A stretch of DNA of 64,000 nucleotides from NCBI GenBank assembly GCA_026023565.1, contig JAPETS010000002.1, positions 1,178,001 through 1,242,000 of the forward strand, in the 5' to 3' direction. The translations under genes and the position numbers were made by a program. The stretch is from Cirrosporium novae-zelandiae (Eukaryota). Shown one piece after another: positions 1 through 64,000 of the stretch (positions within the stretch are counted from its first letter, which is position 1; every line of letters starts with the position of its first letter). Under the pieces are notes generated by a model, which was not told the DNA's origin, did no database searches, and worked only from the letters and a program-made list of their open reading frames with translations.

Positions 1-114
1 TTCAGAACCAAAAACTCCCAGCGCAGCCTTTTCTTTGCCTGTTCTTCGTCTCTTTGCTCGATGTCGAGAAGACTGGTCAGATTCAGATGAGTCAGACGAT
101 GAATAATTGTCCAT
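1..114 (-). CDS. 5' end (partial) of a G-patch spliceosome-disassembly factor, TFIP11/Ntr1-like
   Basis: Not in the ORF track. ATG at 114 in strong context (ACCACCATGG) is open to the window edge: MDNYSSSDSSESDQSSRHRAKRRRTGKEKAALGVFGSE. The KRRR...AALGVFGSE segment resembles the N-terminus of Pezizomycotina TFIP11 proteins (recalled, not searched). Confidence 0.65.
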   Translation of the reverse strand, partial: MDNYSSSDSSESDQSSRHRAKRRRTGKEKAALGVFGSE

Positions 115-719
115 GGTGGTGTGAGTCTTTGAATGATAGACGCGTGTAGAAGTGTGGAATCGCGGTAGAACTTCTTTGGTGTAGTCACATGACCAGCGGC
201 GACCGACGAGGTAATCGGTGGTGAAACAATATTTGAAGCTTGATTTGTTGATTCAACGGAAAGATAAGGGAAATTAATTAACAAAATGCAGGCGGGAGGT
301 GACTTCAGCTGCATGCATCCAGTAGAGTTTAATTTGGTTTTCTTGTTGGTATCTCCGTATCTATGGGTAGTTAGTATCAAATTGATATCGCTCTACTTTC
401 GAAAGTAGCGTTATAGGTTTTAGTTTGGAAAGGGTAAACGTAAGGTTGATCAAATTAGTTGGAAATCAGCCGTTAGTTTCTCTGTGATAACAAAAAGCCC
501 TGTCTACTTTTTAGTTGCCTACCGACCACAACCGATACCTGAGGCAGACCAACGTAAACCCCCCCAAATATAGACCGAGAGCACGTACATCGTTTGCTAC
601 TTCCACTTTGTCGTGTGTCTAGAATTGTTTAAATTTCTCCAAAACACCCCCCCACACAACAATCGACGAAACAATAAACATTAACATTTCATCCTTCATG
701 TTGTTTACGAAAAGTCACC

Positions 720-3700
720 ATGGCTTATAATTCTGTCGCTCAGACTGAGCACGAAGCCATTGCCGATGAACTGGGGTCAGATAGATCTGATTCCCCTCGA
801 TTGACAAGCCACTCTCCTTACGAACCCCTTTCAACCGATCCTACAACCCATGGAGAGAGTATGCTGGGTGACGCTGCAAAGGTTACAGCTGAGCCTTCTG
901 GTAGTCGTCTTAGTTCTATACTACAATCAATCGCGTCAACAAGATCAAGTTATCACGTGGTGGATGATGATGACTATGACCAACCCCAAGGGAGCCCCAG
1001 ATTGACAGGCGACGACGAGTCTGAGCTTGAGCGTCCACTGCCACTCTGTATTCGTAATCCTGACGATTCCTTCAATCAGAATCAGTCAAATAATCCTGAA
1101 GACCCTCCGGAATCGCCCTTATCCGAACCAATGATCGCTCGATCCCCCGACAGTCCTGTTCCTCTTAAACACCCCACTCCAGGCTTACAGTCGCTACATG
1201 GAGCATATCGATCAAATGTCGAGCGACTGGAGCGCAGTGCCGAAGAACTGAGCTTAACTTCGGATATTGGGGAAGAGTTACGGAAATTGAAGGAACAGCA
1301 GAAGAAGTCTGAAAGTAGGAGATCCTCATTGAATCAACAACAGTCTGATGAAGAAGCAATGGCTCCAACTCGGAGACGTCAATTTTCTACATCCTCACTC
1401 TCCAACTCTATTATTCGTATCAACAGTGTAGCAAGGTCCGGGGGATATTCTCCAGGCGGATTCATGGCCTCTCCAAGAGGGTCAATTCGTTCAGGGTCCT
1501 ACTCCCACGGCGTGCATCGACTCTCTCATGTCACTTCTTTACCAGAACCTGAACAAGAAGGAAGACCTCTCGATTCACCTTTAACCGCCCACTCCGTACC
1601 TATCACCGCCTACCCATTTCATAAGCCTTATGCTCTAACCGAAGAACCTGAAGTCCCTCCTCACACATCAAATCTCTATGTACAGAATCCTAGTCAATCA
1701 TTAACAGACATGTATCAACAAACTGCCGAACCAGACCCCATACCTGATAGACCTCCTACGGCTGCTTCAACTGACACATATCGGCAAGCCTCAACTCTGT
1801 TCCGAGATTTTGATGGTGTTCATTTCTCGCCCCTCACGAAACCACAATCTCCTCCTCCGGGGTTGACCGACGAGTATGATAAACATTTATCGTTTGCTGA
1901 TCCTGCAAGTCTATCACTCACCCACCCCGCAAAGCGTGAATCCCAGATTCTCAATGAGCCACGTTCGCCACCACAGTCACCTCCAGAGGGCATGCTATAC
2001 TATCCTGCCCCTGTCCCTATGATGCTCAATCTTCCTCAACGTCTCTCTAAACTTCCATCTGCGCGTGAAAGAGAGAAACGAAGGTCCCAGGTCCTAGGTG
2101 CCATAGCCGCAGAAAACAGAAAGTCGGCGGTGTGGATGGGCGATTCTCAAGCACAGCCGCTTAGCCCAAAACAGAATGACAAGCGCAAAAGTGCAATAAG
2201 TCTCCTTCCCCCACAGTTGAGAGCAAGCGCGTTCTTTGACCAGCCAATAGCTCGTCCGGAAGTTAAATTGCAGGGAGATTCTGCGATGAAAACATTGGAT
2301 AGCATACTAGACGCATCAGCGTTTGCTCCCGTCACTGCATTCACCGACCATCCTTTTGCTGGACCTGTAGGGTCCGAGGTCTATGGGCATTCCAGGGAAC
2401 GATTGAGCTCAGGCAGCGCAACTATCGAAAAGGATAAAAAAGCTAATCGGCGAAGCTCAATAAATCTATTAAAAGGCAGAAGACTTAGTTCCGTTCCGGT
2501 TCACGATGGAAAGCTACGAAAACGAAGCAGTGTGATCCTCCTTGCTCAGGCAGAAGACGAAGCCAAAGCCAAAGAGGACATGGCAGAAGATGCGGCATCA
2601 CCTCGAACTGCTCATTTAGATGACGACCCTGACCATAACTCAGAGGCAGCAGGAGCCCTATTGGGCGAACAGGGGGATGAAGAGGCAAAGGAAGAAGGTG
2701 ATAAAGAGGGAGAAGGAGACGGCGAACCTGAGTATTTTGGGGCACCAACAACTCTCTTGGCAGAGTTACAAGTGCGCAAGCAGCAGCTAAAACAACGAAA
2801 TCGGACAGCCGCAGATACCTTTCCAAATGGTATGCATTCAACGTTGCTTGAGTTGGATGCGGTAGCTCAGTTTCAAACTCAAGCCAACAGAAAGAAACAC
2901 ATCAAACTTGCATGGGAAGACCCTGAAGCCCATCTCAAGACCCCCAATGATGATGACGTGCCATTGGGTATGCTTTTTCCACAGCAACGACCACGAAGCA
3001 GAGAACGTCCCCTCGGGCTCATGGAAAAACGAGATATTGAAGATAACGAACCTCTGAGTCGTCGAAGGGCAAGGCTTCGAGGGACGGATACTCTACAACC
3101 CATGCCTGTCAGTCCTAACGGACGAGCAGAAACAATGCTTACACTTGACCTTCCCGGGATAGATGATACCCACTCACAGGCCGCTCCAGAGGAGGAGGGA
3201 GAGACACTAGCTCAACGAATCCGTAGACTCAAGACCCAGAATAAGAGCCAGACAAGTTTAAAGCGAGATGATCAAGGGGAAAATTTGAAACCAGAGGGTC
3301 GCCCTCTTAGTGGGGATTTTGCTAGCGAAATTATGAGCCAACTGGGTGATGTTATGCGCCAAGATGACTCTCCCGAAGGTACTCCGAAAAAGGCACCAGC
3401 AGCAGAAGATCCTGAAGAAACTCTTGGTCAACGCCGCAAACGCCTTCAAGCTGAGCGGGATACCCAAGCTCCTCGAAGTATGGCCAATATTCTCCAAGCA
3501 GCTCCCGTTCGTAACCCTGGTGAAAGCCAGGTCCGTCGTGAAGTTCGCCCTGGTCTCATTAACCAAACATCGAAACCTCCTATATCTTCTCGTGTTAACC
3601 TAGCAGCAAATGGAGTTATGACGTCAGGCCCAGGTGTCCCTGGCATTAATCCTACTTTGGGAGCTTCTGGAATTCCATATGCGAAACCAGGGGTATATAA

Positions 3701-3869
3701 CCAAGCTGCGATGAGGAGTGTTGGAAATTTAAATATGGCATACAATGGGGGGTTTGGGAACAAAAGCAATGTTATGCTAGCAGGGAAACAAGCACAAATA
3801 CCTGTTGCAGGGCCGATGAATGAGAATCAGAGGGATATGATTGATCGATGGAGGCAAAGTGTTGCTTAA
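720..3869 (+). CDS. Conserved fungal hypothetical protein, 1049 aa, largely disordered (S/P/E-rich)
   Basis: Uninterrupted 1049-codon ORF with short conserved-looking islands (YYPAPVPMMLNLPQRLSK, LDSILDASAFAPVTAFTDHP, PTTLLAELQ..K, EETLGQRRKRLQ, MIDRWRQSV). No domain recognised. Confidence 0.85.
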   Translation: MAYNSVAQTEHEAIADELGSDRSDSPRLTSHSPYEPLSTDPTTHGESMLGDAAKVTAEPSGSRLSSILQSIASTRSSYHVVDDDDYDQPQGSPRLTGDDESELERPLPLCIRNPDDSFNQNQSNNPEDPPESPLSEPMIARSPDSPVPLKHPTPGLQSLHGAYRSNVERLERSAEELSLTSDIGEELRKLKEQQKKSESRRSSLNQQQSDEEAMAPTRRRQFSTSSLSNSIIRINSVARSGGYSPGGFMASPRGSIRSGSYSHGVHRLSHVTSLPEPEQEGRPLDSPLTAHSVPITAYPFHKPYALTEEPEVPPHTSNLYVQNPSQSLTDMYQQTAEPDPIPDRPPTAASTDTYRQASTLFRDFDGVHFSPLTKPQSPPPGLTDEYDKHLSFADPASLSLTHPAKRESQILNEPRSPPQSPPEGMLYYPAPVPMMLNLPQRLSKLPSAREREKRRSQVLGAIAAENRKSAVWMGDSQAQPLSPKQNDKRKSAISLLPPQLRASAFFDQPIARPEVKLQGDSAMKTLDSILDASAFAPVTAFTDHPFAGPVGSEVYGHSRERLSSGSATIEKDKKANRRSSINLLKGRRLSSVPVHDGKLRKRSSVILLAQAEDEAKAKEDMAEDAASPRTAHLDDDPDHNSEAAGALLGEQGDEEAKEEGDKEGEGDGEPEYFGAPTTLLAELQVRKQQLKQRNRTAADTFPNGMHSTLLELDAVAQFQTQANRKKHIKLAWEDPEAHLKTPNDDDVPLGMLFPQQRPRSRERPLGLMEKRDIEDNEPLSRRRARLRGTDTLQPMPVSPNGRAETMLTLDLPGIDDTHSQAAPEEEGETLAQRIRRLKTQNKSQTSLKRDDQGENLKPEGRPLSGDFASEIMSQLGDVMRQDDSPEGTPKKAPAAEDPEETLGQRRKRLQAERDTQAPRSMANILQAAPVRNPGESQVRREVRPGLINQTSKPPISSRVNLAANGVMTSGPGVPGINPTLGASGIPYAKPGVYNQAAMRSVGNLNMAYNGGFGNKSNVMLAGKQAQIPVAGPMNENQRDMIDRWRQSVA

Positions 3870-4479
3870 AGACAGGACAATGAAGATTTTAAGGAAGGGT
3901 AAGGTCTTCAAACAATCATTATACCGCATTTTCTTGAGTTTGGAGTTTGGGTTCAGAGTTTATCAGTGATGATGCAACGATTGTGCAGAAGCAGGTACAC
4001 AGGAAAATTAATTAGACGGGTAGGGAACGGAAGGATCACCTTTCGGGCACAATGCAAGGCATAGGACAGCGACAGACATGGCGTGCGCGAATCATGTATT
4101 TGTACAACAAGCTTGGTTTCTACTTTTATTTTTCTATTCTTTTCTCTTTTGCATGGACCCGATTGAGCATGGCATAATGAATGCTTTTAACATTGGCGTC
4201 CTCGTCATTGTCATTTTTTTTTTTTTACTTTTTTCTAACTCTTTGATTAAAAGCTCTTGCTTTGTACACTACTACATACACCCTTTTTTTTTTACCATAG
4301 TGTTCTCTTTTTATCTCCTAACCTGGCTTTCCGGTTTATAAGCATAGGGAGTGGAGGGGGTAGAGAGATGGAAGTAATTCATCATCATTCAATCATCCAT
4401 TGATATATCCGAAGTAAACTTTTTTAGAGTAATCATATTTCTTGTACATGTACACACATGTTTTTAAACAGAAAGTAAG

Positions 4480-6900
4480 CAACTTATCTACCTACCTAGC
4501 TAGGTAATTAATTAATTAATTATTATTCAAAGTTATCAACTTGTCTGTTCCAACGCAAACCAGGTTATATGGTCTATAGATAGCTATTATTCGCTACCCT
4601 AGGTACCTACTTATCTCTATACCTAGCATACCTAGCATATCTAGCATATCTAGCATATCTAGTACCCCTGTATCCCAATATCCCAGCATTGGAGTAATAT
4701 AGATATATAAAATAGACGAGGGAAAGAGAAAAAGAGAGAAAGAAAGAGAAGAATAAAATAGATTGATTAGATTAAGTTAGATATATGGAATATGGACTTT
4801 TAAAGTAAAAATGGATTTGAAAAAAGGGAGTTTTGGGGGTTAAGGCGTTAGAGAGCATTTAAATATCTCTCTCTTTCTCTTTCTCCAACCCCCTCAAAAA
4901 AACAAAACAAAACAATTTTCGAATTGAAACAATGTTTTTGTTTTCGTTTACAGTACGTGACGTGATGTGACTGGGGGTTGACGATTTGGTTTTTTTTTTT
5001 TTTTTTTTTTGCCTTTTATGTTCTTTTCAAGCTTCCAAGATTGTGTGTTGTGTGTGTGTGTGATGTATGTAATGTATTATGTATAGAAGTGTATGGAAGG
5101 AAGCATATCTTTTGAAATTAGATATCTATGGTTTTATTAGAGTAATTAGACTAATTCAGTTGATTGGATTGATTGGATTGAATTTTTTTTATTAGAAAGC
5201 TAAGGTAAGAAGAGGTAAAAGGTAAGCCCAACAATGAACTCTTATCTACCTACCTAGATACCTAATTAATCAAGGCTAAAAGAACGTAATTAGGTGAGGC
5301 GGGATGGGATGGGATATCTATTTGCTCAGGTACTTGTAGTGGAAGAGCGGATGGATGGATGGATGGGTACACAGGGGTTAGGATTAGGATGGATATAAAC
5401 CTAGCTGTGCTGTAACACTACCATAAACATATCCATGTCCTTATTCTTACTCCATATTCACATCCACACTCATAACTTTCAAAAGGCTCTTTTCTTGGTA
5501 TATCAATCAAATCAAATCAAATCAAATCAATAATATCAATAATATCAATAATATCAATATCATATCGTACAGTACAAAAAAAACACCTTCTCCCTCTTCT
5601 CTCTCTGCTATCACATATCACGATATCGCCCCCATCTTCACGGCATTCCTTTCCTTTCCTCATACAGTGCAATGTAGTGTAGAGCTATCAATCAAGTCCA
5701 ACCTAGTCCAGCCCAACATAACATACACCCCTATCTATATGTAGGTATGCAGGAATTGTAGGTGTGTTCGTGCGTGTGTGCTTGCTCTCGGCTCTAGGGG
5801 AAAAAAAGAAAAACAAAAAAACCGAAAACATGACGAAGAAAAACATCCTATCCCATCGCATCTTAAACATAGCATAGCATAGCTGTGGTGATCTTTAAAT
5901 GACGTTTTGAATGAAACATGAATTCGAACATGAAACATGCGATGCATTGAATATGAATAATAACCTTGGAACTTGGAACTCGAACTTGAACTCGATAGGC
6001 GATAGGGGGGAAATCGTAAAAAAAAAAAGTACGCGGAAAAAACAATAACGATAGCAAATAACTTATGTTCCCATCCCGCATATAACCCTCAAAAGAAAAT
6101 AGAAACCGAGAGTTAAAAAAAGATGATTCATAGATGCCGCCGCCCATCTCCCATCTCCATGCCCTCCCCCTTTCCATTCCTTTCCATTCCTTTCCATTCC
6201 CTTTCATGATAATAAAAACGAAAATGAAGAAAGATATCACATCATTTGGATTGGATTGGATTGCCCCCACCCTTCCTCCCGTCATTGCCATACCATGCCA
6301 TGCCAATGTGTAAAAAAAAAAAATCATTTTTTTCGTTCCTTATACCACTTCACCTTTTGGCATACATACCTACATACATACATGCGTGTGTACGTGTATA
6401 GATTTCTCGTATCCCACTTATCCACCCATCCATCCATCAATCCAGTCAGTTATTTTCAAAGTTATTCTTTTTTGGTGCCTGGAAAAATGAAAGGGGGAAG
6501 ATGGCAAGATGGAAAAAAATGGAAGGAAAAAAAAGAAGAGGAAGAGGAAGAAAAGGAAGAGGGTATAAGCAAGCATACACATGCACACACCACATGTGTA
6601 AATGATGCAAGATAAGGCGTATGTATGTATGTATCGTATCGTATCGTATCGTATCAGACTTGACTGACCAACCAACCTACCGACAGACCGAGCGATGAAT
6701 CAATCAACCAACCAACCCGCCAATTGCAAGTGTTCCCCCCTCATGTCCCTAACATAACATCGAGAACGATAATCATATAAAAAACTCCACACACTCCTCC
6801 CGCTCCAATCTACCTATCTAATCCATTTTTTGTTTGCCTGTTATTGTTATTATTATTGTTATTGTTATTGTTATTGTTGCTGCTGTTGATAGTGTTGTCG
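4480..6900. repeat. Low-complexity intergenic region between convergent genes: microsatellites and homopolymers
   Basis: (ATCTAGCAT)n ~4620-4660, poly-T ~4989-5010, (TG)n ~5043-5062, (ATCAA)n ~5505-5530, (AATATCAAT)n ~5529-5560, (TACA)n ~6361-6383, (TATCG)n ~6632-6655, (TTATTG)n ~6841-6880. Confidence 0.9.
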
Positions 6901-6990
6901 TCATCGTTATGTCCGGTGATGATTGATCCCATTTCATATGTGCATGCATGCATAGTAACATGCGGATTTCTTTCTTTCTCTGTCATTCCT

Positions 6991-9900
6991 TCATCGACTT
7001 TGACTTCTCACCCTCCCAATCTCAACCAACTCCCCTTCATCTTCTGCTTCTTTTCCCGTTGACCCCTCTGTGTATGTAGCGGTAGCAGGGGTGGAAATGG
7101 CATCATCCTCCCACCCATCCCCAGGCTTCACCATCTCCCCCATCTCTTCATCCTCCTCATCATCAAGATCCATCCTGACGACCGCTTCAACAGTAGCACT
7201 AGGCCTCCGTTTCATTTTCCTATCGACTCTAGGAAATCCAGCCCCATCGTCATCATCAGAAGACAGCGACGACGAACTCGACGATGACCTATCCCCATCC
7301 CTTTCATCCCGTGTCGAAAATAGCCCCGCCATCCGTGCCGAAAATCCGCTATTGTTGTTCGCATCTGTAGGAGTTCGTGGACTCTTGAGCTCCGATCGAC
7401 CACTGCTTGCCCCAGGTATTGCGACAGGAGGACTCGAGCCTAGGAGCCCATCGTCTCCAAACCCGTCGTCGCTACTGTCAGCATTTGCATTTCCTGTGGT
7501 GCCGACAACAGCAAACGGATCTCCATCCTCGTCACCCTCGCTTCTCGCGCTGGTGAAATCTCCCCACTCTTTTTCAAGTGGACTATCATCACCCCACTCG
7601 TTGTTGTTATGCTTTTGAGATGGCGGAAGCGGTTCTGGATCTGGGAATCCATCATCCCCGATGGCGAAAGCGTCATCACTTCTGTTTTCCTCGTGGTTAT
7701 CATCATCGCCACCGAGATCCCAGAACGAGCGCTCTTGCTCTTGCTCCTCATCTCGATTCTTCTGTTGTGCTGCTAGACGGGCAGCGAGTTGGCGTCTTGC
7801 ACGAGATGGGGGAATATTGAGGGGTGGAGGTGGTGGTGGGATGGCGGGTATTTCATCATTAGATGAGTCAGTGGTGGTTTGTTGCCAAGCCGAGGCAAGG
7901 GAAGATAGGTTGGGGAACTATAGGTATAAAATGTGTCAGCTATCCGAATGTGATTTATCATATTATGATTTGGGGTGGTTGGACAAATAAGGTTCAGGGG
8001 ATATGTTCATAAGGAAAATTATCAAAGGTGGGGAAGGGCGCCATATGGCAAGTAAAGAATGGACAGGGATTTGACATCACGCGTTATGGGGCTGGTCAGA
8101 AGGGAACCCGAGGGATGGGACATAGCATATAGGAAACTTCAGATAAGGGTATTGGGAAATTAACATTATGTGGAGTTGATGGGGTGGGCAGAGATAGGAT
8201 AGAATAGACGGGTGTTGTCGACAACGTGTACTTGAAGGGCCGAGCCTATAGTCGAAGCGACTTGTCTCTACGGCAAATCATGTAGAGTCATCATCATCAT
8301 CATCATCATCATCATCACCTTGCTACCATCGAGCCAACACAACGCCTCAAATCCGGGTAGCATTGGGGAGCTAGCTTCCAAAGCCCTAATAGTAGGATAT
8401 GCTAATGGAATCCGTCCCCACATTGTTTAGGCCCCTGCGCTGCCATGCCAGTGACGAGAAAAAGAGTAATCAAACAAAAAAAATGTGCCGTGCTCGGACT
8501 CAAGAATCGCTCATGTCGATATCCTCAAAAGAAGAATAGATACCCACATTTTCGGATGTAGAAGCACCACCGAGCCCACCTAGGCCTTCATTTACTTCAC
8601 TCTCTTCAAGTTCCTCATCCGAATCACTCGAGTTCCCGAATCCGCTAAGCAAGTTACTGCCCAGCATTCCAAATGAGTTTCCATTGTTCGATAATTCACC
8701 ACCTTCCAGGGAACTACCGTTGAGCCCTGCATTTGCAAGAGCGGATGAGGTAGGAGTGTTGCCGAAATTCGAGGAAAGACCGCCCATGCCTCGACCGCCA
8801 CCCATGTCTGGTCGAACACCACCGAGAATTGCGTTGTCTCGTTCTCTTGTCTCTGCAAGAGTTTGCTCCACATAATCAATCCATTGTCGATCCAAGAATT
8901 TCTCAAGAACAGACTGGGATAATATTTCGGCGGTGTGCTTCTCACTGAACTTGACAACCTCCTCGGCAATCAGGGTGAGATGTCCCATATAACCTAGTCG
9001 CATGTTATTCGTTTGTTGAGCCTCATCACTTCGTTTCTGGCCTTCGACAATTCGATCTGTTATGCGACCTGTTTCGAATAAATCAATCGCAAGAAAACGA
9101 TTATACCCTCGATCCATCGAGCCGTTAAATACTTGTTGTACAACATCATAAACAACATTATGAAGAAAGTTATTCCAGGGAAAACGGAAAAAGAAATCCT
9201 AAAAAGATTTTGTTAGTGGAGCCTTTCAAATCATGTCCAATATCAACTGACCAATATCGTTGGGACGACCTTGTGCTCAACAAACATCATCTTCAAATAA
9301 TCACCCACGAGTGGCTGTTCGTCAATATCGAGTTCGATACGTGGCTCAAACTCTGGCCCTTGCGTATTAACAATGATAGATTGAGAGAAACTTCCCGCTC
9401 GATGGTTTATAGTCACTTGGCTATCATCATTTGATGAAGATTCTATAGCTTGACCGTCCAGTTGTTGAACCTGGCCATCATTTTCGGACCGGCTTGCAAA
9501 TAAAGGTGCAGGAGTATCTTCTGGATGAGGTGAAAATTCTTGTGAGGATGCTATTTGGGCAGTTTCGAGATTGTTGCTGTTAGAAAGATCGAGTGCTTTT
9601 GGTTTTAACCCCGTACCAGACGACCTCTCCCCACCTTTGGCGTCTTCGGTCACAATTTCTGGCTGACTTTGCTTAGCTTCAACGTTATCCTCTAGATTCA
9701 AGTTACCGATTTTTTCTGTTATTACTTCCTGAACTTGTTCTGATGGGGTTGTTTCGTTATCCTTCTCACCCGGGGGCTGGAGTGGAGGCGATGAAAGTGG
9801 TTCGTCAACAAACTCATCGCTCAAGTCAAGGCTTCTTCCGGCGAAAGAGTTAGTTCTTTGCTCAGGCTCCTTGGGCTCCTTAGGCTCGTTGTCCACGTTG

Positions 9901-11474
9901 TCCAGTTCAGACTTTTCGACCAGGTCCTCTTTAATGTCTTCACTCAAAATTCCCGATGCTGTCACATCCTCAAACCCGTCGTCTTCGCTATTATTAACAA
10001 CCTCTAATCGACGAGCTTCGGTCGGACCTGTTTCCATAATTTCAGAAGATTCAATGCCACGATACACTGAGGAATCCTCGGTGAAATCCGTACCAGATTG
10101 CCTACGCCTCCGAGGGTTAAGGGCGCCTTCAGCCTTTAGCCTTTCACGCTCTGTATCACGCTGTTTTATATAAGCTTCGCTGCCACGTTCGTTGAGAAGC
10201 CCCATGTTGCTGCAATGGAGCAACTCGGCCATCAGCTCGCAGGTTTTGAATCGGTCAAAGCCTAGAGGTTCGATGTTGGATCCATAAGGTCCTGGTTGAA
10301 CAATTTTTGGATAAAGCTGTGCCTTTGGTTTTGCCATCAAGTCCATAAAGTCAGGAACATGTTGGGCAAACAGGCGTAGAAGCCTTCCCAGGTAGATGGG
10401 GTCATGACTTGTAGGCGGCGCATTTGCTGCAGCACCAAGATCAGGATCGTAGTCTGAATTATTCTTTCTAATAACTTCAATTACGATACCAACTCCGACA
10501 GTGAGTGGATTTCCACCCTTGAGCATGGTTGATATCAACGTATCGACACACGATTCCGACACCAATTGTCGGGTGAGTTCATTAGGGCCGATGCAAGATT
10601 GTTCATTTCCAGAGGCGTTGGCAGATATAGTGATGATGGCTTTTAGGAAATCTCCCGCCGACGTTTGTGTTGCCGAAGGATATTCAGGAGATAGGTAGGA
10701 CAAGAGAGTTGGCATTAAGTTTTGCGAATGCAACCACTGTTGACACGGTTAGCGGGATGAGAGATGGTCTAATGTAATTCATTATTATACCTCAACAATT
10801 CCTTGACCACCTTCTGCTTTTTCCAAGCTTATAATTTTGAGCAAAAGGTCCATTATAACCGGGCAGTCTACATGCTGCAACATATCTTGCACGATGCCAT
10901 CCAACGTTTTGAGAAAATCCAGAGTTTCCTCCGTCTTCTTGTCGAGAAGGCAATCATTGACTTTGGTAAAGTAACTGGCCTGTAAAGGATCTAAGGGGGG
11001 TTTCTGTTTTAAATAGACCCAGAATTCACGTAGAAGTGACCGGTTGTCAATCATAGCCTCAAGGATGGACCATGTCTCGGAGGACAATACTTCGCTTGCA
11101 ATGTATGCGAATCGCAATCGTTCCTTTTCTGCCTTGTCTGCGTTTTCTAACTGGTCTTCCTGATTCGCGACCCGGTCAAGCTCATTGTCCTTATCTTCTT
11201 TTACATCATCATTGGTCTTTATCGAAGTGGCCTCTGCTTTTTCGCCTTGTCCACCATCATCATCGGCAGTGCGCATGGGAGGGGCAATTACATAATTGAA
11301 TAGTCGTCGCAGGACAGTCTCATTTCGTAAATATTCAATTAACTTGGTATTATGTTGTTTAAGCTCTTGAACGAGCTCCGTCTCGTCCAGAAGTTCCTCG
11401 AGCGTAACATCGGCCCTGTCCAGAAGGGTATCGATAGCAGAAACATTTGCGTAACCCCCAAAACGCCAAAACAT
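6991..11474 (-). CDS. SIT4 phosphatase-associated protein (SAPS family; SAP185/SAP190/Ekc1-like, PP6 regulatory subunit)
   Basis: Starts MFWRFGGY; contains EPLGFDRFKTCELMAELLHCSNM, FFFRFPWNNFLHNVVYD and RLGYMGHLTLIAEEVVKF. Exons 11474-10791, 10736-9252, 9198-8548, 7917-6991 (all phase 0, ~1248 aa). The last exon depends on a 630-nt intron (see findings). Confidence 0.92.
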
Positions 11475-12766
11475 CTTGAAGTTGTTGTGTGTATGAAGAG
11501 ACTGTGTGAGTCCGTGGTGGGAAAGGATTGATGGCGGGTTTGGGTATCTTTAGTAGGACTAGGAGTAGGACTAGGACTAGAAGGAAGAGGAGTACCTTCT
11601 AGGAGTAGGAGTAGCGGAATATCGGACTTTAACATGTGGGTGCGGATGGGGGTGCAGATGACGCAGTTGTTCTAGAGTAGTAGTGGTTGAAGAGTGGCCG
11701 TGAGATTTTTCATAACCCATGTGATGTTAAAAGTACACGGAGGAAATCATGAATGATCGATCTACTTGGAATATTGTGGTTAGTGCCGTGCAACTTTGGA
11801 GATAAATTCAGTGTTTTCCGGGTCTTGTACCCTTAGCCGTCAAGGCCCCAGATCTGGATCCGACTGTTGGTCAACTAACTCGGCTTTTTTTTTCGCAAAT
11901 AATGGCGATAGATTTTGTACATACAATCCAAAGATAAGGCCCGTCGAGAAGGGGGCTATTTGAGTACAGACGTATAGAGAAGAGAATGTTTTTTTTTTTT
12001 CTTGAATGATGGGTGAGCTGGTGAAGCCCAACAACAGATAGGGTGCAGTTATGAGTTGGCGGTTGCGCGCTTGTTCTCGGTAGGCGTCGAAAGGCGATTG
12101 TCGGAAGTAGTAAGTGGTGTGTGTGTGTGCGTGTGTATCTAATTATTTTGTTGTTCTATCTATCACGGGTAGTTAGTTGGAGATAGATATGGAAAGGCCC
12201 AGGTTATCACAGCAAGAAAGAAGGAAACCTGTCTCCTGGAATCCCCAAGCTGATTATCTGTCTGGGTATATTTGGGAGTCCTAAGGCAGATAAATTCCAA
12301 CCAACTTGGTCCCGAGTACAATTACTTCTACGGGTAGTAATTCGTTTCAGCCTCCAACTGGTTTTCCCTTGGATTTCCTTTGGTCCCTCTCAACATCCCT
12401 GTTTGTCGCATGGCAGAGGAGCCAAAGGAGCCAAAGGAGCCAAAGACCCAAAGACCCCAAGAAAACCCCCTTCCGCCCCCCCCCAAGTATCCCCTTCAAC
12501 CACCTGTCTTAAGCCCCCAACAGCCGAAGGTCTTAAACCTTTGTTCCCCAAGCGCCGTTATCGATAGGCTGGCTCATTGTCATTTGTGTCCTGGGTTCAG
12601 AACATTCGCCATTCGCCAAATCTACCACTTTCAGAAATACCAGACAATAAAACTTCTGCCTACATAGCTTAAAAAAAACATTAGGATTTCCGATTATTCC
12701 ATTCTTGGAAAGTCATACTGCTGCTGCTATTCTCTTTACTTTGGCCATGAGCCAAGAAGTTTCATC

Positions 12767-13476
12767 ATGAATCGACTATTTGGTTCCAAAAACACCGTCC
12801 CAAAACCCACACTCGATGGCGCAATATCAAATGTTTGTCCGACTAGTTATTATATTCTATGATACTCTTTTGCTGATATGTACTGATTTCCTACTAGGTA
12901 GACACGCATATCGAGTCCATCGACGTCAAACTATCCAAGCTAAATGCTGAACTGACCACCTACCAACAGCGCATGACCAAAATGCGCGATGGCCCTGGCA
13001 AAACCGCCATCAAACAAAAAGCCCTCAAAATTCTTCAACGGCGCAAGATGTACGAGGGTCAGCGTGAACAACTTCAGCAACAATCCTGGAATATGGAGCA
13101 GGCAGGCATGATGCAAGATAACCTAAAAAACGTCATGACAACGGTGGATGCCATGAAATCAACAAACAAGGCCCTCAAGTCACAATACGGCAAGATCAAT
13201 ATTGACAAGATCGAGCAGATGCAGGACGAGATGGCAGATCTGATGGAAATAGGGAATGAAATCAACGAGAGCATCAGTAGAAGCTACGATGTTCCGGAGG
13301 ATGTGGATGAAGCAGAACTGGATGCAGAGTTGGAAGCACTGGGAGAAGAAGTAGAGCTGGAGAGCCAATTCGGAGTTGGAGAGACCCCAGGGTTCCTTCA
13401 AGATGAAGTAAAGGCGCCCGAATTTATTGATGAACCACCAGAACAGGGTAACAAGGTCAAGGAAGCAGCCGGCTAA
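12767..13476 (+). CDS. VPS60: ESCRT-III Snf7-family protein Vps60/CHMP5
   Basis: Exons 12767-12832 (MNRLFGSK...) and 12898-13476; motifs QSWNMEQA, SRSYDVPEDVDEAELDAELEAL. Confidence 0.93.
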
Positions 13477-13906
13477 TTTATGTAGAGGGGTATTGGATTG
13501 GTGTATTATTAAATACCTAATCTATGAACAGAGCCGAAAATGTGCTATGAACAATAATGAACAGAGCCAAATATGTTCTCTATGAACAACAATAAACAGA
13601 GAAGAGCGGTCTATAGCCGGTTAGCATTGTAACGCCATATAAAAACAGACGGCAATAATCTTATCAATCAATCAGATAAGATAAAACGTCCGTGGTGGTT
13701 GACTTTTGTTTTGTTTTGGTTTCGTAATTTTCGTAATTCATGATTCGTTAGGTTGCGTTTCCATACATTGTCATCGTCCGTAGCATAGTAGTACTTGTAG
13801 CAGTAGTCGTAAACATTTCGCGTTTCGTTAGTTTAAAGCCGTCCGAAGCATAGCCTCCAAAAAATATTAGAACATTTTATACTTTCTATACAGTAGTAAT
13901 CGAACG

Positions 13907-15785
13907 TTATGTCTTACCCATTCCTACCATAACGAGTAAACCAACATTCATCACAGCAAGCAAAATCCAAACAATCACGCCAATCACCACCGTAACCCAA
14001 TGATTTCTCATATTAACGCCTCCTCTAGAAACCCCTTCAACTTCCACAGCTTGCAGGTCGCTAGTTGGCAACCGGTCAGGCGACACGGTCATAATGTGCG
14101 CTCGGCTTGTAAAGTATATGATAGGCGCACTAAGGAATGGAAGCAGAACACTCAAAATAACCTGGCTTGCGTTCAATGCCGCATTGAGCCCAGATCTTCC
14201 AATACTCCCGGCAATTATTATACTAGGAATAATGCTGATACTTCTAGTGATCACTCGTCTTACCCATGGCTTCATTGTCCAGTGGATTGCCCCCTCCATC
14301 AGCATTTGACCAGCGATGGTAGCTACAATTCCTGCTGACATTCCCGAGAACAACAAGGATAGTGCAAATACAGTAGCAGCAATGGGTGAGAGGTACTTTG
14401 CCAAAAGGTGGTAGATTCCGAATAGGTCGGCATCACTGGCATCTGTGTTTGACAATGAGGATCCTGCAACAATAAGGATGGAACTGTTAATAAACAAGGC
14501 AAAGACGAAGAGCTCTAAAGCTAGCTCTACAACTGAGTAGTTCAAGCATGCCCGGATTGCTTGGATCGAAGGCCGATATTTTTCGAAACTGGCAAGATCG
14601 TCACCTTCAAAGTCTGACCTTTGGACATTTCCGGCTGCAATGTCAAACTCTCTGAGGCGAGGTTGAACAAGGCCGCTTCCCAGATAAAGTGAATGCGCCA
14701 TGACAGTCGCTCCAAGAATCCCGCAACTAAGATACAATCTATAAAAGTGGATTGTCAGTTATATCGCTATTAAACCTTTGCAACATAGGGAATGTTTAGA
14801 AGACAAACCCGTTATCCTCGAAGATTGCCTTTGATGGCAGGTAACCTTCAAACACTTCGCCAACCGAAGTATCCTCTATCAACGAAAGTTGAAAACAGAA
14901 ACATATCACAACAGCAACTACTAAGAGAACGACAAAGTATTCGAACATCCTCACTTTTCTCATAGAACCATTAGGATCGTATAGAAGAAGGATTAGCATG
15001 ACATCAACAATAGTCAGGGCACAGCCCCACACCAGGGGAATTTTGATGAGGAGGTTTAGGGATATGGCAGACCCAATAACCTAATTCTGTCAGCTCAATT
15101 GGCATTCTATCATGTCATCAATGGTGCATACCTCAGCCATGTCCGTGGCAACAATGGCAATTTCGGCGAGGCCATAGAGCAAGAGGTTAAGCCAGTTTGG
15201 CAGATGGGCCCTGCAGTTCTCGGCGAGATTCATGCCGGTCACTGTGCCGAGCTTGATGCATAACGTTTGGAGAAATATTGCGATTATATTAGAAAGAAGA
15301 ATTATGAACAAGAGGTGAAATCGAGTCGCTGCTCCTGCCCCAATATCCGTCGCATAGTTCCCTGGATCTATGTAGGCGACAGATATAAGGAAACCAGGTC
15401 CTATGAAACTTCCAAATTTGGCCAACTTTCGACCGCAACGCGCTACAAGTCCTATAATGGTAGAGCCATTGTGAGACGTGGATCCTGACTGCTGCGACGA
15501 TACTGGTTTGATTTTAGTATCCGGTATGCTCTTTTCTTGTTGCTCCGAAGGCATTGGAAGATCTTTTGATGCTTCCTTTGCTGTCTCGGCTTGCATTGGT
15601 ATGTTCTCAGGCTTATGCTCCAAGTCGTCGCTTCTATCCCCTTCTAACCTATGGTTTCTCTGTAATCTGGAATTGGTTATTCCATTCAGATCACTATTCG
15701 TCGTCATGTCACTGGATAGCTGTGAAGGGTTCTGGTTCCAACCCGGGTGGTTTGAAACCTCGTCGACTCTTGAAGGGCAGTTCAT
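13907..15785 (-). CDS. Nramp family divalent metal (Mn/Fe) transporter, SMF1/SMF2-like
   Basis: GPGFLISVAYIDPGNYATD, GATVMAHSLYLGS, TIAGQMLMEG. Exons 15785-15132, 15080-14809, 14738-13907 with consistent phases. Confidence 0.95.
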
Positions 15786-17096
15786 GGCGGCAGAGGGGAA
15801 GAGGAGGAATGGTGAAAACTTGTTCAATTGTTTGATGAGGGACGGCCGAATGGTGTAAGGACTTTAGGACATTGTATAGAAGATAAGATTGTATGCAAAA
15901 TCTGCCAGACTGAGGGGTTTTGAGAAGGATTACCCATGGAATAAATAAGGACATGGACAGATCTAGCAAGTGGTCACGTTCAAAGTTGATAGCAATCGAG
16001 GAATAGAGGGAAGATCAAAATCTCTGTCAGCCCGTGCTTGCGATTTTACCCGACCCGAGGTTATAACAATGGTCGTTTCCTCATTCTTGTCATGATAATG
16101 AAAAACTTTGGAAGAAAGAAAGTCTTAATTTTATTTTTGTTTTTTGCCTTAGGTACAAATGAACGAGGGGATAGATTAGTTAATGTAAACAGAATGTTGG
16201 TTGGTTTACAATTGTCTGGGCACAGTGGGCACAAGTAATTTGACTGGTTCGTATCTAAGTGGTAATGTGTGGGATGATGCAAAAAAGGGAACGAACAGTG
16301 GGACTGGAACGACTGGAATGACTGGAAACGATTGGGGACGATTTGGAAGGACTAAGAACTAAATCAACGGCCCGGTTACCAATGTCGGGTCTGGTTGGTT
16401 CCTTTTTCAAGGATTGCAAAGGAGAGAGAGAGAGGCAGAAAATCATCAACCAGGACCACCCCCCCCTGAAATCAAAAGATGCAAAGAAAAAAAAGGGTGA
16501 CAAAAATTTACTAGGGATCCCTGGGTAGATATCTGTTAGTCTTAACATCATTCTTCAAATCAATGATGTCTTAAGTGATGGTTTATATTTTTTCTTTAAT
16601 TATATAAATAAATATCTGAGACATTTTTGTGTAAATTAATTTCATACATACCTGTACATGTACAGTACAGTACACCCGGGTGGTTTCGTTGATTAGGGAA
16701 GCGGGGCTGACAAGACAAAGCAAGCCATTGTTTACATTATCGATAATTGCGCAGGGCAACTACGTTTAGTAAATTCGACCTCAATTCCGGCCCTTTGGAA
16801 TGTTTAGACCGCTTCATTTTTGAAAAGGAACAAAAAAATGTTTCAATTAATCAGTGTTCTTCCACTTCAACATTTCCAAACATCTTCATCAAAATATTCC
16901 ATTACTAGATGGGGTGCTGCTGAGGTTCAAGCTTACAGTGTAGAAGAGTCTCTCTGATAAACCGCTGTGACTGGCTTCTTTGCCTCGTCGTGTCGTGTGT
17001 ATTCTTCCCTGTTTACAACCAGATTACTGGTCTTATCCTCTTATCACCACCCACATTTTATTTCGCCCTCACGAGTTCTATTGCGACAGAAGAACA

Positions 17097-19793
17097 ATGG
17101 CATTCATGGTCGATTACAATCGTGCTCGAAATAGGTTCGATGCTTTACGGAAACCCTCTGATCCTCAACCATCCTTCGTCGTCTCCAACCAAAGCCAGAA
17201 AGGGGGTGGCCCACACTTGCTGCCAGCCTTCGACTTCCCTAGCCATGATAACTCTCGCAGCTCATCCTATGAGGGTGTTTCATTCTCACCTACCGAATAT
17301 TCATATACCAATGATAGTCAGCCTTTAGGCCAGATCCATGAGAATAGGCAGCGAGAGAAACGCCATGCACGAAAAAATACCGACGTTGATCAAGAGGTGG
17401 GGTCCAAACGTGGTCTCCATAAAAAGACTAAGAGCACTATTTCTCTAAAGTCAATTTTCAAGGACAAGGACGAGCCCACCCCGGTTAATAACTCCAAGCA
17501 CAACAAGACTCGGCCAAAGAAGACCAAGTCGACCACGAATTTGTCAATTTTTTTGCCTAGATCTATGAAGGAGAAGAAGCATGACAGGGAACCTGTAGCC
17601 AAGGACAAGGAGAACCAGACTCCACCAGCCTCGGCCGGGCCTGTTGAGACATCATTCTGGCACGAGCTGGCGACACCGGCGTCAGCCAGGACCCGCAGTT
17701 CGAGGAGGATTACGTTAAATGATCAGAGAACTATCGAGGAAGAGATTGCTCTTTATACACCTAAAAACTACTCACCATCTAAACAACGGGACTTTTTTGA
17801 ATACGGTCCGCCATCTCTCTCTCGTCCAGAGGAAACAAGACATAGACCCAAGCCGGAACACAACCTTATCTCATCAAGCTCCTTCATTGACACTCTATCG
17901 GGGTTGCGTAGACATGGATATGACCCATCACGTCAGACCTCGACACGGAAGACTCCTTCCCAAGCCGATAGACTGTATTGCCGTGAAGAAACAAGATCTG
18001 TGTCTGGAAGTTCGTACTCGAGCCAAGGAAGCCGCATGAACCGGAGGACGGTTAGAGAGACTCCGGATCAACCACTGGTAGTTTCTAAGCGTGGTTCGCG
18101 AGTCAAGGCCGCTGTGGCAGCATTTAGCAGCAAAATGAAAGAGCATACTACAGCGCCAAGTACTCCCGTAGACTCAAAGGCTATTGAGACTGCATTTGAG
18201 GCCTTGCTAGTATGTCACCCTACCATTGTTACGTTGTGCAAAAGCTAATAACCTTACTTTTAGGATGCAAGAAACATCCCCGCTAATATTGCCGAAAAGA
18301 TGAGATCAGTAGATCCCAATATCAAGGAAAATTTTATCAAGCAAAATAGGGTTAAGAGCATATCTGCATCTACCAATCCAACTCCTCGCCCGGTTCCTGG
18401 AAAAGAAACCCATAACGGACGAAAAGATATAGAAGTATCCAATTCAACCTCAAAGTCGTCAAGAAGCCGTAGCAAAACATTTTCATTTCCGAAAATGGAA
18501 AAAAGTCCAGTAAAGAAAGGAAAGTCGGGAGGCCATAACCGCGGCAAATCCGTTGACCTACCCCAGTCCGGCTCATCAAGGTCTCTTGCGTCTGCAATGG
18601 CCCACCGGGCAGCAAGTTTCACGGGGAGATCTGCAAAGCTATCAGCCCCAGAAGATTTTATCCAGTATCTTAAGAAGGAGCAGAAGCCCGAAATAGTTGA
18701 AGTAGGCAAGCTGCATAAACTTAGACTCCTGTTGAGAAATGAAACGGTCGAATGGGTGGATGCGTTCTTGAGACTAGGAGGGATGGCTGAAGTAGTTGGG
18801 TTGCTTCATCGGATTATGCAGGTGGAGTGGCGGTAAGAGATCTAGAAACGCGGTCGGATCAAAACATGGCTAATTGGACGCAGAGAGGACCACGAAGACC
18901 AGCTTCTCCACGAAACATTGCTCTGCCTCAAAGCAATGTGTACTACCGATGTCGCCTTGAAGAAGTTGACATCGATCGAGTCCACGCTATTCCCTGCTCT
19001 TCTTCACATGCTCTTTGACGAGGAGAAAAAAGGACCTAGCGAATTCACCACACGCACTATTATTATTAACCTCCTCTTCATGCACCTTGAAGCTGCATCG
19101 ACGTCTTGCCTTGCTTCTCGTGCTGAAACTATTTTGTCCTATCTTCATGATCCATCCTTGCCAGAGGAGTCGAAGCCACTTGATTTTATGGCAGAGATCT
19201 ATCAACCTCGACCTTATCGAGTCTGGTGTAAGGAAATTGTTAATGTTACTAAAGAGGTGTTTTGGATCTTCCTTCATCACCTCAATGTAGTTCCAGTGGT
19301 GCCGCCCCCCGAGCCATCTTGTGGATCCCAACGTCCACGATATGCTCGGGCACACTTTCCTCGAGAGAGGCCTCCTGTTCCGGCAGCCCCTTATGTCGGT
19401 GGTGTCGAGTGGGATGCTACCAACTATCTTGCTGCACACCTCGACCTTCTCAACGGCCTCATCGCTTGCCTACCTTCAGCTGAGCAGCGTAATGCCCTAC
19501 GCGCAGAACTCAGGGCATCTGGATTCGAAAAATGCATGGGCGGAAGCCTAAGGACATGCAAAGAAAAATTCTATAGTGCGGTGCACGATGGCCTGAAGAC
19601 ATGGGTCGCAGCCGCGGATGAAGATGGTTGGGATGTTTTGCTGGTAAGAAATGGGCCACCCAAGGAGCAAATGTCTCCAAAGAAGAGCCCAAAGAAGAGG
19701 AAGATGGAAGAAGCACCCAAGCTAGATATGCCGAAGCTGGACTTGGGGGTACCTGTGGGAGCATTGCCAAAACTAGATGACGGTTGGTTGTGA
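17097..19793 (+). CDS. Protein with a formin-like Rho-GTPase-binding (GBD/armadillo) region but no FH1/FH2
   Basis: Exons 17097-18209, 18264-18832, 18884-19793. FEALLDARNIP..IAEKMRS, KLHKLRLLLRNETVEWVDAF...GG and LLCLKAMCTT resemble the Drf_GBD region of formins. The start codon is uncertain. Confidence 0.72.
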
Positions 19794-20992
19794 AAATGAA
19801 GTATGTGAACTTATACAAGATTGGGAGTTAATGGGCCGAGGGTTGCATATTTATGACGCTGTCGTCCCTTTTGTGCTGGGTTGACGCAGATGGTGCAAAA
19901 GAACATTTTTTTGATGAATTGACTATTGACCTGCATTGGTACTATTAGGAAACTGGCTTGATTGAGTTGAGAGGATTGGAAAGTCTCGGGGAGCTTCTAA
20001 TGATTTTTGGCGTTCTCTTGTTGGGTTAGGGACATGTTGCTTTTTTTTGTTTCCTTGCCACACTCGTTTGATGCATTTTCCTTTGGGCTTAATGATGATG
20101 TACATGACGTGAATGAATGAAATTGAGATTCCGAATTCAATTACACACAGTACAGCAGCACACTCTTGTATCGAAAAGAAAAGAAACTAAATACCTAGGT
20201 AGATCATATAAAAGTCTACTCGAATAATGTGATTGTTTCGAACACTATTTTGCTTAGTCCAAGGTATCCCAACAATAGTTGTTTACCTTAAGGTAGCCAG
20301 TTTCACGACAAGGCTTGCAAAGGAAACATGTCGATATCTAAGTCGATAAGTCGATACAGACTCTGTTCTAATGGGTTGCTTAATGCAATTTAGCGTAAAA
20401 GATTTATCGACGGTCTGGTTCGGCCCGATGGTTTTGGCTTGCCCTCTTGGTGCCTTGGGGCCTTGGGGCCTAGCAGCCTAGGAGCCTTGGGGTGAATGCT
20501 TGGGTTGTCCATAGCTAAAAAAGTGGTAGCCTTGAATCCTACCTGCTATCTTTGAAATTTACTTTCAGTTAAAAAGTCTTATCGCGCAATCTACTAGTAT
20601 ATCTTCCCAGGGACAGTAGAGATGTGAAACCTGTTCGTATGTGGTGGTGCTTCAATCTCTTTGTAACCATCGATTCCAGTCAATCCCTGTCAACCAACAG
20701 CGATAACTATGGTCCCAGGTGTTGCCGGAAGGATCACCGCAGCGGAGGTAAGCAGAGACCGATGTGTTGCTCTGAGCTTTCGGGGTTTCAGAAACCCAAC
20801 GATTTCTATTGTCTTTTTGAACTGAATTCTGTTCGACTGATTATTCCTGTATATAGATTGCCTGAGACTTATATCGATTCCAAGAAGCTATTGCGTTGCA
20901 GCCGACTCACCAGTTATAACCATCGTCAAATCGAGGGCGTCCGAATCAAATACATGAACCGATGACGCGGCAGAGTTCTGAAGCAAACTATC

Positions 20993-23900
20993 ATGGCTCC
21001 ATCTGCGATGTTTTCACGACTTCATGGCAAGCGTGGCCAGCATAAGAAAGGAAGTCCTTCCATCAAACCTACTTCACCGGAGGCTACGTCACCAGCCTAT
21101 TCTTTCTCTGGCAGCCAAGCAAGCCCGCGAATAATCGACAGCGCAAGTCTTCATTCAAATTCCCCCATCTCCCCTCTTCCCCCCGTCCTCCCGCCTATCC
21201 AAGCCGTATACTCTCGAAATGTCACAGAAGAAAGGAGGAGGATTGGGCCGGCTGAGAGCATGTCACCATCGACTTCCTCAGCCAGCGCAAGCATATCTCC
21301 GTCCGCTCTTCCAGACAGCCCAGCCTTGCGAAATGCTTCATTTGTCACCACCGTCCCCTTAGATGGGACGAGGGCGGATAGTCCAGTGGCTAATCGTCTT
21401 CCCACACCAAACGAGAAAGAAAGGCGTGCCACTCTTTCCTATATTCGTCCATCGTCTAGTGGTCCCAAACCGACGCAGCCTGCCCAATCAGCGGATCAAA
21501 CAAACCCCTCCCATCCGTCACGACATTCCCAGATTTTTCATGGCTTACATACAAAGGCTGGCAAAGGAAGACTAACTCTACTGAATCCCATGTCCTTGCT
21601 AGCACGACGGCGGTCATCACAAGTTCTTGCGCAAAAGGCCTCGGAGGGACATCTAAAAATGTTGTCATTACCTGGAATGGCATTACCAGATGATTTTGAT
21701 CCAAGAATTCGAGGCAAAGTAGTTCACGACTTCAGCGCGCCGCGTCCGAGGAGATATTATTCATCCAATGATGCTACTCTACTTTCGCAAGATGTTCAGA
21801 ATCTGAGGGATGCTGAAATATTGAATACCTTGGTTGAAAACGACCCGCTAAGTGCAAATGGTCGACCGAGCTCTCCCAATGGTGCTGAGAAAAGGCACAG
21901 CGAGAAAGAGCACACTCCTGTTTTCAAGGAACACTTTGGAGACGAGGTTAAACCGTGGCGGGAAGAAAGCAGAGACTCAATTGGAACAGGCCCTTCTCCT
22001 TCAAGCCCTGCATGGGCCAGTTCATTTACCACTTCAATGGCCCCGCCTGACCGAGAAGCTCCGCCTTTACCACCTTTTGCAAGGAACTTGCCTCATGATT
22101 TTTCGCTATCTGGATCTGGATTGGGGACCCCACCCCAAGCACCCCAAATACCCCAAGTGCCTCAAATGCCCCAAGTCCCCCAGGTACCACCAGCATTACA
22201 AGCACCACAGACAACCCAAACAACCCAAACAACCCAAACAGCTGCTCCCTCAAAACCACCCCTGGCAGTTGTACCCGAGACAGAAGTTGCACAACCCTTG
22301 CCAAAAGATTCAGATGATTCTCCCCCATCACCGGCCTCGCCGCAAAAATCGAGGTCAAGAGGTTCTTCCCTTGTAGACCAATCATTGGCTAGTTCCTCGT
22401 TGCCCAAACATCTAACGAGCAATGCATCCCGATTCAGCTTCGATCTGGCAGGTCTTGGATCTGCCGCAGAAGAAAGACTCTTGGAGGAAAAGCATAAGCA
22501 AAAGGAGGCGGCTAGACGAGAAAAAGCAGCTCATACCCCGGAACTTCGATTTAGGCATTCACTTTCTGACTACGGAGAAGAAGATGACCTCGATCCTGAT
22601 GACTTCCTCGACGATGGGCTTGAAGAACCAATTCCTGAAGTTAGCGCAGATGCAGACTATGAGACACAGGTGCCCGTCTTAGATCGTAACATGAACTCCT
22701 TCCATTTTGGACCTAATTTGGCGCCTCAAAGCCCTCTCAGTAGTCATCCTATAGACCCGTCCGCAACTACGATAAACTTTACTATTCCAGGACAACTACA
22801 AGATTTCCAAGCCAGTGATACAATGTATGGAACGTTTGGTAACAATGGGGCCGAAGAGGAGGTAGGTCTCACTGACAACGAGCCTACTATTTTTGCTCCC
22901 TCCAATGACATTCAACAACCTCCAATGGTCAATGAAGTGTACAATTTTCACGAGACTGGTCAAAACAATGTGAAAAGCTCTTTAGATGACGATGACGACC
23001 TTTACTTTGATGATGGCCTCATTGGGGACCAAGGGGGTCTCGGCGATTCTCAGTTTGATGAGTCGATATTTGATGATGATGGAGGTTTCAAACAAATGCG
23101 TAGTCTAGGGACTACTTTGAATGATCAAAATGGTGTTTCTGAACTACCACAAACCACTTCGAAAGATGCAGATACCTCCGAAAAGGCAGTTTCTTTCAAA
23201 GACGAAACAATTATCATACCAAGCACTATGAATGATGACTCTAGCTTCATGGCTCCACAACCTTCAGTGGCCCAGAAAGCTGCGGGTCCGACACCTATTC
23301 CCTCAGCAGATAACCTCAATGCATATCATGACGCGCTAGCTGCAGCCGCTGCCCAAGCTGCGGCTAATGGGAGGTTTGATCGTCGTTATAGTCAGAGTGA
23401 TGGTTCCGAGGATACTGAAAATCAGTTTGATATGGATTCACACCCAAGCCTTATTGCAGATGACAGCCGGACTAGTCAAGACACGGATATGTATACACCT
23501 CTAGGATTTGACGGGGATGCAGATGATATATCTGACGACTTCATGGACGACTCGATTATCGAGGCAGCTAATGCCGAGGCGTTGGAGAATGATGATGAAG
23601 GATTCTACGGCCAAGAATTTGGATTCTACGCGCAAGCGTCTGGAGAACGTGGAGCTGAGTATGTCAATGGTGGCTACTTTTGCCCCAAAGGCGCCGATGG
23701 GGTGCGACGAAGTCACAGTGGTCGAGCCAATTTCCAAGAGCCAAGTTTGACGCCAATTACTGAACGCAGTGAATGGAGCAATCGCGACTCCATGATCTCG
23801 TTGTCAATGTTGAGTGCTCCTTGTTCAGCACAGGCATTGCCTAGCCCTAGTCTAGCTCAGCTCACAACAGATCAAGCGTTGGATGAAGATGATATGACAC

Positions 23901-24424
23901 TCAGCCAGCTTATTAGGCTGCGCAAAAGTACTTGGGGCAACCAGACAGGCAGTCTGCCCAGTTCTCCCGGGGGGCAAATTAACAGTTTGCCTCTAATGCC
24001 ATTCCCCGGGGCAGGAGCTTCGCCAACATCTATTGGATATGCATCAGACTCACAAGTGACGTTACCGAGCCGGTTTGATGGTCCTCAGCCTCGAAAAGGG
24101 ACCAAGATGGGAATATATGATAGGGACTCTTCATCCGAACCCAGTCTGACGTTGGAAACACAACGGCCTCTTAGTGAACCTCAACTACAGAGGCAAAGAA
24201 GCAATAGTTCAGAGTACTCGATTCCTGGAGCTACGGGTAAAAGTGGGACACATTCACAAGGACATAGTCGGAATAGCAGTGGGGCCGACAGTATTAGCGT
24301 CAGCTACATCAAAGAAAAGGACGTGGATGGATTGGAGCGGTGGGTGTTGGAAAGACGGAGAACAGCAGAAAGCGGAGAGGTGGAAATCGTGGGGAGACAG
24401 GTCTTGGCGGAAGGCCGGATCTAA
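20993..24424 (+). CDS. Conserved fungal hypothetical protein, 1143 aa, disordered with acidic central region
   Basis: Single 1143-codon ORF with conserved-looking islands (LLNPMSLLARRRSSQ, DFDPRIRGKVVHDFSAPRPRR, IIEAANAEALENDDEGFYGQEFGFY, EPSLTPITERSEWSNR, WVLERRRTAESGEVEIVGR) and PQ/TQT repeats at ~22130-22240. Confidence 0.85.
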   Translation: MAPSAMFSRLHGKRGQHKKGSPSIKPTSPEATSPAYSFSGSQASPRIIDSASLHSNSPISPLPPVLPPIQAVYSRNVTEERRRIGPAESMSPSTSSASASISPSALPDSPALRNASFVTTVPLDGTRADSPVANRLPTPNEKERRATLSYIRPSSSGPKPTQPAQSADQTNPSHPSRHSQIFHGLHTKAGKGRLTLLNPMSLLARRRSSQVLAQKASEGHLKMLSLPGMALPDDFDPRIRGKVVHDFSAPRPRRYYSSNDATLLSQDVQNLRDAEILNTLVENDPLSANGRPSSPNGAEKRHSEKEHTPVFKEHFGDEVKPWREESRDSIGTGPSPSSPAWASSFTTSMAPPDREAPPLPPFARNLPHDFSLSGSGLGTPPQAPQIPQVPQMPQVPQVPPALQAPQTTQTTQTTQTAAPSKPPLAVVPETEVAQPLPKDSDDSPPSPASPQKSRSRGSSLVDQSLASSSLPKHLTSNASRFSFDLAGLGSAAEERLLEEKHKQKEAARREKAAHTPELRFRHSLSDYGEEDDLDPDDFLDDGLEEPIPEVSADADYETQVPVLDRNMNSFHFGPNLAPQSPLSSHPIDPSATTINFTIPGQLQDFQASDTMYGTFGNNGAEEEVGLTDNEPTIFAPSNDIQQPPMVNEVYNFHETGQNNVKSSLDDDDDLYFDDGLIGDQGGLGDSQFDESIFDDDGGFKQMRSLGTTLNDQNGVSELPQTTSKDADTSEKAVSFKDETIIIPSTMNDDSSFMAPQPSVAQKAAGPTPIPSADNLNAYHDALAAAAAQAAANGRFDRRYSQSDGSEDTENQFDMDSHPSLIADDSRTSQDTDMYTPLGFDGDADDISDDFMDDSIIEAANAEALENDDEGFYGQEFGFYAQASGERGAEYVNGGYFCPKGADGVRRSHSGRANFQEPSLTPITERSEWSNRDSMISLSMLSAPCSAQALPSPSLAQLTTDQALDEDDMTLSQLIRLRKSTWGNQTGSLPSSPGGQINSLPLMPFPGAGASPTSIGYASDSQVTLPSRFDGPQPRKGTKMGIYDRDSSSEPSLTLETQRPLSEPQLQRQRSNSSEYSIPGATGKSGTHSQGHSRNSSGADSISVSYIKEKDVDGLERWVLERRRTAESGEVEIVGRQVLAEGRI

Positions 24425-25556
24425 ATAATGGGTAACGAAAGCTGTATAGCAAAGGCCATGGTAATGATGGTGGTGACGACTGGATGACTTGGACTTTTTT
24501 TTACTTGAAGGGATGGCCTTTTCTCTTCTTTTTTTATTCCTCTGCATTACCACTTTTCGGCATGATACCCTACAGAAAACAGAAAACATTTTTTGGTTGG
24601 ACAGTGTTTGTGTTTTTAGTTTTTTGGCATGCGGCATTTTGAGGGTATCCAAGGGTATTCAAGAGCAAGCTGACCGGTGAGAGTATGATTACCTGACGGA
24701 TCAGGTGTGAAGTCATGTCCACCCACCCTCTCTCCTTTATTGTGACCTTGGATACACTATTATTATCATTGAATGACAATTATATAGTTGACTCCTATAT
24801 TTTCTCCGTGAATAATAATAATAATAATGATAATATTATTACTATGTGTACTTGTACCACATAACATACCCTAGTACTCAGTAGTATTCATCACGATCAA
24901 TCCCCCACAACCGGAATCTTCGTACCGAAGCGGACCGAAGAGATGGCGAGTTGGATGTGTCAGAGAAATAGACCAAGAACCGGAAGATGGAAGATCAAAT
25001 ACTCCGATCCAATGATGGATCACGGGATGACAAGCAGGAGGTAACCTTAGTGGAAGCTGGGGAAAGCTAAGTTGGTATGAATGACTGATTGACAATGAAT
25101 GACCAGAAAGGGTAACGGGGCTTTACCGAGATAGGTCTAGGGAGGTCGGATCTAGATTTCTTCCGGCCTTGTAATCAAGGTTTCCCTGTTTTTTTATCCT
25201 TTTTATCCTTTTTACCCTTTTTGTCTAATTACCTGAAGGTCCTGAGGTACCAAAGGAATGACGTTCTGACGTTTTGCGCCCACAGACAGGTCTCTCTCAC
25301 AAATCTCACAGGTCTCACAGGCCCTTTCCCCCCCCCTCCCCCCCCCCCAAAACCAAAACCAAAACCAAAAACCTTAATTCGCGCATTTGTCTTCGGCCTC
25401 ACCGCGGCGGGTACGGAACTAAAACACCCTTTGCCAAAAAGCCCTCAAAGCCTCAATTATTCCAAATCTTCTTTTACATCTCTAGTTCTGAATGCTTTCC
25501 AACTTCAATCAATATTCTCTCCACTCACTTCTTTTTCACTTATCCTCTAAATCACC

Positions 25557-28500
25557 ATGTTTCGACCTTATATTATGAGGTCTGTACGGAGGCCTCTGTT
25601 CCTTGGGCGACCGAGGCTTCCCGTACATCTCGGTGTCAGACCTTTCACTACGCCGGCCGTGGTACGCTGAGAATGGTCGATATAGACCTCCCAAATGTGA
25701 AAACTAACATGATCCCCTTCTAGGCTCCAAATGATTCCTTCCTCAGCGGTAACACCGCTAATTACATCGATGAGATGTACATGCAATGGAAAGAAGATCC
25801 CAAAAGCGTCCACGTCTCGTGGCGGGTTTACTTCCGAAATATGGAGGAAGGCAAAATGCCTACTTCCCAAGCCTTCGTTCCTCCACCTACCCTAGTTCCC
25901 TCTGCAGCTGCTGGAGTACCACAACATATGCCTGGCGCCGGCTTGGAAGGGGATGAAGCTTCCATAAATGTCACAAACCATTTGAAGGTTCAACTACTTG
26001 TCCGTGCATACCAAGCGAGAGGTCACCACAAAGCCAAAACCGATCCGTTGGGAATCCGTGGTGAAGCCGACCAGTTTGGTTACCGCAGACCAAAAGAGCT
26101 TGAATTGGATCACTATGGCTTTTCGGAAAAGGACCTGGACACCGAATTCACACTGGGACCTGGTATTCTACCTCGGTTCGAAACTGAAGCACGGAAAAAG
26201 ATGACCCTTCGAGAGATCATTGATGCTTGCGAAAGGATCTACTGCGGCTCATATGGCATTGAATACATCCACATCCCAGATAGGGTTAAATGTGATTGGC
26301 TTAGAAATCGGATAGAGATCCCCCAACCATACAAATATTCGGTGGACGAGAAAAGAAGAATTCTTGATCGTCTGATTTGGAGTACCAGCTTTGAATCGTT
26401 TTTGGCACAAAAGTTCCCAAATGATAAGAGGTTTGGGTTGGAAGGTGCCGAATCTCTGGTTCCTGGAATGAAAGCCTTGATTGATCGTAGCGTTGACTAT
26501 GGCATCAAGGACATTGTGATTGGTATGCCTCATCGTGGACGTTTGAATATTCTGAGTAATGTCGTCCGAAAACCCAATGAGTCTATCTTTAGTGAATTTA
26601 GCGGGTCCGTGGATCCGTCGGATGAAGGTTCGGGGGACGTTAAATACCATCTTGGGATGAACTTTGAACGACCAACACCTTCGGGCAAGCGTGTGCAACT
26701 TTCGCTTGTAGCCAACCCATCCCATCTGGAAGCCGAGGATCCCGTGGTGCTTGGTAAAACTCGTGCCATCCAACATTACAACAATGATGAGAAGGAGTTT
26801 ATATCCGCGATGGGTGTCCTCCTTCACGGAGATGCTGCATTCGCAGCCCAAGGCGTTGTCTACGAAACAATGGGCTTCCATTCGTTGCCAGCATACCAAA
26901 CCGGAGGTACTATCCATCTTATTGTCAATAACCAAATTGGTTTCACGACAGATCCTCGTTTCGCTCGTTCCACCCCTTACTGCTCTGATATTGCCAAAGC
27001 AATTGACGCGCCCGTGTTCCATGTTAATGGTGATGATGTCGAGGCATTGAATTACGTCTGCCAGCTGGCAGCAGATTGGCGTGCCGAGTTCAAGCATGAT
27101 GTCGTTATTGATATCGTGTGTTACCGGAAACAGGGTCACAACGAACTCGACCAGCCCGCCTTTACTCAACCCCTAATGTACAAGCGAATCAACGAACAAA
27201 AGACTTCGCTTAAGAAGTACATTGACAGATTGCTCGCCGATAACACTTTTACAAAGGATGATATCGATGAACATCAAAAATGGGTTTGGGGAATGCTTAA
27301 CGACAGCTTCGACCGGAGCAAGGATTACCAACCAACTGCTCGGGAATGGCTGACCTCTGCCTGGAATGGTTTCAAGTCCCCTAAAGAACTAGCAACTGAA
27401 ATTCTGCCTCACAATCCAACTGCTGTTGATGAGGATATCCTCAAGAAGATGGGCAATACCATTGCAACTGCACCCGAAGGCTTTACTGTTCACCGAAATC
27501 TCAAACGTATTCTAGCCAACCGAAAGAAGACGGTTGAAGAAGGCAAAAACATTGACTGGGCAACTGCCGAAGCACTTGCTTTTGGAACCCTTTGCCTTGA
27601 TGGTCACCATGTTCGTGTCTCTGGCCAGGATGTTGAGCGTGGTACCTTTTCTCAACGTCATGCTGTTCTCCATGACCAGGAAAATGAAAACACATATACC
27701 CCTCTACAACATGTTGATGATACACAAGGCTCATTCGTCATATCAAACTCGTCTCTGAGCGAGTTTGGTGCTCTAGGATTCGAATATGGATACTCTCTCT
27801 CTTCACCCAATGCCCTTGTGATGTGGGAAGCCCAATTTGGTGACTTTACTAACAATGCCCAATGCATTATTGATCAATTCATTGCCTCTGGAGAAATCAA
27901 ATGGCTACAGCGTACAGGTCTTGTCATGTCTCTACCTCATGGCTATGACGGACAAGGACCGGAGCATTCTTCCGGCCGCATGGAGAGATACCTACAACTT
28001 TGCAATGAAGATCCCAGGATTTTCCCTGCGCCAGACAAGCTTGATAGACAACATCAAGATTGCAATATGCAAGTCGCTTATATGACTACGCCAGCGAATC
28101 TTTTCCACATTCTGAGAAGACAGATGAACAGGCAATTCCGAAAACGTAGGTTCTTTTTTTTTTTTTTCCTTGGCATTCTAGCTAATAACTACTCACAGCT
28201 CTCATCCTCTTCTTCTCCAAATCCCTTCTCCGACACCCTCTTGCACGCTCCCCTCTCTCCGACTTCACCGGTGACTCCCACTTCCAATGGATCATCCCAG
28301 ATCCAGAACACGGCACAGGTGAAATCGACCCTCCCGAAGAAATCAACCGCATAATCCTCTGCTCGGGCCAAGTCTATGCCGCACTCCAAAAACACCGTCA
28401 GAACCACTCCATCCGTGACACCGCCATCACTCGCATCGAACAACTAAACCCCTTCCCCTGGTCACAACTCCGCGAAAACCTCGACCAGTACCCCAACGCC

Positions 28501-28740
28501 AAAAACATCATCTGGTGCCAGGAAGAGCCGCTCAATGCCGGTGCATGGAGCTTCACCCAGCCAAGACTTGAGACCCTCCTTAACAATACCGAACATCATG
28601 ACCATAAGCATGTGCTATATGCAGGCAGAGGTCCTAGTGCCAGTGTCGCTACGGGGTTGAAGAGCACGCACGTGAAGGAGGAGCAGGATTTGCTAGAAAT
28701 GGCATTTTCAGTCAAGCAAGATAAGTACAAGGGAGAGTAA
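25557..28740 (+). CDS. KGD1: 2-oxoglutarate dehydrogenase E1 component, mitochondrial
   Basis: Exons 25557-25661 (Arg-rich presequence), 25724-28145, 28199-28740. Motifs [29 protein letters not shown]-binding [10 protein letters not shown]...[28 protein letters not shown]. Confidence 0.98.
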
Positions 28741-29462
28741 ACGAGCGAGCAAATGAGAGGGTAGCTAGATGGATGGATGGATAGACAGGGTATGAAGAAA
28801 CCACGGGCAGTGTGTGTTTCGAGGAAATAAGCTGGGATGGGATGGGATAATCACAGAAAACTGGACTGGGATGAATGAACCCCGTGGCGGTACACCTGCC
28901 ATATAAATGAAAGGACAAGGAAACGGAAATCAGAAATTCTGGATTGATATTTCCACTTTCTCCCCCGAAGATGATAGCTACTCCTGGCTATAGAACTAGC
29001 TACTCCTATCTAGGTAGCTAGTGCTTCGCTTTACATGTATACATGACATGCATGCGATTGTATCGAACCTGATGGGATCGATACCTTTCTTAGCTTTATT
29101 ATATGTCTATGTTTTTTTCCAAGTTTTTTTTGTGTGTGTGTGTGTGTGTGTACTATAGATTCGCATATTCGGGGTGCGTTATGGGTTGCGTTTATGGGTG
29201 TACTATTAGTTTATTACCTTGGGTAATTAGGGCTTGCAATGGATGAACTTGTTTTTATAAGATTTTTTTAGGGAAGTTCTGGGGGATAATGGGTATGTAC
29301 TGTACATGTATTACTTTTGTGGTAATTATCGGAATTGGAGGGTGGGGTGAATAGGGGGGCGTAGGTAGGTAGGTAGGGATATAAAAATGTTGCATATAAT
29401 AAGCATATAGTCTATATAGGCAGGAGATAAACCACCAACCCCATCATCGAGTCAAACCAAAC

Positions 29463-31519
29463 TCAACCCACAACCACCTCAGCCCCGATACCCGCACCAC
29501 CACCACCACCCCCCTCCTTCATCTCCGCCGCCAACGCCTCCTGATACCTCTCCAACGCCCTCGCAATAGCCCTAACCGTCGGCTCCATAACCCGCATCAC
29601 CACCTCCTTTCCACCCCCCACACTCTCCAACTCCCTCTCAATATGGTCCTGCCTAATCCTACGCCCCGTATCCCGCATCCTTTGCTGAAAATAGCGTTTC
29701 TTTGCCGCAATGGCCTCTTCGCGGAGCCTTTCTGCGTCTTCGGCTACGGCTGCAATGCGTGCGAGCGAGTTGTTGAGGGATTCGATGAGTCCTGGGATTT
29801 CGGAGGCGCGGTCGGCGGAGCCGGAGAGGAATGTGTTCCAGAAGTGGTGCAGGAATTCGGTGGTTGTTTTGTGGGTTGTTGAGAGGGAGGTGCAGATTTG
29901 CGCGGGGAGGGTTGTCGTTGTGGTGGTTAGGGGGAGGGTGTTGGAGGTGGAAATGGTGGCGGTGGGGGCGGGGGATTGGAGAATTGTGTGCATAATGTGG
30001 GTTTTTGCGGCTGTGAGGCTGCGTTTGCTGCTGGTGTGGTGAGTGTGGGTGGGAGAGGAGTTGGAGTTGGAGTCGGAGTCGGAGTCGGAGTCCGGGTCGA
30101 TGGCGATGGCTGCGTCGAGGTTTAGTTCGCCGTTGTGGCTCTGGCTGATTCCTGTTGCGAGATCCTGGTTTATTTCTAAGAGCAGCGCGTGTGGGTTTTG
30201 GTGTAGCTGTTGCAGCGCGATGGAGAATCCCTCGTCAGGCACTTTGTCGCCGAAGAATTTGCTTTGCTCTTTGAGGTCTAGGATTATGCGGTTGACTTCG
30301 GGCTCGGGTTCCAGGTCCCGCAGCTGGAGCTGGTTAAAGGTTTCTTCGTCGACGCCGATGGGTTTTGAGGGATCTGCGTCTTGGGGGACTACGTTGGATA
30401 GCATCTTTTCACTCATGCTGTTCAGAGTTCGGATGATGGGTATTTTGTTTACGGCGGTGGGGCGCATCATAATATCTGGTGCGTTACCTTGTTTTTGGCT
30501 ATGGTTTTCTTCGTTTCCTTCAAGGTCAATGATAAGAGGGACATGGATGGAGTCGAGTCGTTTGCTCCGGTCGACGTCGTCCTCCATATTAAGATACTTG
30601 TCTAGAATTTGGTCGGTTGCATCGCTGTCCATTATTCTATCTCCTTTGAGCTTCTTGAAAAGTCGGCTCTGAAAAAATCGGGACCAGAATGCTGTCTCAC
30701 TAAGCCTTGGGACGTTTTCATCATATACTCGTCTCAGTAATGGATGTTGGTTGAACATTAGATCGAACTGTTCCTTGCTAATGCTCAGACTGGCACGATT
30801 GTCCACCATCTGTGGTTTAATGGTTGCCAGGACATTATAAGCTCCCCTTGTTTGGCTCTTCTCAATAGCATGCGCTCGTAGGAGGGGAATTCTTGAGGCC
30901 CAGAACTGCTTTGTAAATTGTATCTCGGATATCGAATCCGGTTTTGCTTTTACGGCTTCCTGGAAAGTACTTTTGAGAGATGCATTTGCCTCTAATAAAG
31001 ATATCTGCAGTTCAATGTTGGATTTCAGCTGATTATCATCGTCCCATTTGTTCCTTTCATTTCCACCCTGGTTGAGCGCACCCACGATGGCCATGGCTGC
31101 AGAGGAGCCTCCAGCATCCGCCGTTGGTGTCGACGTACTAGCCTTGGCAGCATTGATACCCGTACTAAGAGCATCTTTAATCACATCCGCCTCCGCTCGC
31201 GCCGTAGCTTGCGAGGTAAATGAAAAGACATGCGATGTTTGAGCAGCTGCTCCCGGTGGTTGTTCGAAGACTTTAAGTGCCACTTTAGCGGCGGTAGCAG
31301 GAGTTTGCTGGAGATCTTATCCAGGATAGAACAGTAGATTAGTTTCTACCATCCTAAGGCATAACCATCATACTCACTAGTGATTGCGGATACCGGTAAG
31401 CTCAATGTGGGAGAAGCTCCTGGGGTAGTTGGGATCCATGTGAGCAACTGAGAGGCTAGAGAATAGGTCAATGTGCCCTCTTTCTTCTTATACGTAGTTG
31501 CGCCATTTAACGAGGCCAT
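29463..31519 (-). CDS. TFB1: TFIIH subunit Tfb1/p62 (PH domain plus BSD domains)
   Basis: Exons 31519-31378 and 31315-29463 (AAG acceptor restores ITNLQQTP). Motifs YKKKEGTL, RGAYNVLATIKP, FWSRFFQSRLFKKLKG, IIDLEGNEENHSQKQGN. Confidence 0.92.
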
Positions 31520-31748
31520 CTTTTTCTATTTCTTTTTTTTTTTAATCGTAATTGGAGAGCAGCTCAAATAAGATCATAACTTTTACGTTGAATGGGTTCC
31601 CCAACGGACGCAAGCTCTCTTCCTCTCACAAGTTTTGTTTTGACTTGCTCGTTGCTAGAAATCCATGTAAATACTTTTTTTGTATAATTTGCAGTGGTGG
31701 ATATACCTATTTGATAGTTGCCTAGTTTCAAAGAATAGAGAGGTGTTT

Positions 31749-31772
31749 TTACGTCAAGTATTCTGATTGGCT
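31749..31772. promoter_or_regulatory. CRE-like site (TTACGTCA) next to a CCAAT box (AGCCAATCAG on the minus strand) in the TFB1/SOD2 bidirectional promoter
   Basis: TTACGTCA at 31749-31756 and CTGATTGGCT at 31763-31772 match AtfA/Atf1 and Hap/CBC consensus sites. Function is inferred. Confidence 0.45.
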
Positions 31773-32081
31773 GTGATTTGTAACAGTAGAAGGATGAGTA
31801 AGGTGGAGAAGATTGAAGGGATCGAGACTGTCGGAGAACTTCTGCTGTACGTAGAGCTTCGCTGAATATGACGTTTTGTATCCGAGACCGAAATCCTCGC
31901 ACTTTTTCATCCAACCCCCCCAACATATAAACACTCCACTCCACTCCACTTGTTTGCTGATTAAATCGAGCTTCGATTAACAACCAAAAAAATATTCAAT
32001 TGACACTCTCCACTCCGTGTATCCAAATATTAATCGAGTTGATTCCCATATTATACCTACTACTCTAACCAAAACACAATC

Positions 32082-32961
32082 ATGGCTTCCACTCTTCTCA
32101 AGACATCTACAGCCCGTACAGCTCTCAAAGCCATCGGGTCCTCCTCTACCAGGGCCGGAATGTCCGGTATCACCTTCACACGAGGGAAAGCAACCCTCCC
32201 AGACCTTCCCTGTATGTCACTATTCCTCATTCTCCAATACAAATACTAACAATGAACCCCACGCAGATGACTACGGAGCCCTAGAACCCGCCATCTCCGG
32301 CAAGATTATGGAAATCCACCACAACAATCACCACCAAACATACGTAACGAACCTTAACACCGCCCTCGATAAACTAGAAGACGCAAAGGGTGCCTCCCAC
32401 ATCCAAGCCCAGATCGCCCTGCAGCCCGCACTCAATTTCAACGGCGGGGGACATATCAACCACAGCTTGTTCTGGGAAAACCTCACTCCCAAATCATCCT
32501 ACGAGCCACCGTCTGGAGCCCTGGGGAAGGAAATTGATTCTACATATGGCAGCCTCGAAAACATGCAGTCGAGATTCAATACCGCATTGGCAAGTATCCA
32601 AGGCAGCGGATGGGCGTGGCTAGTCAAGGACAAGGAAACCAATGAACTTGCTATTAAGACTTATGCCGTATGCATTCCTGCCTTTCTTTGCCCTCAATTC
32701 TTAGGTACTACCTAGAACCCAGCTCTGACCGTTCCGCAGAACCAAGACCCCGTCATCGGCCAGTACATCCCCATACTCGGCATTGACGCCTGGGAACACG
32801 CTTACTAGTAAGCAACATCACTAATTCACCATCTATCCTCGCAACCCATATACTAACAATCCACCCGTAGTCTCCAATACCAAAACCGCAAAGTCGAATA
32901 TTTCAAGGCTATCTGGCAAGTCATCAACTGGAAGACAGCCGAGAAGCGTTTCGCTGCGTAA
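32082..32961 (+). CDS. SOD2: Mitochondrial Mn superoxide dismutase
   Basis: Exons 32082-32211, 32267-32667, 32740-32807, 32871-32961. Presequence followed by LPDLPYDYGALEP, HHNNHHQTYV, FNGGGHINHSLFW, QGSGWAWL, DAWEHAYYLQY. Confidence 0.97.
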
Positions 32962-33230
32962 GCTCCGCGAGGGGAGAGTAACGAGTAGAATAGCAAGCCT
33001 TCAATGCCTAGTGATGATGATGTAATTATTCCTGTATCTAAAAGCCGTGTTTCTTTGCGGAATTTTATTGCTGTAATGCTAATTCGGTTGTCATGTTCCG
33101 ATACTAGTCACTACGTAGTCTGTTCATGGCTGTAATTTTTTCCAAAAAAAAAAACATAGATGATCAATCAAGGCTCCCCCACCACGTGCCCTCCACTATC
33201 AGCATAATAAAAAAGAAAAGAAAAAAGAAA

Positions 33231-35025
33231 TCACCAAATCTTCACATACGTCCCCACCCTCCTCCAAACCGGCATCCTATAATACTTATCCAACATCTCA
33301 ATCTCCTCCACACTAAGCGTGCGCCTCCCCGTTTTCAGATCCGCCGTCCTCGGATCCCTCAGCTTAGTCCTTGGATACACGAACTTAAACCCCACAAACC
33401 CAACCAGCACCAGTAGAACCCCAATGAAGTATTCGAAAAACGAGTACACGGACACGGAGTCGGAGCCCACGGGCAGGAGACCCGTATAGATGAGGGAGGT
33501 GAGGAGGAGAGTACCGATCAGGAAGAGCCAGGTTGGGGGGAACGGATACAGCGTGCAGCGATAGGCATAGGTTTCGGTAAACAGGGGATCGTTCTGGGCT
33601 TTGATGGCCGCGCGGAAACGGAACGAGGTGATGGAGACGATGATCCAGACGAGCATGAACGAGGAGGAAATGACATTGGAGAGCCAGGTAAAGACGATGG
33701 CGCCCGTGTTGCTGAGGTTGATGTACGTGAGCATGATGGCGATCCCCCCCGTGATGGCGAGGCTCCATCGCGGGCGGCCCTTGGAGTCGATGCGCGCGAT
33801 GAATTTCGGGAGGAGACCTTGATGCGACATGGCGCGGAGGATCCGTGAGGAGATGTAGACGCTCTCGACGGCGACGCTCAGGATGCCTAGAATCACGATT
33901 ACGTTGACGAAGTCTGGGAGGCCCTGGATTCCGGCGTCGTTGAGGGCGATTACGAAGGGCGAGGCGGAGCTACTGGAGCCGCTGAATAGGCGGGGTTCGT
34001 CTTGGGGGACGAGGATACCGATCACGACTACGGAAAGCAGGAATACGACTGTGACGCGTAGCGGGACGAGCTTCGTGGCGTGCGCCATGGAGAATCGCGG
34101 GGATGCAGATTCGCCGGCCATGATTCCCGTGAATACCTGGTCGCCCATGGCCCAGATGGCGATGAGCATGGCGTTGCCGAAGCCTTGGAACCCGTTGGCG
34201 AATGCTGGATAGTCTCGCCAAGTTTCACCGTTATGGACTTTGCCAGCTGGGCCGGCTCCGCCAATCATGGCAAAGCATGCGACGATGATGATGAAGAATG
34301 CGACGATTTTTAATATGCAGACCACGTACTCAAACCACGCGAACCATTTGTTGGGCATGATGAAGATGCACATGCAGGCGGCGACAAACACGGAGACTTA
34401 AAGTTCTGGGTTAGCAAATTATGTATACCTCATCAGCGACCCCTCTTCTTGGTTTCTTGACGACTCACGCCAAACTGCTTCGTGAACTGATCCATCTGCC
34501 CAGTAATTGACTAGTGTATTAAACACCAAAGCCTCAGCGGAGGTCGTCGCGGTCCATCCTAACCATTCTGCAAATCCGACTGCAAACGCTGCGGCGGGGT
34601 CAACCCAACGATCTGCAAAGTTGACAAAGTTTCCCGAAACTGGAAAGGCGATTGTCATTTCTGATAATGTTTGTAGCACTACGGTGACGCCTGTGCATAC
34701 AAGGACATAGGCTAGAAACACGGCGCCGGGCCCTCCTATACGTGTACATGACCACTGGTTAGAGATTAAAACATTATTATTATTATAAAAGGGAGGCTAA
34801 GCGGGTATCGAAATTGATCTCACCATTTGCCAGGGCTTTTCCGGTTACGACCCAATATCCGGCTCCAAGCTGGGAACCTAGAGATATGACATGAATCTGT
34901 CTTGGAGTAAAATCTCTTCGAAACCCCTCGTCAATAGGAATTGTGTCCTTGATCTCTCCCTCTAAGACTTCTGGGGGGGACTTCGGCTCAGGACTCTTGA
35001 TATCGAAACTATTCTTCTCTTCCAT
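33231..35025 (-). CDS. Amino acid permease (APC superfamily, yeast amino acid transporter type), substrate unknown
   Basis: Exons 35025-34824, 34735-34469, 34396-33231. Motifs RQIHVISLGSQLGAG...GGPG, FPVSGNFVNFADRWVDPA, AGESASPR, SPFVIA; about 12 hydrophobic segments; C-terminal DLKTGRR. Confidence 0.92.
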
Positions 35026-35102
35026 CGTGTCTGACGGCAATGTTCTCACGTCCACTCTAGTCTGATGTTAGATTCCTCTTTGTAAAAAAGCCAATTCCGC
35101 TA

Positions 35103-36600
35103 GATAAAAGAGCGTAGAAGGACTGATTTTAGACTTCAAGGAACATCGCAACCCATTTTATAGGCCCAAGCCATTAGAAGTAGGAGAATCGTTATCACAA
35201 CAGCAAAAAATAGCTCCACGAAGCTTGTTTATCCATTACTGAGATCCATCCCAGCCCAGTCCCCTTCCTCCAAGAGAAGCTCCCCGGTCCGTAATCAATT
35301 ACCGCTGTCACCACAACCAGTTATCTAACCATCTGGAAAGCATCCCGAAAAAAAAAGACTAGAGTTAAAAAAAAAGTAGTGTTGGCATAGCATTGGAGTA
35401 AGTGTCAGATCTGGTAATAGCCCTCCTCAAACAGGATCTTCACCTTATCCATGTTTAAGATTTTACTACTTTGAAAGTCAAATCATCATCATCTGCAAGG
35501 TAATATCTCATATCTTCATTATCAACATGGATCGGCACGTTGGTTATCAAAGGGCTCGGCCGAACAGACAGAGGGGGCAAGGGGGATTGATGGATATGTA
35601 TATCAATCAGTAGGGGAACAGGACATCTCCGCATAATTAACTTGAATCTGGGAGGCTTGAGCTTGGTGTAGAATAAGGCTTGCATATTATATATATAGTT
35701 TCAAGCAAGAAGAAGCCTAATAAGAATTGGTAGAGTTAAGTTGATAATAATGTTAATTATTAGACAAGGGGAAGGAGTCAAAGAAGAAGATTCGTAAATT
35801 TCTTGGACGTAAAAAGGGATTGATAGATAACGCTCAAAGGAGCAGTCGGCGTGAAAGGCAATGATGTTGTTGAGTATGTCCTGTAAATGTGGCCCGAGCG
35901 TCAAATATACCTTTTCGGTGTAGAGAATTTGATAACGACCCTCCCTCCTCCTCTTGAATTATCCTTGGAATGAAACCAGGGTTAATCGTTATAACCTTCC
36001 TGCATGGTATTCCCCTAGGAGAGATAAACCACTGTCATGTCATACATTATGTCCCTTGGCATTCTGCCAACCAACATATCTGAACCTTACTATGTTCCTG
36101 TCCTTGTCCCCCAGGATAAGTACACAGTAAGGTCCTTGAGCGATAGGACGGACATCTGCTTCAAATGGCTTGAAGCAATGCATGTCCACACCTCGATTTC
36201 CTTTTATGGATCTTATTAAAAAAAGTTTCATCCTCATTGGAAGCTTCGCACAAGTCCTTGTGACAACAACAACCCAACGCCTAAAGCCGATAGATATAAT
36301 ATCCCCTCCCCCGCCTCGTATATGGCTGCCCCGCTTAACCCCTCCAGAATTACTCGAGTACAATTCTATCTTCCTTCTATTTTGCCGTTGTTGTCTCATA
36401 CATTTTTTGTATAGGTAAAAAAAAGCTGTTTCTCTGTTGCTGCGAACGATGACAATATCTCACTCTCGGATTAAAACGGACCACCATTGATTGAATTATC
36501 CCATGTCCTTTGTTTCGTGTGTGTGTCGAGAAATATATATCTATATTTAAGAATCTCTCCGCTCAATAACTCTCCCTCTCTCGCAGGCATTATTTTTATC
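35103..36600. promoter_or_regulatory. GATA-site-rich bidirectional promoter (candidate AreA/nitrogen-regulated)
   Basis: About 15 GATAA/TTATC occurrences counted by eye (35103, 35192, 35229, 35321, 35445, 35519, 35544, 35743, 35826, 35931, 35959, 36023, 36115, 36496, 36596). Confidence 0.55.
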
Positions 36601-36676
36601 CATTCCATCTCAGCAGCAAACCAAAGCAATATATTTTTATATATTAAAAAGTCTTGTCTATCATCGAAGGAAAAAA

Positions 36677-37843
36677 ATGCCATCCTCAACTGCGCCGTCA
36701 GTCCCTCGCGTTGATGCTTCAGACGTCGAAGGGTGTATTGAAGCCATCAAAGAGCACGGATGTGTCATCATTGAAAACTTCACCACCCGAGATCTCGTCG
36801 AGAAAGTAAACGCCGAGACGCGTCCCTACCTCGATGCCGACAAGCCTTGGAAGGTAGGCTTATTCAAAACCTTCAAAGCCGTAAACGGCCCCCCTCCCCT
36901 GGATATCAATATCCTTCCCACCCAAGCAGTTCAGAAAATACTAAAACAGATATCCCCTCTTAATCTAGGGCGCCCTCTTCCCCGAAGCAACCCGCCGCTG
37001 CAACCGGCTCGTCTCCCGCAGCCCCACCTTCCGCACCCACTGGCTCACCAGCCCTACCGCCGACAAAATCTCAAAAACCTTCATCAGCAAAACCACCCAC
37101 AACTTCTACGGCAACGAAAAACACACCTACACCACGGATCCCATCATCGACATCGCCCTAACCATGGAGGTAAACCCGGGCTCCTACGCCCAGCGCCTGC
37201 ACCGCGACGACAAGAACCACCACGTCGACCACATCGACCAGACTAAAACGGGCTACCAGATGGGCCAGGATGTCGGCATTGCGTTCTTGGTTCCCGGGAC
37301 GGAAACTACGTATGAGAATGGGGCTACGATGGCTATTCCGGGATCCCACCTCTGGGGCCCCGATCGCGCGCCCCAGATCGAGGAGGCCGCTCCCGTGCTC
37401 ATGAAACCAGGCGAGTGCCTCGCATTCCTCGGTTCCCTCTACCACGGCGGTGGCACAAATACCACAAAGGACGTCCGCCGTCCAATGCATTCTTTCTTCT
37501 TCTGTCGTGGTACCCTTCGTGGAGAAGTAAGCCTTATATCCCCCTTCCCCTTCCCCTTTCCCCATTCCCCATTCCCCATTCCCCATTCCCCATTCACAAC
37601 CAACCCCACTTATATTGATAGGAAAACCCCTACCTCACCTACACCAAAGAAGAAGTCCTATCCTGGGCCCCCGAAGTCCAAAAGAAAATGGGCTATACAC
37701 CATCCAGTCCTAATATCAATGTTGTGGATTTTATGAATCCGATTGATGTGCTTAAGGGGGTTGTGAGGGAGAGTTATGGGGATGTGGATCCGGAGCCGGA
37801 GATGGAGATTGTGAATGCGAAGGAGGCTGTTGCCGTTGCGTGA
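36677..37843 (+). CDS. Fe(II)/2-oxoglutarate dioxygenase, phytanoyl-CoA dioxygenase (PhyH) family, ~318 aa
   Basis: Exons 36677-36853, 36969-37526, 37622-37843. Contains GALFPEATRRC, the HxD facial triad in AQRLHRDD, ENGAT..IPGSHLW, and distal His/Arg in LYHGGGTNTTKDVR. Confidence 0.92.
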
Positions 37844-38702
37844 AATTTAACTAGGTATGGTAGCTTTGCAATAAATATCGATACTTGCTATAATTTTCTT
37901 TTTTTTTTCTTTTCTGAGAGCAAAACGCGGATGATTTGGTTGAAGTGGAATGACATGGAATGAAACGAGGAATTTCGTTGAAAAAGTGATCTATAAAGAA
38001 GAACACTGATCCTAGTGTGTGACCAATCACTAGTGCTCTTAGGAATCAAACCCAACTTGGTATTTATATCATCGGACATAGATATCTATAAAACTAGGTA
38101 AACTGGGGTAACCCACCAAGTTCCTTTTCTTTTTCAAGTTATACTGTAATAGTCTATAATTACGTTCCTTGAAATGAACCCAAGAAAGATCAAAACTCAA
38201 TTGTTTTAAATTCTTTTTCGTAATAGGATAAAAGGTAAAAAGTTAGCAATAAAGAAGAAAGAAGACACCTGTGTTGTTTCAAAACCCCCTATCCCACTCC
38301 AAAACTTGAACGGTTGTTCAAACTAAGCTACGCTATTGCTATTTGCCTCCATGTCATCCCATCTATACCTCTTCCTTCCTCCTCCTGTGCCACCTATCTA
38401 TGATTCACACTCCATCATCCGACTCCCCAACATACATAAGCCTTCCAGCCTTCTGGACTTTCATGGTACCGAGTTACCATCAATCAGCGGGTTCCCTAGG
38501 ATGTGTAAAACAAAGGGGGATTTGTTTCATTGAGGAAGGGTTTAAAGACCATAGCGACAGGACAGGGTAAGAATCGAACATCGAAGAAGGGATCTGAACA
38601 AAAGTTTATATGGATAAAGTGTACTTTTGTTGCATCAAGGCTCGCTGCATCATACCATATCCATCATACGGCCGTTATGGGTTGGTTGTCCCGGGATCAA
38701 AC

Positions 38703-41700
38703 TCAGTTACCGGCTCTGCTCATTCCGATTAGACGTTTGACGCCAACCTGTAGATTTCCCTCGTTAGTACGTTTTTCTCGATGGAAAGGATGGTAGAAAG
38801 TATATGATTTATGATAGAAGTGCTTACCATCCAGTGCCCGCATTCCTCTGTCTTGTTCGTCAAAATATCCAAATGGATCCCCATTGCAGCTTCGTGATCT
38901 CTTTGCTGTAGTGCACCAGCCAGCTCAGCCATCTGATCCACGGTATCGGGCTTGAGCAAGTCCTCTCTGTTCAAATGATCAAATAATATATTCAATCTCT
39001 TCTCCGTGTCATTTACTTGCGCCTTGTATGACGCTGGAGCAATGGACTTTACGCGTTGCATTTCGCTATTGAGGATCTCATAAATAGGCATGGCTGAGGG
39101 AGAAATGTGGCTGCGATCTCCGGCGGGATATTTCGGTCCAGCGGGGGCGCGACGCTGTGATTGTGCAGTTCCTGGTCGGGAACCCCCTTGCGAACCTCCT
39201 GATGGGTGAGCTCCGTGCATAGATCCCGACATTGAAGATGTCCTGGCTTGCCTGGGTGGAGAAGATGGTGTGTATGGACTAGCAGCAGGTGGTGCATGTT
39301 GCATGGTATACGGATTTGGAGCAACTGGTTGCCTCGAAGCTCCACCCATGGGTGGCGGCGCATGCATAGGGCCCGGTGGAGGAGGGGTGGGAACAGCTTG
39401 TGACTTTGGGGCTGGAGCATAGCGGCTTGGAGGTGGCGCTGCGGCTGGAGGAGCATTGTAAGGAGATGGGCCTCGAGGAATCATGTGAGAGGTCGCAACG
39501 CTGAGTTGAGGGGAGCTCGTGGCGGGAGGAGCGTAATGATTCGCGGCGGAGGAAGGGCGTTCGATTTGAGCCGCTAATCCGGTTGGTGGAGAAACCATGC
39601 GAGGAGGGCCTTTGGGTGGTGGTGCAACAGGTGGGGTTTGATGGCGGGAGCCAAACATCTGAGGAGGAGGTTGTGTACCTGGGCTGGTAATATTGGGTGC
39701 ATTGGGGAAAGGTGAAGAAACAGTGTCCCGACCCTGAGCTGGAGTTCCCCGACGGGAAGTGGAAGGCTTAACAAAGTCGTCTGGGATATCATTCCAATTG
39801 CCAATCTTTGCTTGCGATGGAGGTGGAACAGCTGGGGATGAATTGAAGCTTCGAGGGGGAGGGGGTGCTACACCCCTACCCTGCGGATATCCCATTTGCG
39901 GGGGTGCTGGCATTCCAGGCTGTCTCATAGATTGAGGTGGTTGATATCCCCTATTGTTTTGGGGAGCATATGGATTTGAGGACTGTGCAGACTGGGAAGT
40001 TTGATTTAGAGCAGAGGGAGCGTAAGGGTTCGTAGGTGCGGGGCTGGCTGTCCTAGCTGTTTGATGCATCGGATTGTAGGAATTTGAGACTCGTGACGAT
40101 CTTGCCATGGATCCCTGCCTAGTGTGTCCTGGTTTTGAGATTGGAGCAGGTTGAGCTTTCTGGACTGGCTTCCTCAGTGCTTGTTGGACTCTGTTCTTTG
40201 CAACATCCCCAGCTGCGTAGTGTTCGGGGATAAGAGTTAGGTATTTTCCGGCGGCAGAAAACATGCCGTGGGTGGCCAAAATATCAGCATATTCAATATA
40301 TTTGTCGTAGAGTCCCGCAAGCTTCCAGTCCGCATTCTCCTGCTTGCCATTGTCTTGGAATTTGGTTACTTCTCGGAACACGGTAACCTTCTCGATCAGA
40401 GCTTGCAATGCTCTTGCATGGATTGAAAATGTAGATGTGCTGCCTACATCCGGATCTGAGGTACTCGATGCTTCCCGTTCCTGGAGTTCCTTGGTCCAAA
40501 TGGCAACAACTTTCTCGAGCTTAGATCCAGCAATATAGCAGAATGAGGCGTCTTTTCGACCATCAGTAGTCTCGAATAACCGATCACCCAAAGTCTCGCA
40601 GAGATCAGGAAATTCTTTGGCATCAGCAAAAGTGCACAAAGTTGCCATAACCTCTTTCCAGTTTGCCAGATCTGTATTGTAAACAACATCCCAGAGATCT
40701 TTACCAACGACTGAAGCCAGCAGACGATGGTAATTCGGACCTTCGGTTTTCGAGAAATATGCATTTTGCGCTTTTTCAATGCATTTTTGTCCTCCACAGA
40801 TGGCAAACATGAAGGCATCAGTCATTCGGTCTTCTTTCAAGCAAATATCAAGAGCTTTCTCAAATTTGCCCATCATAAGGGCCTTTGTGATTTGCTTGTC
40901 CACTTCAGATTCGGAACCATTATAAATGCTGAACGGGTCGTTTCTTTTCGCGGTCTTTGGAAGCTTGTAGTCCGCAGGGAAACTATCATCATGGGTAGAA
41001 TCAAAGAAAGATGATAGCCGATTCTTGACATGACCTTTAACCTTGGGTGCTGCCAGCAAACTAGAACTGCCATTAGTCTCGACACGATCCGCTGATTCGT
41101 CAGAAGCGTCAGGGGTATCAGAAAACCCTAGATATTCTACAAGCCGTTCTCTCGGGTTCTTGGAGATGAGGGTCTCTATCACCTTCCAGTCTTCCTTATC
41201 CTCGTCCGTTTGAGCTAATGCTATCCTTGACTGGCAAATACTGGCAAGATCGCCGCCCTGAACTGCCTTATCAAAGTCAGAGGCAGCTTCACCGATGACA
41301 TTATCGACCTCGAAATGAGTAATATGAATTGTTGACATCCTTTTGGCTCCTGGGGCTGCAGACGAGGGATCGGCGGTTTTGACAGTAACAATCTTTGCAC
41401 CAAATCCAAACGATGCTCCAATTGGCCTTTCAAGCCACTTCGGTGCTTTGGGTAAGGAAAAAGAATCCCCCTGGGGTTGTGTCGCTGATTGGGAGAAAAA
41501 ATCTTCGTCGGCCTGAGCTCTCCCTGGAGTGCCAGGTTGTCCCGAGGTTGGTCCTCCTGTGCTTTGAATAGTCTGAATTCCAATCTTGCCGTCAAACGAA
41601 GCTGTAGCAAGGAAATTCGGATTACGGGGATTCCATTTAGTTTGGAACGTCCAGTTTGTAACAACAGGAAATTCACCATATTGTTCGCCAGTCATGGGAT

Positions 41701-42671
41701 TCCAGCAGATTGTGCGGTTGTCCTTTCCACTGGAGAGAAGGAGCGTAGGATCTTCAGCACACCATGAAAGCGAAAGAACACCAGACTCATGGCCCTTCAA
41801 AACCCTCTCCGGAGCATTGGAATTTCTCAAATCCCATACACATATCAAGGGATCACTATCCAGAGGAATGGCGGTGACCAACCTCGTTGGCATCGACGGA
41901 TCCCAAGCCACAGCACTGACGGGTTTCCGTCCAAGATTATTCAATATCATATTCTCTTTCTTGTCCTTGGAATCCCATACAGTAACAAAACCTCCCTGAC
42001 TACCAGTCGCAAGGATCTTTTGAACTCTTTTATTCCAGTCAAGACATTCAAAATCATCTGCTCTTCCGGTTGGGTGTCCTAACCGCTGAGCACTTTCAAG
42101 ATCGTTGACATCTGATATATAAACCTCGCCTTTGGCACCAGCAGTGGCCAATAATTCGGGCTTAAAAGGATTGAATTGGAGAGCCTTGATAGCACCGCTA
42201 TGTTTTGAGGACCTTGACAGCAGAGCATCACTGAATGACTTGTTAAACGTATCCACCATAGCTTCTAGACTTTCAAGCATACCTCTCTTTATCGAAAAGT
42301 TTATCTGCACTCCATAAGTCTAAGGAGCCGTTTTCTAATGCACCAGCGATTATGCCCCTCGAGGAATCCCCTGGGTGACTACTCCAGGCAATATCATGAA
42401 ACCTATTTCGTATATTCATCAGTATATGACCTTGTTTAACAGTATCAATGGGTTCGAATCACCGTGAGTCGGTATCAATGCTTGCTGCTGGTTGAAGTTC
42501 CATGCCCAGTTGGGCGTTGTCCAGATCCAAGTCCCATATCTCTAATTGAGTTTCATTGGAAAAGTCCGCATCGACAGCACCGGCTACAGTTCCAGTAGCA
42601 ATTAAAGGTAAAGTAGATGCTGGAGACCAGGCAAACGCCGCCGTCCTTGGAATTTCACGGAGGCGCACCAT
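38703..42671 (-). CDS. SEC31: COPII outer coat protein Sec31
   Basis: Exons 42671-42463, 42402-42283, 42230-38828, 38747-38703. [19 protein letters not shown]40 repeats, [17 protein letters not shown], proline-rich region, C-terminal [14 protein letters not shown]...WMVGVKRLI. Confidence 0.97.
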
Positions 42672-43167
42672 GGTGGTTATAGAGGAGGCTTGTTGAGGGG
42701 GGAAATAGTTGTCCTTCTAATTTACAGTCGTGACGCTTGAAACAGATATAGGTGTAGAAAAGAATTCCAAAGACGTAATCGGGCAGCTTAAATAAGTGCT
42801 GCTGAGCCCTCAAAAGGGTAAATAAATTGTCGGGGTATTGTAGCTTTATGGAGCTCAAGAACTTGATGTGGTGGCCTTCTCGAAGTCCAACATGCGACTG
42901 GTCAAAACTTTCGGATACCCTCAATCCCCCCCGTTGCGCAAACCATCCAACTTCAAACTTATCAGCAATACAACCACGACAGAAGAATTGTTCTCTCTAG
43001 ACTTTGGGTCTGAATAATAATATACACTGGAATACTGGAATCTTGATGAAAGAATAATTAACTCCTTGGGGCCACAAAATATCAAGGAAATATCTACACT
43101 GAATCACTGTCTAACTGCTCGTCCGAATATTTTGAGCCACACCCCCAAAAATATATCTCTACACAAA

Positions 43168-43691
43168 ATGAGTGAAGCTGCTCGTCTTAAGGCAACTATT
43201 TACGTTGGGGGTCTTGACAATGCCGTTACTGCTCGAACACTAGCAGATGCTTTTATTCCATTTGGCGAGATTGCAGATATATCTCTTCCAAAACCAGATC
43301 TACCCTCATCCACAGATCCACATCGAGGATTCGGCTACGTTGAGTTTGAACTACCTCAGGATGCAAAAGAAGCCATTGATAATATGGATGGAAGTGAGTT
43401 ATATGGAAGAGTGATTAAGGTTGCAGCAGCCAAACCACAAAAAGAACAGAATGAAGGACTGGGAAGTAAGATAGCTATATGGGAGCAGGTATGTCAAATA
43501 TGATTCATAGTTTGCCTATGCGTAGCTTAACGATACTAATCTGGTTCTAGGAGGGATGGTTAGCAAAACATGCTATTAGCGACCAAGATCGCATGACGGC
43601 TGAGAATGCTCGTCCGGAAACAAATGGTCGGTCTGAGGATCCAATGCAAGGCCTTGAAGGCTTAGACGTTGCCGGACCAAAACCGGAGTGA
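43168..43691 (+). CDS. RRM-only protein homologous to the N-terminal RRM of cyclophilin E (PPIE/Cyp33), ~153 aa
   Basis: Exons 43168-43488 and 43551-43691. RNP2 IYVGGL, AFIPFGEI, RNP1 HRGFGYVEF, AIDNMDGSELYGRVIKV, AIWEQEGWLAKHA. No PPIase domain before the stop. Confidence 0.88.
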
Positions 43692-44091
43692 CAACACTAT
43701 CTTAATATCGCCGTGAAAATGTTAATGAAGCTAGTATTAACGTGAAGAACCACCAACACATTGCCACCATGAACTCTAGTGAGGGGCAATAGGATGTTAA
43801 AGCAGAAGCCTCGGCAGCATCCTAAAGTACCTAGGTAATTACCAGGCGAGAAACCTGATCCGGGCGAATATACAAGAGGCCGGTCATGGAAGCGCAAGAA
43901 TGCTTCTGGATGGCGATTTGCAATTCTTGAAAGACCTAGATTCAGCCAATGTTTGGATTGTATGACACAGTGCTGGTGACAATACAGGTATCTAGGAGGT
44001 AGAATTGATTGACCTAATGAAACTATATTCACAAGTTCTCCTTCCAACAAATTTCACTCGTTTCCTCACACTATCAACGGCCATTTAATAT

Positions 44092-44603
44092 TTAGTAATC
44101 CGCGGAACCCTGCTTCTTGAGGCGGAGGGTCTTATCCGTAACAAGTTTCCTACCCATTGAGTAGAAGGCGAAGCCGACAGCAACACTAATTGAAGGTTCC
44201 TAGTCAGTATAAGAATTAAATCGTAAGGGAGTGGACTATATACCATAGGACAACACCTATAGATAACGATTAACATCAGTAAATCATTGCACGGACATCC
44301 GGAAAATTGGGGCTTACCCAGTGGGATGACTTCAACTGGAATCTTCTTGAGGGTGCGAATTCGTTGAGAGATAGTGTGGGCTATATGGGATGAGTTTCAA
44401 TCGGATTGGTTGATATATAATCTGGAGAATATCCACGAACCACTTTGTTCTTCCTTCTGCAATAATATATCAACATGGGTCTTCCGGTAATCTGAAAGGA
44501 TTGAAGAAAGACTTACCGGAATAGGTTCCCTCAAGGGCCTAGTTGGTCGCATCATCAAAGGACGAGCGGGTTGCATTCTGAGAGCGGCAGTGCGGTAAAA
44601 CAT
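44092..44603 (-). CDS. NDUFA4/COXFA4 (MLRQ/B12D family)-like small mitochondrial membrane protein, ~90 aa
   Basis: Five exons 44603-44517, 44456-44441 (16 nt), 44380-44318, 44256-44244 (13 nt), 44185-44092 give MFYRTAALRMQPARPLMMRPTRPLREPIPKEEQSAHTISQRIRTLKKIPVEVIPLGVVLCVAVGFAFYSMGRKLVTDKTLRLKKQGSADY. The P-E-x-I-P-L, one TM helix and D-x-T-L-R pattern fit the family. Confidence 0.78.
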
Positions 44604-45047
44604 GTTGGCAGCGGAGTGGAGTTGGATTAATGTAGTAAGTTTTTTTTGGGTTGAAGGTCGAGATGGATTGATATACCGGTGGAGTGGAGAGTAATATTTT
44701 GGCAACGTTAAGGTGGACCTTTCAGATGCTTGCTTGACGTGAAGAGCCGTGGGAGCGGAGATGGATTAGGTTGGAGATACAAAGCATGCAAACAGGAAAC
44801 AGGACGGTAGGCAAGGACTTTCTTGGAAGTTGGGAATGATAGCGAATCGTATGAGTGTGAAAGCATTGCTCGGCGGACCCCGGATCTCACAACACCATCC
44901 CTGTTCCAGTAACCTTTGGCTCGCCTGAACCTGAGCACCTCAACTCTTCAACCACCACTGCGCGACGATAATCCTATTACCATCTCCCCTCAATCAAAAG
45001 CAAATTAACTACCCAACATAAATCTCCATTCTTAGTCTACCATCAAA

Positions 45048-45755
45048 ATGTCTGAGGAAGAAGAACGCATAACTAAGCCCTTCAAATTCGTTACTGGTAA
45101 GCAGGCTTATATCCGACTCTTCCAAGAAATCCCGAAAATATAGTATGAGTGGCAAGAAGCTAATTCAAACAACTTATAGCTGGTATGAAATACCCCAACC
45201 CGTTGAATTGTGACCATAATCGACCGCCAATTGATATATCCGAGCTTGGTTATGGATGGATGAGATAGCCTAAGGCTGACGGAACCTTGTTTGATATCTA
45301 GGCGTGGACCCTCGCTTCCCCAACCAGAACCAGTCAGTTACCTACGATCATATATATACAGCTGCTTGAAGGATACTGATGCTAACTGATGTGTTGTGTG
45401 TGAAGGACCAAGCACTGCTGGCAAAACTATGTGGACTACCACAAATGCATTCTAGCCAAGGGAGAGGACTTTGCTCCTTGCCGCCAGGTACACCAACAAC
45501 TTCCCACACCCATATCATTATTTGGCAGCATATTACTTCCCGGATAATATTTGGACCATCAATTAGGAGGTGTTATGGCAAAAGAACCCCAGCTGATACG
45601 TGTTCTAGTTCTATCTTGCCTACCGTTCCCTTTGCCCGAGCTCTTGGGTTGAGCGATGGGATGACCAGAGAGGTTTGTGCATTGCCACTATCTAGATCGC
45701 ACCATACCTAATGTTGGCAGATACTGGAAAATTCCCCGTTCGTCTTGATCAGTAG
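45048..45755 (+). CDS. COX12: Cytochrome c oxidase subunit VIb (Cox12/COX6B), ~87 aa
   Basis: Six exons 45048-45096, 45180-45182, 45302-45332, 45406-45487, 45609-45672, 45721-45755 give ...KFVTAGVDPRFPNQNQTKHCWQNYVDYHKCILAKGEDFAPCRQFYLAYRSLCPSSWVERWDDQRDTGKFP (Cx9C/Cx10C). Missed by the ORF track. Confidence 0.96.
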
Positions 45756-46169
45756 ATCACAATGGGCTACTAATTGTGGGGTGGAGGACTGCGAATGGGC
45801 TGTAGGGTTAGGCTTTGTATATAATCCGCAAAAGGGTAGATTGAACGCAACCCTGCGAATGACAACTTTGGAGCAGGCTTCTTGATGTTGATAAATAAGT
45901 GCCGCCTCGAGTAGATAATGGCCTTTCCAGCCTGTCGGTTGGCGCTAGGGTCTTATTCAGCCTTGACCTTGAAGGTTGACTTTTCAGATGAAGTATTTAT
46001 TTTCCTTGTTATTTTGTAATCGTACAATCTCACTGTTCTCGGGCAGCTGCAGCTGTACAGTGATCTCGCTGCGAGACCCCATATATTCACACATAATAGG
46101 GTAGAGGAAGCCCCACAAAGCCCTACTGAATGCGAATCTTTTCGTCTCTCATTTCAATCTCCATGAGAC

Positions 46170-46954
46170 TCACGCTACCTCTGTACTCTTCTCCAGATTC
46201 CCCTTTGCTATGTCCAGAATCTCCAACTCCCTCTGCTTCCTCAATCTCAACTCCAAACTCAACTTCTTTTCCTTCTCACTCAATTGTCTCTGCTCCTCTA
46301 ATCTCTGTGCATCCCTCTTATCTTCTTCACTGGGTTCGACCTCCGTCGCTTTCGTTACTTGTAATAGGTCGGAGAGGATCTCTTCGGCGTTCCGGCCTTT
46401 CATATTTATCCTTTCTACTCGGTCTCCAGGTTCCAAAGGCAAGGCTCCAGGATCAATTGCGTCCGAAGCTTCCTCTTTGGCCTTTTTCTCTTTTGAAATT
46501 CCCTCTTGCATACTCTTAAACACAACCTCCATAACCGCCGGCCCGGTTTGGTTGCCGTTCCTAGAAATTGTCATCGGGATAGCCGGGTTGTAGTATTTTA
46601 ATCTTGGCAGATATAGGCGCCAGAACTTCCGAGGGCCGAGATGGCCATCGCTAGATTTGAAGGCAAAGGACATGTGTATGCGTTTGACGGAGGGGGTGAA
46701 GGTTGCGGCGCCAGGACCAAGTTTAAGGGCGAGGAGCTGGTGATTGGGATGTCAGCCAAGTTGTCAGGTTAATTGGTACGGACAATAGGGGGAACTACTC
46801 TCTAATAAATTGTTAGTTGGCCATTCTCAATTTATATACTAGGAGAATATGATAGCTTTCGTCTTAGGAAGCTCAACCATTTCTCCATTACAGTCAATTG
46901 CAGTCAATCACATACTGTTTTTAGCGCACGCATGCGCTTATGAACATTCACCAT
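46170..46954 (-). CDS. MRP49: Mitochondrial large ribosomal subunit protein Mrp49/mL61 (L51/S25/CI-B8 domain)
   Basis: Exons 46954-46916 (MVNVHKRMRALKT), probable 3-nt exon 46801-46799, and 46736-46170. Motifs LLALKLGPGAA, GHLGPRKFWRLYLPRLKYYNPAIPM. Confidence 0.85.
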
Positions 46955-47375
46955 GTTGCCCAAAATATTTCCCTTTGATCAAAGGCCTAGAGTGGAGAGA
47001 TCAAGCTAGAGGGATCAATTCAAGAACCTCTTCGGCCTACCTACGAATTTCCAGATGCCCAGACTTTCTTGCGGGATGTTCCTCTAGTAACAGGAGCTAA
47101 GCTATTTGGGGAGTCGGAACAAATTAAGGTAGGGCTGCCGAGTCAAAGCATGCAAACAGTAACCCTAATTTGACATCAGATCAGATAGGTACGTAGTTGT
47201 AGATAATTAGTTGGCTAGTTGCTGTTCGATACCGATATTAATTATAACATTTGTTATTGGGATATCTCGAACCAAGCTCTGCAGCGAGGTTTAAATAATT
47301 CTATTAAATCACACTTGATTCTCCTATACCTAATTCCTTTTTTTCCAAATTTCATATTCACTGATACCTTTTATA

Positions 47376-48370
47376 ATGTCCTCCCCCGCCCCCGCAGACG
47401 AATCCCCCACTCAAAGACAAGCTCGCCTCCGCCGCGAGCGACGTCAGGCCAAACTTCAAGTTGGAGGTGCTGCCCGGCTAGACAAGATCTTAAATACGAG
47501 TGGCCGCGTTGCTGCTGTTGAAAGCAGAACTGCTGAAAATGATGGTACTGGAATCCCTTATTCTACTACCACTTTATATCTACATATACTAACAATCCAA
47601 TAGCCCCATCACCATCACCATCCCCTCAACCCACAACACAAATCCCAGAGCACCATGCCGATCCAGACGAAGTTGACATATCAACTCACCCCCCACCACA
47701 GCCACCACAATTCCAAGGCCCTCTTCCCGACTACGACCCATCGCAAATGGCCCAGCTGCGGCAGATCCTCCGCACATCCACACCCACCTCAGAAACACCA
47801 TCATCCACGTCCCAACAAGAACCCGAAGACCCCATGATGAAAATGTTACAGCAAATGATGGGCGGTGGCGGTGCAGGTGGTCCCGGCGGTCTCCCCGAAG
47901 GCTTCCCTCCGATCTTCCCAGGAATGCCCGACTCACAGCAACAACAACAACAACAAACACCCTCAGGACCCAGCACCTCAGCCTACATCTGGCGAATCAT
48001 CCACTTCCTCTTCGCCGTGAGTTTGGGCCTGTACATCGTCCTATACACATCCTTCAAAGGTCTCTCGCGATACACGCCCACAGCACCAACACACCACTCC
48101 GGCACACAAATATTCGCAATCTTCTCCAGCGCAGAGCTCCTACTCCAGGCGACACGATTCTTCATTGAAAAGTCGACGGGCAGGTCGACGGGTTCGGGGG
48201 GCGGTAGTGGGGTGTTGGGAACGATGTTGGGGTTTTTGCCGGAGCCGTGGAAGAGCGGGGTGGTGTTAGTGAGGAGGTATAAGGGGATTTGGGAGACGGT
48301 TAGTGCGGATGCTATGGTTGTGGTGTGGGTTATGGGGGCTGTGGCTTGGTGGGAGGGAATGGGTGGTTAA
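47376..48370 (+). CDS. GET2: GET complex subunit Get2-like (tail-anchored protein insertase receptor)
   Basis: Exons 47376-47544 and 47604-48370. N-terminal QARLRRERRQAKL..GGAARLDKI (Get2/CAML basic helix), HADPDEVDIS, DPMMKMLQQMMG, three C-terminal TM segments. Confidence 0.82.
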
Positions 48371-48499
48371 CTAGGTGTGGGAATTATTTGTTTGTGTTCA
48401 AGTCGCTAAAAGAATGGGATTATGAGTCGTTGGGATGCATAGTAGAGATGAATTATGATAACGATTTTTTAGATATTTTTGCTCGGTAATATTGGACTG

Positions 48500-50160
48500 A
48501 TAGCTTCTTCTTCTTCTTCTTTCTTTCTTCTCCCCCCCCCCCCCCTACCCACAAGGACCAAGGCCACTATATCCCCTCACCCCACCCCCATTAAATATCT
48601 TCCAACACCTTGATATCAACCCCCTAACTCCACATCCAACATCGCCATCACCATTACCCCCTACCAACTTTCAATCTCCCTTACATCCCCTTTACATCCC
48701 CTATTAGAAACCACCCCCGAAGAATTACGAAAGCAAAATAAAACAAAACAAAATTTATAGCTACAAGTTCTATTTTGAATGCTAGGGGCTAGATCCCAAC
48801 CTTACTGGATGCTTGATTGATACTCGATACTTAATACTCGATGTAGCTATTTTCTAGCATAGTTTTTCTAGATACCTAGGTAGATGCGCGAGGTTTACTT
48901 TACCTTTACTTTTACTCTTACTCTTACTCTTACCGCTATCCCCATCACTATCACTACCCCCACCATTGCTCAAACGAACGGACTCGGACTCGGACTTAGA
49001 TATATGTTTTTTTTATTTTTATTTTTACTAGAGGGTAGGTAGAGTGGGGCGTAGGGGAGTTTTTATTCATGGGTCATGTATTATTAGGTATTAGGTATTA
49101 CCTAGGTACTTAGTTAAAGCCAAAGCCAAACAATCCCATCTTTCCATCTTCTTATCGATTCCAACTTATTTATTCCACTGAATCCGTCCATCTATCTAAC
49201 CTAACATCCCCCTAGCAACTCTCATCCATTCCCTATATCCATATCCCCGCATACCTAAGTACCTAGTCATCCCCACGTCCTACGCCCTACGCCTACTCGT
49301 ACATACCTCCTCCCCCCCCCCTTTTTTTTTTTTCTTTTGTCCCCTCATCAATTTCCTAAAATCTAAAGATTTATAGTAAGTATATGTATTTCTCACCACT
49401 TACTACTCGCTATAGAGTATAGCATTTAAGGATATACAATAACCCCCCCAAAGAAAAATAACAGACGCACAAAAAACTACCGTACTATACTATACTATAT
49501 ATAAAACCACGAGCGTATACAATAACTATCATTTTTTTTTTTTAGTTTAAATGAGGGGGGAGATATGTTATTTGATTTCTTAATTGATTTTTTCTTAATA
49601 GAAAGGTATAATATCTATCTATCTATTTAGGTAGTTAGAGAAACGGGAGAAAGAGGGAGAACTTCCATACCTCTATCCCTACAAGACCTTCTTCTTCTAC
49701 TACTAGCCGGTCTTACTTACCTTGCTTACTTGCTTCTGACCTACCCAAGTCCTCACTAAAAACAAAACCACCCTCACCTTATATCCCCTCTATTCTCCAT
49801 CCCCTCCTCCACCCCATCCTCCATCCCCCCCTTTCTACTCTAATGTAATTGAAGAAAATAAATAAAAATTGGAAGATGTATATTTATCTAGTTATCTACC
49901 TAGGTAGTTGTCGAAAAATAGAGAGGTATTAGGGGTAGGAGGGTAGGGTTATGAGGATGCGAGGATGGTGGATGTGGGAGGGGGGGTCTAGGTAGTTTGG
50001 CTGTTTTGGATGTCTTTCTGTCTGTCTGTTTTTTTTGTCCGTTTAAGCAGGCTAGCCTAAGTTTGGTAGATATGGTTAGGTATGGTAGAAACTTTACCCT
50101 CCATCCACACCATCCCAAAAATAATAATAATAAAAAATAACAACTAGACTATCTACTTTC
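48500..50160. repeat. Low-complexity intergenic region (homopolymers, short tandem repeats, TACCTAGGTA palindromes)
   Basis: (CTT)n ~48504-48520, poly-C ~48532-48545, (TTACTC)n ~48895-48932, (GGACTC)n ~48980-48996, poly-C/poly-T ~49312-49336, (TACTA)n ~49483-49500. Confidence 0.85.
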
Positions 50161-53100
50161 TCAATCCCATCCCAAGATTCAAGAAAAGACTCTGTTTCTA
50201 CCTTTGGTAGGTCACGTCACGGTGGTTAGGCTAGGAATATACAGCATCCATGGTTGCGCATCTAGGGGCTAGGGATGCCTGTTCCGCCATCTTTAGGTCA
50301 GATCATTGGGTCTGGTCTTTCAGCCCCCCCCCCTCCTCCTCCAAAGCCCATTCTCATGAACTTGTATTTTCGTTTTTGTAATGGTTCTTGTAACAGCCTG
50401 GTCTAGTATGGCGCATCATCTAGCCGTAAACACGCCACACGTCTAATCTATCTTCAGAAGATTTATCTAGAAAGGTCGAGGAGGAAAAAAGCCTGCCCCA
50501 ACCAACCCCCCCTCCAGAACAAGAACAGAGAGTGAGAGTTAGAGGGTAAAAAAAAAAATCCACAAACAAATATAAATCCAAGAAATTGAGGATTCGAATG
50601 TTTTTTTGCTGCATGTTATATACTGCAAGTGCTTTGAATGATATGATATATTTGGGGTTGGGGGAATGGTGAGAGGGATTGGGATTGGGGTTGGGGTTGG
50701 TTAGGGGTGGAGTATTTGAGGATGTAGGTAGGAGGAGGAGGAGGAGGGAGGGAGGTTTAATGAGTACGAACGGTGGGAGCTGCATTGTTGATATTATGAA
50801 TGATGAATGAATGGATTCGGGGATCAGACCATGATGAAGGGAGAGAAATAGCAGAGAGAGGGCAGAGGGATAAATCATGCCCATGTTTCACGTCTCTCAT
50901 CTCTACCCACCAACGTTCTTTGTCTTTGGCCTGTGTTTCTCCTCCCCTCTCGAGAGAACCTGGCGCTCAAGCTCTTTCAGCTCGTTTTCCACCAACAAAC
51001 CGACCAACTGATCAACTAACTCCTCGCCCATGTCAATTTCCTAATGGAGGTGTTCTGCTCTGCTTACGCCCCCCCCAGTTCTAACTGTTATTGGAGTTGG
51101 CGAAATTGAACAAACGAGCCCCCTACCCGGGCTATTGTACCCTAGAAATTCCTCTATCCAACCAAACCCAACCCACGAATGATGGCCAAGGTGGTTTGTA
51201 CCATTCGGGGTTTGGGGATCCCGACGTCCTCACTTGCCATCCTTTTTTTGGTTCGGTGATTCTGGGTCCTTGCTTGGTGTATGGATTTCTAGCTTGGGAG
51301 GCCCGTGTATTGTTTAGTTGACCGTTCGACTTGTCTATAGTAACTAGCCGAGACTAAACCATATGATGGTCAGTCTCTTTGCCAACAGTTGGCTTGCTAT
51401 CATCTCTCACCGGACGGGGAAGGGGGACAAGCGGGTGGCGGACGCCGGTAGTGGAAGGTAGTAAAGTAGAGCAAGGCAAGTAAACCACGAGTTTGCCAGT
51501 GGGATGTCTAGATTTGGGGAGCTTACGTGAGGATTGAACTCCATACCGCAACCACCAAACCCCAGCAAGACAAAAGATAATCTTGACACTTTGCGGGATA
51601 GGAGGCGATGACATCGGTAGTCTTCTTTCTTGGGTCTTGATGCCAAGTCCTTTTCATGTTTGCTATGTCAAGGAGGAATTGGTATGTATTCTTCTGAACG
51701 GACATATATTTTTAATGGTGGCTGGTGAAGGGGTGGAGGTTTATATCCCATGATTGGGGATGGCCAGTTGACTCCACGATGGGCTATTGAGATATTTTCC
51801 TCTGAGGCATGCTAGACGCAACCAAATAGAAATCATCTTCTGATATCTCAACGCCACACTGCTTAGATCGTCATATATTAAGTTGAAGGACAGGGGAGAG
51901 TATATATCCAACTATGGAGATAGGGATATTTCTTTTGGTTCTAAACAAAAAAAACAGAACTGAGGATGGATGGGTGAGGAGAGATAGTTGGGGATCAATT
52001 ATGAGTGAATGAGAAAGCTGTAGAATTGTAGAGCAGAAGGGGTCAGATACCATAAATATCAGGTTGGGTTTGATTCCCAAGAACGCTATTGATTAGCCAC
52101 ACTGGTGTCAGTGTTCTTCTGAAGGTACTAGCTACAGTATATCCCACAAGGGGGGCCTGTGCGTGGGACTAGTCCCAACAAGATAGTTACTATCATGGTT
52201 CCATGATAGAGATGGTGAGAAAGTGGTAGAGCTGTGGAGAGTTTTTATAAGAAGATGAATGAATGGTAGGCTAGGCTAGGCTAGTTTATTTGGATCCCTA
52301 GTTTAATGAGAAGCACATGATATATGATATGCGTTGTCCGCATGTTAAGAACGGACGGGAAGATAAACGGATGAAGCAAATAGCAATGGGATCTTGTTTG
52401 CTAGTCAGCTGGAAGCAAGGAAAGTAGGTAGGTCATGAGTATCGATATGGAAACATCTGAGCATCCATCCAGTCAACCTCCTCGCTTTTTTTTTCTCAAA
52501 GGGATTGATGCTCATATCGCCAATCAGATCGTATTCATCTCATCCGTATCCGGAAAAAGAATGAGAAATTTTTTGTAGATGAAGAAATGAAATATCAATT
52601 GAAATAAGCTTAGGGGTATGTACGGATATATGTCAGGTCATGAGATGAAATGGAACCTTCCGCAGGTGAGAGCTATAGAAATCTCTAGATGATGGGAAAC
52701 AAATTGAGAGCTCAACGATCATGTCCTGATTCCACAAACGCGACGTTCGGGTAGCTGCTCCGGAAGATATAATACCTAGCTTATCAGTGGCAATCACCGC
52801 CCCAATGAAGGGGGGGGGGAAAACTCCCAGCAATAAAAACAGCAAACGGAAAATCGCAAATTCCAAAAATAATGTGACTAAGTCCAAGATGAACCTGATT
52901 AAAAAGGTGGAAAAACACGTCAATTAGTTAAATATGGAAAAATAAAAATCATATTATCCAAAACTTCATCCTCTTTCGCTATGCGAAGTTTATGCAAATG
53001 GTATAGATATAAAACACGCAAACCGTGGTTTTTGTTTCATTCCAGAAACGAGTAAGCGCTGGTAATGTCTCCACGATTTTCTCTAAGCTCTAGGTTATGT

Positions 53101-53479
53101 GAAGTAATGTGATGACGGTTATCGAGATGGAAATTCCAAATTTTCACAAGGTATTTTTCTCTTCGTTCCTGATTGTAGAAGTGTGTGTACTCCTGGTCTG
53201 GAGAAATCGACTTGGCATAAGCCAAATATATATATTTTCATCTTAATAGTCACAACAGGTAACCAGGATATCCCATTTTTTTCCTTCTAGAAAATTCTAG
53301 CAGTCTTCTCGAACAGATAATCTAGACGTAAAAGGCAATGAAGGGCTTACAAATGAAAATTTGAGGGGGAGGGAGCTCAATAGCCGTGAGGATTATGAAA
53401 GTAAAAAAAAAAGAGTTGTATTCGCATTGAGGGTATCCGTTTTCCAATACTATCCGATTCATACAAAATTCGGGCAAAC

Positions 53480-54638
53480 CTACCTAACTTTGATCCCTTT
53501 TACCACTTTTAAACCTTTCCGCTCTTGGGCTCCGATCCTTTCGGCTTCCTTTCTCCTCCTCCATTGCCATTCAACCAACACTGGCAAAAATTGCCACAGA
53601 TCGAATTCTGGCCACAGACACTTTAGGAAGATTATGTCTGTCTTTTCATGACACTGCCAGAGCATGAAATCGCTCAGTCGCTCAACCCCGGAGGTGCGAA
53701 CCAGGAGGTCTAGGGGTGGAGTGCCAGCCGTGAACATGTGGTCGTTGAGAGTCTCAGAGGTGATTGATTCGGGATCGGGTAGATGTGAGGAAGCCGAGGA
53801 CAAGTGCTTCTTGTAAGGTGTTTCGGTTCCAGACTCGGGGTGTAGCGTTGTAGTGGAGGAGAGGGAATCCTCAGCGTCAGAGCTAACGCCCGAGTTGGTG
53901 CCAGGCGATGGAGAATTAGACCGTCGATAGGCCTCAGCTTGGGCAGTAAGATGTCGCGAACGAATAGTATTAGAGATACGGGTTTCGGAGAACGGTCTGT
54001 TAGGCGAGGGTAGTGGCTTGGAATAATCAATCACAGTATTGCGAATAGCGGTGGTAATTTCATCTCTTGATGTATATGGGAAGCAGACGTTCAGGATAGC
54101 ATCCCCATTTCGACTGGTCAGCTCGACGGCCTTGTCAATGGCTCTCCGAACATCTGGTTTGATGAGTGCTTTTTGTCCAAGAATCCGGATGCTAGCACCA
54201 TATTGATCAAGGAGATCGCCATGCTGGGCAATTTGAAAGAGCTTAGTTTTGGCTATTTCCATCAGTGCATCCACCTCATATTTTGAGCGCTTAAAGTTCT
54301 CGATGCTGAATGCGTAGATGGTAACGACCTTGACACCGGATTTATAGCATACTTCAAGGATCTAAGGGGGTTCGGATGTCAGCAGTGAAATCCCGACTTG
54401 TTCAGATACCACACACCTGCGCCAGAGCTTCAAATCCAAGATTATGGCCTTCGATCGTCTCAATTCCATGATTTCGTGCAAATCTTCTATTCCCATCCAT
54501 TACAAAAGCAACATGTTGAGGAATTGGTCCTTGACGCAATGCTCCAATGAGGAGTTCCTGGAGCGAAGCAGTAGCCCACTCCATGGGTGGAGAGGCACGC
54601 AGCCATTTTCGAATCTGTGAAAGATGCATTGAAGGCAT
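53480..54638 (-). CDS. RER2: cis-prenyltransferase (dehydrodolichyl diphosphate synthase), Rer2/Srt1 family
   Basis: Exons 54638-54417 and 54361-53480. PQHVAFVMDGNRRFAR, TIYAFSIENFKR, CFPYTSRDEI, DLLVRTSGVERLSDFMLWQ, LWPEFDLW. Confidence 0.95.
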
Positions 54639-55469
54639 CTTGCCAGAGTTTGAGGGGATTTAGCTTTAATAACGTGTTCGTTTTGCACGTGTCAAAGTCC
54701 ACTTTGCGTGGTCACGATACTGTTGCAGCGACGAGACCACTTTGGGTATAAATATCAACAGGGGCCGATCCAGCTCTCTGGAGATCAAGCAATATTTCTC
54801 CTTCTCTATGTTCCTAAACAGCAAGAAGGTATAATATGATTATATGAAACGACAGTAAGGGATAGGGAGATATAGAGAACGATTTTTAGGATGACGACTT
54901 CTTCAAATTGCCAACCTGTTATCAGCACAGGGCTCAACGTTCAACAAGTATTTTTTGGCTTGAGGTAAGTTTAAACGAAGGATCCCTTGGTTCCAGCAAC
55001 ACTCTCGCCGCAACTTTCCCATCCCAGTGACACCAAGAAACCGTTAAGCCTGCAGCATTATGCAATGCAATGCATCAACAGTTATGAAATTGTGATATAA
55101 TAATAATAATTACCTACTTGAGTCGGCATCTACGTATCTAGGTAATATCCTACAAACTACAAACACGTGGAAGGGAAATATATGGTCATGGATAAATTTT
55201 ACCTTTAGTTTATCCAACATTTATAACCTGTCGCAACACTGGTATCAAAATTCCTACTTAATTTTCCATTGACAGTAAGAATTACTGCCAAACAAAAAAT
55301 ATTAGATTAAATTCATGCTATGCCTGTCCCTGACTTGTCGTCATGACTTCCCTAGGAGACCCTATATCTAAAGAACAAGCTTTCGAATTGGTAAAACATC
55401 CAGTTGCGTTAGATAATCTCATTTGATCTGCAGAACACTTGAACCGTTAATCTTCTGCATTTCTCTTTT

Positions 55470-56386
55470 TTAGCGTTGTGCTTGCGCTGTAGCGGCTCTC
55501 TGCCGTGCCTCTCCGGGGGTTCCTAGCCTTCGGCTCCTGGGGTGGAAAGGTTAGTGTTGCTCCATCCATCAATTACAAATATCCAGAATGTCTTCACTTA
55601 CATCATCGTTCTGCTGATGAAACTGATAAGAATCATAAACGCCCAACTTGGAACCATTCCAAAAGCCCAGAATGCATATCCAACAGGCTCGATCAGATTA
55701 TACTGAGCCAGAATGCCATCAAAAGGATGGAAAGCACTTTCATAAACAGGTCTCTCCTCGTACTTCTTTTCTGTGTGGATCTTGGCAATGTCAAGAGCAG
55801 TGGTGTTAGTAACATTCAGAGGGAGAATGTGGATAACCGTCGGGGCTTGGATTTCTTGACTCGGCTGATATTGTGGAACTTGGATATGCCAAATCGATGG
55901 TGGACCTGTGTACAACGTCGCGCAAAGAATACCTTGCTCGTCGCAATTCAGGTAACCAAGGTTGGGGCAAGCTGGATCGGCGGAGAGAAGAGATATGGAT
56001 TCCTTGAATACAAGTTAGCCTGACAGGGCTCAAATAATATCAGGAACAAAACATCTGACATTCCAGGCCTTCTCGACATTAGCGCATCTCCCATAGCATG
56101 TCTTATTACCCCCAGAAACGAACATCATCCAAGTCTCTGGACCTTCACCTGTGGTGGAGACATTAGGAGCCAGGAGTGATCTCCAATTATCTCTGTTGAT
56201 TGTCTCGACCTTCTTCAAGACGACCTCGACCACGACGTCTTCGACTGGCGACGGGGACGAAGGTACGGCTGAAGGAATATATGTCTTTGCCTTGTTCAGT
56301 AAGCCCTGAAGCATCCCTCCAAGAGGTTGTTGATCTGCCGCAGCGAGCAGCGGAAGCGCCAGAACGAGAGCTGATGAGAAGCGCAT
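55470..56386 (-). CDS. Conserved fungal secretory-pathway membrane protein with probable thioredoxin-like fold
   Basis: Exons 56386-56060, 56002-55602, 55536-55470. Signal peptide, W.MFVSGGNKTCYGRC, YLNCDEQGILC, FHPFDG, C-terminal TM then SRTMMSRR. Confidence 0.75.
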
Positions 56387-57240
56387 TATGTCAAAATATC
56401 CAAGTATCCAGAAATGTTCAGGGGTGTATTTTCAACTGGAAAAGGATAGATAAACAGGTCGATAATACACCTGGGCGCGATGCCAATTAGGAAGAGAAGG
56501 ATTTCAGTGAGTGACGGAGCGAAGAGGCGAAAGACAAAGGACGAAGGATGGAAGTTGAACGATAGGTAAGAGGTGGGAAAAGACGGAGATCGTTTGAAGA
56601 GAAACAACTTAACGAAGAGTTCCAAGTACTTCTACTGCCACCTTACCCCAAAACCTCGTCTTAGTAGGCTCTCGCCCTCAGACAGCCAAGGGAGGATGGT
56701 GCCAGGGTTCCAGGGTGCCTATTCGTGCCTATTCGTAATTCCATCTAACCTGATATGGAAAGGCGGTACCAAGATGATCCGAACACCGAGTGAACACCCG
56801 CGTCAAATTGATTAGGTCGAGATTGGCACCACCGCGTCTTGATTGGATCATTGTGCCTTAGGCCAAAGCTCGTGCTCTGCATAAACTCCAATGAAACTCC
56901 CATGAACACAATGATCCCCTGAATCCCGAGGGTTCAGGCGAGGTTGTTTTAAATTCTAATAAACCACAGACCAACACCAATATTTAAATTACCTACATAG
57001 CCAGCACTCTACTAAAAGTAGATGTGCCAGTCAATCTCTTCTCTTTTCTCCATATTGCTCCTCAGACATTCCTTAGAACTCTAACACCCTCTTTTAATCT
57101 TATTTAGAGCTCCTGATACTCATTCTTTAGTATCTCATAGCTACTAAATATATAATCCTCACTCACTTGAAATCAATTGAAGAGTAGCAGCTTATAGCTC
57201 AGTACACCTTAAACATTTTAAAACCCAAAGGCGAGCCAGC

Positions 57241-58483
57241 ATGCCTTCAAGGTGGAATATCCTAAGGCATTGCACCGCTATCCTTGCAGTGACAGCTCCT
57301 TTACTGGCCCAGCAGTCATATGCTGCGGCGATTCTGGCTCGCCAACCCGATGGTAAGCTTCTCCAACCCAAGTTTATCTTTCCAGAACGCCAACCATATT
57401 AATTATCCATACTTGATAGCCTCAACAACTGCTTTAGCGTCTTCAGCAGCTACGTCAGGGACGGAAACAACCGTCTCCGCAACCGCAAAGACTACTGGCG
57501 ATACGGCAGCCAAGTCAACGGATGCGGTTTCTGCTACAGATGATATCGTGACCACTCGCACAACCAAAGATGCTGCCACCTCGACTTCAGATACCGCTGA
57601 AAGCGCAACTGCATCTCGAACATTGGATGGTGATTTTCCTGTGTGCCATGAAGCAACTGGGCCCTTGAGACCTTTTTGTTTGCCAACCGATGGTCGAGAT
57701 GTATATGTTGGAGATACCTATTATGGTAAATATGCCAAATGCATAATAGAGGCAAGTTGCTAACCGCAAACAGTGACATGGGACTCTGATTATTATACGA
57801 TGAACTCAACGATCACGATACTATTGAATTATGTTAATGCATCTCAGAATGGTGGCCAGTCAGCCTGGACCTCTGACCGCACTGCAAACAGTTATGGATA
57901 TTTGACGGTCACATTTGAAAAGGCTTGGCTTCAGGATAACGCACGCAACAACTTGACATTCTATATCGTTGAATATGATCCGAGCTCGACTACGCGCAAC
58001 AGCATATTGAATGGGCCTACCGTTTCCTTGACTACCGCACCGAAAACCCATTACTCACCCTCGCCACCTACAAGCGTTCCTAACAAAGCTGGTCTGATGA
58101 TTGGTCTTCCAGTATGTCTTGGGTTTGTCTTACTGGTGGTCTGTGGATTGTTCATCGGCATGAGAAAGCACCGTCGAATAGGGCTCGGTAATGTCATGGG
58201 CCGGAAACGAGGATATGGTATCGGCAAGTCGAGAAAGCAAAGGGTCGGTAAGAAGGGACCTATCAGGCTTGATGAATATGAAGCCGGAAGTCGCCCAGAG
58301 GATCCCATATTTACTGGCGATGCGCGCACCGCTGGTTCCAAACCAGCTCATTCCCATGCCAGGGAAGAAAGTCTAGGAAGTCTTGTTGACAGTCCAAGGG
58401 TCAATAACTTCGGAGAAGCACCTCATGATGGAGGAAATGCTTTTAGAGATGAAATTTCCAGACAGCGGGCTCATGGAGATTAA
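57241..58483 (+). CDS. Type I membrane protein, Psg1/YKL077W (DUF4448)-like
   Basis: Exons 57241-57352, 57420-57725, 57774-58483. Signal peptide, S/T-rich stretch, PFCLP.DG.DVYVGDTYYVTWD, TM GLMIGLPVCLGFVLLVVCGLFI, then MRKHRRIGLGNVMGRKRGYGIGKSR. Family assignment is from recall. Confidence 0.7.
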
Positions 58484-59128
58484 AAATCAAGAATCTTGAT
58501 CATAAGATGATTTGTTATCTCGAGCTTCTTCCGGGGGATCTTTACGATAAACTCTGCATATCTGGTTGAGCATCGCATTGGGAGCTTTTCAGTCGGATCA
58601 AACAGAGCTCAATGCTGATTTGTTGGAGTTATTCCTCCATCCATTTAATGAAACCAAATAGAGAATTTATTCGAATATCCGTGGTGTAATAGTGATGGCT
58701 GTGATGTAGCTAGGGAATTTATTAAAGTTGCATTTATCTTATCATTTAAGATGGAAAAGGTTGAATAATGCAATTATGGATTATATCAACCTTACAATAC
58801 TACAGTAGTAGAGTATAGTCTAGACAGTAGCTTCTTGATCTAGAAATGGCATTGGATAAGTGAAGCAGAAATAAGCATTGGTCCGTGCCCTTTGACTTAT
58901 ATCGGACTTAACAAACCTTCCTGAGTGCCAAATGGATTACTAAATAATTTATTCCAACATTGAGCCTGCCGCATCTTTCAGTCTTTCAGATACCCAATAC
59001 ATTCTACCTTTAATCTCAATATCCTTTCAACTGGTTTAACGTTCGCGGAGCCCAAACCAAGTTTAAACCCCCCTTCACGGCATGTGGATTTGGTTTGAAG
59101 ATATTCAACACAATTACAAACATCAGCC

Positions 59129-61844
59129 ATGTCCGATAACAGTGGTGGAAACCTATACAATAATAACGATGACCAACCCGGAGACTACTCCAGTCTCAGT
59201 AATTCCTTGATCACTCCTCCAGCCGTTTTCGTCCCTCCTTTCTGGGACCCAACTAATTTGTCATGGATACCTCCAGGACAGAATTTGGCCAATCCATACG
59301 GGAGCACAATGCTAACACCTGGACAAAACTCATATTTTTCATCATCAAACCGTTTCCAACCATTTGAACAGACTCTCCTACAGAACCCTAATACAGAGCC
59401 AACAGTATACCCCTTCTAAGTCTTTATAGAGACCAATTGCTAACAGAGTACAAGGATACCGTAGAGAGTCCATCCGTAAATGCCATTGCAGATCCCGAAC
59501 CGAATGCTAGAGCTGCCCAATTAAGAGCTCAACTTCTGAAAAAACTCCAAGGAAATAAGGAAGCCACTCCCAAACCGAAGGAGGAGGACCAAAATAATAG
59601 GAGGGAGGTAGACGGGACATCCGCACATCCATCTTCGGAGGACATGTTCGTGGTTGATTCTCATATCGGCCCTAAGGGACACAGTATGCATGACTCGTCC
59701 AAGGCCGTCTCAACTCCCCGGAAACTACGGATTATTCCCCAAGATCCACCAAAAAGTGCAACAAAACCAATAAGCGATACGGCCAAGGTCGTCTCAACAA
59801 CTCAAGCCGGACCTGCCAGAAATAATTCTCCAATAGCGTCTAAAAAAATGTCATCTCCAGTAACTTCTCGGAAGGACTCTGGTACAGATGTAGAAGAAAT
59901 GATTGCCCAGGAAAGAGCCGTCGCGGACAATCAAAATCGCAAAAATATCAAACAAGCAGCTCAACGAGACTCGATAACCGAAAAGGCGCATCCCAATACT
60001 AGTCCAAGGCTCTTGAAAAAAGATAGTAGCTCCCTTCCGAAAGAAACAACACATAATCTAGTGCCAACCAAGAAGATCCAAAATTTAAAAACCGACAGCA
60101 ATGGTTCCCCCAAGAAGATATCACAGTATCCGAATGAATATCTCGATCTTACAAAAATCGAGAAGGATGGTCCCCATAAAACCTTGTCTAATAAAAGTAA
60201 AGAAATTTTTAATGAGCTAGGTCAAACTGATTTGGATGATGTTCGCGAGTGGCTTGAAATAACTGGATTCCATAACTGTGCTTATCGCAAACGAACAATA
60301 GAGCGTCAACGAAAGTTGGCAGATCTTCAAAGGCAAAAAGAGGAACTAGAGCGAGAAGAGCAAGAAGAGGAAGAACTTTTCAGAAGGGGCAGAGCTCGGT
60401 CCGTCTTCCATCCTGACACCATGGCATCGCCTGCTTTGTTACGATCTGTGGAAGGTAGTGGAAAGCCAATAGGATATCAAACAATCACAAAGGTTTCGCC
60501 AGATAGTGGAGATGCTACCCTAATGCAAGGACAAAAGCGTCGGCATGACGGTACTGAAGACCCTATGCAAATAGGAAAGGTAGCACGTACCTCGGCCTCT
60601 GACAACCATGGCCCAGCGGCTACTACAGATGCAGATGCGGAAAACAATATCTCATCTGCGTTAGTCAGGACTAAACCTAAAGCACCCTTGGCTAACGTAG
60701 ACCTGCAACCACGAAATATGAGAGGAATGCCACCACCGCCATTTCGTCAACGCTCAAGAAGCTCTAGCCCTCCGCACCATACGTACGGCTCGCAGCCTCC
60801 AAATTCGATAAACAGAGTACCGAGACATTATCAGGGACAAAGAGAATCATTTACACATAAGAGAGGTGGAAGCCGAGATAGTTCACCCAATTCTAATGGA
60901 CGTGACAGATATTCATACTCAAAGTTTCGATATGGGGATCGTGATAGTAGTCACTACCGCCCCGACCACGACCCAAGTCGCAATATTTCGATTCGAGGCC
61001 GCGGAAAAAATGACCGTAATTATGACGAACCCAGGGATTACCCTGTCGGTGCAGATTCGAAGTTGGAGAGCGAGTCATTGAATCTTCGGGCAGGCGGTTC
61101 GTACTGGCCTTTGCCGCGTTGTGATTAATAACGATTAACATCAAGGGTCCTACATTAGATTCAAGATACTTTATGGTAAAAAGCTTCAATTTTGAAAATG
61201 TGGAAATATCACAGCGCGAAGTGAGTTAGTCTTGCATCTCTCTCCCCTCGGAATAGAACTTACCGAAAAAGAATACCTGGTGTACTCAAGAACACAATCT
61301 TAAAACCTTTCTGGAAGCTTTCGAAAAGTCTCGTAACGTCATTTTGGTTTTCTCTGTCAACCAGAGTAGGGCTTTCCAAGGATATGTATGTTCCCCCCCT
61401 AGACATTTATTTTCCAGCGATGCAGGCCAAATCCCCCATGAAGACTTGTCTAGCACGTTTTGAGTGAGAGCCACCTTGCGTTTACCTAGGACCCCAGCCT
61501 AACCTTTACTTGGCTTAGGATAAGTGAAGGTATAGTGCTTTCTATTATATTTGCTGATTTCTGTTACTTAGGCTCGTATGGAAACTCAACCTGGTGCGCC
61601 TGGTGTTGCTGAACCTACCTGGCAAAAGAAACTTAAATGGACATCGACTCCCCCTTTCAAGATCCGCTGGATCGCAAAAACACAAGTTGCTTTCCGCCAT
61701 GTTGGCCATCTGATCAACGCATATAATGAAAATCACGCTGTTTTAATTGGTCGAGACGGACAAGAGATTGAAGGAGAATGTGGGAGATCGTTATGTGAAA
61801 TTCTCGATAAAGCACAACTTGGCCCTCCGGAAAAGACGTATTGA
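59129..61844 (+). CDS. YTH-domain RNA-binding protein (YTHDC1-like, putative m6A reader)
   Basis: Exons 59129-59404, 59455-61096, 61159-61220, 61272-61385, 61572-61844. C-terminal SRYFMVKSFN.ENVEISQRENTWCT...NVILVFSVNQSRAFQGYARM...PTW...PFKIRWI...HLINAYNEN..VLIGRDGQEI. Both cage-type Trp residues are present, preceded by an RS/RD-rich region. Confidence 0.9.
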
Positions 61845-63602
61845 AAATTAAACACCCATATCATCTTTTCTCTTAATGGAGCAAGGGGATAATTTGAATT
61901 ATTCGCCGATGGGAATATAGGCTACCGTTGTTATCTTACCCTCCCAAAATTATAATGACAACGAAGACAAACGGGCTATCGACAATCTGCCTATCTTATA
62001 TAACAATTCCACGCCTGCAATTGTCAGTCACCGATAATGAGATAATCGATATGGTTTCAACGAAGAACCTATCAAGAGTTTCCGGCATAAATCTAGGGTT
62101 TGATGAAACCAAAAAAAAAAACTAAAAAAACAAAAACAAAAAACAAGTTGATGAGAGGTAGAGAAGGATAGGACCTCCGGATTTTTAATCAGGGGTGATT
62201 TTATACATACATACGTACATACCGCATGGACTGATAATGGCGCAACGCACACATCACATTCACTCAACATCCCTCCCTAACTTGTCTTAATCATTCTACC
62301 CCCCTCGTTATAGAATGCTCTTGATTTTATTTACTACATAAGTTTATACTCCCTCTTATTATTTCCGAGTAAAGTAGGTAATTCTTAAAGCGTAGCCGGC
62401 GCACGTATATTATATAGTCGGTTGTAGTTGTCATGAGCCAAAGGTATAAAAGAAGGCTAAGCCTTGTTATATTCCATGGTGGTGGCCACAACGAGTCTTA
62501 GATGCACATCTACATCTACATGTATGTACTTACTACCTACCTTGCATGCACGCCACGCGCGCAGAGGTGAAGGAAAGGAAAAAGCTACACTTACACACTC
62601 ACACTCATAAATTGTTTTTTTTTTCTCTTCACTATTCCCTCCCTTGTGGAGTAAGTAGTGTAGTGTAGTGTAGTGTAGTGTAGTTACTATAAAGTAATGG
62701 TAAATAAATAAATAATTTTAAAGTACGTGTGTACATATATAATTGAAATTGTAATTGATGATGATAGATTAGTTAGTTAATTAAGTAAATCAATGTTTAA
62801 AAACCCAATATGGATATATAAATATAGATATAGATATGAAAAGTTGGTATAAAGTATACTCAAAAGTAACCCAGGTAGTTAAATTTGTGTTTCCTGAATG
62901 TTACGGTTTCATGCGAAAAACTTGCTTGGTTTTCATTTTTTGGGTGTGCCCTTTAGTCTAGGTCTTATTTATGCTAATTACTTTACATCTGCCTCGGTAC
63001 TTTTCTAATATGTTTTCCCTTTCCAATCGTAACACTGAACCTGCGTTTGCTTTGCTTGTATCTACATTCTAAAGAGCTTACGATAAATACGATGATTATA
63101 GTATGGTATGGTATGGAAAGTATGCAATACACCAACTAAACCAAACCAAACCCACTTCCAACTTCGAAAAATTCCAACATTCCAACTTCTAGATAGTCTA
63201 TCACCTAGTCTATAGAGCACAATATCTACTAACTTATCCCGTTCTAGCATCTAGCAGTAGCAAGGTGAATTTTGAATCCCATGCGAATACGAATACAAGT
63301 ACTCTACGTCACCCCTCGGCTCAGTAGCACTAGATATTATTATAAAACTAATAAACTACTATTTAGAATTTTAACAACAATTATAATAATAGCATAGAGA
63401 GAGAGAGAGAGAGAGAGTCATATGGTATTAAATGTGTACATTTAAAGTCAAGCTCCCTGCTCTAGTTAATTAGTACTTCCCGCTTCTACAGTAATTACCC
63501 TCTTAACAGATGTGGTATCTCGAAGGCTAATAATTAAGGACCCCTGGATGTCCCCCCCCCCCCACCACCCAATCAATCCACCTTCAATTAATCAACCCAC
63601 GG

Positions 63603-64000
63603 CTAGTTTAAAAGGGTAGGGTTCTCCTCAGCAAAAATCTGAGAGGGACTGCTGCTGCTTCGATTAGGTGGTGATACTGCGAATCGAGGGTTTGGTCCTT
63701 GGGAATTTGACCTGGTGGTACCTTCTTCCAAGCCGAGCCTTACTGTGGTTTCCAACTCGAAAACTTCTCGTCGTCCACTACGTCCTGCCATGGGAGGTTC
63801 AGAGATAATGCTGTCCGGACTAAATGGTGTTCCTGATACTGGCACCAGATTATTCCTATTTGGGATGTCACTTTCCAACTCATATATTTGTTGTTGGTGG
63901 GGATCTAAGTGCGTAATAGCTGTTCCGTCCAACTCTAGCAAAGGTCGATTTGGCTCAGCTGAGGTGTAGTCTTTGGACAGCCGGGATTTTTTAAATTTCA
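63603..64000 (-). CDS. 3' end (partial) of a hypothetical protein, probably the cytoplasmic tail of a single-pass membrane protein
   Basis: Frame open from the window edge: KFKKSRLSKDYTSAEPNRPLLELDG...IYELES...VFELET...; stop at 63603. A basic stretch plus repeated (Y/F)ELE/ELDG motifs is typical of fungal membrane-protein tails. Confidence 0.65.
   Translation of the reverse strand, partial: KFKKSRLSKDYTSAEPNRPLLELDGTAITHLDPHQQQIYELESDIPNRNNLVPVSGTPFSPDSIISEPPMAGRSGRREVFELETTVRLGLEEGTTRSNSQGPNPRFAVSPPNRSSSSPSQIFAEENPTLLN

Follow-up and report, generated by a model that had tools for sequence, protein, structure and literature searches.

The fourth intron of a YTHDC1-type YTH-domain gene in Cirrosporium novae-zelandiae is probably one constitutive intron that carries a structurally silenced decoy 3' splice end, and not the site of a cassette exon. 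The gene, its exons and the outer signals of the intron are located as follows in the window, which denotes here the whole stretch of 64,000 nucleotides analysed.

59129-61844, + strand: YTHDC1-type YTH-domain gene in the Cirrosporium novae-zelandiae MAG, five-exon model
59129-59404, 59455-61096, 61159-61220, 61272-61385 and 61572-61844, + strand: exons 1 to 5 of the YTH gene, with the stop codon TGA at 61842-61844
61386-61571, + strand: phase-0 intron 4 (186 nt), which separates FQGY from ARM (sequence and gene model)
61386-61391, + strand: donor of intron 4, GTATGT (direct reading)
61553-61558, + strand: annotated branch of intron 4, GCTGAT (direct reading)
61569-61571, + strand: acceptor of intron 4, TAG (direct reading)

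The deposited protein P0001 (788 aa) was identical to the spliced translation of the five-exon model, in which introns 1 to 4 measure 50, 62, 51 and 186 nt. Positions 1-19, 21-58 and 59-134 of the Pfam YTH profile PF04146 corresponded to exons 3, 4 and 5, respectively, and the scores of exon 4 (46.0 bits) and exon 5 (60.3 bits) were above the gathering cut-off of 22.1. The phmmer comparison of the domain with PDB entries gave the best match to YTHDC1 (E = 2.3e-26), with CPSF30 (1e-23) and YTHDC2 (1.6e-22) next, whereas YTHDF1 (2.5e-11) and Mrb1/Pho92-type proteins (about 2e-8) were both far weaker than YTHDC1. The animal matches to the protein also carried the name YTHDC1-like. Judged by sequence, the YTH domain is closer to YTHDC1 than to YTHDF/Pho92-type or YTHDC2-type proteins, and the PF04146 match and the PDB ranking headed by YTHDC1 bear out the preliminary description of the locus as a YTHDC1-like reader gene. 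Two tryptophans, W663 in exon 4 and W715 in exon 5, which would be those of the aromatic cage known from YTHDC1 structures, were invariant in 17 aligned fungal proteins. The search with the N-terminal exon returned the gene's own protein as its sole match, leaving the long N-terminal region without a relative outside its own genome. The protein resembles the fungal YTH1 and animal YTHDC1 m6A readers, as treated in passages of PMC10826363, in its best YTH-domain score to YTHDC1 and in the invariant Trp columns; it differs from them in the long N-terminal region lacking outside relatives, and its reader function here would be a putative one, predicted from the domain.

The abnormal length of intron 4 for the gene and the window, and its location inside the YTH domain, were confirmed: among the 15 domain-splitting introns placed in the window it was the sole long one, the other 14 measuring approximately 48-72 nt. 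Short introns were kept in this set only if backed by Pfam continuity or long flanking ORFs, and an ORF-joining intron finder, used in two versions, was too noisy for long introns. The PF04146 profile was unbroken across the junction 61385^61572 (profile positions 58|59). The position of intron 4 was common to 41 of 80 metagenome loci, and the intron at FQGY|ARM was at least 150 nt long in 6 of 25 distinct related sequences, the adjacent E|N intron in those related genes being 66-95 nt or absent. The corresponding intron of the nearest relative with DNA (L023) was 71 nt long. Separately, it was observed that gene predictors go wrong at the same intron in lichen-fungus assemblies.

The preliminary description had read the inside of intron 4 as a second set of splice signals around a poison micro-exon, and every motif that it named was found in place by direct reading. 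The internal features are as follows.

61498-61518, + strand: decoy 3' splice end, consisting of CCTAAC (61498-61503, branch A at 61502), 16 nt, and the first AG in TAG (61516-61518) (sequence and resampling)
61519-61529, + strand: proposed cassette GATAAGTGAAG, 11 nt, in frame GAT AAG TGA (direct reading and translation)
61530-61535, + strand: GTATAG, proposed donor of the micro-exon (donor scoring)
61496-61539, + strand: predicted RNA hairpin of 17 bp with an 8-nt loop (thermodynamic fold, -18.1 kcal/mol)

The combination CCTAAC-16 nt-TAG is, from its sequence, a credible 3' splice end, in agreement with the earlier claim of a second branch and acceptor. CCTAAC is a consensus branch within the range of 8-35 nt upstream of the first YAG. 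Of 5000 resamples, 14.2% held an internal CTRAY with YAG and only 3.3% a perfect internal CTAAC with YAG; among 1374 window tiles the shares were 12.5% and 2.5%, respectively. CTRAY was found in 40 of 72 introns, with CTAAC as the commonest form (15) and CTGAT in 4. The decoy 3' end was at least equal to the real one by sequence, both having pyrimidine-rich spacers of 14-16 nt. Splicing to the 61518 acceptor, either alone or together with the 11-nt cassette, gives two extra codons and then TGA after ...FQGY, and thereby removes the invariant Trp715 and the remainder of the YTH domain. The immediate stop and the loss of the second tryptophan, as previously described, were indeed reproduced by translation.

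The earlier work overlooked that CCTAAC and the cassette with GTATAG are the paired arms of a single hairpin. This 44-nt near-perfect inverted repeat is predicted to form a stem with 15 Watson-Crick pairs out of 17, two G.U pairs and two one-base bulges, in which CCUAAC occupies the 5' arm, UAG (61516-61518) the loop, and the "cassette" and GUAUAG the 3' arm; GATAAGTGAAG falls wholly within the 3' arm and the loop edge. The hairpin (-18.1 kcal/mol, z = -3.1) was equalled in stability by 1 of 200 shuffles and was also present in the centroid fold of the whole of intron 4. In a test that took the most stable local hairpin from any part of each shuffled intron, 7 of 150 whole-intron shuffles were as stable, so its significance is only marginal, and every structure statistic was calculated post hoc, with the fold already seen. 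The antisense strand of the region reached only -11.7 kcal/mol, compared with -18.1 kcal/mol for the sense strand. The hairpin was the MFE structure at 15, 25, 37 and 45 °C (-26.9 to -14.8 kcal/mol), and it is predicted to be closed throughout this range. The predicted mean P(unpaired) was 0.02-0.06 for CCTAAC versus 0.50-0.52 for the annotated branch, and the decoy branch would accordingly be inaccessible to U2/SF1 by thermodynamic prediction; CCTAAC was buried equally deep in 2 of 400 shuffles in which the motif was held fixed. The fold of intron 4 as a whole was unremarkable (z = -0.97, with 31 of 200 shuffles equally good).

In the explanation that we favour, intron 4 would normally be removed in a single step. 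The FQGY|ARM position is ancient and widely shared, and the intron would have lengthened to 186 nt in this lineage. CCUAAC and GAUAAGUGAAG-GUAUAG would constitute the two arms of the 17-bp stem-loop, with the internal UAG in its loop. While the decoy branch is paired, U2/SF1 would take the accessible GCUGAU and the next AG (61571), resulting in a full YTH domain, and rare use of 61518 would be splicing noise. Formation of the hairpin in vivo and its silencing of the decoy are both inferred. The identity of the deposited protein with the gene model, the YTH profile unbroken at 61385^61572, the short intron of L023 (only 71 nt) and the lack of a motif common to the long introns agree with this explanation. 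The quality of the decoy end, which equals or exceeds the real one by sequence and is uncommon by chance in its CTAAC+YAG form (2.5-3.3%), speaks against it.

Occlusion of 3' splice sites by RNA structure is an established mechanism in yeast according to section 4.2 of PMC11585973, in which the work of Meyer et al. (2011) and Plass et al. (2012) is summarised. In the budding yeast cases outlined there, namely the APE2 "thermosensor", RPL23B and ATG38, an intron stem-loop likewise hides 3' splice signals and the spliceosome uses others, and opening of the stem would be predicted to switch the acceptor in Cirrosporium intron 4 as in the APE2 type. In the accounts of this section, the yeast introns have a single branch site with the hidden AG downstream of it and give in-frame products either way, whereas in Cirrosporium a second branch is buried, the AG lies in the loop and use of the decoy would truncate the protein. 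Unlike the "thermosensor" described in the same section, the Cirrosporium stem is predicted to be stable up to 45 °C. The silenced decoy, if real, is a cautionary case, in that a single hairpin can mimic a "complete second set of splice signals" in a long fungal intron.

The poison micro-exon with its own donor was not upheld. GTATAG ranked below 71 of the 72 real donors, and its score was equalled or exceeded by 33% of the GT sites in the window. In the hairpin, GUAUAG pairs with CUAAC, with one bulged A (mean P(unpaired) 0.18), and it resembles a donor only because it is an imperfect complement of CUAAC. The micro-exon was rejected on these two grounds, the background level of its donor and the complementarity to CCTAAC, and we regard it as extremely improbable that 61519-61529 is a true 11-nt poison exon lying between a 133-nt and a 42-nt intron. 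The sequence is present and its frame reads GAT AAG TGA, and the equally weak donor of intron 1 (GTATAC) indicates that weak donors can work in the YTH gene; the downstream intron of 42 nt, however, would fall below the window minimum of 47 nt (the minimum of the 72-intron set was 41 nt, at one locus), and the complete set of micro-exon signals arose by chance in 5.5% of 5000 resamples and 3.6% of 1374 tiles. The protein would moreover be no different from the one made through the simple alternative acceptor. In the intron-defined splicing of fungi, cassette exons are rare.

The proposed coupling of the stop to NMD was also not supported. Junction-dependent NMD needs an exon junction at least 50 nt downstream of the stop codon. 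In the micro-exon case the premature stop ends at 61527 and the only possible downstream junction lies 2 nt on, and simple use of the 61518 acceptor leaves no exon junction downstream of the stop. As intron 4 is the last coding intron, there is no junction at least 50 nt past the stop, which weakens the NMD logic. A long 3' UTR can also trigger NMD, and this route may apply here, the 3' UTR being approximately 317 nt longer.

The expectation that the cassette would be conserved in orthologues was not supported, as an internal CTRAY acceptor was found in 0 of 10 long related introns; this was a weak test since the available relatives were distant (57% identity or less). Among seven long introns at FQGY|ARM, again from distant relatives, no k-mer sharing exceeded chance. 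A GAC-TTTATT resemblance among the long introns, seen by eye, vanished under test. No comparably strong local hairpin was found in the other long introns, whose best hairpins were matched by 18 to 125 of 150 shuffles. As a side observation, the whole-intron folds of four other long introns gave z values of -2.2 to -3.2.

The same structure would serve a different purpose if 61518 were a regulated alternative 3' splice site and the hairpin its gate. Once a helicase, slow folding or a bound protein, which might be the YTH protein itself, had opened the stem, U2 would act on CCUAAC and splicing to 61518 would add 53 nt, with the stop two codons after FQGY. The outcome would be either an mRNA whose long 3' UTR may make it sensitive to NMD or a protein that lacks a functional m6A pocket. 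We consider such regulation unlikely, as the other long introns conserved neither the decoy nor any motif, the predicted hairpin stays closed at all physiological temperatures, and the stop in the last exon would be invisible to junction-dependent NMD. DRACH motifs in intron 4 were likewise at chance level, with four seen against a resample mean of 2.9 and four or more in 33% of the resamples. The gate is favoured by the strong CCTAAC-16 nt-TAG end with its low chance frequency, by the stable stem that specifically buries CCTAAC (matched by 2 of 400 shuffles), and by the greater stability of the sense strand relative to the antisense strand. The status of intron 4 as the only long intron of 15 in the window, and the recurrence of introns of at least 150 nt at FQGY|ARM in 6 of 25 related sequences beside a short (66-95 nt) or absent E|N intron, point in the same direction. 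A harmful decoy could moreover be removed by one point mutation, and its retention under a hairpin is therefore as compatible with a switch as with neutrality.

RNA-binding proteins commonly autoregulate by unproductive splicing, as stated in the portions of the literature consulted. The AS-NMD autoregulation of SR proteins, RBM39 and AtGRP8, as presented in those portions, is similar to the present case in that the gene encodes an RNA-binding protein and a splice choice adds a premature stop; the Cirrosporium gene differs from these poison exons in having no conserved cassette or credible donor, and in its stop being in the last exon. The portions of the literature consulted, including passages of PMC9061745, contained no poison exon or autoregulation of a YTH gene, which is a further point against regulation at the gate. 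Still less probable is a self-limiting circuit in which the YTH protein on methylated GGACC, a helicase or slow co-transcriptional folding opens the gate toward 61518; GGACC lies three bases upstream of the hairpin stem. If such a circuit existed, an m6A reader would lead to its own pocket-less truncated form or to an unstable mRNA, and this would perhaps be echoed in the repeated lengthening of the same intron in other Pezizomycotina lineages. The gate, if true, would make this YTH reader the first one under unproductive-splicing control in the portions of the literature consulted, and would be a clean fungal case of structure hiding a branch site, beyond a mere AG.

Two further elements upstream of or overlapping the hairpin were considered.

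61399-61453, + strand: 7-bp inverted repeat, CTAGACA (61399-61405) and TGTCTAG (61447-61453) with a 41-nt spacer, the sole inverted pair found
61464-61518, + strand: intron-like unit of 55 nt (the modal local intron size) nested in intron 4, GTGAGA ... CCTAAC ... TAG (sequence)

The 7-bp inverted repeat was present as previously described, but it was at chance level, since at least one perfect 7-nt inverted pair occurred in 723 of 2000 first-order Markov resamples; its fold (z = -1.26) was equalled by 22 of 200 shuffles. The nested unit might be removed first, with the residual 131 nt then excised by the outer signals, and stop-containing by-products would arise where the outer donor was joined to the inner acceptor or the inner donor to the outer acceptor. 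This two-step removal appears very unlikely. Its branch site is buried by the same 61496-61539 hairpin and the unit was noticed post hoc, although it has the modal intron size for the genome, a GTGAGA within the top 4.4% of GT sites and a perfect branch 16 nt from the AG, and an equivalent arose by chance at a rate of just 1.2% in 5000 resamples and 1.6% in 1374 tiles.

Complex nested introns are known from Pezizomycotina, and a stwintron is defined, in the passages of PMC8469720 on this subject, by an internal intron interrupting the donor, branch or acceptor of an external one. Stwintron identity was rejected for intron 4, as the outer intron keeps GTATGT, GCTGAT and TAG unbroken and excision of 61464-61518 interrupts, removes or creates no outer splice signal. 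A nested intron-like unit and internal inverted symmetry are features shared with the stwintrons and internally symmetrical introns of Hypoxylaceae treated in those passages. The latter have terminal inverted repeats of 45-55 nt, whereas intron 4 has a local 17-bp hairpin, no interrupted outer signal, no known sister copies, and a position that is ancient and not newly gained.

The 44-nt palindrome may also be something else that carries CTAAC by coincidence, either a small-RNA precursor or a small inserted foldback or mobile sequence by which the intron became longer. In its favour are the near-perfect inverted repeat (15 of 17 Watson-Crick pairs and two bulges) and the part of the excess length of intron 4 for which the palindrome accounts. 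We find this origin quite doubtful, as the 64-kb window contained no second copy of the hairpin (best matches 12 nt, E = 0.55) and the two G.U pairs favour pairing in the sense-strand RNA over a plain DNA palindrome. A 17-bp stem is also short for Dicer-type processing. The blastn-short comparison of intron 4 with the window gave only chance matches of 10-12 nt. The Rfam search of 58500-62500 found no family in intron 4 at E values up to 10, and its only match was PreQ1 at 62094-62131 (E = 1.7), under the gathering score of that family.

The YTH gene, assembled by splicing and translation, consisted of five exons on the + strand:

59129-59404, +, exon 1
59455-61096, +, exon 2
61159-61220, +, exon 3
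61272-61385, +, exon 4
61572-61844, +, exon 5

The spliced translation was identical at every residue to P0001, a deposited protein of 788 aa that bears the name 'MAG: hypothetical protein M1834_003052 [Cirrosporium novae-zelandiae]' and comes from a species placed in Xylobotryomycetes, Pezizomycotina. Positions 1-19, 21-58 and 59-134 of the Pfam YTH profile (PF04146) corresponded to exons 3, 4 and 5, respectively; as the profile is continuous over exons 4 and 5, the junction 61385^61572 leaves no gap in the domain. The closest solved structure to the domain was YTHDC1 (E 2.3e-26), followed by CPSF30 and YTHDC2, and the scores to YTHDF (2.5e-11) and Pho92/Mrb1-type chains (approximately 2e-8) were far weaker than that to YTHDC1. 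This order, together with the name YTHDC1-like carried by the non-fungal protein matches, suggests that 'YTHDC1-like reader', the term used in the preliminary description, is a fair label. A fungal 'YTH1' clade spanning fungi and distinct from PHO92 has been described (PMC10826363), and the passages of that paper covering the clade contain nothing on the splicing of YTH1. The search of the protein collection with exon 2 (547 aa) gave no relative besides the gene's own protein.

The introns of the YTH gene were 50, 62, 51 and 186 nt long, and the coordinates previously assigned to the signals in the last of these, intron 4 (61386-61571), were all correct on direct reading. The length was compared with those of 14 further introns in the window splitting or joining Pfam domains, among which the four lengths given as 'about' are arithmetic from Pfam coordinates.

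Pfam-matched genes of the window and their introns in the comparison set
8503-11549, - strand, SAPS; introns 54 and 53 nt
13910-15863, - strand, Nramp; introns 51 and 70 nt
25724-28737, + strand, 2-oxoglutarate dehydrogenase E1; intron 53 nt
29466-31525, - strand, TFIIH p62; intron about 60 nt
31981-32958, + strand, Fe/Mn SOD; two introns of about 60 nt
33234-34796, - strand, amino-acid permease; intron 72 nt
38732-42319, - strand, WD40 protein
53483-54659, - strand, cis-prenyltransferase; intron 55 nt
within 678-58480, GET2 (intron about 56 nt), Snf7, RRM protein, PhyH and Psg1 (intron 48 nt)
YTH gene, domain introns 62 and 51 nt

Intron 4 was the sole long intron among the 15 placed in the window, and the length anomaly noted earlier is therefore real. 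Two ORFs of >1000 aa (678-3866 and 20966-24421, both +) had no Pfam match at E <=1e-4. Downstream of the YTH gene lay simple repeats, namely (GTAGT)n, (GA)n, a C run and an A-rich run (62655-62685, 63398-63417, 63549-63562 and 62110-62150); the A-rich run gave the sole Rfam match, a weak one to PreQ1 (E 1.7) that is surely chance in a fungus.

The internal splice signals of intron 4 were evaluated with a donor matrix built from 72 introns (55 distinct ones from related YTH loci and 17 from the window), and chance controls were drawn from the intron interior (5000 first-order Markov resamples) and from the window (1374 tiles of 186 nt). The proposed donor GTATAG (61530-61535) scored below 71 of the 72 real donors and was equaled or exceeded by 33% of the GT dinucleotides in the window, and GTGAAG within the proposed 11-nt cassette scored scarcely above it. 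An internal CTRAY with the first YAG 8-35 nt downstream occurred in 14.2% of resamples and 12.5% of tiles, a perfect CTAAC with the same spacing in 3.3% and 2.5%, and the full set of acceptor, short cassette and weak donor in 5.5% and 3.6%. From these ranks and frequencies, the acceptor side (CCTAAC 61498-61503 and TAG 61516-61518) is a good-quality, moderately unusual 3' splice end, and the donor side is, on the same scoring, not a signal. The 7-bp inverted repeat (CTAGACA 61399-61405/TGTCTAG 61447-61453), previously listed as a feature, was at chance level, as 723 of 2000 resamples contained one and the local fold had a z of -1.26; the four DRACH motifs in the intron were likewise at chance level. 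Translation bore out the premature stop predicted after FQGY: splicing to 61518, with the cassette kept or not, gives FQGY plus two codons and then TGA, with loss of Trp715, invariant among 17 aligned fungal proteins, and all downstream residues.

The folding of intron 4 and of its sub-regions predicted a dominant stem-loop at 61496-61539, overlooked in the preliminary description, in both MFE and centroid structures. It comprised 17 predicted base pairs (two G.U), interrupted by two single-nucleotide bulges and capped by a loop of 8 nt. All bases of CCUAAC were predicted to be paired in the 5' arm, UAG 61516-61518 to lie in the loop, and the cassette followed by GUAUAG to form the 3' arm, where a bulged A interrupts the pairing of GUAUAG with CUAAC. 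With its donor both at background level and within this arm, the micro-exon 61519-61529 was rejected. The hairpin had an energy of -18.1 kcal/mol (z -3.1; 1 of 200 shuffles equally stable), and was the MFE structure across 15-45 C; in 7 of 150 shuffles, the strongest local hairpin found across the entire intron matched it. The antisense strand reached only -11.7 kcal/mol. The predicted unpaired probability was 0.02-0.06 for the decoy branch motif versus 0.50-0.52 for the annotated GCUGAU (61553-61558), and burial as deep was found in 2 of 400 sequences shuffled around a fixed CCTAAC. These statistics, all computed post hoc with the fold already seen, are suggestive of the structure, not proof.

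Intron 4 is probably constitutive: the hairpin would base-pair the decoy branch site and hide CCUAAC, the accessible GCUGAU would serve as the branch, and the first AG past it (61571) would serve as the acceptor. In budding yeast, intron structure is an established means of concealing 3' splice signals (PMC11585973). That the stem is instead a regulated gate on the unproductive acceptor 61518 seems unlikely, although it retains some weight because a harmful decoy that one mutation could abolish has been kept beneath a specific stem. The NMD coupling suggested for such a stop is weak; as intron 4 is the last coding intron, the stop would have no exon junction at least 50 nt downstream. The routes left for a premature stop are long-3'-UTR NMD or a truncated protein. 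In the titles and abstract openings surveyed, neither a poison exon nor AS-NMD feedback was described for any YTH gene, and passages of PMC9061745 describe YTHDC1 as promoting NMD of SRSF mRNAs rather than of its own transcript.

A complete nested intron-like unit of 55 nt, the modal size, was also present at 61464-61518 (GTGAGA...CCTAAC...TAG); such units arose in 1.2-1.6% of controls. Its branch site would be masked by the hairpin. The unit falls outside the stwintron definition given in the abstract of PMC8469720. An in-frame TGA (61461-61463) directly precedes its GT.

Related introns were collected by scanning metagenome contigs with a 17-member alignment of fungal YTH proteins; of 211 confirmed loci, 80 were retained. 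In 41 of these 80 (25 distinct sequences), a phase-0 GT..AG intron occupied precisely the same peptide junction (FQGY|ARM), in a sample where intron-less genes are over-represented because the junction lies within one of the two search patterns; the other loci read through where the junction was recognisable, and five had no recognisable context. Nineteen distinct introns were 47-100 nt, and six were 150-229 nt:

L025, 4112-4261, 150 nt
L009, 4296-4451, 156 nt
L031, 3264-3440, 177 nt
L073, 4354-4531, 178 nt
L079, 178 nt
L040, 1232-1460, 229 nt

In the genes with these long introns, the neighbouring YTH-domain intron (E|N) was 66-95 nt or absent. In the tree of exon 4-5 peptides, L009, L031 and L073 formed one clade, L040 and L025 were placed elsewhere, and the window protein grouped loosely with Onygenales and L023 (intron 71 nt). 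The widely shared position and the scatter of long introns on the tree indicate that the position is ancient and that lengthening occurred several times. None of 10 long related introns contained an internal CTRAY acceptor, nested unit or micro-exon set, no k-mers were shared above chance among the seven introns of at least 100 nt, and a local hairpin of comparable strength was absent from the other long related introns. This lack of conservation is weak evidence, because the relatives are all <=57% identical in the domain. Overall, intron 4 is of truly unusual length and the micro-exon reading is rejected; the alternative acceptor 61518 is plausible by its sequence, but is unconserved and predicted to be structurally silenced.

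Among 20 distinct related loci with both introns, whose lineages are not independent, the FQGY|ARM intron was longer than E|N in 18, equal in L017 (75 and 75 nt) and shorter in L068 (47 versus 55 nt); the window gene has 186 versus 51 nt. Deposited gene models from lichen-fungus assemblies fail at this intron: the Lasallia pustulata model P0067 reads on into it past FQGY, and the Teloschistales models P0054 and P0052 miss exon 4 wholly or partly. Elsewhere in the YTH gene, the exon 1/2 junction was supported by no homologue, and the donors of introns 1 and 2 were unusually weak, GTATAC (59405-59410) scoring below 70 of the 72 real donors and GTTCGT (61097-61102) below 65. The annotated junction of intron 2 (61097-61158) was backed by orthologue alignments (AG|DSRYF). 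Its sole branch-like motif is TTAAC (61135-61139), and an AG at 61144-61145 precedes the acceptor in use (61158); the gene therefore has a second potential unproductive acceptor, since splicing to 61145 would shift the frame.
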